A model generated the notes under the pieces. That model was not told where the DNA came from and ran no database searches. It was given only the letters and a program-made list of their open reading frames with translations. 64,000 bases of DNA, taken from the NCBI GenBank assembly GCA_004764695.1, contig SMSO01000031.1, forward strand, positions 8,848,761 to 8,912,760, written 5' to 3'. The stretch comes from Schizochytrium sp. TIO01 (Eukaryota > Protista > Bigyra: Labyrinthulomycetes). The position numbers and the translations under genes were made by a program. Positions 1 through 64,000 of this stretch are shown here, piece after piece (within the stretch, counting starts at the first letter, position 1; each line of letters opens with the position of its first letter).

Positions 1-2
1 AA

Positions 3-635
3 GGAGGAACAGGCAGTGAAAGCGGAGTCCCTCGCACTGAAGACTTGGACGATTTAAAAGGTAAGGCCGTGGCCCACAGAGGGTTCATGGGACCCTCTGT
101 CTACAGTTTCGGCGGCTGGGAGCAAGATGAAAATGCAATACTAGCTCGAGTTATCGTCGTGAGGCCCTCCCCTCGTGCTGATCGATATATTGTGTACGCC
201 CAGGCGGTGAGGAGGTCGAGCTTTTGCGATTTTTTGCAAGATCTTGAACTCGCTCTTGAAAGTCGTGCAAATTCTGCTAAACTAGTTGCTAAGACTGCCT
301 CTGGAATCGATGATGATTGCGACTCTTCAGACCTACCAGATGTTGAAGATGTCATTGGGTCAGGGCCAGTTAACGCAGTCAAGTTCCATGGTGATATTAG
401 TGAGGCAAGGCTTCAGGCGCTAGTGGCCTCTCATCTGCTCCGAGGCGAACTTTCTCAAGGAGGCCGAGCTCACCGTAGCCTGCCTACCATGCCGCGGGCG
501 CTATGGTTGCTTGTGGCAGATATGCTGGAGCCCACAGCGATTCGCGCGGTTCTTGCAACATGCCGTATCTGTCGTACGTGGCGTCAAGACCGCGTTTTAC
601 GCCAAGCTCTCGCTGCACGTGCAGCTTCGACATAA
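3..635 (+). CDS. 3' part of a protein with a C-terminal F-box-like motif (5' end probably outside the window)
   Basis: The frame is open from base 3 to TAA at 635. The C-terminal SLPTMPRALWLLVADMLEPTAIRAVLATCRICRTW matches the F-box pattern LP..lw..I..~L....l..~..vCr.w. Confidence 0.6.
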   Translation, partial: GGTGSESGVPRTEDLDDLKGKAVAHRGFMGPSVYSFGGWEQDENAILARVIVVRPSPRADRYIVYAQAVRRSSFCDFLQDLELALESRANSAKLVAKTASGIDDDCDSSDLPDVEDVIGSGPVNAVKFHGDISEARLQALVASHLLRGELSQGGRAHRSLPTMPRALWLLVADMLEPTAIRAVLATCRICRTWRQDRVLRQALAARAAST

Positions 636-1670
636 TGCTCTGCTATACCAGTGCTAGCTTGATGCATGGAAGATTTCATCTCTTCGTGGTTTGCTCATGA
701 TCCCCTTCCCCTTCGCTGTTGGCTTATTGAATATAGCTGAGCGCTGAGCTAGCCTTTGGGGGCAAAGGAAACGCACTTCTCGCTGACTGGTCTTCTTCAC
801 TCACCAGCGTACTGGTGAAAACATTCAGAATTTTTCTTTCTGAGTACTATTCACATACTTGGTTTACATCACCCAGGTAGATGTGTTTAAGTGTAATCTA
901 TGACGCGTAGCATATTAGAGGATTAACAATTAATCGAAGCGGTACTTGCGAAGCTTGATTGTGAATGTCTTGATAAATCAAGCATTTTGATCCACAATAG
1001 CTCTGCAGGAAACAAGCGCTATTTTTGTTACATGTTTAATTCCTATGACTATAACTAATGAATAAATCAAATTTGGACAAATGATGAACCCATTATTATC
1101 TTATCTCTTAATGTTTTTAGAAGCCGGACTCCTCGACTTCTGTTGAAAATGAATTGCACTCTCTTTTTAATTGGTGTGCGTACACAAACCGAAAGATACT
1201 GAATTTCTAGTTTATAGCTGTATCCGATTTACGTAGGCAATACATAAATCTTATGAGTTATATTCCTGTAACTTGATCTTGACATCTTTAAATCAAATAA
1301 TTCTTGAAAAACCGCAGGTTTTCCCGGTGGTAGTTTGGCTCTTTTCTTCTTCTTTAAAGTCACTCTAATCGTAGAGCCCTTAGCGTGATTTCGCACCTAT
1401 CATCGCGTAAATTCTGCTCCTTCAGCGTTTTTGCCAAATTAAACTTCCCTCCGCCGCCTCCGAATACACTATTTGAGCCGCACCTTGAGACTACTTCATT
1501 GTACTATATATTCCAGCCTGTTCCGTTCCCACTCAATTATATAAAATCAAAAGAACACGAAGGAAGGTGAAGAACTTGAACTTCTGAAAGATAGACAACG
1601 CATCCAAACCTCAAGTCGCAAACCTTAAACTACAAAGTCCGAATCCCCGATCTGCAGAGTAGCCGCCGCA

Positions 1671-3428
1671 ATGCCATCTGCAGATTCCTCTACCTCCTCG
1701 GCGTCCTCAAACCCTAGCTCCTGGGCTCTCGTCGAGGCTTTGGGTGCCGAGTGTCGAGCTGTGGGCAGTCTTGGCTTTAGCCCTTCGGAATGGAATGCTC
1801 GCGCAACACAGTTTCTGCAGCACGTGCCACTTCATGAACTGCTTGGAATGCTAGAATCTTCGAGCAAGAGCGGCGACTGGTCCAGAGTAGACCTCGTTGC
1901 TGATGTCCTGAGGCACCTGCTGCGAGCGCCTGTTGCTCAGGCCCAGCTCTCTGACGCTGGTCTGGCGCCACGACTTGCTCAGGGCGTACGGCATCCACTC
2001 GAGAGTGTGCGCAGGCTTGCCGTGAGGCAGATCAGATCCCTTGGTGTCGCAACCTTTCGTGACAATGAATCTCGTAAAGCTTTAAGTTTGGCTCTTGCGA
2101 AATCCCTTCATGACGAGGATACCGGGATTGCAAGTGAGGCTTCGGAAGCACTTGCGGCACTCGCGACGGAGGATCTTGATGCTGCTCTCGAAGCTTTGCG
2201 CAAGGCCAATTCAAGCTCAGACTCTGGATCAGAAGACGATGGTGTGGCATCTGCTGAGGAGTCAGTAGCACAATTGAGGGAGCTCCACATTTGTGCAAGG
2301 ATTGCAGCGGCATCTAATGAGGCGTTGAAGAAGGTGGCAGAGAGCGGCCTCTTGCAACCTCTCTTGGATATAGTACGTGGGGATGACATTTTGGCTCAGA
2401 TGAATGCATTGATTCTTGTACCGTTAGTAGCTGCAACTGATGCTGGTCTGGAGATATTGCAGAATGCCAGGGTTGTGGATATTCTTGCAGGAATGGCAGG
2501 GCTTGGCGCTGACCAAGACCCCATCCTTGGTGACGAGGCCCTGAGAGTAATGTCACAACTTTCTGCGAGGTCTTTGGCAAAAGGAGACTCTGAAGCTGCC
2601 CAGGAGCTGGCAAATAGCTTTTTATTGGCAATGAGAGAGAGGCTGGATTCCATGCCGAGTCCAGGCTCACCGCTTGCGCTCGGTGCAATGGAAATGCTTG
2701 GCGCATTTGCCGGGGCACAACCGCCTAGGAGCATGCACGCCGTTGTGGAGCCCTGGCGCCAGGATATTTTGTTGCCATGGATGCAAATTGCAGCAGTGAG
2801 TGCAGATCCTGGTAAGTCTGCCGGTCCGGCCTCTATTGCCATGGCACTTCGTGGCGGTGCACTTTTGGAGAGATCAAATGCCACAGAAGTGAATTTGCGA
2901 TACCAAAGCGCCGATGATGTGGCTTTCACAGCACTTCTTGAGGAGAGCGCGGTAAAACCATCTGATGATGATAGAGCTGAGGCAGCTGAGCTTGGCCGGG
3001 ACCTCTTCCTTGAGTATGGCAAGGCGTTACGTGAGAGAACCCGAGTAGGCGTGCCGGATCCTCGAGCACCTGCTGATGTTGTAAGCTTGGTTGTGGATAA
3101 GCTAAGAGAGCCAATCGACGAGCAGCGGTGCGCAGTTTTTGCTTTATTGCGTATTGTGGCATTGCAGGCCAAACCATGGGGTCTCCGTGCTATTTATGGC
3201 GCTGGAGCTGAAGTCGAACGTCAATTTCTTGATCGATCTTTGGCCATGTCAAAGGAAGCCAAGGAGTGGAGATTTGCTTTTCTTGAGGCTGTTCATGCAA
3301 GCCCATTTCGCGACGAGGTTCTTGGTGAGTCTCGTCTCAACATGCTTCGGGACTTTTTGCGACGCGGGCCGTTCCGCGGACCATCTTCGGCACCTGTTCC
3401 AGAGATCAGTCTTGGAGAGGCTGCTTAG
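1671..3428 (+). CDS. PSMD5: 26S proteasome regulatory particle assembly chaperone, PSMD5/S5b/Hsm3-like (ARM/HEAT repeats)
   Basis: 585-aa single-exon ORF with helical HEAT-like repeats, a DDILAQMNAL segment, and a C-terminal SKEAKEWRF...LRDFLRRGPF resembling the PSMD5 family terminus. Confidence 0.7.
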   Translation: MPSADSSTSSASSNPSSWALVEALGAECRAVGSLGFSPSEWNARATQFLQHVPLHELLGMLESSSKSGDWSRVDLVADVLRHLLRAPVAQAQLSDAGLAPRLAQGVRHPLESVRRLAVRQIRSLGVATFRDNESRKALSLALAKSLHDEDTGIASEASEALAALATEDLDAALEALRKANSSSDSGSEDDGVASAEESVAQLRELHICARIAAASNEALKKVAESGLLQPLLDIVRGDDILAQMNALILVPLVAATDAGLEILQNARVVDILAGMAGLGADQDPILGDEALRVMSQLSARSLAKGDSEAAQELANSFLLAMRERLDSMPSPGSPLALGAMEMLGAFAGAQPPRSMHAVVEPWRQDILLPWMQIAAVSADPGKSAGPASIAMALRGGALLERSNATEVNLRYQSADDVAFTALLEESAVKPSDDDRAEAAELGRDLFLEYGKALRERTRVGVPDPRAPADVVSLVVDKLREPIDEQRCAVFALLRIVALQAKPWGLRAIYGAGAEVERQFLDRSLAMSKEAKEWRFAFLEAVHASPFRDEVLGESRLNMLRDFLRRGPFRGPSSAPVPEISLGEAA

Positions 3429-3739
3429 AATGGTGTTCCACTGATGTTGCCCATGTAATAAATACCTTGTGTGGACCCACTTTAGCATGAGTTATCAAGT
3501 GACATAGTATAATAATTGCAATCCATTTGATACGTTGAGGAGAAAGATATACCTACTTTTCTCAGCTCAAGATAAATAAACAAATTAAATAATTAAATAT
3601 ACTCGGATGGGGCAACCTCACAACCTGAAGTACACGTATTTGTTTCAAATACAAGTCTAAGAAGAAGTTATTGTATAGAAGCGAAAGTAGGTCTTAGACA
3701 ACGACGGGTTCACCTGGCGGTGCGACCTGAATGAGAATA

Positions 3740-5509
3740 GACGAGGCGGAGTCATCACTTGCTTTAAGTCAGAAAGGCTAGTAAAATCACAGTTCTGTGT
3801 GGCATAGGTTGAGTGAGTCACCAATATTCTGAAAGCGGTTCTTGTGAAGGAGATACTTGCGGTTCTCTTTAACATTGAGAGTACGAAATGGGCGAAGGGA
3901 ACTTATCTGGCGCGTGCTTGATATTTGTTACGGCAGGTACGGTCCAGAGCTTGGTATTTACTATGGGCGCTTCGTAGGAATCTTCGAGGTATCGCAGGAG
4001 GTCTTTATTGGTAGGTACAATGAACTGTGTGAAAGAGAAGAGGTTAGTGATGTAAAGTATAAGTTGGTTTCGTTTTTGCTTGGTATCTAGAGTCACAACA
4101 TAATGTGTTCAAATAATATTACAAGAACTTAGGCCTGAGTTTATTCAATCTGGGTCTCCAGTTGATGGTTTGCAGAATTCCCCTACGGGTTCAACCTGTG
4201 AAATTCATCATGATGGCGGAGGAGAATATTGACATGCCTATTAATAAGTATGCAGATCTAGAGATTGAGGATGACACTTGGGGCCAACATAGCCTAGATT
4301 GTCGTTGCAAGTCCATTAAATTTATTCAAGTTGCACATAAAAGGTTTTTTGTGTGAAGATTGGAGATGCTCGTGAACGGTTTGATAGAATTAACAAGAAA
4401 GCTTGTTAGTGGTGGCCTTCGTGGAGACTGGAGCATGCTAAGCAGTATGATAAGGACTAGTTTTATGCTAGAGATGCTCGACGTGGCATCCTGCAAAGAT
4501 GTTTCGTGAAATGCAAAATATTAGTCTGTCCGCATTGCGATAGCCCAATTGACCATCAAACTGGTGAATGACTTGACATCAAAGCCACTGCCCCCAGCAT
4601 CGTCCAGAAAATTATGCGTAATTAAATCTCTCTTGCGAAAGAGTGATCAAAGTTTGGAGAGAAGAAGATCTACTAAAGATACCGTGACAAATATATACGA
4701 ATATCGGTCTTATGTGCCTCCTATCAGAGACAGCAACATGTTGCCCGCTGAGAAAACTTTTAGGAATGGCAATGTAGTGACGCTAAAGAAGATGGCTGGC
4801 ATGCTTCATACAAGTGACCTTTTGCCAATTTCTTTGCCAGAATTTCCTCAGAAACGTACTCAAGGATGTGTCAAGTCTGATATTCAGTTGGAACTCCGGC
4901 TTGATCATGCAATGATAAACTCGAGCTCAGGATCTTTACAACGTGTGTCTCAAACTCTCTCATGAATCTTTTCTTGCAGATGCTTCAAGAGAAACAGGTG
5001 AGTGTTGAGGAACGTCGTCGCGAGACAGTTTTCTTGATATCTTTTCGCACCAACATCAACGAGGACTTGAACATAGACTTGAAGAAAATTTCCAAGAATT
5101 CTCTCGAGCAACGTGAATTTGCCAAATTCAAGAAGAGTAATCCATCGCCCACTCTGCTGTTCCCTCATATGTAAAGAGAATCATGATGTCCCCTTTAGCA
5201 AGCCGTTGGACCTTGGTGATGCTGTGTTATAAAGATAAAACTCTCTATACATATGACCCTCTCAAAAAACGGGATGATGGTTGTCATGACGAAAGGATTG
5301 AGAGCATTCTCTGACAGCTCGAGTTGGACGAATCTAACTGGTCAGTCAAGAGATTCTCTGGTCATCAAGAGAATGGCTACGGCTGCGGAGTGTATATTAT
5401 GGCTGTAGTCAATGGTCTTTTGCATGGGGAAATCGATATTACAGCGCTTGCAGAGAGTATTATGCCACCCTATGGAAATGCTGACCTGATGGAACATCAG
5501 AGGTTGTAG
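3740..5509 (+). mobile_element. Decayed MULE/Mutator-like transposon relic (transposase-like, SWIM-like and Ulp1 protease fragments)
   Basis: Fragmented + strand ORFs in the order typical of MULEs: TYLARA*YLLRQVR (~3900, weakly like the 'LCxWHLxxN' motif), DCRCKSIKFIQVAH (~4300, weakly SWIM-like), and a clear Ulp1 fragment at 5201-5509. Boundaries are approximate. Confidence 0.4.
5140..5509 (+). pseudogene. Ulp1/SENP-like (peptidase C48) pseudogene fragment
   Basis: LLFP, then a frameshift, then SRWTLVMLCYKDKTLYTYDPL...(TGA 5312-5314)...HQENGYGCGVYIM. This matches the C48 motifs HW.L / YDSL / Q.NG.DCGV. The catalytic His appears as Arg (CGT) and there is an in-frame stop. Confidence 0.7.
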
Positions 5510-5862
5510 TTTGCGACTTTGCTGACATACTTCTGGACACAATCGATTTTACGCTTGCGAAAGCTTCTTCGACATGAGAGGAGCTTTTAAGCTCTTTCAT
5601 CCTTGACTTCAAGCCTCAATAATTCGAGAAAGGGGTTGTTGCGATTGTTCAAGAACCCTCTCCGGCTGTTGACGATTCCTTTGACACTATGTTAGAGAGT
5701 TCTATCAACCTATTTTGAAATTCGAAGGCTTCCAAACGCGTCTCCTCATAACGCTTACTAACGTTCTCTTCAAGTCCACCTTAGCACCTTAAAACTTCCT
5801 TAAATTATAAACCACTTTTCATGTTCTTCCAAGTTCCTTGATTAGAGATAATATGGATGTAG

Positions 5863-6384
5863 AGACCAGGGTGGTCTACTCTGGAACGAAACGGTCAAAT
5901 GCTACATAGAACCTTAACTTATCAGAGCAGGTGTAGAGTATGTACGAAGCTTTGAGAATTGTATAATGACCAAATACATCAAAATATTATCTCGGAAGTT
6001 AGCATTGACATTTATATGCCAAGACAGTTCAATCAATAATATTCTTTTCTTGAGCAGTTAAAGTTAAGAACAGAGCGTGATGGAACTTAGTGAAGGAGAG
6101 GTTCATTTAGCATTCAACCGTTTCGACCAAAATACCCGAAATGAACCTCTCCTTCACTAAGTTCCATCACGCTCTGTTCTTAACTTAAACTGCTCAAGAA
6201 AAGAATATTATTGATTGAACTGTCTTGGCATATAAATATCAATGCTAACTTCCGAGATAATATTTTGATGTATTTGATCAGTATACAATTCTCAAAGCTT
6301 CATACATACTCTACACCTGCTCTGATAAGTTAAAGTTCTATGTAGCATTTGACCGTTTCGTTCCAGAGTAGACCACCCTGGTCT
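5863..6384. repeat. Long inverted repeat (foldback): 246-bp arms, 30-bp spacer
   Basis: 5863-6108 is the reverse complement of 6139-6384 with 6 mismatches counted by eye. No clear target-site duplication. Confidence 0.97.
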
Positions 6385-7149
6385 TTTGACGATTCAAGTT
6401 AAGTGTGACTAACTGCTATATGACTTTAAGACCCCCCCTCCTATATCGTTAGAGATTGTTTCGTAGAGGTTTTTCTCTCAAAGACCAGCAGTGAAGCGCT
6501 AAGTATGCGCGTCAGATAATCTTAATTAATTTATGCTCCTATCTAAAATTTCATGAGCTCCAGACAACTGTTAGGTCCTTCCTTGATCAGAAAGCATCTC
6601 CGAAGGAATGCTTAGCTATTGTAACGACGTTTCCAACGTTTGTAGTAACGCATTCGGATGGTTGAGATAGTGGGATAGAGTTGACGACGCGGAATGCAGA
6701 CTTAATCGGGTGCACACTTCTCTTCCATTTTTTTTTCATTGGACACCTTGCATTTCATTACATTCCACTGCATTCCATTCTGCACCAAAATCTTCAAGTC
6801 CCAGATTCTCTAGTTTGCGATGGGTGGTCAAAGAAAAGAAAAGAATGTTATAGGCCTCTAGAACTCTGCACAAGAGTTTCTTCTTTTGGTTCGAGCGAAG
6901 GTCTTACTCGCGGCAAGGAAGTCGAGGCGAGATAGGCATATAGGTGTAGTTGGAATCAAAGCTTGGGCTTAGACAACTGTTTGCCACCTACAAAGTAATG
7001 AAGCATTAATAAGCTTCAAACAGGAAGATCTTCCTTTCGAATGAGCAGCATTGATTCTTTACAGCAGCAAAACCCTAATACATCGATTGCTTGCCGCATA
7101 GGCGAGCTAGGTGCAGGTAGGCGCAGGGCGCCACAAAGGCAGGCGAGAG

Positions 7150-8919
7150 ATGATGAAAAGTTTCAATAATGCGAGTGCGGTGATTGCTGCCCTGTCAATG
7201 CTCTCTTTGATGACGATTTATTTCCTAGCCTCAGGACATAGCGCACCGATGAGAATCCACATGAGGGAATCCTCCAATGTTGCAGACCATTCAGGGCCAT
7301 GGACACTGAAGTTAAACTCTGTTAATGTGGATGGGGAAGGTGAACAAAAGCCACTGCACTTGAGGCCGTCCCCACTTGATCAAAATAACAATTACAATCA
7401 CGATGGTGATGTTAGCGATGAGGTCAGCGATGATAAGGAATGGACCGAAGAAGTTGCAGAGGAATTGCCAGAACCATCTCTTAATAGCGTCGACGAAGAA
7501 CAAGATCAAGATCTCCTACATAAATTCGCTCCGCCGCAATCTCGAGAGATTGCATTGGAGATGCTTACAAGCCTCGAGCAGGACTCTCAAGAAGGTCGGT
7601 CCTTTGGGCTAGGTCCTGCACACAAAAAACTCAAGCGGATCATATCGCACGCAGTCCATGGTCGTGCTGTGAAAGTCACAGCCGTAGGTGGGAGCGTGTC
7701 AGCCGGCGGTGGAAATGTCCCGGAAGACCAGAGATACTTTGGAAACTACGTCAAATGGCTAAAAAATATTGCACCCGATGCTGACCAAATTACTCTCGTG
7801 AACTCTGCTCAAGGTGGTGAAAACTCTATGTACGGTGCCCTCTTGTTTTCAGCTATTATTCCAGCTGACACGGATATTCTCTTCTGGGAGTTTGCCCCAA
7901 ACGATAGGAGTATTTCGAACGGTAAAAGATGCTGCGACGAAACCGATATGCTCTTTATCCAAGACCTCTTTCTTCGCCGTGTTGCTGCCATGCCAAATCC
8001 TCCTGTGGTTATCCTCGTTTACACTTGGTCAATTCCCTCACACGAAAGCAAGAAAAGCATGATTAAGGACATGTCGCTTCAATCTACAAAAGCCCATGCC
8101 ATGAACTTTCCTCTCGTTGGCGGCTACGTTAGCCTTGTGGAAAAACTCCATCGAGATGCGTCACTTCCCCATTTCGTACAGGATGTGAGAAAGGCCGTGT
8201 TTGCCGATAAGGCTCATCCTAACGAAATTGGCCACGCTATCATGGGAAATCTTCTCATCCAACTTACGAATGCTGCTTATCGCTCTGATGCAGGCGAAAT
8301 GAGGTTGCAAATCGACGAGTCCTCTTACCCTGCGCCGAAGTGGCCTTGCGGAGAATACGGTAGCTTTATTGAAAACACCTTGATGAATATGCGCACTTCG
8401 ACCGCCTGGACGTCCTTAAAACCTTCTCTGGAGGATCAACAGCTTCCTCTCAGCCACTTCAGTGCCAACCAAGATAAAATCAGCTCTGTGGAAGGCAAGC
8501 TCAAGACTGTTCTCTTCGGTAAGACCAGCCCTATCCGCAAAGATCGCAAACTCTTTCTAGAGCTACCTTGCTGCAGTAGAGAAGAATTCCTTCGCTTCGA
8601 CTTCTCATCCCTCCCGAGTCAGAGCGCTCTTCACTTTGCAGTCGAAGAGACTAGAAGCACTGCAGTTTTTCTTTCCTCGACACCAAAGCTTAAATTTGAT
8701 AACGCTAAGAGGGAACCTGTAGAGGATGCAATGTCATGGAAAACCTCGTGCGTTGTACGCAATTTCCCTAATAACGAGTTCCGGGCATGGGTGGACTTGG
8801 AGAACTCCCAAATCAAAAACCCAAAGTATGCTTTCTTGTGTAATACCCGCTGTAGCACCTTTAATACTGTGCGATGGTTTTCAGTGATTGAAAGAAATAA
8901 TTTAAGCACCCATGAATAA
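7150..8919 (+). CDS. SGNH/GDSL-type hydrolase, type II membrane anchored, paralog 1
   Basis: First ATG at 7150. N-terminal TM (AVIAALSMLSLMTIYFLA), acidic stem, then GGSVSAG (block I), AQGG (II), WEFAPND (III) and DKAHPN (V). Confidence 0.8.
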   Translation: MMKSFNNASAVIAALSMLSLMTIYFLASGHSAPMRIHMRESSNVADHSGPWTLKLNSVNVDGEGEQKPLHLRPSPLDQNNNYNHDGDVSDEVSDDKEWTEEVAEELPEPSLNSVDEEQDQDLLHKFAPPQSREIALEMLTSLEQDSQEGRSFGLGPAHKKLKRIISHAVHGRAVKVTAVGGSVSAGGGNVPEDQRYFGNYVKWLKNIAPDADQITLVNSAQGGENSMYGALLFSAIIPADTDILFWEFAPNDRSISNGKRCCDETDMLFIQDLFLRRVAAMPNPPVVILVYTWSIPSHESKKSMIKDMSLQSTKAHAMNFPLVGGYVSLVEKLHRDASLPHFVQDVRKAVFADKAHPNEIGHAIMGNLLIQLTNAAYRSDAGEMRLQIDESSYPAPKWPCGEYGSFIENTLMNMRTSTAWTSLKPSLEDQQLPLSHFSANQDKISSVEGKLKTVLFGKTSPIRKDRKLFLELPCCSREEFLRFDFSSLPSQSALHFAVEETRSTAVFLSSTPKLKFDNAKREPVEDAMSWKTSCVVRNFPNNEFRAWVDLENSQIKNPKYAFLCNTRCSTFNTVRWFSVIERNNLSTHE

Positions 8920-9415
8920 AAATTAAAATTAGTCTAATAAGAACAGTGTTTCTGGCTAGGTATTCGACAAGATAATATTCTAAAGGGTATTCGTTGAAGG
9001 ACTTTATTTGCAATTTTATTATCCAAAATTGCCTAGCCACTTTTATTTTGATCCCTTACAAAGTAACAAATTCTAAACATATATTCAATTGGTTTTGAAT
9101 TGAAAATCAAGCCTGATGGAAGGATCCTTCGAAGTAATTTTTCATATCAGAGCATCGTGTTTCAAGATTAAGTGGTTCCCTACGCTCCAAACTTACAAGG
9201 CACAGGAGTAAGCGCTTTCGACAAGCTCTTCCATCTTCGGCCCTGGTCCCGATCTCACTATTCATTGGCTATTCCTTAAAGTAGGAAAACTCAAGTCAAA
9301 GCATCTTGGTCTGACCTTGATACTCTTAGTGACCTTGTGACTGTGGAATAAATACCATACGTATCAGGCACGTGACTTTGTCCAGAAATAGCTTTTTAGT
9401 ACACTTTCCAATTTA

Positions 9416-9446
9416 AGACGTAGTACTTTTCAAAAGTACTACATCT
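9416..9446. promoter_or_regulatory. Palindrome upstream of SGNH paralog 2
   Basis: GTAGTACTTTT-C-AAAAGTACTAC at 9420-9442 has perfect 11-bp arms, extendable by 3 bp past one mismatch. It lies about 180 bp before the ATG. Confidence 0.4.
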
Positions 9447-9620
9447 AAGCTCCTTACCACTCCGCCCATGTAGGTACCCTAGTATATCTTAAAATTTGCT
9501 CCTAGTACTACAACTATCTTCAGACAGAATCATAGCAACTGATCAAACTGACCAAACCAGCTTTCCAGGAGCCTAGGCACCAGTGACAGACAAGCCAAGA
9601 CCCATGGCCGATAGCTCGTC

Positions 9621-11429
9621 ATGGCGAGTTGCAAGGCGCTGGCGTTTCTCTTGGTGGCTTGTATCTTTGGCGTTGGCCTCTCGTTTCTAAGTGAATCTGA
9701 AACGTTGTCAAGGCTATGGGCTCTCGACGACACAGCTCCAAGTAAAGAAAGGCCAAAAGAGCGCCAGGACAAAAAGGTGAAAAACATTGGAAACGAAGAA
9801 CTAGTAGAAGCGAAGAAGACCTCGGGTCAAGCACAATACTCCCATCAAAACTTGGGCGATAATGCAGTCAAGCGTTCTAAAGAGTTAGCCAACCACAGTG
9901 TCAACGAGACTCCAGCAACTGCCTCACCATCAATAGTTTTCCAAAATGAAGTTGGCCAGGATTTCTTGCCATCAAGCTCTGAATCAAAGCCCCACAATCA
10001 AAGTGGTGACTATTTGTCATTCAAGGGCACATTTTCACCCACTTCAGAAGATTTGGGATCTGGACCCAGGAATGAGAAAATCCCATGGCCACAGGAACAA
10101 CAAAACCGAAGCCGCGCCTTTGGGTTAGGTATCGCGCATCCTAAGCTTAAAGATCTCTTAGAGCGAATTCGCAATGAAACAGCTGTCAAGATTGCAGTGC
10201 TTGGCGGAAGTGTCTCAGCAGGAGGGGGTAACATAACAGCAGAAAAACGCTATTTTAGCCACTATACGCACTGGCTGAAAAACCTAACGTCATCACCTAG
10301 AAAAATCACGCTTTCTAACTATGCGCAAGGCGGGGAAAATTCATTATATGGGGCTCTGCTTTTCTCAGCTATTGTTCCTTTGGATACTGATTTAATATTT
10401 TGGGAGTATTCTCCAAATGACAAAACGTATCCTGGATTAAATGGCTGTTGTAGACCCAACGATATGATATATATCCAGGATGCGTTTCTTCGGAGGGTTT
10501 CATCTATGAATCCATTGCCAGTTGTTATTCTAGTGTATACGTGGTCGATTCCTTCTCACAAAGATTTGATCCGAGGGCGTTCAATTAAAGATAAGTCTCT
10601 TCGTAGTACCAAAGACCACGCCCTCCAATTCCCATTTGTTGCGGGCTATGTTAGCCTCGTGGAGGAGCTCTTACAGAACCCAAACCTCCCAAAGCTCGTT
10701 CCAGAAGTAGAAGAGATGTTTTTTGCAGATAAGGTACATCCAAATGAAAAGGGGCACACTCTTATGGGTAAATTACTTATTGATCTTTCTGTCATGGCAA
10801 GCTCCTCATCATCCAAGTCAGCTACAAATGGTGCTTCCCTTATCCCACAGCCAAAGTGGCCTTGCGATGACAATGGACTCTCTATCAGGAATGCGTTAGC
10901 TGAAGTGCAATACACTCAAGCTTGGACTGCTTTACAGCCTTCCATTCCCAACCAGCAACTTTCTCTCGTATTTTATGAAGCTAGCCAGAAGAAGGTTTCA
11001 CCTATTGAGGACAGACTTAAATTTATTATCAACGGAAAAACGAGTCAAATTAGAATTGATCGTAAATATTCTCTGGAGCTTCCATGTTGCTCTCGCGACG
11101 AATACCTTCGGTTTAACATAACCTCTGCAACGCGTCAAAAGGCTTTGAATTTTCGTGTTGATTATCCTGATGACCTTATCGTATATATTAGCTCATCAGC
11201 TGATCTTGATTCCACATTTGTATATAAAGCCCCTTTAATTGACGCCTTCAGTTGGACATCAACATCATGCGTACTTCGTACTTTTCCTAATGGGGAATTC
11301 CGTTTGTGGGTAGATCTTGATTCCATCGCCGTAGACCCGAAATATGTGTTTATTTGTGAAAATATATGCAACAAAAGCGACACGCACAATACACTGAGAT
11401 GGTTTACCGCGATCGGTGGCCAAGTATGA
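9621..11429 (+). CDS. SGNH/GDSL-type hydrolase, signal/anchor, paralog 2
   Basis: N-terminal hydrophobic segment, then GGSVSAG, AQGG, WEYSPND and DKVHPN. Colinear with paralog 1 through to the C-terminal RWF. Confidence 0.82.
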   Translation: MASCKALAFLLVACIFGVGLSFLSESETLSRLWALDDTAPSKERPKERQDKKVKNIGNEELVEAKKTSGQAQYSHQNLGDNAVKRSKELANHSVNETPATASPSIVFQNEVGQDFLPSSSESKPHNQSGDYLSFKGTFSPTSEDLGSGPRNEKIPWPQEQQNRSRAFGLGIAHPKLKDLLERIRNETAVKIAVLGGSVSAGGGNITAEKRYFSHYTHWLKNLTSSPRKITLSNYAQGGENSLYGALLFSAIVPLDTDLIFWEYSPNDKTYPGLNGCCRPNDMIYIQDAFLRRVSSMNPLPVVILVYTWSIPSHKDLIRGRSIKDKSLRSTKDHALQFPFVAGYVSLVEELLQNPNLPKLVPEVEEMFFADKVHPNEKGHTLMGKLLIDLSVMASSSSSKSATNGASLIPQPKWPCDDNGLSIRNALAEVQYTQAWTALQPSIPNQQLSLVFYEASQKKVSPIEDRLKFIINGKTSQIRIDRKYSLELPCCSRDEYLRFNITSATRQKALNFRVDYPDDLIVYISSSADLDSTFVYKAPLIDAFSWTSTSCVLRTFPNGEFRLWVDLDSIAVDPKYVFICENICNKSDTHNTLRWFTAIGGQV

Positions 11430-11496
11430 AAGTGGAAAGTGGTTTGTTGAAGGCATGGTACTGCAGCTAACATTGAAATATCCTGATTCTTTTTAA

Positions 11497-11675
11497 GACT
11501 GTTGAAAGACAAATCTGGTCAACTCAAAATTGACTATGAAGACGAAGTCAAGAGTCTAGATGAAAGCTTGATGAAAGCTTCAGAAATCATGAGAATATAT
11601 GGCTTTACGCGTTAGCGATCTGCTGTCCCAGAGTTATAGATTCCAGGGCAGAGTTGTTCGTGTTACAATTAGGAG
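11497..11675 (+). repeat. Diverged dispersed repeat, copy A (decayed coding fragment)
   Basis: Translates as LLKDKSGQLKIDYEDEVKSLDE...VSDLLSQSYRFQGRVVRVTI and is similar at DNA level to 12497-12657. Confidence 0.55.
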
Positions 11676-12496
11676 ACTATACCAAGGTTGATATGTGATA
11701 AGCGTATTTGAAGAGGTTTGGCGAAGTGGTCCTTTCAGCAATCAATTCAAATCTCACTATACTTCATTCTAGCGAAAACATATGTACACTTTTGATCTTT
11801 AATTCCACAGCCAAACAACTGTAGTTTAGTATTTCTATTTCTATTTCTATTTTATGTAAATCTTAAGTCCTCAATGGCTTACAATTGAACATTTAAAACT
11901 CTAGCAATATGTTATCTCCACTAGTTTACGGATTGGAAATTCCACCATTTTCATTTAACTATAGATTTGTGTATATGCAATGCTAAAGAACTGCTTCTGG
12001 TGCAGACATTTGATATTACAAAGTTCAATTTATTTCGTGCATGTTATTTATAGTATATTTATTGCCTTTGACGTATTTCAAGATAGCTAGAACCTCTTGC
12101 AGTAGCTCAGTATATTCTATTTGGCCCCAATCTTCGTGTGACAAGTAGATCGCTGGGAAACTTGGGTGCGGGGGGCGGCTGCAAGTCTTAAGAGCAGAGG
12201 TATATTTTAAAAGAAAACAGAGAATTGACAAGGTGTGGATATATCGGAGGGTGTAGGATTAAAACCTGAGGTCTGTACATGTTAAATAGAATGAACTTCA
12301 ATAGGAGTAACCAAATTCTTTTGTTCAGGAGATAAGAAGAAATCGCCCCCCAACTTCGAATCTGTGTAAGCAAATCTTATCCATCATAGATTGCTTAATA
12401 CAATATGACCAGTAGACCGCAGATGCATATATAGATTAATCGTCCATAGCCTGCTCAATATTCTTTAAGTCGTCAAGCCCCTTAACTTCATTTTAT

Positions 12497-12657
12497 CATC
12501 TGCTGAAAGGTGATACTGATTAGCTTGAGGTTGACTGTAAAGATGAAGGCAAGAAGCTTGATGAAGGCTTTAAGAAGCTTGATTCAAGTGTTAGCGAACT
12601 GCTGTCCTGGAGAATGGATTCCAGGACAGTTGGGTTCATATAGTAATTAGGGAGATT
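12497..12657 (+). repeat. Diverged dispersed repeat, copy B (decayed coding fragment)
   Basis: Translates as LLKGDTD*LEVDCKDEGKKLDE...VSELLS(frameshift)ENGFQDSWVHIVI. Shares gttagcga.ctgctgtcc and gattccagg with copy A. Confidence 0.55.
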
Positions 12658-14860
12658 AAGACATTTTTGCAAGTAGTTAGAGATAATTGATGGGGTTAGG
12701 TTAATTCAACTTCTCCAACCATCGATTCAAGTTACACCATGCTTGGATGTAGGTAATGTGTATTCACACTTCAAGTTCTTGGCTCTGGCAGCCACATGAG
12801 TCTGGCTGCCTATTCTTTCTCTATTGTAAACCTTATGTCTAACTGGGTTTAACAAAGGGACACCAAGAACTCCAGCAATGTCTTGTCCACTAGTTCCTTC
12901 GACTGGAGATCTCAGCACCATCCAAACCTCTTGCAAATTGTTCTTAGTGTTTAAGAATAAAAAAAAGTTTACATCAGCAATCGCGAAACTAATCTTGGAA
13001 TGAAGTTTATTACTCTAATTTAAATGCCCAGACTTCAATGAATGTTCAAAAAAATCACGGCTCATCGAGACAATCAAAATTGTGAAGTTTATGTTTTTGG
13101 AGGAAATACCCAACCTGGAAATCGAATTGCAAAGGTGTGATATCCCCTGCCACTGAAAATGAGTCGTCCAATCAAGCTTTCTAGCTGAATTTTCTGTAAT
13201 AAGAAGGCTTTGGATGATATTAATTTCTAACCATTAGAGAACGTTTCCTAGGAATAAAATAGATTATGTTGATCAATAAACAAATGAGGTGGCCGCTTCA
13301 TTGCTGAAATCGACAATTGAAGATTCATGTGAATACTATATTACGAATGTCGTTGGCACACTATTATAAGTCGTCAACTGTTAGGGTTGTAGCTGATAAT
13401 AACTTGGTATAAGGCTGTGAGGCCAAGGGAACTCAAGAATGAAAATACACTATTTGACCAAGTGAAAATTTATGAGCATGCCTGTGTTAGTGGTTTTCGA
13501 AGCAAGTTGAGTCTGTCCTAGCCTTCAAATTAGAATATGAAGCAGTTCATTTTATCGCTTGTCTTCAAGGTCCGCAGATCGCTATATCTATAGGCGTATT
13601 ATATATACTACTGTCTTAAAAAAGTCTTGTCATACATTCCAAGCCTTTTGCCTCCATCTTCCCAGGCAGCCTCTAGCGAACGAGAGATATGCTTTCAGCG
13701 GTGTGCCGAGGACTCTGTTATTGTTTTGTGCACACGTCCCTAGGTAATCTGAGCAACACTTCACAGACTGTGCGGCATTGATTTTGCACACTTCCAATCG
13801 AAGTCAATGCATTTCTTTTTATAACACATCAATCGTGGACTCAGTTCTACAAATGGAGTCTATTATGCCTTCAGCCAGGCAAATAGCTCATATCTTCTTT
13901 CTCTACCCCCGAATGAATTGTTATGTTATAAGTAGCACTTCTTTCCATATAGTATGTATGAGACACCATAAGGTAGGTAAAAATTTTGAGTTAAATTAAA
14001 TTACCAAATATATTAACAAAAAACGGCCATAGACCGCCGCTAACTAGAAGTCATAAAAAAGCTGTCAAAATTTCAGTACCATCTATATCAGGTCACCATA
14101 TGCTTTGCCTGGTTTTCCCCGCACATAGTTTTGGAGGTAAGAAACGTGAGGTGCTGGAGCACGGTTTACCCTTCATACTAGTTGAAGGCACACTGCAGGC
14201 CAGTAATTTCATGCAGTGGATTGAACTAGAGAAAATTCGAGCCCCATAAGTAACAAAAGGGACCGTAACGGTCACATAAGTTTCCTATTCCCAAACAGGA
14301 ATATTTGTACATCTTCACTTCATCATAAATATTTCGCAAGTCTGCCTAATCAGGAGCTAGGTACTGTTGAGTTGTACTAAAAGAAAGAAAAAACGAACCT
14401 TTGATGATTTACGAAGTTGTGATCAGCTAATCAGCATAATTGCAGGGGACTATTTCTCACCCTCCACCTCCAAATATTCGGTGATTTTGGTCCTCTTTGT
14501 AACATTCGCTTGTATAAAGTCTTCAGGTGGTTACAAAACCAGGCGCAGTAAGCGACTATTGTTGAAACGGTAGAAAGGCTGCTTCGTTATATTGTTTTTC
14601 TAGCATGACCCTTAAACAAAACATAGATCCCACCTATTTTGGCACGAATAATAACAGTACTAGTAGTTATGAAAGGCAATGACAATGTGACGAAAGTGAC
14701 AACGTACTACTTACCTATGGTACCTAGTAATAATAGGTAAAGGGTACACACGTGGCTGCAGGATGGCCGAGGGTCACTGTAATTGAACTGAGGAAACGGA
14801 AGCAAATTTTAGAACAAACCTCAAATCAAGTGCAACTTGGGTTAGGCTTCGCTTGAGAGT

Positions 14861-16447
14861 ATGTTGAACCGCCCTTTAAACTTATGTGTCTCGTTTGTAT
14901 GTTTCCTTATGGTGGTTTCGATGCCTTTGTATCGGCGTATTAACTGGAACCCCCAGTCAACAAGAGAAATTGCAGGTCAACACAGCGCAGACTTTTTGCA
15001 AAACAAGCCTGGGGTTGCTCTAGATGTCGAGGAGAAATCGGGCTCTTCGTCAGTCTGGAATAAAAGTTCGTATACAATACCGTATGTGGATTTGCAGTCG
15101 AAGCGCGATGCCCCGTTTGGCTTTGGTGCTGGCAAAGATGATTTTAAGAAGTTGCTAGAGCAAGTACGCAGCGGAGCGAAGGCCAATATAGTCACAGTTG
15201 GCAGCAGCATCACAGCGGGGGCCGGTGACGTACCATCATCCGAAAGGTATTTTGAGCATTATATCAACTGGTTGACATCTTGGGCTAATATATCTACAGA
15301 GGCTGTGCCGGAAAGAATTAACTTCACGAATGCTGGTCAAGGCGGGGCCACATCAGTGTATGGTGCCTTGCTTTATTCTGTACTAGTACCCGAAGGCACT
15401 GACCTGCTTTTTTGGGAATTCTCTGTGAACGACAAAAGCTTAGAAGATGACGGCCTTTGCTGCTCTAAGGAGGACATGCTTTTTATTCAGGATTTATTTT
15501 TGCGGCGTGTTGCTGCGATGAAGAAGCCGCCTGTCGTCGTGTTAGTTTATGTGTGGTCATCTCCTCTCGTCAAAGATTTACTAGCGGGGGTTAACTTATA
15601 CGATTCGTCATTCGAAAGTACATCGGAGCATGCATTAGCGTTCCCATTTGTTGCCGGTTACGTTAGTATGGTCAATGAAATCAAGAGATGGGGTGATGAC
15701 ACATTAAAGGTCCAGAAGGCCCGAAAAAAATTATTCGCTGACCGTGTACACCCTAATGGAAAAGCTCATCGGATCATAGGTCAACTTTTACGAAATCTTT
15801 CAATTGCAACATTGGAAAGCTCGCCAAGCAGTACAGACTTAAAAATAACACCAAAACACATGTTGACATCCAGAGAAAGTATTGATTGGCCATGCCAGAC
15901 ATATGGACTTAAAATTGGGCGTGCTTTACAGTCTATGCGAAAGACATATGCCTGGACTTTACTTGAGCCAACAGACCATGGTCACAATCTACCAGCGACG
16001 ACCTGGAATAGAGTAACTGGTGAGACCAGGAATGTCCTTGAAACGTCTAAGACTGTTCTGACTGGCGTGACGAGCTCCATTCGTAAGGATCGTAAATATG
16101 CACTCACACTACCATCTTGTTCTGATCACAATTATATTCGCTTTGACCTGACAGGTGTACAAAGACCAGCTGCATTTCAAATCTTTGTGGATGATGCAGA
16201 TTCCGTCGAAGTCTACACCGCAAATACGTCGAACCCAACTGCAATAAAGATGCACAAGTTGGAAATCGAAGATGCTGGCGCGTGGACTGGAACAAATTGC
16301 ATGTTTCGAACCTCACCTCGTTCTGATTACCGTGTTTGGGCGCATATTAATCCTGTTCTGGAAGCAAGTTATGCTTTCGTGTGCCAGCCCCAGAGCTATG
16401 GTGACACCCCCGCCCTAATGCGCTGGTTTGCAGTCGTTGAGGTTTGA
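14861..16447 (+). CDS. SGNH/GDSL-type hydrolase, signal/anchor, paralog 3 (more divergent, shorter stem)
   Basis: N-terminal TM, then GSSITAG, AGQGG, WEFSVND, IQDLFLRRV, DRVHPN and a terminal RWF. Confidence 0.82.
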   Translation: MLNRPLNLCVSFVCFLMVVSMPLYRRINWNPQSTREIAGQHSADFLQNKPGVALDVEEKSGSSSVWNKSSYTIPYVDLQSKRDAPFGFGAGKDDFKKLLEQVRSGAKANIVTVGSSITAGAGDVPSSERYFEHYINWLTSWANISTEAVPERINFTNAGQGGATSVYGALLYSVLVPEGTDLLFWEFSVNDKSLEDDGLCCSKEDMLFIQDLFLRRVAAMKKPPVVVLVYVWSSPLVKDLLAGVNLYDSSFESTSEHALAFPFVAGYVSMVNEIKRWGDDTLKVQKARKKLFADRVHPNGKAHRIIGQLLRNLSIATLESSPSSTDLKITPKHMLTSRESIDWPCQTYGLKIGRALQSMRKTYAWTLLEPTDHGHNLPATTWNRVTGETRNVLETSKTVLTGVTSSIRKDRKYALTLPSCSDHNYIRFDLTGVQRPAAFQIFVDDADSVEVYTANTSNPTAIKMHKLEIEDAGAWTGTNCMFRTSPRSDYRVWAHINPVLEASYAFVCQPQSYGDTPALMRWFAVVEV

Positions 16448-17423
16448 TTGGAATTTGTATTAAAACATGATTATTTATTTCTACTTTACCACCGTGGTCA
16501 ATAACCTTTTCGATAGATGCGAAGTCCTAAGGTATCCCTTTTGTTAAGAAAAATAAGACAAATTCTAGTTCTCAGCTGTGATCTCCAAACCCAAACTTAT
16601 TTAATTCGGCTTTGTTTAAGCAGCGAGAGCAAGAATAGAGAGTTCTTCACATCCTGCCTGAGACCTGTCCTTCCCGTTGATGTTGTCAAAGAGCCCAAGG
16701 AATTCGACTTTTCTACTTGTAGATATACTCCAAGAATCCAATTTTCATTAAGCAACAGAACAACGTTGGTAATTCCCCCATTTCCTGCTTTGCTAATTTG
16801 ATCTGCCGTTGATGGTGCACTGTTACAAAGTCCTGCCCAATACTCTCCCTCTACTAACCCGCCATACATCTGGCATCAAACATTCAGCACGAGACTGACC
16901 TTAAATCTTGCTTTAAAGAAAAAGAATGGTCTGCTAATGTCGGATGGTTCTCAAATAGACTTTGCGTTGCAATTGGGATTTCACCTGAAGTCGATCTCTT
17001 GGCACCTCTTAAGGTCCTCCCCTTTGCGGGGACCATTCGATGCGAGCTTGAGCCTTGGAATAATCTTTCAACATTGGTACAAAGCCAAAGTCCAGCAGGC
17101 AAACTCCAATTTCCTCCCACGATGTAAAAGTTCTCACCCTCAGGAGCGCCCGCACCCTCAGAGGGTTCTCGGAGTAGGTAGCTACTACGATGCGACCATG
17201 ATATCTGAGCTTCTTTTTTACTTTTCTAGGGTAGCCTGGACGCAGGCCAAATATGAATTAAACGCAGCTCCACCTGAAACGAAAGCCAGTCCTTATCTGC
17301 GTAGTGCGATATTTCATTCTGGTGTGTCAATTCCCGCTCATCGAGGCTTCATCCGATTGGAGTTCTTTACATCACACGGGCAGGGCAGGTTGCCAGCTTA
17401 TGTTGTGCACGAAGGAAGGAAAG

Positions 17424-17446
17424 TAGGTAGGTAGGTAGGTACCTAC
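17424..17446. repeat. (GTAG)n tract ending in the palindrome GTAGGTACCTAC
   Basis: gtaggtaggtaggtaggtacctac read directly. Confidence 0.7.
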
Positions 17447-18514
17447 GTGAAGCATCCGCCTGATTGCTCATCCACGCGGTCACAAGTTGACGGACGGAGA
17501 TTTCAAGCAAAGGCCAGGGGGCGTCGCGGAGTTATGCAGACCGGGGACGTAGGAAGGCACTTGTCCAGCTGGTTAGTGTCTAGGTACCCACTAGTTGCTG
17601 CGTTTTCAGGACTCGAAGGCTGTAATTGAAGTATCTCGAGCCATCGCTCCAAAAATCGGATCCGGCGCGATCCTTTCCTGGGTCATCTCTGACCTCCCAT
17701 TTAGGGGCGCCATCTTCACTGTTCGAGTGAATTTCCGTTCTTCAAATTGAAGCAGCTTAGGCGGATTCCAGTCTTGTGGCCGACGAGTGCCGGCGCCTGA
17801 GCTCCATCAGGACTCTCTCGGTCAAGGCTTGAGACCCACGCTGCCTAGTTCGAGCATAAGAGCTGCACAACCTCTTTCGGAAAAGGAAAAGCCCGCGGGA
17901 GCGTTGCGTCGGGCATCGTCTACTGGCCATCCAAGAGTGACGACAAGAACTTCGTACTACTCGAAGCCACCAGAACCGAACTCCCAAATATCGACGCGAC
18001 TTCGCAACAGCGGCGCCGCTGCTTTGGTTCCAGCGCCACGGCCTGCGCGTGGCGTCGTCCTTCCGTTCGCGCAATTTATAGAGCCACCGACACGACACCC
18101 GCTGCGCCTATGAGCCCCAAACGAATTCAGGCGGAGACAAAACGAACAAAATTTACATTTTAATGCGAAAGAAAGCGAAAGCGCTCTTTCTTTCAAGGAA
18201 AGCTTTCGTTTCTGCCGCCAACATCCTGTGCTCGCTTGAGGCACCTATCTGCCAACCTACGCACATTGTCAAATCGCAAACGTGGCGACGATTGAAGCTG
18301 CTCAAGCTCAACTCACACGTTTGCGCCAGCTTTTGCCACCTTCAAGAATATGCATACCTCGCTACTATGCCTTATATGATTGAGACGAACAACCTGCACC
18401 TTGAAGAAGCTATTTTATTTGTTTACAGGCAAGAAGGCTGCGAGAAGAGGCAGTGGCGACGGTGGCACATCTGCGCTGACGAAACCATTGTCCGAGCCTC
18501 GCAGCTCCCGTGGG

Positions 18515-18561
18515 CCGAGTTGCAGACAGGCTTCAGAGTAGTCCGAGTTGCAGACAGGCTT
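18515..18561 (+). repeat. 19-bp perfect direct repeat with a 9-bp spacer
   Basis: CCGAGTTGCAGACAGGCTT at 18515-18533 and 18543-18561. Confidence 0.85.
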
Positions 18562-18827
18562 TAGGGAAGGAAGTCTGTCTCGCTTTGATTAAAACTAATT
18601 TATTTATTGTTGTTATCATCCCCCCCAAAAGATTAAAAATTAAATCAAAAATAGAAAGTGAATAAATCAACTTGACAAAACAAACACGCGCCCAAGAAAA
18701 AGAAAAGACATGCAGGGATGACTCACAAACAAACAGAACGGAGCTTTTGCTCTTATGAAAAATCAAATTGAACTTGAACGTCTCGGGTACCTAGGCAACA
18801 GAACCTGTAGGAGAAATAAGAATCCTT

Positions 18828-18868
18828 AAAAAAGAAAAAGAAAAAGAAAAAGAAAAAGAAAAAAAAAG
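18828..18868. repeat. (AAAAAG)n microsatellite
   Basis: Read directly. Confidence 0.85.
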
Positions 18869-20208
18869 ACAGGTCGTAAGCCCTCCTCTGATTTATTTTA
18901 TTTTATTCTACTTTTTCGATTTCACCATTTGCGAGGCGCTTTTTCAAGCAGCGCTGCACTATACTACTGCTCCCCGCTCCTTTCCTGTTCTATCCATCCT
19001 TGATATGGTCGATTGATACCTCCTAACGTAGGTATTTCATTCTCCAATCTTTCTTTTCTGTGGAGAGGGCCCATGGCGTCCACCCGTTCATGCTCTATAG
19101 CCTAATCATAAGGCCTGCTACGGGAGCAGAGTAAAAAGAATCAATCAAATTCGTTCTCGCTATTATAAAAACTTAAGATCTTCTTGCGTGCGAGTGGTAA
19201 GCTCAACTTGAAGCCAAAACAATCCCTCATACGTGGATCAAATTCATACCTTCTAAGCGGCTGGGTGCTCTTGCCAAAGTCCTCGTCCTAGAACAAGCAA
19301 GTCTGCTTGCGAAAGCATCGTTGACTTCGCACTCATTTACACAGAGAGAGAGAGACTTACATTACAGCAAATGACTCCAAACTGGAGATAGACAGCGATG
19401 TTCTCATAAAATTGGACGAATCGAAAGGCGTGAGGGATTACAACCTAGCTACACTACAAACACTGCTTCCGTGGTGCCATCGTCTTCGCCGTGACCTCCA
19501 AGTGCGGCCTGTGGCTTTCCATCATCTCTGGAGGCAGAACGTATTAGTTGTAATGGGCGCCAACTTCTGTGCACCTTTGTCGGCTCAAACCCTGTGCACA
19601 GGGACCGCGTGCGTCCTCCGATTGGCGCTCAAGAGGTCGGCCCACGAGAGGTGCACTCGGAGACTTTATGAAGTAGGCAACGTGCAGCAGAGCAATGGCG
19701 TGCGTGGTCGTCGTGGTAGTCGTCGTAGCGCAATTGATAATGTCTGTCACCCTCGTGGAAAACTAACTTCATGAGAACATTGCCCACAGAATTTGCATCT
19801 CTTCAGATCGACCAATGCAGAATAAATGACACAGTATGGTCCGTTTAACTTGACGCTGAAGACTTAACAAGCAAGCTCTCGACCCGTCGAAGAGATATAT
19901 CTATCGAGATACCTGTCTTCAGTAAATCCAACTTCTTTCTGTAAACTCGTTTCGGGTCAGGTGCACAGGTCAGCGGTGTGGCCCGTTTTCTTCTGCTTGA
20001 GGAAAATGCATTGCACTTGAAATATGAAAGAAAGCAGCGGCACATTTATCATCAAGATCCTCTCTCTACAGAGGTAGAATATCCACGAAGAGGGTTGATT
20101 TGCTTGCCCCGTCCGTGTAAGACGACAGCTCTGCTCAATCGTCATCAATGAAGGTAGATAGATAGCGAAGCTACCTACTGCTGTTGGAGAGTCGGCGAGC
20201 CCTGCTTG

Positions 20209-20258
20209 TGTGCGTGCGTGCGTGCGTGCGTGTTTCATTCATTCATTCATTCATTCAT
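20209..20258. repeat. Compound microsatellite (GCGT)n-(TTCA)n
   Basis: Read directly. Confidence 0.9.
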
Positions 20259-23200
20259 CTTCTTTGTATATCCACGCTCTTGAATTCTTGCAGCAAAGGC
20301 ATTTCGAGTTGACGAGCTTTGGGGCTTTCGAATTACAGCACTCAGTCACTCGCACCTCAAAAGCTTACGGCGGGCAGAGATCGATAGATATATATAATAT
20401 GTCAAGCAGGGTCGAGAATACTTTAAAGCATGAGCCTTCAAGATAGATGTCTGCTGCCTTCAGAAGCTGCTTTCAGATAACAAATTCGCCGTCGTTTTCG
20501 ACGATGAGTGACAACTTTGGAGGCATCTACCTGAAGCAATTCGGTGTTACATTCCTTTTTCCTATCCATGCAAATGAATCGTGACACCACTTTCAGAGGA
20601 TCAATCTGCACTAGCATGGCAGCAGTTTAGTAAATGGTATTCTGCTTGCCATGTGCTTTGCTTTGAGGTATACGAATAAGACAGCAAAACTTCAATTTTG
20701 GAGAAGAAATCAATAAACCCTTCGCTTCTGTCATCGGAGCCGGTCCTCTTCAAGTTTGCTTTTGTTTGTTCTTAGTTTTGTGGTTTAATGTTCCTTCTTC
20801 ATGGTGCAGGTGGTAGCAAATCAACTTTTGAAATTGAAATTTAATTAAAAGGTAGATTTGATGACCACTTTTTGTTTATTTATTTATTTTTAAATATAAA
20901 ATTTTAAAATAATAAATAAATTAAATTAAAAGCTTTTGAGAAGCAAAACAAAATATGCATCTCTGAAATCTTCAAGAAAAACTTGCGCGTGGATGTGCGT
21001 GGGCAGTAGCTCGGTGTCTGTCGTACGCATGCTTGCAGAGAAGCGGCATTCAAAGCTCGTTGAAGCGAGATTGCCAATCGGCAAATACTCAATGAGGCCG
21101 CATTTTCCAGAGAGCCCAAGAGCAAATAACTCCAAGATCTCCCTTCCGCCTATATTTAGCAGGGCTCCTTCCTTTCTCTAGCTAGAGCATCACAATTTAT
21201 TGTTTCTTTTCTTTTTTCTTTTTTCTTTTTTCTTTCTTTCTTATGATCATCGCGAGTGGAGGCGAGAAAAAGAAAAAGAATAAGAAAAAGAAAAACATTC
21301 ACTGCCAAGTTAATGAATCGTGACTCTCGTTGAGGTGATAAATAAATGATAGATAAATAATTAAATTAATAAATGCAAAGCGCGCTTGGAAGCCAAAACT
21401 GCGGTGGCAATAACATGGACGACCTTCAAGCTCGCCCCGATTGCGCTGCTGTTGTGAAGATTGTGCCTGTTCACGGCGCATTCACTGCTAGCTCGAGCAG
21501 CGGCCGGCTCTAGAGCACCAGCAGCTTCCACGAAGGGGAGAAATTGCATACTGTAGCAGTTTTCATGCCGCAAGCTGAGATCGCTCTTCCGTAGAGCATA
21601 TAAATCATCTTTGCCGAGCAAGCTCGAGACACCAACCAAGAACAACGATGTCAACAGCAGGTTCGTGTTCACCTGCCGAAGGTCCGTGCGCAGGGCCCTT
21701 GAACCCCAAGCAGGCAGGTGATGGCTGCGAGAAGGTCTAGTCAGCGCACTGTGACGCTCGCTGTATTCTCTCTCTCCGGGCGCTTCCTCCTGCTCATGCC
21801 TGATCTGCGCTGTGCTCATCGCCGCCTGCTTTCAGGCGTGCGTGCGTGGCTTGGCTTGAGCTAGACAAAGGTTCACAGCACCGCAGAGACGCTGGCAGCC
21901 GTCTCGTTCTCGAGCCGCAAACATGAGCATTATTGCGCAGGGCCAGCATTACGGCCGTCAAGCTCGCTCCACAACTCGAGAAAGCTGCCAAAGGTGTGCT
22001 ACAAATCGAACAAAACACAGACTTTGGGCAGCCGTCATCGCTCTCGAGCGAGAGCAGATCTAAGGCAGACTCCGGTTTGTTGAGAACAGCTGCGCCATTC
22101 GGGGTGCTGCACTGAGATCCCAAGCAAGCAAGCAAGCAAGCTTTGCTTTCGTGTGCGTGTGTACGTGCGTGAGCGAGTGAGTGTTCTGCCTGACCCTTGG
22201 GCGTTCTCGTTCGCAGCGGCAAGTGCTTGCAAGCTCATGATTGATTGATTGCACGCAAGGCAAGTAAGCATTAACGGAGACATACAGACTCGTGCGTGGT
22301 ACGCTACGCAGCGTTTTAGCAACGCCGGGAACTTTGTCACGACCGCTGGAAGCGTTCTCAGTTGCCGTGAAAGAAAGAAAAAGAAAGAGAGAACTTTTCA
22401 AGCTGCCAACTTGAAAGCGGCACTTGCTTTTAAGGTGAAGTTTCGCTGTGCATAGTACGATATTTTATTTTTACTCTTGTTCATTGATCTGACTGCTTGA
22501 GTCAAGCTCAAGTTCAAGTCATTCACCTAGCTAGAGACAGATCATGGTTCTTCCTGGTCTGTTTGCTATCTATGAGTTCCTTCATCGCGCTGAGTCCTGT
22601 CGAACATCATGATGGCATATTTTAATCTTCAGATAACCTAAGAATCTGTGAATTGGAGGAGAATAAGAGTTATCATCTAACTCGAACTATTTTAGCTTCA
22701 TTAAAGAAATTAAAGCAAGCGACAAAGAACATCCAAAAGTATACAATGAACAAAAGAGAAAGCTCGCGGGGTCTAGCATACATACAGTATGTAGGTGCTA
22801 AAGACAGAAGAGGTAGTTGGAGTCAGAAGTTGGAATCCTGAGAAGCGGAAGTTCTCTACACCAAGAAACTTACATCGCCGTAACATGCCACTTCTCTCAT
22901 GACTTAGTTAACAGAGGAGATCGCGAGAACCTGTTAATTAATCTGCTGTCTAAGCCTGTCAAACAGAGCCGTGAGAGCCGTGGCTCATTGGAAACGGTGA
23001 GGGCGACGGCGACATTTCCCAGAATGTTGCGAGGTCCTCGTGTGACTCGCGTCTACCTTGGTCACCTGCCAGAAGCTAACTGTGCATGAATGGAGTAGTT
23101 CGTGGTCCACTCATTTCGCTTCACAGAGACGATGGTGCCTTACCTTAAGCTGTTGTTTCTTCAGGTTGCCTGATCAATCAGTTGATCGATTGTGAGAGAT

Positions 23201-26200
23201 CTCTCTCTCGCAGACAGAAAACGAGGCCGTCATTGTTTGACTTGAAAGCTGCAGGTCAACCTGGCAAGAGAACTCGTGAGCTATTTTGTTGAAATGTCAA
23301 GCAAAGCAAAGCTAAGCGAAGGGATTTGATTTGATTGAGCCAATTGAACTCGTGGCTTTTCATCAAAGTTCGCGCACATTGATCATCAGCTCTCCTCATT
23401 GCGGTCTGTGCCTAGTTATACCCAACCCACCTTCTCCTTCTGCTGCAGCCGCAGCTGCAAACCCATTTTGATTCATGATGTGATGCTTCACAGACCCTCC
23501 ATTTGCATACATTGATTGCAGTGGTGGAAAGACTTCTGCTTTCAGTGAGTTATTCATTAGCCATTGGACTGTGACATTCTCTTGTTCTGCAGTACTATAG
23601 TAAATATTTGTCTTAATCCTGCGTATTCAAGTTATGAATTTTTTCATAACATGAACGAGAAAGTGCTTTTTGCTATCTCATGTGTATCCAGAAGAGTCAT
23701 GCGGAGAAAGATAAGGAGTTTAGAGAAGAGAAAAAACTTCACCTCCTCGATTTCACGGCTTAGCTTTTCGTTGTACTATTCTTTAGCCTCGTCAAGGTTT
23801 GCCTCTAGAGTTAGTTTTATATGAAGTGGCACATTCATCATCTTGTTTGTGGAGGAAAAAGAAGCCTGCGCACTTTCCTTTTTCTTAAACTTTTATAAAA
23901 GTAAATTAATAACTTGAATATGTATATGAAGAGATGAAACAAAGCTCTACAAATGGAAAGTTGAAGGAAGGATGAAATAAAAGAAAGATCATCCTCGCCT
24001 CTGCTATAAACCCAGGCAGCTTTCGCGCCAGAGTCGTTAGAAACTGCAATGTAAAGATTTCCTTCGTGGGAGCATGAAGGGGACGAAACTGCGGTGGACC
24101 TTTGACCAAAGCTGAAGCTGCTGTATTTGCTATATTTGCTGTATTTGCTATTTTTTATTTTTTGTTTTTAAAATAAGTATTTTGTTTTTACAATTGAATA
24201 AGAAAGAAAAGAATAAAAAGGCATTATTGTGGATTTCCATTTGTTTAGATTTTTATTTATTTTTAAAGCCACTAGTACGTGTAGTAAAGCGCTATGCACT
24301 AGCTACAGTAGATATTAAGTAGGTGAAGCCCTGGGAGCCACTCATCTTCGTTCGCTGCCAGAGCGAGCTCGCACACACGGATACCGGAATTGCTAGAAGC
24401 TCTTTAGAGAAAGAAGGCAGCACGTACGAGAGAGATATGTGCTTCGACTTGAAGATCCATTCAAACAAACAAGCGAGTGAAAGGGTTGAATGAGGTTGTA
24501 GAGTATCAGCAAAGAAGAAAGTGCTTCTTGGATGAAGACACCTTGAAGTAGCTATGGAGGCATTTCATTCACCAACCAGCTTGTTGAAAGAGGGGACCAA
24601 GGAGAAGATGATTGCAGGGGAGCAGAACCTGGCACGGAGTTTGAAGCAAGGACGTTTGAGGTCTTGAGACCTGTGCGAGAAGAGATATTTGGAAATGTTG
24701 ATCCTTGAAAACTCATCTCTAGAATTAAGCGTGGAGCTCAAAGTTACTGGTACAAGCTCAAGTTGTAAAGTTGATTTAGACTAGATCATCAGCACTGCAG
24801 TCAGTCTTCAAAATTATCTTGGCAGACTCTCCTAGCAGCAGCCTTTTACAATTGGAAGAATGGATGCTGAGATGTGTTTTTCTTATTGAAAATTTTCCAA
24901 TCGATCACTTTCTTTGGAGAAACAGATCCTTCAGAATAAAAATGTAAAGCAAAGGATCTAGCTGAAAATTCGAAACAGGTTGATCAAGAGCAGACGTGTC
25001 TTGAAGAGTCGTCATTGTGCTACTTACATCCTTGAACATGGTGAGTTATACTGCATCTTGGTTTTCTGAAATTTATTGGACTCTGGCTTCGGTTCATTGA
25101 ATTGAGTTGTACCTAGCCAGTCCCTCTGGACGGTACAGAATGTACATTAGCTGTTTAAATTGAGACGCTGTGACTTTGGTGGCAATCGAGTTTGTTTCCT
25201 TAGAGCCCGTGTACATAAGTCGATTCCTTTCGCAGAACCCCCCTTTCAAACCATGGACAGAAACCAGGGAATATAGTATTATGATGCAACGTTCACATCT
25301 ATGTCCATTTTCCCGTTTGTTTTGCCGAGAAAACTTTCACAACGTGCAGGTCGCTTCAGAGCAACTGCTGCGCTGATTCTACTCCAGCTTAAACCTATTT
25401 TGAGAGTGCTTAGTACGTAGGCAAGACCTTGAATTAAAAGTTGTTATCAAGAAATCTGTTGTTGGTGAGAGCATCGGAAAATGACGATGGTGATTGACTT
25501 TTGAATGTTTATGTACCTGCTTGTTTTGCTTACTTGCTAAAGATCAAACAAGCCCACTTTTCGCCCACGAGCCTTCACGTGGTGCTACGTCCGAGCTTTG
25601 TGCGATCCCGGGGTCTTCTTGAACCCCAGAATTACCTACGAACAGAACTTGCGCGAGAGAGGCTCATAAACTAAAAGTGAACCCGACTCCCTAAGAAACC
25701 AGCATAAAGATATTGAGGCAAAATCGTCCTCGGCTCACAGGTACAAAAGAAGAAGCCTGATGGCCAGTTGAGTGAAGCTTCAAGGCGAGACATCCGACTC
25801 GCTTCTCCATAAGTGATCCACAGAGCGACCAAAGTCCTTCATAATGATCGCTGCATCACCTATCGCTTAGTACCCTGGCTCAGAGAAGACGAAGGTTTGA
25901 TTGTTGTAAACCCAAAGCATCGTCATCGCTTGTTAGGTACTATTGTGATAAACAAAGTGTGGCGTTGCGAATGCGAAGAAGAACTCTGGAAGGGGAGAAG
26001 AACATTAAGAAAAACATGACGACGAGATCTTGAAAACTTTACATTCCTCTCATGAATTGATGACTATTTTTTCTTTGAAGATAAAATTTAATTAATTGAA
26101 AAAGCAACTCAACAATAAACAATAAATAAATAAACAAATAAATAAATAAATGCCTGATGCCTATATTTAGCACTAGAATGCTCCTAGAAAAGCGAAATAA

Positions 26201-27639
26201 CTTGAAAACAATATACGAGAAAAGGAGTGCAATGAGTGAGACTCTTGAAAAGCTCGGGCAGAGGCTTTGTTTGTTTGTTTGTTTCTTCTTTCATGTGGGC
26301 GGGCGCCGGTGTCGCCAGAGCCGAAAGGCGTAGGGCCGAGTTAAGAGTGGCGTCTCTGCGTCTACGTCCTTCTGCATTTCTTCGCCTCCCTTGGGCGCCC
26401 AAGCTTCATCAGCAAGAGGAGATGAAAACTCGCAGTAAACTCGCTTAGTTTTTCTTTATTTCCCTCATGTTTCTTCTTCTACGATGACCATATTTTGTTG
26501 TTGCTACTTTATTTTATAATTATTAATTCATTTGATTAAAAAACAAAAACTAAATAGTTGTTGCTGTTGTTCTTTTGTTCTGCTCTGCTGGCCGCACTTT
26601 TTTCTTCTACCTTCGAAGGTTATGGTTTTCTTTCTTGAAATCTACACGTCTCTTCAGTTTCCGCATTAGCTTCTTACTCCCCTGGCGGTGACCCGTGCCT
26701 TTACGCAGCTTTCAAGAGACGGCCCCTTTTGCTGCAGCTCATTCGTCTCAAAACTTGTCGCCGCTCCTTTCTCGATACAGCGGCGCGCTTCCTCAAAGTA
26801 GGCCAAATCCCCAGCAAGTGACTTATAATCCTATAACCAACTTGTACCTCCATTCTTCACTTACGGCAAGTGGGTTATCCGCAGCCAGCGGGCACTGAGG
26901 CGCCGAATGCGTGGTGGCCGCGAATGGCTGCCATGCAGTAGCAGTCATCTACTGCTTGCTAGCGAGCTCCCTTTCTCTCTTTCTCACTCGGCGTCATGCA
27001 AAATAAACGAAGGCATTTGGAGATTTCTCGCTGGAAAGGGGGTAAAGCCAACCAGAGCTGTGCAAAGTAAGCCGACTCGAAGGCAAAGAGGGCCACAGCG
27101 GCGTCCCGCGAGGAATAAGTCTACGAACATTTTGACGCGGAGTGGTCTTTGCACCTTGAAGATGATCCTCGATCTCTGGTTCACTCATTCCGGCTTCGTT
27201 TTCCCAAGGGGCGAGTGGTAGTCTTTTGGGTATGTAGTGCCTACGTGAGTTAATTGTTTTATTTCTTTATTTAATTTTAAAAAAAGAAAAAGAAAAAAGA
27301 AAAAGGAAACTTGAAAGAAAGAAAGAAAGAAGATTTATATTGCTTCATCTTTTTCTTTCATGGCGAAGTGTTTTAGCAAAACATGGATGTCTGGGATCCT
27401 CGTCTCGAGAGCAAATAATGGGCTCTCGGAGCTGATGCTTGGCCCTCACTGCTGGCCATCGTGCATCAGCCTGGGTGCACGCTGGCCAGCTTGCGTGGGT
27501 TGAGTCAACTCGAATCCCACATTCAATACCAAGAGATGGGAAAGAAAACAAAGTTTTGCAATTGTTCGTAGTTCTCTTTCGCGCAGTAGCTTCCTTTTCT
27601 GATGCCATTCATTATTTTTAACTACGAAAGGAAAGACAG

Positions 27640-27806
27640 GAATGGGAGAGAAAGAGAGAAAAGTTTAAATGGTTCTTGAGAGAGTGAGTGACTGAGAGAG
27701 AGATAGAGAGAGAAAGGGAGAAAGAAAGAAAGGAAGAAAGAAAGGCTTTTGCAGCTCAGAGGAAAGCAAAGCAAAGCAAAGCAAAGCAAAGCAAAGCAAA
27801 GCAAGC
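27640..27806. repeat. Purine-rich tract plus (AAAGC)n microsatellite just upstream of GGC1
   Basis: GA-rich run at 27640-27745, then about 8 AAAGC units from 27763. Confidence 0.85.
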
Positions 27807-27862
27807 AATTCCCAATCAACCAAACACACCGCCTCCAACCAGCCTTCCAAGCTACGTCCAAG

Positions 27863-28816
27863 ATGGCCTTCCGCTCTGAGTCCCAGCACGGCGTTGTCGC
27901 CTGCTCTGCCGCCCCCTCCGGCGGCTCCACCTCGGCCCGCCTCATCGGTGGTGCTGCCGCTGGTGTGAGTGAGATCCTCATCTTCCACAGCGTGGACACC
28001 GTGGCTAAGCGCCTCATGTTCTCCAAGGTCAACGTGCGTGGCGCCAACTTTGCCGAGACCATGGCCAACACCAACGCCGTCGTCTTCCGTGAGGCCGCCA
28101 ACGAGCCCAACTTCTTCACCAAGTTCCGCAGCCTCTACCCCGGTCTCGGATTCGCCGCTGCCTACAAGATCTCCCAGCGCATCTACAAGTTTGGTGGCCA
28201 GCCCATCGTGCGCGACTTCATCAACAACAACTACGGTGAGAACTTCACCGGTACCTTCGGTGAGCGTACCGGCAAGACCCTTGCCTCTGCCTGCGCCGGC
28301 TCCCTCATGGGTATTGGTGAGGTTGCTCTCCTCCCCCTCGACGTGCTCAAGATCAAGTCGCAGACCGCCCCCGAGACCCTCAAGGGCCGTGGCATCATCG
28401 ACCTCGTGCAGAAGGAGGGATTCGGACTCTACCGTGGTGCCAGCTGGACCGTTCTCCGCAACGCCCCCGGTTCCTTCGCCCTCTTCGGTGGCTCTGCCGT
28501 GACCCACCATGGCATCTTCGGCCTCGACAACCCCAAGGATGCCACCGTCTTCCAGAACTTCGTTGCCTCCATCGTTGGTGCCATCACCTCCATCACCGTG
28601 GCCAGCCCCGTCGATGTGATCAAGACCCGCATCCAGTCCCGCCCCTTCGACTCCCCCGAATCTGGTTTCCAGATCATCAAGAACGCTCTCCGCGACGAGG
28701 GCTTCACTGCCTTCTTCAAGGGTCTCACCCCCAAGATCCTTGTCGTCGGCCCCAAGCTCATCTTCTCCTTCACCGTCGCCCAGAGTGTCATGAACTTCTT
28801 CGAGCGCCGCATGTAA
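27863..28816 (+). CDS. GGC1: Mitochondrial GTP/GDP carrier (SLC25 family, Ggc1/Yhm1-like)
   Basis: ATG at 27863. Segments ARLIGGAAAGVSEILIFHSVDTVAKRLM, SLYPGLGFAAAYKISQRIYKFGGQP, GIGEVALLPLDVLKIK and RNAPGSFALFGG closely follow yeast Ggc1 as I recall it. Three carrier repeats and strong C-ending codon bias. Confidence 0.92.
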   Translation: MAFRSESQHGVVACSAAPSGGSTSARLIGGAAAGVSEILIFHSVDTVAKRLMFSKVNVRGANFAETMANTNAVVFREAANEPNFFTKFRSLYPGLGFAAAYKISQRIYKFGGQPIVRDFINNNYGENFTGTFGERTGKTLASACAGSLMGIGEVALLPLDVLKIKSQTAPETLKGRGIIDLVQKEGFGLYRGASWTVLRNAPGSFALFGGSAVTHHGIFGLDNPKDATVFQNFVASIVGAITSITVASPVDVIKTRIQSRPFDSPESGFQIIKNALRDEGFTAFFKGLTPKILVVGPKLIFSFTVAQSVMNFFERRM

Positions 28817-31329
28817 GTCGGAAGCTTCTCTCTAAAGTGCGCTCCGTGATCATGCATTCTGCTACGAGTACGAACGATCTTTGCAACCCCGTTAATAAGA
28901 TCTCTCATCCACTCAACTATTCATGATACTCGCTGACCAGGACAGCAAGATATACAGGCCGTGGTAACATGTGCTGTACTTAGGGGAGGATACAGCAGCG
29001 AGCACGGTGCATGCGTGTGCGGAGCTGCCTAGATCTGACCTTTATCAAATAGACATCTCTTGTTGCATCGCCAGAAGGAGCTCTGTCGCCGCACTTTTGC
29101 CGCTGCCTGCATTTGCCAATCGTGATAACCCCCTCCTCCCGAGTCCTCAACTTTTCCCAACTCAATCAAATGCCATCATTCCATATTCCCCTGCCGTCAA
29201 AATCTCTACAAACTCGTCTTCTACACGAGTAGGAAAGAGCAGTTAAGCTACGATAGCTAACTTTCCTGCCATCGATCATACTCGCGTTTTGACTACGACG
29301 TCTACGAAAACTACTTACTTGATCTCAAGCAACATCGCTACTGGGCATTCATCCTGCCCTCTCCCCGAGGTGTGTGTTTTTAAACTTTTAACTAAACCCG
29401 TGTCGGTTCTGCATATATATGTCGCTTGCATTAGGACTTTCCCGAACGTTTCTGTTCATGTATTCTATAAGAATTGCCTACTCCTTGTGTCATTTGATGC
29501 TCCTCTAATTTCCAAGAATACGATGTTCTTTCGCCCACCTCCGAATCTCGGTAGTTGATGGTTCTGGTTCTAGTCAATTTCTACTCTTGACTTGACCTTT
29601 CTTTAATAAATAAAATTTAAATTGAGAAGCTTGAATCTAAGTTAGTAAACCATGACTGAAATGAAATAGAGCATTGGGAGCCTGAAGACTTCATGCTCAA
29701 ATTAGCCCCAGAAATATCTTCTCAGTTAGTTTCGTTAGGGCTGCATATTGTTAGACCGTGCAATCGATCCTCTAAATTTGTTTTCGTTTAGTTTGCTAAC
29801 CTTTTAAAAGTTGAAGAACCTTAAATGTCTTCTCCATGAAGGCAAAGAGCTGTATTTAGCCTCTTTACTGACAGATGAGATATCGTCTCCCTCTCAAAAA
29901 CAAAGATGCCGCCACAACCCAATATATACTTGCCTGTATTATTGTTACGCCAAAAACAAATTTCTAAGACTGATATTTCATAACTTCATTTTGCAAAGTG
30001 GAAATTAAATGCAGACGTATTAAGCTTAGGTTGCTCGTTAGTCCCTAAGTTAGCTTGTTATTTAGAATCACTACTACACAAAAGAGGCAAAATTGAGTAC
30101 CATTTAACATCTGGTTAGCTTCGCATTCGTACAACGGCTTCAAAAAACAAAGCTGAGATAGACAATATGCAAACAAGATTCTGCAAGAGCTTGGAGTGGG
30201 AGAAGACACCGTGTTCGTTTACAAGAGCTCAGGACGACAGTCAATTCACAAATTATGTGCCAGGTTTTGTTACAGTTATAATTATAAGACTAGAGATGAA
30301 TTCGATTAGGTATGGACCAGCAATTTAACAAATAAGAACAAAGTTATCACAGCTTCCGTGTGTTCAATACATGTTTGAAGCCTTACTAATTTGACCCCTA
30401 TGGGACGAGAACTCGCATAGGATTAGAATTTATTCGACCAGAGAATGATTTAAAGTTAGGATTTGCGATACTGAGAGGTAAAACAGCCACAGCACTATGC
30501 CATGACATCGCAAGGCTTTTAAGGAACACCTTTGTGGCCGTTCAACATGGTGATATGCTAGTTAATATGGCATGCGCTTGTGTCAGGAATCGAAGGGAAT
30601 GAAGCAAGCCTTATGATGAGTTTGCAAGGCAATCCTACAGCAGATTAGAATTGATCCAACTAACTATAGTTACCCAATACAAGTATGAACCCTAGCTTTA
30701 ATAATAACTAGCCACAAGAATCTACGACATTTTTCCTTATCACCTCTCAGCAATCATAACCACGTTTCATTAGAGAGTGGGTGTATATATATATACATGA
30801 CACATACCAAATCTACATAACTCAATTAAATGCGTTAAGAATCAGCCCAAATTGGTATTAATTTACAAGAAGATATTTTTCTCCATCTAAAATTTAAATT
30901 GTTAGGCTTTCCTCAAACTTTTCGAGAGTCTTTTCTTCACTTTGCATTTGAAGTTGATTAGAGCGCAGCATTTTACATGTATTAATTCGCAAGTGCTGAG
31001 GCTAATTTGACTGAGAATATTCATTCACGATAGATACCAAACCTGGTATAATTTCCAAGGCCTTGTGTTTTAAACATGAAAGGATTTAAACTTTCTGTGT
31101 GTTGCTGATTTTTTCAAAATGCAACAGGCAATTGAAACACGTAAATAAAGAACATACTATTATTATATCTTGAAGACAACTGGTACATTATTGATGGATA
31201 TAGGATGTCATTTTGGTGCCGACGGCATATCTCTTTATTTTAGACCTGCATAAATACAAAGTTTGCTTCAACTTATACTGTGTTGTCCAAGTTTGTGTAA
31301 ACGAGTTAGCGTTTTCATGGTGGCAATGG

Positions 31330-31901
31330 TGTACCTTTGATAAGACCCAAAATCTTCAAAGGTAGGTCTTGAAGATCCATCTTCTGCCCTTTTACAGCAA
31401 CATGTTTTTCTTTATAGTGCTCAATGAAAGCTTTAATATTGTTGGTAATTTTTAAAAGGGGATTTACAGGTCTCTATGATATCAATTTCTATAGCCCTAC
31501 CCAAACGGGAGCAACTGAACAGTTGATCATCCCACGCTAGTTAATACACAACTTCCTAAACTATAAGGATGTTGATTGATTTCTTCTAACTTTTTTCTTG
31601 CCGGTTTACGCAGAGTTTCAGACCTCTATTACGCCTTTTAATCAAGTTTTAGTACACATTCTTTGCAATAGAAAAGGCACGTCTATATAATCGCTGCTTT
31701 AATATAGTTTTGTGCTAAAGTAGATTTGCTTCTTCAAGACAAAGTTTCGTTGAACATAAAAACTGAAAACTATGTTCGAGTCCCCTCCAATGAGTACTAC
31801 CTGGAACTCCGCACTTTTAACCTCAATCATAAGCTCAACGATCTTCTTTCCACTTTGTTCTTACTCTGCGCAGAATAACCCCCAGTAATATTATCAGGTC
31901 G
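31330..31901 (-). pseudogene. Possible decayed PD-(D/E)XK nuclease plus kinase relic
   Basis: Minus-strand fragments RPD..(frameshift)..SGKKIVELMIEVKS and, further downstream, KAFIEHYKEKHVAVK, among many stops. Confidence 0.25.
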
Positions 31902-33398
31902 TTGAAGTGTGAAACTGCATATATAGAACTGCGCCTCTTCCTAAATACTTTTCAAGGTGTCTGCACGGTCTTGTAAAACGATTAAGCTTTAAATCGTACT
32001 GTTAGTTTTTATTTTTTCTCCAATCACTGTAGATAAGCTCTCATGACTCTTACACATCGTAAGCAAGCATGAATAAATATTTGCATAGAAATCGAATCAA
32101 AATGACAACACCAAGTCCTGCTCCAAGTTGACATGCTGCATCAAAGAAAGCAGATCTAGACAGACGAGTTAGGCTATCGATCCCTTATCTTTAGAAAATT
32201 GGCTCTTTATGATGTGAATAACTTTTCTATACTCACCATCTCTATAAAAGTAGACCAGGGAGGCAATTCCAGCTCCAAGGAAAAGTGCTTACTTAATTGA
32301 TGCTCTCGCCCCTCCCCCCCCCCCCCCCAAAGGGATTGCTCTCTCTGTTAAATTAAATGACTCCTTTCTAATTTTTTTAAATAACAGGTCCTCATATAAC
32401 AGCAGACTACAAGGCTTTTAGAGCCTAGTAATTTGCGGTAGGGCCTATAAAGTTTATATCTTCGCTTTCAATTCAACATTGTGTTTTTGTGGTAGGTATG
32501 CCGTAAGGCATATACTTACAAATGCTTATGAGAAATTATAATACAGAGATCATTTCGGCAGTTCTTCACCCGCTTCGCTAACTGCGGCTCAGCAGCCGCG
32601 TTTCCCATATTACATTATCACTACTGCAAGAAAAAGGTGCTCAAGCCACTCCTTACTTTCTCCATATATACTGATTAATTCCCCAAATACTACGTATGTT
32701 TGATGTGGTAAAGTTCCATCGATAATCAAGTTGCCACACCCATTTTCCGCGGTTCCCATTGTTCTTTGTTTTTTTTAAATCATGTCCGAGCTATTTATAG
32801 TTTTCAACAACTCCTTCCTCTTCACGTTTCCACTATATATTATAATTAATTTCTCTCCATTCCCTGCTTTCACGATTTCGTTTATCGCAGTCACAGCCTT
32901 CTCTGTTATGGTAAAGTAATAATAACAACTACTACTAGAACAGCAAACCATGTAATGACTCTCCTTGTGCCATCTAACGCGAGATCCGTTGAGCTAAATG
33001 GAGCTTAGGGAACCTTTAAGGGGAAACGGTAAGAGGGTGTGCACTAGCGCGGAGGCGTTGAGCCGGTGCCAAATATTATGGAAAAGCATAAGTGAGTAGC
33101 TGGACTCGGGTACGCTACTTGAAGTCAGGCTTGGATTGTAGGTTCTGCAAGGACGAGGGGTGAATGTAATAACAAGAGCCTGAACCACTACGTTGTGGCA
33201 AAGTTTAGGGCGAGCGCTAGACTTCTTGGAGCGCCCAGTGTACAAAGCGGACACACGGGCGACCAAGTTGATCTGGCTGCTACTTGATTGTTGCGTAGCA
33301 GGCAAGCTCTGTTTAAGTTGGAGGCAGTACTTGCAACTGGTGAACAATCGAAAAGGACAACCAAGACTTTAAAAAGGGTTTGCATTACTTTGTTGTGA

Positions 33399-33469
33399 CT
33401 GCTGGCGCTGCTGGCGCTGCTGGCGCTGCTGGCGCTGCTGGCGCTGCTGGAGCTGCTGGCGCTGGCGCT
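33399..33469. repeat. 9-bp tandem repeat (GCTGGCGCT)n, about 7 copies
   Basis: Read directly. Encodes (AGA)n on + or (PAA)n on -, within stop-interrupted frames. Confidence 0.9.
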
Positions 33470-34152
33470 TCTACTCTCGTACTAGTTCCAAGTTACTTTT
33501 GCGGATTAGCATACGCTATTTCACCTCTTGGCTCCTTCTGGTGTACATCCTCTTCGTTTTGTATACCTGGATTCTTAGTTAGCCATCAGCACCTTGAAGG
33601 CAAGGACTCAATCAACGTGGATAGTCCAACAACGTGCTGCGTGAGAAGACGCCATACACATAGCTGTGGAGATCAAGATTAAGACTCAGTAACTCTAAGA
33701 AACTGGGCTAAAGACAGACTTTGATCTAATCGATCTGCGTAATCTTCGATCAATAGCATCTGAAACCTAGAATCCAGCGATTGGCCTCCGAGCGACAATC
33801 TCGTTGAGCAGCTTAACATTTGAAAGGCCAGCTGGCGTGCCTTGTCTCATACATAAAGGGCGTATAGGATACGCACGCCGGCAGGTAGCTTCTTTTTATT
33901 GATTTCGTTGCAGAGGTAGTGTACACCAGAGAGACACCATCTGAGGTCGATCATCTTGAAGCATTTCATTCTTTCCAGTTCTGTTTATCATTGTACTTCC
34001 AGGCAGAGTAAAACAATAAGGTTTAAGCGCTGCGCAGCAAAGTAACACAACAATTTTTTCGCAGTTTCCTTTGAAATTGCGAATCAACGCCCTAGGGTGC
34101 AGCCATAGACGGCTTTTCCAAAAAGGGCGCAAATCTTGCTTTAGAAAGTATC

Positions 34153-35277
34153 ATGGGGAACTGCCTAGGTAGCTCCGAGTTGGAGCAGGAACGCAGACGC
34201 TTGCTGAAGATGAATGAGCAAGTAGATATGGCACTCGCTCAAGATGCTGAGGCAGAGCAGTCCATTGTCAAAATATTGCTACTGGGAACTGGAAATAGTG
34301 GGAAGAGTACGATTTTAAAACAGTTCAAACTTTTGCACTCAGAGCAGGGTCTTGGCAATAAGTCTGACCATAAAATAACTGTATCCATGAACATTGTCCG
34401 AGGACTTCTTGTCGTGGCGCAAGGCGTGGATGATTTAGAAGAAGTCACTATGTCATTGAAACCTCGAGCTGCGAAACTAGTGGCTCTTCTTCGAGCTAAC
34501 CCAGGTATTAATGTTTGGGATGAGCTGGAAGTGGACAAAAAACCAGAGCAGGTTGCAATGCTTTGCAAAGAGATTTGGAAAGATCCAGCTATGGCTGAAA
34601 CATTGAAGTACGAAGGTAAACTCAGTATGTTGGAGGTGCCGATTGCGTACTTTATGTCACACATCGATCGAATTGCAGAGGCTGATTATACACCAAGCGT
34701 GGACGATATATTACAAGCTCGCGCCCGTACCAGTGGAGTTGTACGAATCGAGTTCGTCATTGACAACACTAAATGTCGGATGCTTGATGTGGGTGGTCAA
34801 AGAAATGAACGAAAGAAGTGGATTTCTCATTTTGATAATGTTACTGCTATCATGTTTTTGGTATCCCTATCTGAGTACGATAAATTCTTGCTTGAAGATT
34901 CTACAGTAAATCGTATGCATGATGCCATGGAAGTGTTTCGAGACATTGTTGAATGCCCATATTTCGAGGAAACCAATATCATCCTGTTCCTAAATAAAAA
35001 GGATCTCTTTGAAGAGAAGATTAAGCAGGTGGACCTTCGTGTCTGTTTCCCAGATTACACTGGCGGTAATGAATACGATGAGGCCGTACATTTTGTTGAG
35101 AGTAAATTTGTGGACATCTTCAAAGCCACGAAGGAGCAGCAAGCTGTAGATTCTATGACGTCGGATATTTATCCTTTTCAGACCATGGCAACAAACACCA
35201 AGAATGTTGAAACAGTGTTTCAACTATCGAAGCATTGCGTATTCAAAGAAAACCTGCGCTCTACCGGCTTAATTTGA
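34153..35277 (+). CDS. Heterotrimeric G-protein alpha subunit
   Basis: MGNC lipidation motif, G1 GTGNSGKST, switch I RARTSG, DVGGQRNERKKW, FLNKKD, G5 TMAT, C-terminal ENLRSTGLI. Confidence 0.96.
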   Translation: MGNCLGSSELEQERRRLLKMNEQVDMALAQDAEAEQSIVKILLLGTGNSGKSTILKQFKLLHSEQGLGNKSDHKITVSMNIVRGLLVVAQGVDDLEEVTMSLKPRAAKLVALLRANPGINVWDELEVDKKPEQVAMLCKEIWKDPAMAETLKYEGKLSMLEVPIAYFMSHIDRIAEADYTPSVDDILQARARTSGVVRIEFVIDNTKCRMLDVGGQRNERKKWISHFDNVTAIMFLVSLSEYDKFLLEDSTVNRMHDAMEVFRDIVECPYFEETNIILFLNKKDLFEEKIKQVDLRVCFPDYTGGNEYDEAVHFVESKFVDIFKATKEQQAVDSMTSDIYPFQTMATNTKNVETVFQLSKHCVFKENLRSTGLI

Positions 35278-36529
35278 TATGCATGCCAAGGTCTCGCGTT
35301 TGTTTTCCATCTTGCTAACATTACATGTTTTGTTACCTTCTAAGCTATCAGGCCCTCTAAAGGGAAAGAGAAAGGAGAATTAGGTGACCATTGCTTCTTA
35401 TCTAGAAGGCTCAACGCTCCCCTAAAACCGATTCTCTTACCGAACCATGTCTCTGCATTTCAGAAAAGGGATTGTCCAATCATCCTGTTCATTGCCTAAG
35501 GCATTCATTACTTCAGATGATCAGACTTGACCCATGTTTTGCTGGTTTTCTTCTTTTGCGTAAAACTACTCGGAAAAGGAACAGTGGGGAGTTAACCGAC
35601 ATTAGGTTGATCGTCAAATAGCCTTGCTTTTGTTGCGTTCTCCCTCGTTCACCCTCTCTCTCTCTCTGCTGCTACTTGAGAAAATAGAAATAAAATGGTC
35701 GAACCCGGCTCTGCAATCTACTATGCCTCCTCCTTTAACCCGCCTGCCCTTTCCATCCTCTCCTATGTTTACTGTGTGTTTTTTTACTTTTACTTTTACA
35801 TTTCTTTAATCTATTCGATCCTTGGACGATTTCTCATTCCACATATAGAGGATATTCTACGCAGACTTGACCCCTCGATATTACACCGCTAAGTGTAAGC
35901 TTGAGTTTTATTGATGTTCTTCATACCCCCTAAACTTGGAATTTGACAGTACCGACTTAAACTTTCAACCTTGTTTCTTTTTTTCTTCTTTTTTCATGGA
36001 CTACATTGCAACATCTCACAGATATGAAAAAGGAGAGAAAGTATATGAAAAACAATTAAATAAAGTAAAACAGAAAAGGTAAAAAGCGAAAAAATAAATA
36101 TGAAAAACAAAATGAAATAAATACACTACAAATACGAAAAAAAGATATTTACCGAAATGAAGATTGAAAACACGAAAAAGCCTAAACAAAAAGTCTCAGA
36201 GCGGACGATGACTTTGGTTTTTAATCAATTCTTCTTGTTTTATTTAGTTTGTGGGGGTTTGGTTTGTTTTGTGTTTGCATTCGCTTGCATAGTAAATTCT
36301 AATCTTGGGCTTGCGAGGTCAATGGGAGAGCTTGCTGGCGAGCAAGTCATCCCATGGCATGGGATGAAGATCTTCTTGAGCAGGCTTCAATGCCGCACCA
36401 GATAGACCACATGTCTTGCTTGGGCTTGTTTTAGTGTGTTGCTTGAGCAGGCCAGACAGACGAGCCATTTGATCAAAACCCATCATTGACCAGAGCAAGG
36501 GGTTTAACGGGGAAGCAGGGACTGGCGAT

Positions 36530-39500
36530 TTACGGGAGCACGCGCATCATCTCGGGCTTGGTATCCTCGCCGGTCATAGAGGCAGCACGAGCACGGCGGG
36601 AGAGCAGGTTGGTGCCGAGCATACGCTTCTGGACCTGGGAGTTCTTCTCGATGAAGTCAAACTTCTGTCCAGAGCGGCTCGGGCTGCCAGGGTATCCCTG
36701 CTTCTCTGCGCCGGAAGCGCGGAGAAGCTGAGCAGTGGGCTTGCTGTAAGACATGGACTTGGAACCAAGGGCATAAAAGTCTTGAATGGAAAGGCAAGGG
36801 ATCTCCTTGACAGACACCATGGCGCTGATGAGGGTAGAAGCGGCCTTCTCGTTGGTGAGAAGAGAAATTCCGAAGTCCACGGCAGTACGGCGGATGCGGT
36901 ATCCATCAGACTCATCGGGACGGTTCATTACCTCAGGCACGTTGATGACAAGACCAATAGCACCATCAGAAAGAAGATCCTGAATGTTGGGGTGCACGCT
37001 TGAAGACGGCTTGGCGACAGCCTCAATCTCCACGCCATGCTCCTTGAAGTGCTTAGCAGTACCCTCAGTACCGTAGATCTTGTATCCCATCTTCTGCAGA
37101 GAGATGGCATGCGGGGCCAGGGCCTCCTTGGCTTGGCTAGGACCAACAGCGAAGAGGATTCCCTTGGACTTGTCCGGAATCTTGAGACCACTGGAGAGCA
37201 CAGAAAGGAGAAATGCCTCGTGCATGTCCTGGCCGAAGCAAGCAACTTCTCCGGTAGAGCTCATCTCTACACCGAGCGTGGGGTCGGCACCCTGAAGACG
37301 GGTGAACGAGAACTGCGGTGCTTTGACACCAACGTAGTCGAGGTCAAGAAGACGAATGTTGGCCGGAGTCACGGGAAGGCCAACCATAGCGCGGGTAGCA
37401 AGCTCGATGAAGTTGGTCTGGAAGGTCTTGCTGACAAAAGGGAAGGTACGCGATGCGCGAAGGTTCAACTCGAGACAGAGCACGTGGTTATCGCGGCACA
37501 AGAACTGCACGTTGAAAGGACCAGTGATGTTGAGTGCAGCTGCGATGTTACCTGCAATACGCTTGATACGGCGCTGAGTCTCGGTGTAGAGCTTCTGGGC
37601 AGGGAGAACAAGCGTAGCATCACCAGAGTGAACACCAGCGTTCTCGACGTGCTCAGAGATAGCGTAGTTGAGAATGGTACCGTCCTTAGCGACAGCATCG
37701 AGGTCAACCTCCTTGCAGTTAAGCATGAACTTGGACACCACAACAGGGTGCTCAACGGAGACATCAGCAGCATTCTCAAGGAAGTCAGTCAGTTGCTCCT
37801 TGTTCGCAGCCACACGCATGGCAGCTCCACTGAGAACGTAGGAAGGACGCACAATGACGGGGTATCCGACGTCGCAGGCGAACTTGTCTGCAGCCTCAGG
37901 AGTGGTAGCGGAAAACCATGCGGGCTGGTCCACACCGATGGAGTCAAGGAGAGCGGAGAACTTGTTACGGTCCTCAGCGCAGTCGATAGAGCTGGGAGAA
38001 GTGCCGAGAATACGGGCTCCCTGGCGCGAGAGCGGAAGGGCAAGACCCTGCGGGATCTGGCCACCAACACTTACAATAACACCCATGCTCTGCTCGGTCT
38101 CGTACACATCGAGAACGCGCTCGAAGGAGAGCTCCTCGAAGTAAAGGCGGTCAGACTCATCGTAGTCAGTCGACACGGTCTCAGGGTTGTAGTTGATGAC
38201 AATAGCAGGAAGGCCGTTCTTGCGAAGGGTGCGAACACACGAAACGGCACACCAATCAAACTCAACGGAGCTACCAATGCAGTAAGGGCCGTTACCAAGA
38301 ACCATGACTCCGTTATCCTCAAACGAGAGATCGTGCTCGGAAGCGTTGTATGTCATGTAAAGATAGTTGGTCTGGGCAGGGAACTCAGCAGCAAGAGTAT
38401 CGATTTGCTTCACAAACGGGGTGACGCTGAGCTCGTGGATACGGCGACGACGCACAGAGATCTCGTCAGACTTGACAAGCTCAGCAATACGCTTATCAGA
38501 AAATCCGTGGCACTTGAGAGAGCGCATCATGGGTCTCGAGATGGCGTGCGGGCCACCAACCTGGGCAAGCTGCCTTGACATGTCAGTGATGTTCTTGAGC
38601 TTGGCAAGGAACCATCTGTCAATGCGAGTCAAAGCATGGAGACGGTCGACGGTGTATCCATTCTCGAGAGCGCGGGCAACGGCGAAGAGGCGCAGAGAGG
38701 TAGGGTTCTGGAGCTGGCTCTCGAGGTCAGCATCGCCAGTGTAAGAACGAGCGTCCTTTTTATCAAGAGCAGACGAGTCAAAACCGGAGAGAGAAGGGTC
38801 AACCATGCGGACAGCCTTTTGGATGACCTCCTCGAACTTCCTGCCGATGGCCATAACCTCACCAACAGACTTCATCGAAGATCCGAGCGAGTCAGCGACA
38901 CGGTCGAACTTCTTAAGATCCCAACGAGGCACCTTGGCGACGATGTAATCAAGGGCAGGCTCGAAGCATGCAGTGGTAGTCTGGGTAACGGAGTTGCGGA
39001 CCATGACGAGATCCTTTCCAAGAGCAAGCTTGGCGGCAACATATGCGAGAGGGTAGCCGGTAGCCTTGGAAGCGAGAGCGGAAGAGCGGGAGAGACGAGC
39101 ATTGACTTCAATAATGCAGTAGCGCATCGAGGTAGGGTGGAGAGCGTACTGAATGTTACACTCACCAACGACACCAAGGTGGCGAACAACCTTGAGAGCG
39201 GTCTTACGAAGCATGAAGTACTCATCGTTGGAAAGAGTCTGCGAAGGGGCAATGACAATAGAGTCACCGGTGTGGATACCGAGAGGGTCGAAGTTTTCCA
39301 TGTTACACACGGTCACACAGTTGTCCTTGCAATCGCGAACAACTTCGTACTCAACCTCCTTCCATCCGCGGAGATCCTCGTCGATAATAATCTGGTGAGA
39401 TGCAGAGAAGGCCTTCTTACACAAAGGCACAAACTCGTCCATATCTTTAGCGAAACCAGAACCGAGACCACCAAGAGCGAAGGCGGCACGAACCAGAACG

Positions 39501-41215
39501 GGGAATCCAATCTTCTCGGCAGCAGCCTTGGCCTCATCCATAGTGTGAGCAGAGATGGACATGGCAGCGTGCTCGTCAATCTCAGCGAGCTTCTGGGCAA
39601 AGGCCTCGCGGTCCTCAGTATCCATGATGACCGGGATAGGCGTTCCCAAGACACGAACGTTGTGGCGCTCAAGCTCTCCGCGCTTGTAGAGCTCGACACC
39701 AACGTTGAGGGCAGTCTGACCACCCATAGAAACCAAGATGGAGTCAGGGCGCTCCTTCTTGATTACACTGAGGACAGCGTCGGGTGTGACGGGGAGAAAG
39801 TAGACCTTGTCAGCGAAGTTCTTACTGGTCTGAACGGTGGCGATGTTTGGGTTAATGAGGATAACCTCGATAGATTCCTCTTTGAGGGCCTTAATGGCCT
39901 GACTTCCAGAGTAATCGAACTCACCGGCCTGGCCGATGGAAAGACCTCCGGAACCAACAAGAATACACTTGCGGACAGGCTTCACCTCGAACATGACGGG
40001 GGGTACCAGAGTGTGAGTGGGCATCTCGTCGCGAACACTCTTGAGGAACTCATCAAAGAGAAAGGTGGTGTCCATGGGACCTCCGCGGGCCTCCGGGTGA
40101 AACTGAACCGAGAAGTACGGCTTGCTCTCGTGAATGATACCTTCGTTGGTCATGTCGTTGGCGTTCATGAACAGAGGCTTCCAGCCGGACGGAAGAGTCT
40201 CAGTGTCCACAGCATATCCGTGGTTTTGCGAGGTGATGTAGCACTTGGTTGTGCGAAGGTCAATCGCAGGCTGGTTAGCACCACGGTTACCGAAGCGCAT
40301 CTTGTAGGTCTTGGCTCCGGCAGCAAGAGCGAGAAGCTGGTTACCGAGGCAGATACCAAAGATGGGGACAGGTGCCTTGCGACCAGGGCTGGACTCGCGT
40401 TCCATGTTCATCACCTTGCGGATGTTCTCGATCGTAGCGGCGGCCATAGTGGGGTCACCAGGTCCGTTACTGATGAAGAGACCATCGAACTTGCCGTTCA
40501 ATGCGTCAATGTCGTAGTCATAGGGGAGGACAGTGAGTTCAACGCCACGGCTGAGGAACTCGCGGACAATGTTGTACTTCATACCGCAGTGGTAGGCAGC
40601 AATGCGAGGGCTTCCACCGGCATTGAAGACCTTGACCTCGGAAGGCGAGACCTCAGCGACGAGGTTGATCTTGTTTGGGTCATCGAACTGGATCGAGTCC
40701 TGGGCAACTTCGATCTTACCGAGTGCACTGCCCTCTTCACGGAGAATCTTGGTGAGCATGCGGGTGTCAACGCCGTGAAGAGCCGGGATTCCGGCACGGC
40801 GGAGCCAGGCGCCAAGGCTCTGGGCAGCGTTCCAGTGAGAGTAGGTGTGAGAGTAGTCAGAAACGATGAGACCGGCAATCTGGATCTCGTCGCTCTCGTG
40901 GAACTTGGGAATTCCGAACTCATCCTTCTCGTCACCAGGCACACCGTAGTTGCCAATGAGAGGGTAGGTGAGGACGAGAATCTGGCCACGGTAAGAAGGG
41001 TCAGTGAGAGACTCAGGGTAGCCGACCATACCGGTGTTGAAGACGACCTCTCCGGCGACGCTCTTGTTAGCACCGAAGGAGAATCCGGTGACCTCTAGAC
41101 CGTTCTGAAGGGTGAGCTTGGCAGTAGCATCCGTGGGCTCGAGGCTGGCCTCTTGGCCTTCACCGGAGACCATGATGGGGCTGTGTGTAGACGCAAGACG
41201 GTCAATGCCAGACAT
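36530..41215 (-). CDS. Glutamine-dependent carbamoyl-phosphate synthetase (fused small and large subunits, MGS domain; no DHOase or ATCase)
   Basis: First ATG at 41215 (MSGIDRL). GEVVFNTGMVGYPESLTDPSY, SNGPGDP, GICLGNQ (catalytic Cys present), FHPE, GSGGLSIGQAGEFDYSG, two ATP-grasp halves with HTGDS and HSGDA, C-terminal IRRTAVDF. Confidence 0.97.
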   Translation of the reverse strand: MSGIDRLASTHSPIMVSGEGQEASLEPTDATAKLTLQNGLEVTGFSFGANKSVAGEVVFNTGMVGYPESLTDPSYRGQILVLTYPLIGNYGVPGDEKDEFGIPKFHESDEIQIAGLIVSDYSHTYSHWNAAQSLGAWLRRAGIPALHGVDTRMLTKILREEGSALGKIEVAQDSIQFDDPNKINLVAEVSPSEVKVFNAGGSPRIAAYHCGMKYNIVREFLSRGVELTVLPYDYDIDALNGKFDGLFISNGPGDPTMAAATIENIRKVMNMERESSPGRKAPVPIFGICLGNQLLALAAGAKTYKMRFGNRGANQPAIDLRTTKCYITSQNHGYAVDTETLPSGWKPLFMNANDMTNEGIIHESKPYFSVQFHPEARGGPMDTTFLFDEFLKSVRDEMPTHTLVPPVMFEVKPVRKCILVGSGGLSIGQAGEFDYSGSQAIKALKEESIEVILINPNIATVQTSKNFADKVYFLPVTPDAVLSVIKKERPDSILVSMGGQTALNVGVELYKRGELERHNVRVLGTPIPVIMDTEDREAFAQKLAEIDEHAAMSISAHTMDEAKAAAEKIGFPVLVRAAFALGGLGSGFAKDMDEFVPLCKKAFSASHQIIIDEDLRGWKEVEYEVVRDCKDNCVTVCNMENFDPLGIHTGDSIVIAPSQTLSNDEYFMLRKTALKVVRHLGVVGECNIQYALHPTSMRYCIIEVNARLSRSSALASKATGYPLAYVAAKLALGKDLVMVRNSVTQTTTACFEPALDYIVAKVPRWDLKKFDRVADSLGSSMKSVGEVMAIGRKFEEVIQKAVRMVDPSLSGFDSSALDKKDARSYTGDADLESQLQNPTSLRLFAVARALENGYTVDRLHALTRIDRWFLAKLKNITDMSRQLAQVGGPHAISRPMMRSLKCHGFSDKRIAELVKSDEISVRRRRIHELSVTPFVKQIDTLAAEFPAQTNYLYMTYNASEHDLSFEDNGVMVLGNGPYCIGSSVEFDWCAVSCVRTLRKNGLPAIVINYNPETVSTDYDESDRLYFEELSFERVLDVYETEQSMGVIVSVGGQIPQGLALPLSRQGARILGTSPSSIDCAEDRNKFSALLDSIGVDQPAWFSATTPEAADKFACDVGYPVIVRPSYVLSGAAMRVAANKEQLTDFLENAADVSVEHPVVVSKFMLNCKEVDLDAVAKDGTILNYAISEHVENAGVHSGDATLVLPAQKLYTETQRRIKRIAGNIAAALNITGPFNVQFLCRDNHVLCLELNLRASRTFPFVSKTFQTNFIELATRAMVGLPVTPANIRLLDLDYVGVKAPQFSFTRLQGADPTLGVEMSSTGEVACFGQDMHEAFLLSVLSSGLKIPDKSKGILFAVGPSQAKEALAPHAISLQKMGYKIYGTEGTAKHFKEHGVEIEAVAKPSSSVHPNIQDLLSDGAIGLVINVPEVMNRPDESDGYRIRRTAVDFGISLLTNEKAASTLISAMVSVKEIPCLSIQDFYALGSKSMSYSKPTAQLLRASGAEKQGYPGSPSRSGQKFDFIEKNSQVQKRMLGTNLLSRRARAASMTGEDTKPEMMRVLP

Positions 41216-41576
41216 CTTGCTTATTGTTGGTTTGGGGTTGAGTAGTTCCTTCGAAAACGACGAAGAAAGCAAACAACAAAAGTAGAGCAAAAATTACCTA
41301 ACAACGACGACGACTACGAAGACGACGACGAAGAGGAGCAGGAATACACGAGCAGCACTAGCTCGAGAAATCCAAGAACCTTGAATCACGGGAGTGAATC
41401 AATGAAAAGTTTGTTGGGTGGGTTTTTACGGTGGCCTGCGCTGCAACACTCAGCGCACGCACAACCTACAATTGAAGCCGCTCGCGAACCGCGGTTGAGA
41501 GCGGACCTCGCGTGCTTCTTCGCCGGTTTGGCTTTCTAGTTTGAGCTTTGCCTGCCGCGACCAGCCGATATCATTC

Positions 41577-41588
41577 CCGGAATTCCGG
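41577..41588. promoter_or_regulatory. CCGGAATTCCGG palindrome, proximal copy upstream of CPS
   Basis: Perfect 12-bp palindrome about 360 bp upstream of the CPS ATG. An identical copy lies at 43511-43522. Confidence 0.4.
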
Positions 41589-41931
41589 ATTCCTTCAAAC
41601 CAATTATTTCTTTAAAAAAACTCAACTTTTTCTATTTTCCATTTTGTGTTAAAATATTTCTTTTCTTTCAGGTTAGATGGAACTTTTAGTTGTTTCTTTA
41701 GAGAACAAGCATCTTCAACTGCAAAAACTGATTACAAGTATGTGTTTCCTAATTTTCAGCTCCTCTCCTGTTGAAATAGATCAAACGCATCAAAACCATG
41801 CCCCATCCATGCAAACCTCTCGTTCTTGCACCAAAAGGTAGGTAGATCAAGAAGGAAATTAAATTAAAGAATAAAATAGAAAAACTTTGATATCTGCAGG
41901 CTTTTCCTTTCAGATCTAGGTGCTTTCCAAA

Positions 41932-41981
41932 AATGAATGAATGAATGAATGAATGAATGAATGAATGAATGAATGAATGAA
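41932..41981. repeat. (GAAT)n microsatellite
   Basis: About 12 perfect units. Confidence 0.95.
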
Positions 41982-43501
41982 AATTCGTCCACAAGTTTCT
42001 CTCCTTCTTCCAAGCCATACGAAGTATATATTAGTCTCTCTCTATGATTCTCAAATGATAGTTAAGCTCTAACTCTCAACTAGAACTTGCAGAGAAAACG
42101 AGGAAGGCTTGGGGACAAAAAGAAAGAAGCCAAAGAACCCGGGTCAGGCCACCCATTTTTCAATTCATTAATTCCTTCATGAAATGTATCATGGCCAACG
42201 GAGGGAGTGAGTCCGCGCAATGAGACTTTGAAAATCAACGCGTTGAAATTGAGATAGTCCCTTTTGTTTGTGCGTGTGGTCGATGGTTAAACTTTATAAC
42301 GAGGTGCGTCGATGCTTCGTTGTCTTCGTAAACCCAACCTTGAAAAGCTGAGCTCAGTCCCTGTTTCTGTAAAATCAACCCCTATTTTAGTTAATTTATT
42401 TCTACTTTTTTAATTTTTAATTTATTTTTAAACTTTTAAAAACAATACTTATAATGATGATTGTCTTCGTTCAAGTGATTGATAGATACTGACTTTAGAG
42501 CTTACTTTCTATTCTGAAGTAGCTATCGCAGACGGACAAGATAAGGCACAAGAGACGCGTAGTGCGACTTGAAAACTAGCTCATAGGCCTGCCTGGTGGT
42601 TGTATGCATGGTACTTATTTGGAAACTCACTAAAGAGGATCGATAATTATTAAACTAAAACGCGACAATTTTAAAATAGATATTGAGTGAATATTCCTTT
42701 ATGAGACGAAACGGGAAGAAATCCCCTTCTGCTTCTTCTTCCCAGTCGCGAAGGTGTCGATGTGAACTAGCGTATCGATAAACGCATAGAGGGCACATAG
42801 CTATGCGATGGATATTACTACAAGCCTTAATATGATTAATATTCCATTTCTGTTTATTTGTATGTAACTAATATTTGCACAGATGACAGCGCCAGAATCA
42901 AAGGCCAGAAAGCCCCGACGAAGACCGCGTGGATAGAACCCTTCACTCCGCGAGCGGGGACGCTGCTTTGTCAGCGGCAAGCCACATTCCCTGCACGAGT
43001 TGTGGCCGAGTTTGGGCGGGTCTGCAAGCTCCTGGGAGTCCCACCGCGAGTTCTCGCGAAGTTGAAGCAGCTCCAGAGCCAAACACCACATCAGCCATCA
43101 AAGTTTCGTCACTTATCTCTTTTCTACAAGTTTAAGCAGCCGTGAGCGAGAAAGGCCAAGAACCAGGAACCAGGCTCGCGGTGCGTCTTGGCCAGTTAGT
43201 TATTCACTATCTCTCTTTTAGGCTTTTTATTTGTTTATTTGTTCAATGGTTTAATGGTTTGTCCTTTTATGGATTCATTCGACCATCCGTCCATCCATCC
43301 ACCCATCCACCCACTCGTTCATTCGGACTGAGTCGTTTAGATTGTTCACCCAGTTGTTCACATTTGCTTATCTGCAGCTCCGTCGTCCTCCATTTGCACG
43401 TGGACTGGCCTCGAAAGCCTCCTCGGTTTTGCCTCCCGTTCAGCCTCTGTGAGGAGTCCAGTGCCGTGGAATGACTGGATGCAAGGGACTTGGAAGCCAC
43501 G

Positions 43502-43530
43502 AAGTGGACCCCGGAATTCCGGGACCACTT
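43502..43530. promoter_or_regulatory. Extended imperfect palindrome containing CCGGAATTCCGG
   Basis: AAGTGG-AC-CCCGGAATTCCGGG-A-CCACTT. Confidence 0.4.
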
Positions 43531-43554
43531 GCCTCCTTTAGCGAGAACCAACTA

Positions 43555-43659
43555 TTTCTTTTCTTTTCTTTTCTTGCTTTTCTTTCTTTTCTTGCTTTTC
43601 TTTCTTTTCTTTCTTTTCTTTCTTTTCTTTCTTTTCTTTCTTTTCTTTCTTTTCTTTTG
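43555..43659. repeat. Polypyrimidine (CTTTTCTTT)n tract
   Basis: About 100 bp of almost pure C/T with 9-bp periodicity. Confidence 0.9.
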
Positions 43660-44231
43660 TTTATGTAGCAGTAGTACTGTTTTCGCAAAGAGCAAAAGAG
43701 GCTAGCTGGCGGAAAATCAATAGAGTTCACGGAGGCTGAAGTGAGTCCAGTGAGTGAAGGAGGGGTGAAGAAGCACGTGGTGGTAGCAGAGCTGGCGAGT
43801 ACGTGGCTTCTTGATTAGTTCTGTCGGTATATATTTGCCTTAGTGGGTAAGCTCTGTCTGTGGGTTCAAAGATAGATATTGACTGCAAAATGGCTTGAGG
43901 ATTTCTCTTTTATCCAAAACAAATATCATACTCTTTAAAAGAATAGAGTCAGAAGTCGGTGCCAACCTTTATGTGATTTTAAGCCCTTAGCAGTACCTGT
44001 ATCGACCACTAAGAAAGGGCGCCTAACCACTGTATCTAAGCATACAAAGTTTTTCCAGTGTATTTTTTTTAAATTAAAAAAATAAAGAAATAAATAGAAC
44101 ATAAAAAGATATTCCTTAAATTAAAAATGTTATTTTCTATTTTACAAACACAAGTACATTGCGCATATTATTATATGTCTACTAAATCTTAGTTTTGTTC
44201 GCAAGCATATTTGTTTTTTTCGCGCGAGACA

Positions 44232-44281
44232 GAATGAATGAATGAATGAGTGAATGAGTGAATGAATGAATGAGTGAATGA
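44232..44281. repeat. (GAAT/GAGT)n microsatellite
   Basis: Read directly. Confidence 0.9.
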
Positions 44282-44888
44282 GAACTGTGAAAATCATGGA
44301 ATCGCTGCGAATGCGACGGAGTCCGATGACCTCCACTTCGATGAAGCGCTTCGGTCGCTCAATCGGACGGCCTGGCCAACGCAAAGTCGCGCCTCTTCGG
44401 CACTTGAACCGCGTTGCTTATTGGCTGTAATGTCTCAGAGAGAGCCTGGTTCTTCTCGCATTCTGCACAAATCGAGCGCGGCGCTGCAGCAGGAATTTCG
44501 ATGGAATGAACGCAAGAACCGCGCACCAAGTCTCTCGACGCCGAACTCGCTGTGGCGCTGCCGGCGCCGATGATGGCGGCGTCGGCGTCGGTGTCGGTGT
44601 CGATGTCGATGTCGCTGGAGACCGATGTCAACGGCGGCGCTTTCACTTCATCGCCTCCGAGAGGTCTTCGGCCTGCATCGCGAGCAAAGTCAAGCTGCCT
44701 TGCCGTCTCGACTCGCGAGCCTCGCTCGGTCCTCTTGAGGACGTCCACGCCGCCACCTCGAGGCTGTGCCCTTCGACTCCTTCGCCGCGTCGTCGGGCTC
44801 CTCTTCGGAGAAGCTCGCGAGCAGCGGCCTCGTTGAAGGAGTTCGTCTTGTGGCTGTCAGCCGTTGATTTGATCAGGAAAACCTTATT

Positions 44889-44924
44889 AATGAATGAATG
44901 AATGAATGAATGAATGAATGAATG
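44889..44924. repeat. (GAAT)n microsatellite
   Basis: Read directly. Confidence 0.9.
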
Positions 44925-45564
44925 ATGTCGTTCTCGCTGTACGTACCTCTTCTTTGGGGAAGGAGGAGGCACCCGAGTCTGCGACGACGCCAATGACGAG
45001 CGGGAGGTACCCAGGCTTCAAGCTGGGGTATGAAGGCAGGCATCCAGGCTTTGGCTTGTTTTGTCTGTAAGTTCTTCGAGTTCTTGTGATGATTCCTCGT
45101 CATTTTGCCCCATTCATGCATGAAAGGATCGGAGATGATTTTTTCTTTTCTTAAATGTTTTCTTTTAAAAAAGTTTTTTTTTTTTTAAATAAGAATAATT
45201 TAAACAAAAAGAATGGAAAATTGAAAGTATTGGGAAAGGGTCTTTCTTTGGTACGTACTGAAAATAAAGTAAAAAAATGTTTTGTTTTGTTTTGTTTTGT
45301 TTTTAATATTACATAGATAGATAGATAAATAAATGTGGTGGTAAAGGAGAGAACTACAAAGTCACGAAATTTAGCATGGAATTAATCAAATGGGAGTACC
45401 TCACCTGCCTAGCTATCCATCCATTCATCCACCCGTACACCGCACCGGCGCTCCGAAGGCGGTGCACCGCAAGCAAGTGTCAGCATCGGTGAGCAATCGG
45501 TGCTGCAAGACACCTGCAACCTGGTGGCCAGCCCTGCTGCTTGCTTGGACACCGATGTAGGAAT

Positions 45565-46331
45565 AAATCAATCGATTAATCAATCAATCAATCAATCAGT
45601 CAATCAGTCAATCAGTCAATCGATTAATAAATAAAATAAATAAATCAGTTAATCAATCAATCAAAAGCCGAGTCGAGTCGAGGCCTTGAGCCACAAGAAC
45701 TGCGTTGCTCGAATTAAAAACCAAGTTGAGCTCTTGTTGTTGTTGTTGTTGTTGTTTATCATCATCCTCTCTTCGGGCTCCTCTGACTCGCTGCACATGC
45801 TTCAATTCTTGGTCCCAGTGCGAGCAAACGCAGCCTGAGACGCGCATAATCGTCGCTGCTGCTGCTGCTGCTGCTGTTGATGCTTCTGCTGTTGGTGGCG
45901 GTGGCGGTTCCTGAGAATTCCTGCGAAAGAAGCGGTGCCTAGTGGCCTCGATTGCTGGCTGGCTGCGCGATGGCCATCGATTCTCGCCAGCAACCACGGC
46001 TCGTGGATGGGTGAACGAACGAACCAATGCAAATGGATGAATGAATAAATAAATAAATGCAAATGAATGAATAAATAAATGCAATTGAATGAATAAATGA
46101 ATGCGAATGGATGAATGAATAAATGAATGCGAATGGATGAATGAATAAATGAATGCGAATGGATGAATGAATAAATGCGAATGGATGAATGAATGGATGA
46201 TTGAATGGATAAGTGAATGAGTGAATGAATGCGAACGAATGAGTAAGAATGGAAGAACGCAAATGAATCGAGCTACAACATCGTACGACGATGCACCAAC
46301 AGCGCGGGAATAGCCCGCTGGCTGGCGAGAG

Positions 46332-46381
<50 letters not shown>

Positions 46382-46615
46382 TTAACTAACCAACTAACTA
46401 GTTAACTGACTGACTGACTGACTGACTAACCAACTGCGAGCTCCAAGAAGTTCCGAGACCTTCCTGGAGTTTAGTTTCCTCTTCACTCACAAGAGTCCAG
46501 CCACGCCGCCCACCGCGACGGAGACCTTGGAGGCTGGTTAAGCAGGCGCCTGCAGCCCAGAATGAAGTTTGTAACCAAGCCAAGCCAAGCCAAGCCAGCC
46601 AAGCCAGCCAAGCCG
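45565..46615. repeat. Microsatellite cluster: (AATC)n, (TGT)n, (GCT)n, a GAAT-derived 26-bp minisatellite, (CTAA)n, (GACT)n, (CCAAG)n
   Basis: Read directly. The 26-mer ATGAATAAATGAATGCGAATGGATGA occurs three times at 46089-46166; (CTAA)n spans about 46332-46400. Confidence 0.9.
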
Positions 46616-47515
46616 CAAGAAGAAGCAGCCCGAACTCCTCCAGACGCAGGCAACAAGAGGTCAAGCGAGCAAGAGGTCAAGCGGAGCGGGGTTGGTTTGG
46701 TGTTCGCTGCCTTCCGCCTCTGACGCCTTCGCGAGTTGTGCTCGAAAAGTTTGCAAATGTCTCTGCTCTTCCCTAATCCCAAGTTTCCCCAGCTTACAGG
46801 TAAGCAGCCGTGCACTAGATGCCGGAATCGCTCCATTTACTCTACTGCGAGCTGCCATCGCGCAAGACAAAGGACCGCAGAGACCAGCGCCAAGCTGGGG
46901 CTCCGGAGCTCGTCGAGGATGCCAAGTTATACCTCCGCTCCGAGCGAGTGAAGTCGGGCAGCAGCAGAAAGAAGCCTGCCTGGACCACCGCCACGGCGGT
47001 GTTCTCTATATATTCGTGCGTGTATGCATGTGCCGCGGCATGCTTGTAAAGAATTGCTACGACCAGCTTGAAGGCTGCGGCAGGACGACGTGCTTGTGAG
47101 CTGCTTAAGGTGGCGGCAGCACGCCGTCTACACCAGACATTGCGTTGGCTTCTTCTGTAGAGCTAGACGAGCAATCTGTGCGTCCATGCGAGGTCTAAAG
47201 GTCGGTAAACCCGAGTGCGCCTAGCTAATTTTGCCGTGTCATTGTACTTTTGATAATCGTAAAATTACAAGCAAGCGCTTGGACTCCGTACCTCTTGGCT
47301 AGCTAGCTGAGGTTTACGTAGGAAACGAAAACTGATGTGAGCGTTTCGGTGGGATGCCTGAAATATGCGGAGAACTACCTGGCCGACGACACCAATGCAG
47401 TCCTGCAGGAACTCTGAGACCATACCTACCTAGCTAGAGTTGCGAATGATGTGTTTTTAATGGTAACTGGTACTTATGGCATGCTTGGAGGTACCTAGAC
47501 TAGAGTATAATTGTG

Positions 47516-47550
<35 letters not shown>

Positions 47551-49615
47551 AAAATTAAATAATGATAAATTATAAATTAAATAATAAATTGAAAATTAAT
47601 ATTTTTTATTTAAAAAATCTGCGCAAAATTCGCACAGCGTTTTTGGAAACCCTCGCTGAGTGTCTCCATTAAAGTCAGCAACCTCTCATGATACCTCCAA
47701 AAGTGCCCACGCAGAAAAGCCTTAGTCTGACCAGGCCAGGACCCTGGAAGAAGATGATTTAGCTAGCTAGCTACTCGAGCATCGTAGCGAAATTAGCGAT
47801 AACTTTGGTTCACAACTTGCTTGCCATCTTACTGAATGGATATCGCCAACTTTGTACTACACGCAGAAGGCCTTCATCAAAAATGCCCACTTTATAAAAC
47901 TGATTATCTACAACTTGTTTTTAAAACATGAGATGATCGTGCTGAGACCCTGGAATACAGCAGCTACAATGTGGTATAGTTCGTTAAGAGAAACCCAAAA
48001 GCCTGGAGAAGCCTCGGGATACCCATAGACTTCTTGCATATCCAGGTATCATAACCATCACACTACCAGTTCCCATCGGCATAATCTGTGATACGTAATG
48101 TTTTAGTTCGATTTGCGAGCTTTCGTCACTCTCCTCCGTGTCGCTGGTCACCTCGAGAACCAGTGATTTGCAGCTATTCAAAGTGCTGGAGGCGGTCTTT
48201 ACACATCAGAGCCTTCAGCGACAAGCCTGGAGTCAACTTTGTCTCCCACTCTCCGACATGAGTTTTTCTCATCACTGTATAAGAACAGGCAGGCTGTGAA
48301 GGAAGACTCCAAGGTGTGTTTATGCCAAAGGATTTTTTCCATTTGTTGGTGTCAAGAATCTGGAGTCAAGAAGTCAGCAAGAAAACAGAGTCCAGCCTTT
48401 CATCATCGATATTCGAATTAACTCCCTCCCTTCTTTTCAGATTTCTGTCGTGAACAATGTTTCATGTCAGATGTGAAAATGGGACTTCCGAACAACAACC
48501 AAAGAAGTCACGGAACAGGAAGTTCTCCAGCAAGGGTGCTTCATGACTATTCCTAAGAGCCAAATAGGTTCTGTCCCCCTATATGTGATAATTTGTAGTG
48601 TAAAACTATATCCTAGGGCGAGATCTGGGTGGATAATACTCATCTCAAGTTTTGATTTCTTAGGTAGGCACACTAAATATATTTTTATAGATGAATCGCA
48701 TCATATGAGATCCATCATGAGCAATAACTCTCATGAAATGTTGCCTGAGTGATTAGCCGAATACAAGGCTCATTGCATATATACTTCAATGACTGTATAA
48801 AATCAAAAGCTTGTTTCTTACAACGGATCCCGTTGCTATTGTTGACAGAAAACTTCCTCCGGCATGCTTGTGGTAGGCATGTGGTAGGTAGTATTATAGA
48901 AAAAAATGGTAAGTCAATGAACGACGGATCCAAGCCTTCTGTAAGACATAATTTTACCCGGTCCCATGAAACTTTGAGCTAGCATGCCTTTGTATTTGCT
49001 ACGTTATAATTAAAGAGATCATATCTACTCACGAACAGGTAGCCCTGAATCCGATTTTAGATAAGTAGAAAGCTACCAGAAATGAGGATTCTTGACTTGT
49101 ATTTGATACTAGCTCTAATCATGCCAAGCCGAGCAAGACCAATTTAATAAAGAAAGCCCTGAGAATCTTCATTAGTCAAAGTGTAGCAAGCATTTTCTCA
49201 GCTGACATCTACTATCTCTTTGTATCTTTTATTTGGTATTAGAGCTCGAAAGAGGCAGTATGCTCAATTTAAAGGAAGTATAACCTATCTGAGCCTAATT
49301 GATGAGTTTGAGTTTGAAAAGAAAATCAACTGCAAACCCAGTTTCAAAATATTATCGAGATGGTGTTATAAGATAACACCAATCATCTTCCGCTTCTTCT
49401 CCTTTTTCTTCTCCTTCTGCTTTGGGTTGATAGATAATTTAAAAGGGATGTTGCGGAGCACAATCATCCAATTCTAAATTTATTGGAATATCATTCAAGT
49501 AACCTTAACCACTCGCAGGATCAGGACTTTGAAGCAGGAGGTTGGCACCGAAAACTATATGAGTACTCTGAGGTTATTTTTGAACGATCTAAACCTTATA
49601 TAAAGATGAACTCAG

Positions 49616-51076
49616 TCATTGATCAAGGCTAGACTTCTCTCGAAGGGAGGCATAATGATCTTCAAGAACATAATCCCGCCACAAGCTCGCTTTCACAAAC
49701 TTTACAACCAGATTAGTTGCGCAAAATTGACTAATCAGCGTTTGGAAATAGTAGTAATTCGCGTTACCAGAACCCACAGTGAGCCACATATGACGCATGA
49801 TTGGCAGCATAGAAAGACAGCTCAACATTCCAACACCAAAAGGAAGAATGTGCTGCATACGCTTGATACTTAAAGGATGCATCACAAAAAGTGTCATCAA
49901 AAGCCCAATGCCGCCTACATCCGGATAAGGAGTTGCAAGTTCAACGATGATTAGAAGCACATGAGCAAGAAGCTGAGGCCGATGGCCAAACGTTATGCAA
50001 AGCGGCGCAACCAAAAGTGCGATTGAGCTTTGGAAGAGAAGTTTGAAAAACTCGCGAGATTCTTCAAATACCTCAATAAAGAAGTACCACCATAGTCCAA
50101 TGTTTGGGGATAAATCAGAAAGTTCCATATCACGCAACAAACCTTTATAAACAGACTCTACAAGAACGTGAGGTAATTGTTCAAGTTCAGGCAATGGTGA
50201 TGACAGATTTGGTGAATGCAAATTGTACAGAAACAGACCAGCATACGTGAGTGTAGTGATAAATAAAGCTGCTCCACTGGTAAGCATTCCAGCTACTGAG
50301 GTCCTCGCACTGCGTTGAATCTGCAATACAAAAGGTATGATGAAAATTATGTATCGGAGGTCAAGACTAATAGCCAGTCCTAGAGCAAAGCCTCCGAAGA
50401 GGAAGTCACACCGCAGTGCCCTCCACATCGACAGCAGTACTGCAAGAATGCCCACAGAATTAATATTTCCTGCAAGGAATCCCAGTAGAGTGCATGGGTT
50501 CAGCAAATAGACCATGGCAACAGTCATGGGTGCATTTTCCTTTGCAAGTAGCGCAATCTTGGGCAAACTTTGTGCTCCCAAGCCACTGTTTGCCTGCACC
50601 ACTGGAAGGCCATTGACAAAGTCCAGTCTGCCCAGATTATTTGCCTTTGCGCCACTCCTTATAGGTTGAGTATTGGTCACCAATTCGTACTCATCTGCGT
50701 CAGCCTCCTCGCCCCTGTATTCGTGCATGATGATATGCGCCGTGAGTATGAGCACCAATGCAATTGCGAGATCCACAGCGCAGAGCAACATTATCGCGCC
50801 CATATCCTGTCCCTCCGCAGATTCTGGCTCAAAGGTCATCCCAAAAATGTCTACGAAGATCGGAGACCTACGAAACATCTCTCCATCGAAAGGCGAGCGC
50901 CCCATGGCCTTAAGAAAGGCGCCCTCCCGCACTGCCGCCAAGGAAGATCTCGATGTCACCAGTTCATTCGGGCCTGCGGCCTCAAGCATTGCCGCTGCCC
51001 CACTGTGCATAAGAGCTACTCGCACAGCGGCACCGGCGAGAAGTGGCCACATGGCAAGCCCCACCGCCCCGCTCAT
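49616..51076 (-). CDS. PIGU: GPI transamidase subunit PIG-U/Gab1
   Basis: Multi-pass membrane protein with EG.FL...G.SPFDG, YLLNP, PNIGLWWYFFIEVF and GSGNANYYY motifs characteristic of PIG-U. Confidence 0.92.
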   Translation of the reverse strand: MSGAVGLAMWPLLAGAAVRVALMHSGAAAMLEAAGPNELVTSRSSLAAVREGAFLKAMGRSPFDGEMFRRSPIFVDIFGMTFEPESAEGQDMGAIMLLCAVDLAIALVLILTAHIIMHEYRGEEADADEYELVTNTQPIRSGAKANNLGRLDFVNGLPVVQANSGLGAQSLPKIALLAKENAPMTVAMVYLLNPCTLLGFLAGNINSVGILAVLLSMWRALRCDFLFGGFALGLAISLDLRYIIFIIPFVLQIQRSARTSVAGMLTSGAALFITTLTYAGLFLYNLHSPNLSSPLPELEQLPHVLVESVYKGLLRDMELSDLSPNIGLWWYFFIEVFEESREFFKLLFQSSIALLVAPLCITFGHRPQLLAHVLLIIVELATPYPDVGGIGLLMTLFVMHPLSIKRMQHILPFGVGMLSCLSMLPIMRHMWLTVGSGNANYYYFQTLISQFCATNLVVKFVKASLWRDYVLEDHYASLREKSSLDQ

Positions 51077-52370
51077 GTCGAAGAAGGCACCGTTTACCGG
51101 TTTGTAACAGAGTAGTGAATCGAAGGGTACTATATCTTTGAGTTTTGATCAGCTAGGAGGTGTTAGTTGTTTTCTTAGTATAATTATGAAGAGCTGATCG
51201 ATCAGATCAGCATCTAAACCAGAACTCCATGTAAAATCGACCAAAAATATTGACAGTTTCCTGCAAAGACGCCACATCTAGCGTGAATGCCTGTTGAGGA
51301 CAGAGAATTTGCAGAGCCGAAAATGGTGGAGCTTGGGATGTATGAAACAAGATCAAGAGTTTATATCATGGAGGGACTAGTTTGTAGCTAGTAGTAAACA
51401 ATATTAGACCATGTTAGTAATGCAAATAGGCAAAAGAAGAACGCGTTATAGGTCTTACTGTTCCACAATGTACGATTTATGTTGTCATTAGCAAGTTGCG
51501 AATTTTGTCAAATCCGAATGCAGAGACATGATCTAATTTTTACTTTTTACCTGATCAAAATTTCATGCAGTTCCTACCCAGCATCGGCCTTACAAAGATA
51601 CAGGTTCCTATACAATAATAATCTCCTGCAAACCATAATTACCTCCACTTCCATTGCACAATCATCGCTCTTATCCTTTTCGGTCTATTTGAGTACCTAC
51701 TCAAGCCACCATGATCGCATCGGATAGACATTTCCTTCATTTTCCTAAACCTCTGTACCTTGCAGTCAATTCTCCCCAATTCCCCTGGAATATATTGATG
51801 ATTAGGTCCGGTCCTCTTCAAACAATCTAAAGCAATGTGGAACTCCATCATGATCTCATAAGATGCAGACACCAAGTCTATCGCTCAAGGTTTCTCCTCG
51901 AATTTCTATTACCTCCAGTGTAGCGTGCCCGTATTCAAGCATTCCCGCCCAGGGTATCTGATTGTCTCAGCGACAATGACGAAATTGCCCGCCCTCTGTG
52001 GCCCTGCTTAAATTAAATGGCCTAATGTGGTTTTAAGGTGGAAATATAGGATAATAGACCGCCATCTGTGTGCAGCAGCAGCTCGATCCTGGCAATAAAG
52101 AATCGCTCGTGAACTCCGACGTCGCGCAAGACACCACGCCGAGCTCACCCTCCGCGCGGTTACACCACACGGCGCCGGCGTTCCCCAAGGTCCACTCACC
52201 TCCTTCAGCACTCCCGCGAACCCTTGCATCGACTTCAAGGCTAATTGACGAGCGAGCGAACCCTCGAGTCGGACGCTCTTTCAGAGAGCGTAGGTATCTT
52301 CACACGCTCAGCGTGACTACTTTCGCGTGAGCTACAGATTCGATCTTAGGCGGATAACCTAGAGTCCGAA

Positions 52371-53316
52371 ATGGTGAGTTGATGATCTTCGGCAGTTGCT
52401 CTTGGATTGCGATCTTCCTGAGCCTGGAATGCTTGACTAACAAAGATTTGTCATTGTTTGTGAAATGGTTATTGATTTTTAATTTGGACGACCCTGTTTC
52501 ATGCATGCCATAAACCATGCTGCACATGATAACGCATCTTCGCACTTACCTTCGTTAATTGCTGTGCTGGTTTGCGTCTGTGATTATTTTAACGTGCGGG
52601 TAATTGTTATGCCTACCAACAACGTCTGATGGAAAAATGGGTGTCTGCGGATTTGCATGTGGTCTTCATCGTATAACAGGCCAACACACTCAAGCCGTAC
52701 CTTGACTGCATCAGGACGACCCTGACCGCGTCCATGTGCTTGCGCAACTTTCCCTCCCAGATTGTTGAGCGCCACAACAAGCCTGAGGTTGAGGTTCGGT
52801 AAGTGACGTGAAGTCTAAAATCCTGTGCTCGGCAACATCAGTGTTTGTATGATAAAGCATGCCCCATTTTTTTATCTCTTCAAGACTAACTCCTTTTTAC
52901 TGCTCATCCATTGTATGTAAATAAACAGAGGATCTCGCGAGCTCTTGCTGCAGCCCATCACCATTTCTCGTAACGAAAATGAAAAGTGCTTCATTGAGCC
53001 CTCCATTAACTCTGTTCGCCTGAGTATTTGTATCAAGCAGGCTGATGAAATCGAGGAGATTTTGACCAACAGGTTCTCGCGCTTCTTGATGCAGCGTGCT
53101 GAGCAGTTTATCATTTTGCGCAGAAAGCCAGTCCAGGGCTATGATCTTAGTTTCCTCATTACCCACAAGCACCTTGAAGACCTTTGGAAGCACAAGCTTG
53201 TGGACTTTGTTATCCAATTTATGGAGGAGATTGATCGTGAGATCAACGGCATGAAGATCGCTGTGAACACCCGTGCACGCATCGTCTCGCATGAGTTCAT
53301 GCGCCAGTTTGCTTAA
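52371..53316 (+). CDS. ARPC4: Arp2/3 complex subunit 4 (p20-Arc), 3 coding exons: 52371-52373, 52680-52798, 52929-53316
   Basis: Splice sites ATG|GTGAGT...TAACAG and CG|GTAAGT...AAACAG. The spliced product is [71 protein letters not shown]...FMRQFA, 169 aa. Confidence 0.95.
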
Positions 53317-53701
53317 ACATTGTTTTAAAACCCCTCTCTCCCTCAATCTTTCTACTAGTTACCTTTCCATAGCCGCTCGTCGTTTGTCCTTAACTAATAC
53401 AACGTGCCTTATATTTTTCTTTTGTTGAGTACATGGGCTTTGATTCCTTGTTCACGACTAAGCTTCTTGCCTCATCATTCCGTTCCACATCCGCATAGAA
53501 AATATGCTTGCACCTGCAACTGTTTGAATGCATCGAGGATGTGCAAACAAAAGATCTTCATTGGCTTTGAATAAAAAGACATAAAATTTGCTGTAAAGTT
53601 TATCAAGAGAGTATATAACGAGGGAATGGTTGTACCGATACATCATCAACAAGGGCCTATCAAAGGGCTGTATGAAGAGGCAGAAGCAGTCATGGCAACA
53701 T

Positions 53702-54835
53702 TTACACACGCAAGCAAGGGGTGCGCACTTTGCGAGCGCTACGCCCACCACTCGGTGTGGAAGCCATTTTTGCTGACCGCGGAGGAGTTCTACGTGATGG
53801 AGTGCGCGACTTCTTTGACGGAGTCCGGGACCGCGAAGGGGTTCCCTTTGCTGTGTTTTTGCTTGTGTTGCGATCGCTTGTGTAGTCTTCCTTCCATACA
53901 GAAGGAATGCGAGTCTGAGGTGGTGTACGACTATTGGCAGAACTCGGACGAGCGGTCAGCACTCCTGTCTTCACTACAGCTTCCTTTGGAGATTCATTTG
54001 CGACAACTGGTGATTCGCTGCCCGCGCAAGACTCATCTTCATCAACAATCGAAGTCTTTAGCTTCTTAATTTGGGGTTCTTCTGTTTTGGTCGATTCGTG
54101 TACCTTTTTAGTATGAACTGCCAAAAGAGGGACGGAAGCTGGTCGTTTAAGAGCTGCCGCAACGGTACGAGCAAGCCGCACAGCTCCGTTCACAGATCGT
54201 TTCTGCGCTTGTGACACGCTTGAAGAAGATTCCTCCTCGTTTGTAATGCTGTCTTGTTGCCGTTTTGCGCGTAACAAGATGTTGTCAACCTCTGACTTTT
54301 CGGTTACCTTCCCTTCGGCTACAGCTCGAATTGTGTCTTTGAGTTGAGAACTCACGGTTGGCAGCATCATTGCAAGAGAGTCTTTCAAAGCACAGTTTTC
54401 TGCCAGAAGATCCCTCAACAAGGCGAGCTTGGCAGTTTCCTCCTCGTCATGAGCGTCCGCGCAATCATCCTCCGCAAGGAAATCTGTATCCTGTGAAGAA
54501 GATACCTCATTTGATGGTGAGCTCTCATCCTGCTGAGCAAACTCTTCCTCAAGTCGCGCCACAGCAGCAGCAGCCACTGCCTCTCGCTGTGTAGCAAGCT
54601 CCTTGGTCAAGTTCTGCACCTCGACCTCAAGTGCAGAGACACGAGTCACGAGATCCCGGTCAACAGGTTGCGTGAGAACATTTCGTACATCGAAATCTTT
54701 CTTGGCATCAACACACTGCGAGAGCTTCTTCACGACACTTTCCTGGAAACAGTCAAAGACATCTTCGCGGCCATTCTTAAATCCTGGGCGCACTGCCTTG
54801 AAGCATGCATCGGTCCGTGTTACGTAGACCTCCAT
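53702..54835 (-). CDS. Coiled-coil protein, possible kinetochore NSL1/Mis14 homolog with a basic TP-rich tail
   Basis: 377-aa ORF. QPVDRDLVTRVSALEVEVQNLTKELATQRE and LPTVSSQLKDTIRAV resemble the two Mis14/Nsl1 helices. The family assignment is tentative. Confidence 0.55.
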   Translation of the reverse strand: MEVYVTRTDACFKAVRPGFKNGREDVFDCFQESVVKKLSQCVDAKKDFDVRNVLTQPVDRDLVTRVSALEVEVQNLTKELATQREAVAAAAVARLEEEFAQQDESSPSNEVSSSQDTDFLAEDDCADAHDEEETAKLALLRDLLAENCALKDSLAMMLPTVSSQLKDTIRAVAEGKVTEKSEVDNILLRAKRQQDSITNEEESSSSVSQAQKRSVNGAVRLARTVAAALKRPASVPLLAVHTKKVHESTKTEEPQIKKLKTSIVDEDESCAGSESPVVANESPKEAVVKTGVLTARPSSANSRTPPQTRIPSVWKEDYTSDRNTSKNTAKGTPSRSRTPSKKSRTPSRRTPPRSAKMASTPSGGRSARKVRTPCLRV

Positions 54836-55851
54836 GATAGCCTCGAGTCTTTTCGATCCTTGTTGCTGATACTCACTACCTCTTAAATGGGTTTGCTGAT
54901 GCTTGGTTTGATACTGAAGTGTTGAGGGTCAACGAGCCCAAAGTTTTGAAGGAGGCTGAAGCTCCTCAATTCTGCGCAGCAGGCTATGGTACTGGATCGT
55001 TGAAGACGCTCAATCCGAGCAGGGAGGACCGATCCTCTCCAGGTGCCAGAGCTCAGGGAGCGCCTAGCACGAAGAATCCTGTCCCCAGGCTCCTTAACCA
55101 GCCCTGAAGGAATAATTTGCTAAAGTCTGAGCGGAGGTGGCCAAAGCTTGCAAGGTTTGTCAGTGCTTGGGGTCGTTGCTCTCTTTGCTTCCTTCAAAGG
55201 CCCAAAATTGTAAAACGGCCCATGTCCTCGACGGGTCCCCGATAAGGGTGTGCGTATATATTCATAAGGTGTGCACTCGACTTCGATCATAGGTATGAAG
55301 ACAACTACAGAATTAGCCAAGAGTTCTTTATTATGAATGTTTTGGCTTAGGTTTTTGCAAAAGTTAAAAATCTTTTAAGGGGCTGCATTTAACCGGGGAG
55401 AATAGCGCTTACGTAATGATTAATTACAAGATTCCCCAACTGTCAGAAGGGGTTCATGTTTGTTTTAAATTCAATTTCTCACCATGGAACTCCTCCACAG
55501 TAGATCGGTGCGCAGCTACAATGACATTTTAAAGACATTAATCGTAAGGATATCATTAGTTTCTGGCGAAAGAGTTTCAGTATTAAAATTGAAGATGCGG
55601 TATGTATTTGAATCGAAGTGATTAAACGATGCTTAGGATATCAACAGAGGAGATAAAGAGATCTGTGCATACCAAGCAAAGAAATTGGAGGGACCCAGCA
55701 AACCTTTTTTATGCCAAGTTGTTGTATAAAAGACAAAATAAAATGGAAAAAATGGAAAACAGATGAACAAACTAATGCTAGTATGAGAGGAACAGTCTAA
55801 GTAAATGTCGCCAACACAAGAGAAACGGATCATGACAAATATTACGCAAAC

Positions 55852-57303
55852 TTAAGAAATCAAGCAGCAGCCACCACTCTCTGGCGCGGTTTGACGACGT
55901 GTTGAATCACCACCAAATCCGATAGTACTTGCCAAAAGGCGAGTACTTGGACGCGCGATCTCTGCTTCCGAAACACCAAGCACGTCCGCCATACTTGCAA
56001 CCGAATAGAGATTCGCTTGGTCCGTGTATCCATCACTGTAAAGGTAGGCAAAGGCGCCGTGTTTCCAAACCTTGGGATCGCCTGAGCCAAGGTCTTCGCC
56101 AGGATTTACCCAACAGAACTTGCGGGCCCCAGCCCTAAGAAGGGGGGCAGCAGTAACGTCTACAAAACGATCAGCTGACAATAACGTCTCGCACATAGTT
56201 TCGTTCAACTCATGCGGGCCGTTAAAGCAGAGGAAAGGATCACTAGTTGCATTAGAGATGAAGCAGTTCGCTGCGACGAGATTTTTTGAAGAGTCAAAGT
56301 AAAGATATCCACCATGCACAAGGAAGAGCTCTAAGAACTGTCTTCCACTTGACTGGTTCTTGGGCGGCAACGCACCCGGAAGCGGCTCCGCAAACGAAAA
56401 GTATCGGGCATCTGCCGGTGCCTTGAGCATTTGTGCCGTGAATGCGTCAACGGTGACTGGCACAATCGGATCAATCTTTACCTGAATGCCGTTTGGTGTT
56501 TCTTGAAGCCGAAGATTGTCGGCCAAACTTGCTAGATCCGACTTATCAAGAGTGATCGACATCGTAGAGAAATCGTCAGAAAACTCGACAGTATCATTCG
56601 TGAGAAGGTGAACTCTGCGAACACCAAGAACGCCTAGAAAATCAGGACCAGTTGATTCCCAAGGATCAGGTGTTGCATCAATGGCACTGCGTGTTTCCTG
56701 AAGGTACTCCCGCACAGAGGGCCCGAGCCGATCTGAGCTGAACGCAGACTGGCCAATAGTATTAGAAAGAGTCCAATATAGCTCAGCAGCTTCGTCAGCT
56801 CTATCAGCGTCAACGGCAGCATCAAGCTTTTTCACGAGCTCATCGACCTTCTTGTCGAGGCGAGTTTGGGAACCCTGGCCAACTATACGCTTCACCTCCA
56901 GTTTGATTGCTTTAAGGTCAATAGAATCTCCAAGCTTGTCTTCATATTCATCGATATCCGAATCAAGGGTAGCCTTGTACTCATTAAACCTCTTGGTGAA
57001 CCTTGAAAGAAACTTAAACCGGAGAAGTGGGGCTGAGTTTTTGAATTCGCGAATGACCTCGGAAGCCTCATACATATGCCAATTTACCTGGTCGTTGAAC
57101 TGAGTAAGCTCCTCGGTGTTTGCGGCTACCTCGAGTATGCGTTGCAATACCAAAACGTTGAACTCAAGGTCCACGCACTGGTAATTGGGATCTGACACTG
57201 CTTTAAGCTGACGAATCGCCAGATCGGCAACATTGATTGCAATCTCTTGTGCAACACCGCTCAAGATGGCATTGCCAATTTCCAGAGCAATGACAGATGC
57301 CAT
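55852..57303 (-). CDS. Protein with MLKL-like N-terminal four-helix bundle, an unknown duplicated C-terminal domain and a CaaX tail
   Basis: 483-aa intact ORF with ATG. The N-terminal QCVDLEFNVLVLQRILE...LTQFNDQVNWHMYEASEVIREFKNSAPLLRF follows the MLKL NTD pattern. Ends GGCCLIS*. Confidence 0.75.
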   Translation of the reverse strand: MASVIALEIGNAILSGVAQEIAINVADLAIRQLKAVSDPNYQCVDLEFNVLVLQRILEVAANTEELTQFNDQVNWHMYEASEVIREFKNSAPLLRFKFLSRFTKRFNEYKATLDSDIDEYEDKLGDSIDLKAIKLEVKRIVGQGSQTRLDKKVDELVKKLDAAVDADRADEAAELYWTLSNTIGQSAFSSDRLGPSVREYLQETRSAIDATPDPWESTGPDFLGVLGVRRVHLLTNDTVEFSDDFSTMSITLDKSDLASLADNLRLQETPNGIQVKIDPIVPVTVDAFTAQMLKAPADARYFSFAEPLPGALPPKNQSSGRQFLELFLVHGGYLYFDSSKNLVAANCFISNATSDPFLCFNGPHELNETMCETLLSADRFVDVTAAPLLRAGARKFCWVNPGEDLGSGDPKVWKHGAFAYLYSDGYTDQANLYSVASMADVLGVSEAEIARPSTRLLASTIGFGGDSTRRQTAPESGGCCLIS

Positions 57304-59516
57304 CGTGGGCGTACCTGGTCAGCAATCTTACTGTACCACTAAAAAATATGCTTGTAGTGGGCCTTTTTCGCGGGCCGCAATCTACAAGATGAATCAGCTG
57401 GAGGACTAGTGTTGAGTAAACCTCAACCTCAACGTTGCTTATGCCCTGATCAAATAGAACTCTTGCAGTAGATGTCAGCCTCGGTAGCTACGTAGGCCCT
57501 GCGAGATTGGAGTTTGCGCTCCCAATGCTCGAGCTTTGCTTCCTCTCTTAGTTTTGCCTTTGAGACACCCATGCAGCGCGTGCCACTGCTCACCTTAATG
57601 CTACTTCTAATGTGATAGTAGTATTTATGGAGGTGTGCATTATTTAAGGTGTCGTATGAAGATGCCACAGAACTACACGTTTTGTCCATTTCGAGTCTTA
57701 ATGCCTATTATGTAGAATTTAGGTACCCACTTTAAAGTCAAAGGCAATGCCTTCAAGGGGGCGCAGCTTCGTGTAAGGGATGTAGCGCTGTTCAACCATC
57801 TCAGAATGTTGTTTCGTGCACTCTCCAATAGTTGCAGCTCTTTGGATTTACTTGTGCACCAAAGTGGTAGAATTAATTGGGTACCTCAACTGTGTGCCAT
57901 TGCCATTCAAGTTGCACATAGATGGATCCCTACCTTGAAGTGTGAAATGGCAGTGAGCCAGCTTCGGCCATTACAGAAGAGAGGCACTGGTTGATTTTCA
58001 TGACTAGAGGTTCACAAACTTCGCAATTAGGATGCAATATCACGATAATTCTTGTTGAGTGTTGAGGCTCGGAATTATTTCTTTGCAATCGAGCTAGCCC
58101 AATCTTTGAGGTGTCCCTGGAATGTGTTGCGCAACGCAAGAGCGTGCAAACCATCTTTCTTACTGAATATTCTGGCCATTTTGCTAGTAAAGAATCTTTA
58201 AGTAACAAGTTATCAAGTACTCTAGAAAAGGCAACGATTATTGTATTCTTGTTCTGTTTGAGTTTTTTATTCAAGTTAAAAGATTCTATCTGGAAGTGGA
58301 GGAAAGGAAATATTTCGTTTTGTAAATTTTTTCAACTGTTTAAAAAAATTGTTTTAAAAATAACTTTAGATCTCATGTTTTGGCCAAGCTTCAGGAATCG
58401 ACTTCAACTTCTATATGAAAAAACAAAAGAAAGCAATGACGCATTGCTTCACTTAAATCGTCTATATTTTTCATTCAAGTGTGTCGAAAGTTGGTGTCAT
58501 ACTTCTATCTTTTGCAAATTGGTAGGTAAATAATGTCCTCAACAACTAGATCTAGTACAATTAGACCTACACCTGGCAACCAAAACAAGCGATTAAAACT
58601 GCCGCAAAATTGATCAGAGTAATTACAGCGGCGGGCATGGATTCGTTATGATAATGCGTTCTGCATCGTAGCAATTGCGTAGTAACATTTCAAAAAGATG
58701 AAAATAACAATCACGATGCATATAATCTCGAGAACTACGTATTCCATGTAAAACGCCTTGTTTATGTTTAAAGAACCAAATGTTTTATGTTGAAGTAGTA
58801 TAATTAGTAGATTAGTCATTTCCAAACCAGCAGATCGATTCTCTTCAAATCACAGCTCAAGTTGGAACCGCAACCTCATATGTGTAGTCTAGCTAGTAGT
58901 TCAGAATACTTTCCTACTCTCACTACTAAGAGGCAGCTCCTTAAACTCCTTTCACTCAACTAATTTTAATAACCCACTGTGCTCTTAAGGCAGCAGCCCA
59001 GAAACCGTGGTTTGTTCCAATTAGCCTCGCGATGCCCTAGGTGGGCTACCCTTTTGGGAAACAGAGATACGCTTTTCTCAAGTCGTACACAAATTATAAC
59101 TTTTTATTTGTACCTCGAAAAAAGAAAGGAAATGACTATTTATTTCTGTATATATAGAGATCCTCTTATCATTGTCCCATAAATAACTCTGCATCCTGAA
59201 GAAAGTCTTCTGAAAATATATCTTGTTTCGACGGTCGAATTGCGCAGGTGATAGAACAACACCTTCAATTTAATTAGGTAAATCACCTTTTATTTTATTT
59301 TCATAATTTTATATGTAAAGAGACTTTTGAAATAAAAGAGGAGTGAAGAACCAAGTCAATACTCGGAAGGCTCTACCCAGTTGCATTGAGGACTTTGAGC
59401 ATTGAAAAGAGTAAATTTAATTATGCTTACAGCGATAGAGGAATGTAGATTTATTCTTTCTCTCTTTTTCCCGTCACAGTAGCCCTGCAAAACCAAAACA
59501 CCTTACCCAACTCAAG

Positions 59517-60632
59517 ATGAGTTCTTCGTCCAGCAGTCCTCCTCCACTCACTCAAGAAGCTATCAGCAGAATGCCTGCGGATGAGCTCATAGCTCTCGTT
59601 GATGATGACGAACGTATGGTAGAGGTTATTCAAGATAGATTCTTGAAGAAAAAGCTGCGTTCTCGCATTATGCAGCTTGGTGATGAAGAAAGCCTTCTTC
59701 CAGATGAAGATGAAGATGCAAACGACGCCTTTACCGATAAGTTGCTCCATAAAATTTTAAATTTCAAAGACACAGCAACTCACTTCGCTCAACATCCAGC
59801 AACGATCCTAACTACACGGGCAGGATCAACACTTAAAAGGATCCGTGAAGACGCAGAGAATGAAGACGATCTGGACTACGAAGACTCAAACGATGGTGGA
59901 ACAAAACGAGTCGCCGAGAGCCAGGCTTCTGCCGAAGGTTCTGCACAAGGCGAGACGCCGAGGGGTCGAAAAAAACCGTCATCACAAGAGACGAAAGCGG
60001 CTGACACACAGAGAAATTCTACTGTTTTGACTAGCTTTCGATTGGGCCCTAATTTGAAGACCCCCAACATGCGAACCATTATGGGGGGTGAAGCTGTGGG
60101 TTATCCAGACATCATGATCAACGGCGTCTCTAGTTTCGTCAAGACGACTTACGCACTGCAAGATTCTGCATATACACTTGAGCATGAGGGTAAAATGTAC
60201 GCATCTCTGCACACGCTGCAGGGTGACGTATTGCCTCGGGTAACAGCTTGCGGTCGCGATGTTATACTAAACCTGGTAATTTTTGCGACAGAGCAGTGTG
60301 GTCAATCACTGCGCTATCTAACAAAGAAGGAAATACGACAGTATGGTGGACTCAAGGAACTGTACTGGAAGGCTGCTTTGGCTCTTGAAAAGATCCACTC
60401 AGCTGGCTTCATTCATGGAGATGTATCATGGCACAATATCGTTGTGGATGATGCCAGCAACGTAAGATTTATCGACCTGAAGCACAGTAAAAAGTCTCGC
60501 AGTGAGACCCTCCGCCAAGAAGACTTCGACCTGCTTGCGGACGCATTTGACATTGATCCTGCAAGCGATTTTCGGACTTTGTCAAGGACCAAAATTACAG
60601 AGGCGCATCTGGAGAGTAGCGAGATCGTCTAA
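59517..60632 (+). CDS. Atypical protein-kinase-like protein (Crinkler/fungal 'LQG..P' or Bud32/Kdo-like fold)
   Basis: FVK (beta3 Lys), LEHEGKMYASLHTLQGDVLPR, IHSAGFIHGDVSWHNIV and FIDL. Acidic, low-complexity N-terminal half. Confidence 0.78.
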   Translation: MSSSSSSPPPLTQEAISRMPADELIALVDDDERMVEVIQDRFLKKKLRSRIMQLGDEESLLPDEDEDANDAFTDKLLHKILNFKDTATHFAQHPATILTTRAGSTLKRIREDAENEDDLDYEDSNDGGTKRVAESQASAEGSAQGETPRGRKKPSSQETKAADTQRNSTVLTSFRLGPNLKTPNMRTIMGGEAVGYPDIMINGVSSFVKTTYALQDSAYTLEHEGKMYASLHTLQGDVLPRVTACGRDVILNLVIFATEQCGQSLRYLTKKEIRQYGGLKELYWKAALALEKIHSAGFIHGDVSWHNIVVDDASNVRFIDLKHSKKSRSETLRQEDFDLLADAFDIDPASDFRTLSRTKITEAHLESSEIV

Positions 60633-63600
60633 GCGGTCAGCAAACAATCTTGATAACAAGTCTTTACAAGGTAGTAGCTTATATCCTCCTTTAGTTTTGA
60701 AACTAAATTAACGCACTTCTAGTTTCTTATTTTGATCTTATTTACACACAATAGCTTCAGATTTGTTTATGCCAAAATAAAATGTGTAGTTCGCTTTTGT
60801 TCATCTCTTTACAAAAAGTAAAAGTTCTTAGTTCCTTTCCATCGGCAGTTGTATTTGAAATGTCACCTACACTGGCAGTAAACCGTCTTTCAAAAGTTTC
60901 CAGATGTATTATTTAGCAACAATTTAGAATTGAAGAAGTGCGAATCAATAAACAAAGGTGCTACTATTTATTGGGAACTTTCAGATGAAACAAATTATTG
61001 GCAGCTTTCTGTTGCCAGTGAAGTAAAACATTCTAGCAATTGGAGGGAGCCCAATCTGTGATTCAATCAACTCTGTGCAATGAATAATCATTTTGGTTCA
61101 TGCCTGGCAGCTGCTGTCTCTGTATTACATAAGCCGCACGCTAAGGCACTAGTCTTGAGAGCTAAATACTTCGTATTCGATCGACATACTAATGCAGGAT
61201 ATCTCAGAATTAATGCGATATCTTACTTGGACTCTACTATTTAGTTTACTTTCCATCGAATGCGGGTGAGCTCTAACTCGCCGGGCCTCAGTTCGCAGTA
61301 TATGGCACGGGAGAATTCTAAGTGCAATTATAGACGTCAGCACGAACTTCCAATTCTTAGAGACAGAAACACCCTAGATTTCATACTTTTGCCTAGGAAC
61401 TCTGAATGCAAAGCACAAATACACAGGTATCCTTACTTCAGTTTTTAGCCTCAAATTTGAGACCAATACTCGGAATCCGCTAAATATGCTCCATCTATGC
61501 ACTGAACTATAGTACAGAATATTATAGAGTTCAATAAATAGGTCTTTAGTTAGGCCTGTTTGTGCAATCCCCATCCATTATAGAACTCTCATATTTGATT
61601 CCCATTGCATCACTTAGATTCGAAAAGAAGGGGAAGCGCAAGGTATAAACCTCAAGGTTTTGGCGATTCTTTAAGTCACACGACAAACACATAAGCCTAC
61701 CCTATCTGACAGAAGCATAGTTGTGGAATACGCTCAACCATGAAAAAGATTTCCATCTAAGTGAGGAAGGAGGGGAAACTAAAAACTACAACTACAAGGT
61801 CCATCATCTTCTCAGCCCATCGATTTTCAATTCAGAATAGAAACTCAACATGACAAAACCCTAAAGATCATATTTTGGGTTTGCACATATAAATCCTAGA
61901 AAACCAGAGAGTTGTTACGAAGTAACTGCGTCTCAGCTCTTGATGTTTTGATAAGTCTATGCGACATTTGTAGAGGATTATGCTTATCGATGGCTATGAC
62001 AGAGTCAAACAGTCACCAACAAAATGGGAAACCATAAATTTAATAGAATGCTACAGTACATAGAAGGTGAAAAGGTACCGACGCGTGGTCAGTTTGGAGA
62101 ATTATAGCACGAGCCCAAAGGCGGGATTCACGCTACGTACAGAAGCACAAATTGCTTATCAAGTGGATATTTGATTAAGCATTGGAGCCAGATGATTTTC
62201 TTGAATGTGATTGAAATGCTTACTTTGAACTCGTGGATATGTGGCGGGCGCGTCATGAGAATTTCAAGGCTAGAAAACTCTGCTGGTCTGGTATGGGTTA
62301 TTTCCAGATGAGGTCTGATCATCATAATTGACTCAAAACTTATTCACCTTGCAATGACTTTAATCTAACATGGCGAACGCTTGATTCAAAGGCAAAATTT
62401 AGAAGAAGAAGAGCGAGCCCAAACACAATCCGCTTTCGAACATCTAGGTATGGTCGTTACGCCCACATATATGTCGCAAGAGGGTGAATGAATTCTAGGA
62501 ATACAGAAGGCAAGGTACTTTGAAGAAGCAACGTATGCCTGTATATGGCATTTAAAAGTTGAACAACCGAAATATGCGGCGTAGATACGGCATTTGTACA
62601 CGTTTACCTTTTGAAAGGTGTGCCCTTTGTATGGGGACTGTTCACACACCGACAAATTCTAGGTGTTGGGATCTATTTCATAATCAGAACCAAGTTGTCA
62701 AATGTGCCAGGCCCCTCTGTAATACGTGCTGAAGTATCGTTCGCTACCTGAACCTCTAACAACAATAGGGTTTCGTTTAGCTAAGGAGAAATGATTTCCG
62801 GTAATATTGGGACCACCATAGAGCCAATCGACACAAACTCGTACTAGTCAAGTTAGAGGCCAAACTTGCAAAATAGAGGAAGGCTATTGAGGTAGCACCA
62901 TTCGCTAAAACTACCCGCAGGTTCAAAAGCCACGGGAAATTATGAGATGGTCTCACACACTCATTTCTCTATTGCTGACATTAGCCGGGATTCGACTCAG
63001 AGTCGAGAATGTGCTCAAGTTAAAACTGTCCACCCTTTGCTGTTGTACAATGCTACACAGTTTTGTCTCTGGATAACCTTGTTTAGGCCTGTGCTCAAGG
63101 GCTTTTAAATCTTTCAATTGTGCAGAGTTCTTTGCACATGAAATCGAGTTCTCCGCGGTCTCTTCGGAAGCCTAGTTGCGGCAAATTCTTTCAGGACTGA
63201 AGCGTCCACTCGCATTTGCCTATGCGGTCACTACCAGCCCACTCACTATTTCTGTCTTCAGTACTTGTCTCGGTGGCTTTGGGAGGTGCCGATCGTAATG
63301 GTTACTTGCACACTCTTACATGAAAAATTATGAGGTTCATAAATGATTTTGATTAATTTTTTATAGTTTAGCAGATTCGGCTCCTGCTACATGAAAAAGA
63401 CGCTGCCCGCAGCGAGCTGGAAACATCGAAGCGAAGACTGCCGATTATGAACAATAGGTACACATCAAGTGTTGAAGATAAATTCGCTTGGTACAGCGAC
63501 TTTAACTTGCAGATACCTTAAAGGTACTAGACTTCTTGTTTATCGCGTTATAATTAGGCACACCACCATCATGAAATAAATGGAAATAACAAATAAATCA

Positions 63601-63691
63601 AGTAGCCAGGACGAATTTCCAATTCTGCTTATTCGCAAACCCTGAACACGCTCCGCTGGCACTTGGAGCTGCTGCACCGTTGTTTTCCACC

Positions 63692-64000
63692 ATGAGTTCG
63701 TCCACCTCCTCGCGTGGGTCACTAGCGTGTGCCTTCCTTGCAGGTGGCCTCTCTTTCGTTCTTGCAGGCTACTCTCTTCGTCGCCTTTGGATGCGTCCTG
63801 CGTCCAACACCGCCCAGCCATGGGTCATTGGCGTTCTTGGCGGTCTAGGCCCGAAGGCGACATCCCTGTTCTACGATGAGAATCTCATCCGCGCTCGCGT
63901 CTCGCTCTTCTCCGCCATGCTGTCTCAACAGCACGCCTCTCTCGAGGCCATGTTCCAAGCCGTGGTGGCCATTTCCACTGCCCCGTGGACCCATGCTGAG
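63692..64000 (+). CDS. Aspartate/glutamate racemase family protein with an N-terminal hydrophobic anchor (5' part; runs off the window)
   Basis: ATG at 63692, open to the window end: MSSSTSSRGSLACAFLAGGLSFVLAGYSLRRLWMRPASNTAQPWVIGVLGGLGPKATSLFY... IGVLGGLGP.AT..FY matches the Asp-racemase N-terminal signature IGILGGMGP.AT..FY. Absent from the ORF track because there is no stop. Confidence 0.72.
   Translation, partial: MSSSTSSRGSLACAFLAGGLSFVLAGYSLRRLWMRPASNTAQPWVIGVLGGLGPKATSLFYDENLIRARVSLFSAMLSQQHASLEAMFQAVVAISTAPWTHAE

Follow-up and report, generated by a model that had tools for sequence, protein, structure and literature searches.

The gene, its transcription and its conservation

The window, i.e. 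the whole 64,000-nucleotide stretch of Schizochytrium sp. TIO01 DNA that was analysed, carries an intron-free gene on its minus strand. The original prediction had placed an open reading frame ending in GGCCLIS at 55852-57303, and this frame is found at exactly that position. It starts with ATG, only 5 open codons precede it, and the 483-residue protein has the C-terminus ...APESGGCCLIS. A kinase-like gene (59517-60632) adjoins the 483-aa gene. The transcribed unit is laid out as follows:

55739..57544, minus strand: transcript-like unit of ~1.8 kb, unspliced, defined by RNA-like contigs
~57304-57544, minus strand: 5' UTR, from transcript-like contigs
55852..57303, minus strand: coding sequence, 483 aa plus stop, single exon
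~55739-55851, minus strand: 3' UTR, from transcript-like contigs

In each of the runs X1, X2 and X6, which come from three studies, one contig (1745-1803 nt) covers the gene span and nothing else; flanking coverage is zero on both sides and no joints are seen. These runs are presumed to be RNA, an assignment that fits their gene-bounded contigs. An MMETSP transcript codes for a protein that differs only by A35S. Transcription was seen in ordinary cultures and is apparently constitutive. The architecture is kept between species, the full-length orthologues being 31-39% identical along their entire length, and the sequence is nearly invariant between strains. One might suppose that the frame arose by chance or is a pseudogene, but the orthologues, the MMETSP transcript, the discrete gene-sized contigs from several studies and the confident models of both domains (see below) rule this out with near certainty, and nothing was found in its favor. 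The gene is real and expressed, it is single-copy in the genome and it belongs to a marine protist.

The survey of paralogues suggested with the original prediction found none for the N-terminal part in this genome. Word-indexed homologue searches with residues 1-215 or 262-450 returned only the protein itself, and a scan of metagenome contigs yielded two loci with the C-terminal domain alone and zero additional full-length members. A link to the kinase-armadillo gene of the genome (L013:3847-6462, Pkinase + ARM) was considered and rejected, as hhalign detected no similarity between that gene and the bundle family.

The N-terminal bundle and its likeness to MLKL

The protein can be divided into six parts, all on the minus strand:

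57259..57303, minus strand: residues 1-15, hydrophobic N-terminal segment (MASVIALEIGNAILS) preceding the part aligned to MLKL residue 1
56920..57258, minus strand: residues 16-128, predicted four-helix bundle, MLKL/RPW8/CC-like (AF2, VIA, profile, ESM)
56677..56916, minus strand: residues 130-209, four more helices forming a brace-like linker (AF2 model)
55963..56670, minus strand: residues 212-447, α/β domain with a fold lacking a known match (AF2 model)
55870..55962, minus strand: residues 448-478, short helices, conserved FG[GA] motif and disordered linker (AF2 and alignment)
55855..55869, minus strand: residues 479-483, CCLIS, a CaaX box (C480-L-I-S) with the adjacent Cys479, predicted farnesyl and palmitoyl anchor

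The template-free AF2 model of the N-terminal half (pLDDT 77.6, pTM 0.69) places the bundle helices at residues 17-35, 41-60, 64-89, 92-97 (a short one) and 99-127, and the helices at 130-209 correspond to the brace-like segment that had been anticipated. The first 15 residues are modelled at pLDDT <50; the mean Kyte-Doolittle hydropathy of the first 20 is ~+1.0 in all five orthologues, and the alignment shows a conserved acidic residue at position 7-8. The bundle itself is acidic, with just 3 K/R in the stretch aligned to MLKL α1-α2, and the basic lipid-binding patch of MLKL is not retained.

Three partly independent lines (family profile, structural alignment and protein-language-model neighbours) suggest that the N-terminus is probably MLKL-like, in the broad sense of the MLKL/RPW8/HeLo kind. 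When a 9-sequence family profile was compared with 177,635 PDB sequences, the seven best matches were MLKL (E 2e-4 to 3e-3) and the first match after MLKL came only at E 0.15. A 15-sequence profile also ranked MLKL first (E 5.8e-4), with an alignment running through mouse MLKL residue 169, which corresponds to the brace; since ApoA-I reaches E 1e-3 with this profile, helical composition contributes to the signal. In three of the five profile variants, i.e. both 5-sequence sub-alignments and a 7-sequence outgroup, MLKL was absent from the PDB matches. Homology to MLKL is thus borderline at the level of sequence. The original line-up with human MLKL had been made by eye, and the HMMER family profile arrives at the same register: profile positions 11-126 align to residues 12-134 of the human MLKL chain, P0001 Q42-C43 falls on MLKL Q27-C28, and the ...EA..EI..F.N... 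block has its counterpart. HMMER and the VIA structural alignment agree on the offset to MLKL, which is 15 residues at the start and has come down to 7-8 at the end.

Structural comparisons point in the same direction. Among the checks proposed for the N-terminus, AF2 modelling did produce a four-helix bundle, and a Foldseek search of the model against the PDB found nothing significant, MLKL 2msv being at rank 29 with probability 0.57. In the AF2 model the bundle is of the up-down type and can be superposed on solved bundles of the MLKL/RPW8 kind, with generic helical proteins scoring equal or higher. In VIA, the MLKL executioner domains gave Z 8.4-9.0, rmsd 3.0-3.3 and 110-117 aligned residues, among them 6zvo_B (Z 9.0, rmsd 3.0, 110 aligned, 24% identity), 6ux8 (Z 8.7) and 6d74 (Z 8.4, model 19..161 on chain 1..156); AtMLKL3, the NRG1.1 CC-R, the MLA13 CC and the G10 resistosome were found at Z 8.4-9.3 within the top 50 of 48,161 chains. 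Scores below about 13 are common for helical bundles, so that values this low are not decisive, and designed helical repeats and CAMP factor outscore MLKL in this search (Z 10-11.7). The structure-based identity amounts to 18-24% for MLKL and to 2-15% for all other rows. In ESM feature space, the neighbours are consistently clusters carrying MLKL_N, RPW8 or MCAfunc, led by an MLKL_N-carrying cluster at 0.92 (183/256 features shared).

A competing explanation is that the N-terminus has no kinship with MLKL and forms a generic helical or coiled-coil bundle for oligomerisation or amphipathic lipid binding, in a prenylated adaptor whose C-terminal domain does the real work, for instance by recruiting a partner or a ubiquitin-system component to the membrane. 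Besides the profile variants devoid of MLKL signal, the closeness of apolipoprotein and designed-helix matches and the higher Z of designed repeats, it can draw on the silence of Pfam MLKL_N (PF22215), which has no match in the protein, in eight relatives or, at E<=10, in the genome; the genome search says little, 14 control genomes, all of them prokaryotic, being equally silent. Single-sequence searches of Pfam, NCBIfam and the PDB gave only noise, e.g. Apolipoprotein (E 0.15) and a XaxA-type toxin subunit (E 0.036). A second group of proteins combines helices with the C-terminal domain (P0008, P0024, P0044, P0066, P0068 and P0030, including a Batrachochytrium protein), and its N-termini, described as 4HB-like, are weakly related to the bundle (hmmsearch E ~1e-4 in a 153-protein set, hhalign probability 26%); their own profile retrieved no MLKL from the PDB. 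Nevertheless, both larger profiles put MLKL at the top of the PDB sequences, identity in this range is reached by MLKL only and in a register that agrees with the sequence alignment, and the ESM neighbours are consistently MLKL_N, RPW8 or MCAfunc clusters. A generic bundle appears unlikely.

The C-terminal domain and the predicted lipid anchor

Neither Pfam nor NCBIfam has a model that matches residues 212-447, and no kinase or NLR was found anywhere in the protein by Pfam, NCBIfam or PDB-sequence searches, as had been foreseen from the single sequence. The AF2 model of the domain is confident (pLDDT 87.4, pTM 0.85); Foldseek found no match for it in the PDB or BFVD at E<=0.001, its best VIA score against 48,161 chains was Z 3.5 (none at Z>=5) and the ESM Atlas gave no usable match. 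The family is recognizable by the motifs PW..G..LG.LGV, VTVD..T...L.IP..A..F.F.YP, HGGYLYFD, F.GP..L, GA..FCW..PGE and HGAFAY, and a core of about residues 276-427 is kept in distant proteins. At least 549 cluster representatives (50% identity clusters, E<=1e-3) carry it across protists, and it is present in stramenopiles, a diplonemid, a chytrid and a metamonad. That this domain is new to Pfam and the PDB and widely distributed is strongly indicated. Its fusion partners include RING (10/78), ubiquitin, EF-hand, WW, ankyrin, the myosin head, RhoGAP, Zeta toxin, EEP and LRR. That other proteins join it to RING, ubiquitin, LRR, Zeta-toxin, nuclease-like, RhoGAP and myosin modules suggests that it serves in recognition or as an adaptor. 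B30.2/SPRY (TRIM, pyrin) and C2 are likewise single modules joined to many partners, which for the domain described here are RING, a death-type bundle, a toxin-like kinase, a GAP, a motor and repeats; in contrast to that parallel in usage, the domain shows no structural similarity to these or to any solved fold. A predicted complex of the N-terminal and C-terminal halves scored 0.00 and speaks neither for nor against intramolecular docking.

The tails of the five orthologues read CCLIS, CCFG, C....CAVL, CCPIS and CCIIC, and that of P0009, a relative with the C-terminal domain only, reads CCTIL. The pattern claimed for this protein, a Cys at -4 and another one next or close to it, thus recurs in all five orthologues and in P0009, and a Cys at -4 occurs in just 2 of the ~146 other proteins; C479 is an invariant alignment column. 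Two relatives, P0014 and P0015, have hydrophobic transmembrane-like segments at the C-terminus in place of the CaaX box. The tail shows a Cys at -4, aliphatic a1a2, a terminal X suited to FTase or GGTase-I and a nearby Cys, residues 464-483 are modelled at pLDDT <50, and the genome encodes one ICMT gene and three prenyltransferase β-subunit genes. The tail is predicted from sequence to be both farnesylated and palmitoylated. In Ras, the CaaX Cys is farnesylated and a neighbouring Cys palmitoylated, and the yeast tails, ...GGCCIIS in Ras2 and ...CCIIC in Ras1, are very close to those found here. Compared with Ras-type tails (yeast Ras2 and Ras1, H-Ras), the endings GGCCLIS and GGCCIIC, which follow a disordered linker resembling the Ras hypervariable region, are practically the same motif, but here it is carried by a wholly different protein, and dual lipidation is in this case a prediction.

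Overall, the gene model, the domain layout and the conserved tail are established or strongly indicated, and the architecture proposed originally stands: a probable MLKL-type bundle, brace-like helices, a new domain and a conserved dual-lipidation tail. The functions proposed along with it (executioner, sensor domain, regulated-death or antiviral system) are putative roles suggested by analogy. The architecture had also been considered undescribed, and a literature search found no paper on it or on MLKL-like proteins of stramenopiles.

Possible functions and known membrane-acting heads

Several known systems offer precedents. Animal MLKL (2msv, 6ux8, 6zvo, 4btf) has a similar N-terminal up-down bundle, a short helix between α3 and α4 and brace-like helices. 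Nevertheless, the protein is not an MLKL orthologue, since it has no kinase domain and its C-terminal half adopts a different α/β fold; it is devoid of the pseudokinase and hence of the RIPK3-type phospho-switch, possesses an additional 15-residue hydrophobic N-terminal segment, has no basic phosphoinositide patch, leaves Pfam MLKL_N unmatched and adds the new-fold domain and the predicted lipid anchor. In plants, RPW8, CC and MLKL bundles are membrane-acting effector heads freed by a sensor part. RPW8/CC-R, NLR CC domains (NRG1.1 7l7v, MLA13 9fyc, wheat G10 9h2l) and plant MLKLs (6ka4) belong to the same bundle fold class in the VIA comparison, but the protein has no NB-ARC/LRR or kinase, a new and unrelated domain would be its sensor, and it is predicted to be lipid-anchored beforehand. 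In the fungal HeLo/HELL proteins (HET-S and relatives), the hydrophobic N-terminal segment of the bundle enters the membrane after a C-terminal trigger; here the likeness is in concept only, as no direct sequence or structure match was obtained, and the protein has no prion-forming or amyloid motif.

The explanation that is tentatively preferred, at slightly less than an even chance, is a lipid-anchored MLKL-type head, held by the brace and gated by a C-terminal recognition domain. With its farnesyl and palmitoyl groups, the tail would hold the protein at the cytosolic side of a membrane at all times, and this anchor would stand in for the phosphoinositide-driven recruitment that MLKL needs. 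The brace and the C-terminal domain would keep the bundle inactive until the latter binds a ligand or partner; the released bundle could then oligomerise and insert into the membrane that anchors it, so that ions pass or the membrane breaks. The lack of a PF22215 match, the dependence of the MLKL signal on the alignment, the high scores of generic helical proteins, the acidic character of the bundle and the conserved, apparently constitutively transcribed single-copy gene weigh against this explanation. A stronger version, in which a kinase-free, NLR-free, pre-anchored necroptosis-like executioner is switched by an ancient new-fold eukaryotic recognition domain, seems unlikely; as protists also couple this domain to RING ligases, Zeta-toxin-like kinases and nucleases, it would then be a new sensor module of protist death or immune signalling. 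As for an immune receptor engaged in an arms race, a conserved single-copy gene that is transcribed in ordinary cultures and whose product does not retain the basic patch argues against it.

Alternatively, a protein of the same architecture could be permanently anchored at the membrane without killing, as an ion channel, a regulator of channels or a scaffold for signalling. Plant MCA offers a precedent, as its N-terminal ~170 aa, joined to a Cys-rich PLAC8 domain, give Ca2+ influx at the plasma membrane (PMC8049495). In MCA1/2 and CNR13 (MCAfunc + PLAC8), too, an MLKL_N-related head sits on a protein without a kinase that is always associated with the membrane, clusters co-annotated MCAfunc/MLKL_N are found among the ESM neighbours, and the C-terminal domain is fused to housekeeping-type modules (myosin, RhoGAP, EF-hand); a conserved single-copy gene expressed in normal cultures would also suit such a role. 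Yet the likeness to MCA exists at the feature level only, as neighbours at 0.88, under the 0.9 lead level. These plant proteins also have PLAC8 or a transmembrane segment instead of CaaX and do not share the C-terminal domain, the best sequence and structure matches are MLKL executioner domains, and the C-terminal domain is also joined to Zeta-toxin and nuclease-like effectors. A non-lethal role of this kind is considered somewhat unlikely.

The known controls of such heads are kinases in animals and plants, NLRs in plants and amyloid triggers in fungi. If the bundle is truly a relative of MLKL/RPW8/HeLo, a head held at the membrane by its lipids and gated by a new domain would be a fourth mode of controlling such membrane-attacking proteins, and it would come from a stramenopile lineage in which little has been learned about regulated cell death. 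The hypothesis is directly testable, since this is a short gene without introns, present once in the genome of a member of a culturable group. The question of the bundle aside, the C-terminal domain constitutes a large unnamed protein family, and it merits a family definition and a structure because its model, although predicted with confidence, has no counterpart among solved folds. Together with this domain, the anchored bundle may be a candidate for a novel type of switch that resides at the membrane and acts in cell death or as an ion channel.

Gene structure, transcripts and genomic neighbourhood

The bundle protein (P0001) is encoded by a single open reading frame ending in ...GGCCLIS, recovered as in the original prediction, and only five codons are open upstream of its ATG. 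The features of the gene and of its divergent neighbour, with strain differences given for the window versus public assemblies, are the following:

55852-57303, minus strand: coding sequence of 483 codons
55739-57544, minus strand: transcript-like span, single-piece contigs of 1745-1803 nt in sequencing runs X1, X2 and X6 (three studies)
57354: 3-bp deletion in the 5' UTR
57201: A35S
56553: T251A
56404: synonymous change at R300
59517-60632, plus strand: kinase-like ORF of 371 aa, with weak partial matches to Pkinase (E 4e-6), RIO1 and Kdo/WaaP over the catalytic-loop region

The contigs of the three runs have zero coverage on either side and no joints, and the downstream neighbour forms a separate contig. 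The RNA nature of these runs is a guess by the tool, but transcriptome assemblies would have such gene-bounded contigs and such a total size (34-37 Mb, versus 64 Mb in 37 contigs for the genome). The protein encoded by an MMETSP transcript is identical except for A35S, and diversity is very low over runs labelled as several organisms. The gene is conserved, routinely transcribed and single-copy in the genome.

The nearest upstream gene, head-to-head and 2.2 kb away, is the 371-aa ORF, which has no relative among PDB sequences and whose product is, judging from its sequence, an atypical kinase-like protein. Other loci inspected in the window and the genome were:

1671-3428, 27749-28816, 34153-35277 and 49616-51076: ordinary eukaryotic housekeeping genes, namely PSMD5-like proteasome subunit, mitochondrial carrier, G-protein α subunit and PIG-U (GPI transamidase), all apparently without introns
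7111-8919, 9621-11429 and 14861-16447, plus strand: three consecutive ORFs of 528-602 aa, two of them weakly matching GDSL-lipase, probably a small tandem family
36530-41290, minus strand: single ORF of 1586 aa for a glutamine-dependent carbamoyl-phosphate synthase in fused form, uniting small chain, GATase, both ATP-grasp halves and an MGS-like domain; the other strand has long overlapping ORFs that are spurious
L013:3847-6462 (G000:C30:7261846-7264461), minus strand: ORF of 871 aa that combines an N-terminal region of ~250 aa with a complete protein-kinase domain and with armadillo repeats

In sequence, the N-terminus of this last kinase-armadillo family is unrelated to the bundle, hhalign showing no similarity between them.

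Probable kinship of the N-terminal half with MLKL

As a single sequence, P0001 has no match in Pfam, NCBIfam or PDB sequences, in keeping with the predicted lack of a kinase domain, and the Pfam family MLKL_N (PF22215) was not matched in any search made. The sequence evidence is from family profiles compared with all PDB sequences. With profile A1 (9 sequences), MLKL takes the best seven places at E 2e-4 to 3e-3, positions 11-126 of the profile lying on MLKL chain 12-134, and the next match is at E 0.15; profile A6 (15 sequences) has mouse MLKL on top (5.8e-4), reaching into the brace (residue 169), with ApoA-I at 1e-3. MLKL was not found with the profiles of 5 close orthologues (A4), 5 distant relatives (A5) or the 7-member outgroup (A7).

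Residues 1-215 were modelled with AF2 from a 9-sequence alignment lacking MLKL, and without templates. The model is all-helical (pLDDT 77.6, pTM 0.69): residues 1-21 are poorly defined, helices lie at 17-35, 41-60, 64-89, 92-97 (short) and 99-127, and the helices predicted beyond the bundle appear as four more up to residue 209. The Foldseek comparison that had been proposed returned nothing significant. Among 48,161 representative chains, VIA-align ranked designed helical repeats and CAMP factor best (Z 10-11.4), and the top 50 included:

MLA13 CC: Z 9.3
NRG1.1 CC-R: Z 8.9
MLKL 6ux8: Z 8.7, 117 aligned, 18% identity
AtMLKL3: Z 8.5
mouse MLKL: Z 8.4, 19% identity
wheat CC resistosome: Z 8.4

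A second VIA comparison gave Z 9.0 for MLKL 6zvo_B (rmsd 3.0, 110/144 residues aligned, 24% identity) and Z 8.4 for MLKL 6d74 (130/156 aligned, 21% identity). Since Z values below ~13 are common among helical bundles, the fold match by itself proves little, and the N-terminal half could be a generic helical bundle. Yet identity falls to 2-15% in all VIA rows other than MLKL, and we consider this explanation improbable. The alignment originally made by eye was borne out by HMMER, which pairs Q42-C43 of P0001 with Q27-C28 of MLKL (offset 15, or 7-8 beyond an insertion of 7 residues in MLKL). In VIA, model 16..136 lies on chain 1..129 at equal offsets, and this agreement of registers increases confidence in the kinship. 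The closest ESM Atlas feature neighbour of residues 1-215 is an oomycete cluster part-annotated MLKL_N (0.92, 183/256 features shared); clusters of MLKL_N, RPW8 and MCAfunc come next (0.87-0.88).

It seems likely that the bundle is homologous to the MLKL/RPW8/HeLo kind. Having no kinase domain, P0001 is not orthologous to MLKL itself. Contrary to MLKL, it bears a 15-residue hydrophobic N-terminal extension, kept in five orthologues, and its bundle is acidic, without the basic α1-α2 patch.

The C-terminal domain and the predicted lipid-anchor tail

Full-length relatives are few: P0002-P0005 (n=4, 31-39% identity) and P0011, P0014, P0015 and P0017 (23-25%). A representative search found at least 549 proteins at E<=1e-3, and nearly all of these match residues ~276-427 alone. 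Residues 205-483 give a confident α/β model (AF2, 78 sequences; pLDDT 87.4, pTM 0.85), disordered in its last 20 residues. The claim of a novel domain held: there is no Pfam model and no usable match in the ESM Atlas, Foldseek found nothing in PDB and BFVD, and none of the 48,161 VIA-align chains reached Z>=5 (best Z 3.5, the best Z for unmatched models being typically 7-8). The domain itself is new.

It is also widespread and promiscuous, with carriers in Artemidia motanka, Batrachochytrium salamandrivorans and Anaeramoeba ignava. RING fingers accompany it in 10 of the 78 scanned proteins; other partners are ubiquitin, EF-hand, EEP nuclease/phosphatase, WW, ankyrin, myosin head, RhoGAP and, in P0053, a Zeta-toxin-type kinase domain, and some proteins have 2-4 copies. 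In A. motanka P0022 it is joined to a myosin motor, and the RING-bearing A. ignava P0026 is recorded as 'caspase regulator ring finger domain-containing'. The only remaining genomic copies lie in three clustered large genes:

G000:C31:8634466-8651981 (L002, L003, L007, L010-L012), ~18 kb: frames of 1267-1354 aa, each with the domain, preceded by LRR in at least two of the three

This pattern of partners suggests that the domain recognises a protein or lipid ligand, or serves as an adaptor for one.

The predicted CaaX box with a neighbouring cysteine is kept in all five orthologues (CCLIS, CCFG, C....CAVL, CCPIS and CCIIC), with Cys at -4 and another Cys either next to it or four positions before it, and in P0009, a relative with the C-terminal domain only (CCTIL). 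Just 2 of the ~146 remaining fetched proteins have Cys at -4. GGCCLIS and GGCCIIC are almost identical to the tails of yeast Ras2 and Ras1, the classic farnesyl-plus-palmitoyl signal. Three genes for prenyltransferase β subunits and one for ICMT are present in the genome. P0014 and P0015 share the bundle-plus-domain layout without the box; instead, ~200 extra residues follow the domain, with long hydrophobic, transmembrane-like segments. This alternative route to the membrane, read from sequence, argues that membrane attachment matters.

Possible modes of action

In the favoured reading the bundle would be lipid-anchored and autoinhibited until a ligand meets the C-terminal domain and releases it, the freed bundle then acting on the membrane where the protein already sits; the parts list is established, and each step beyond it is proposed by analogy. 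Alternatively, the protein could be a non-lethal channel or scaffold, a possible but minority explanation that would suit a single-copy, conserved and routinely transcribed gene and has a precedent in MCA proteins, in which a head related to MLKL_N conducts Ca2+ (PMC8049495). An immune receptor in an arms race would suit these same traits no better than a regulated switch or a channel that does not kill, and both this explanation and the generic bundle were retained. A literature search found no description of this architecture. The observation made from the sequence is confirmed, and its interpretation is partly supported: the protein would be a known kind of effector in a new form, with a new domain.
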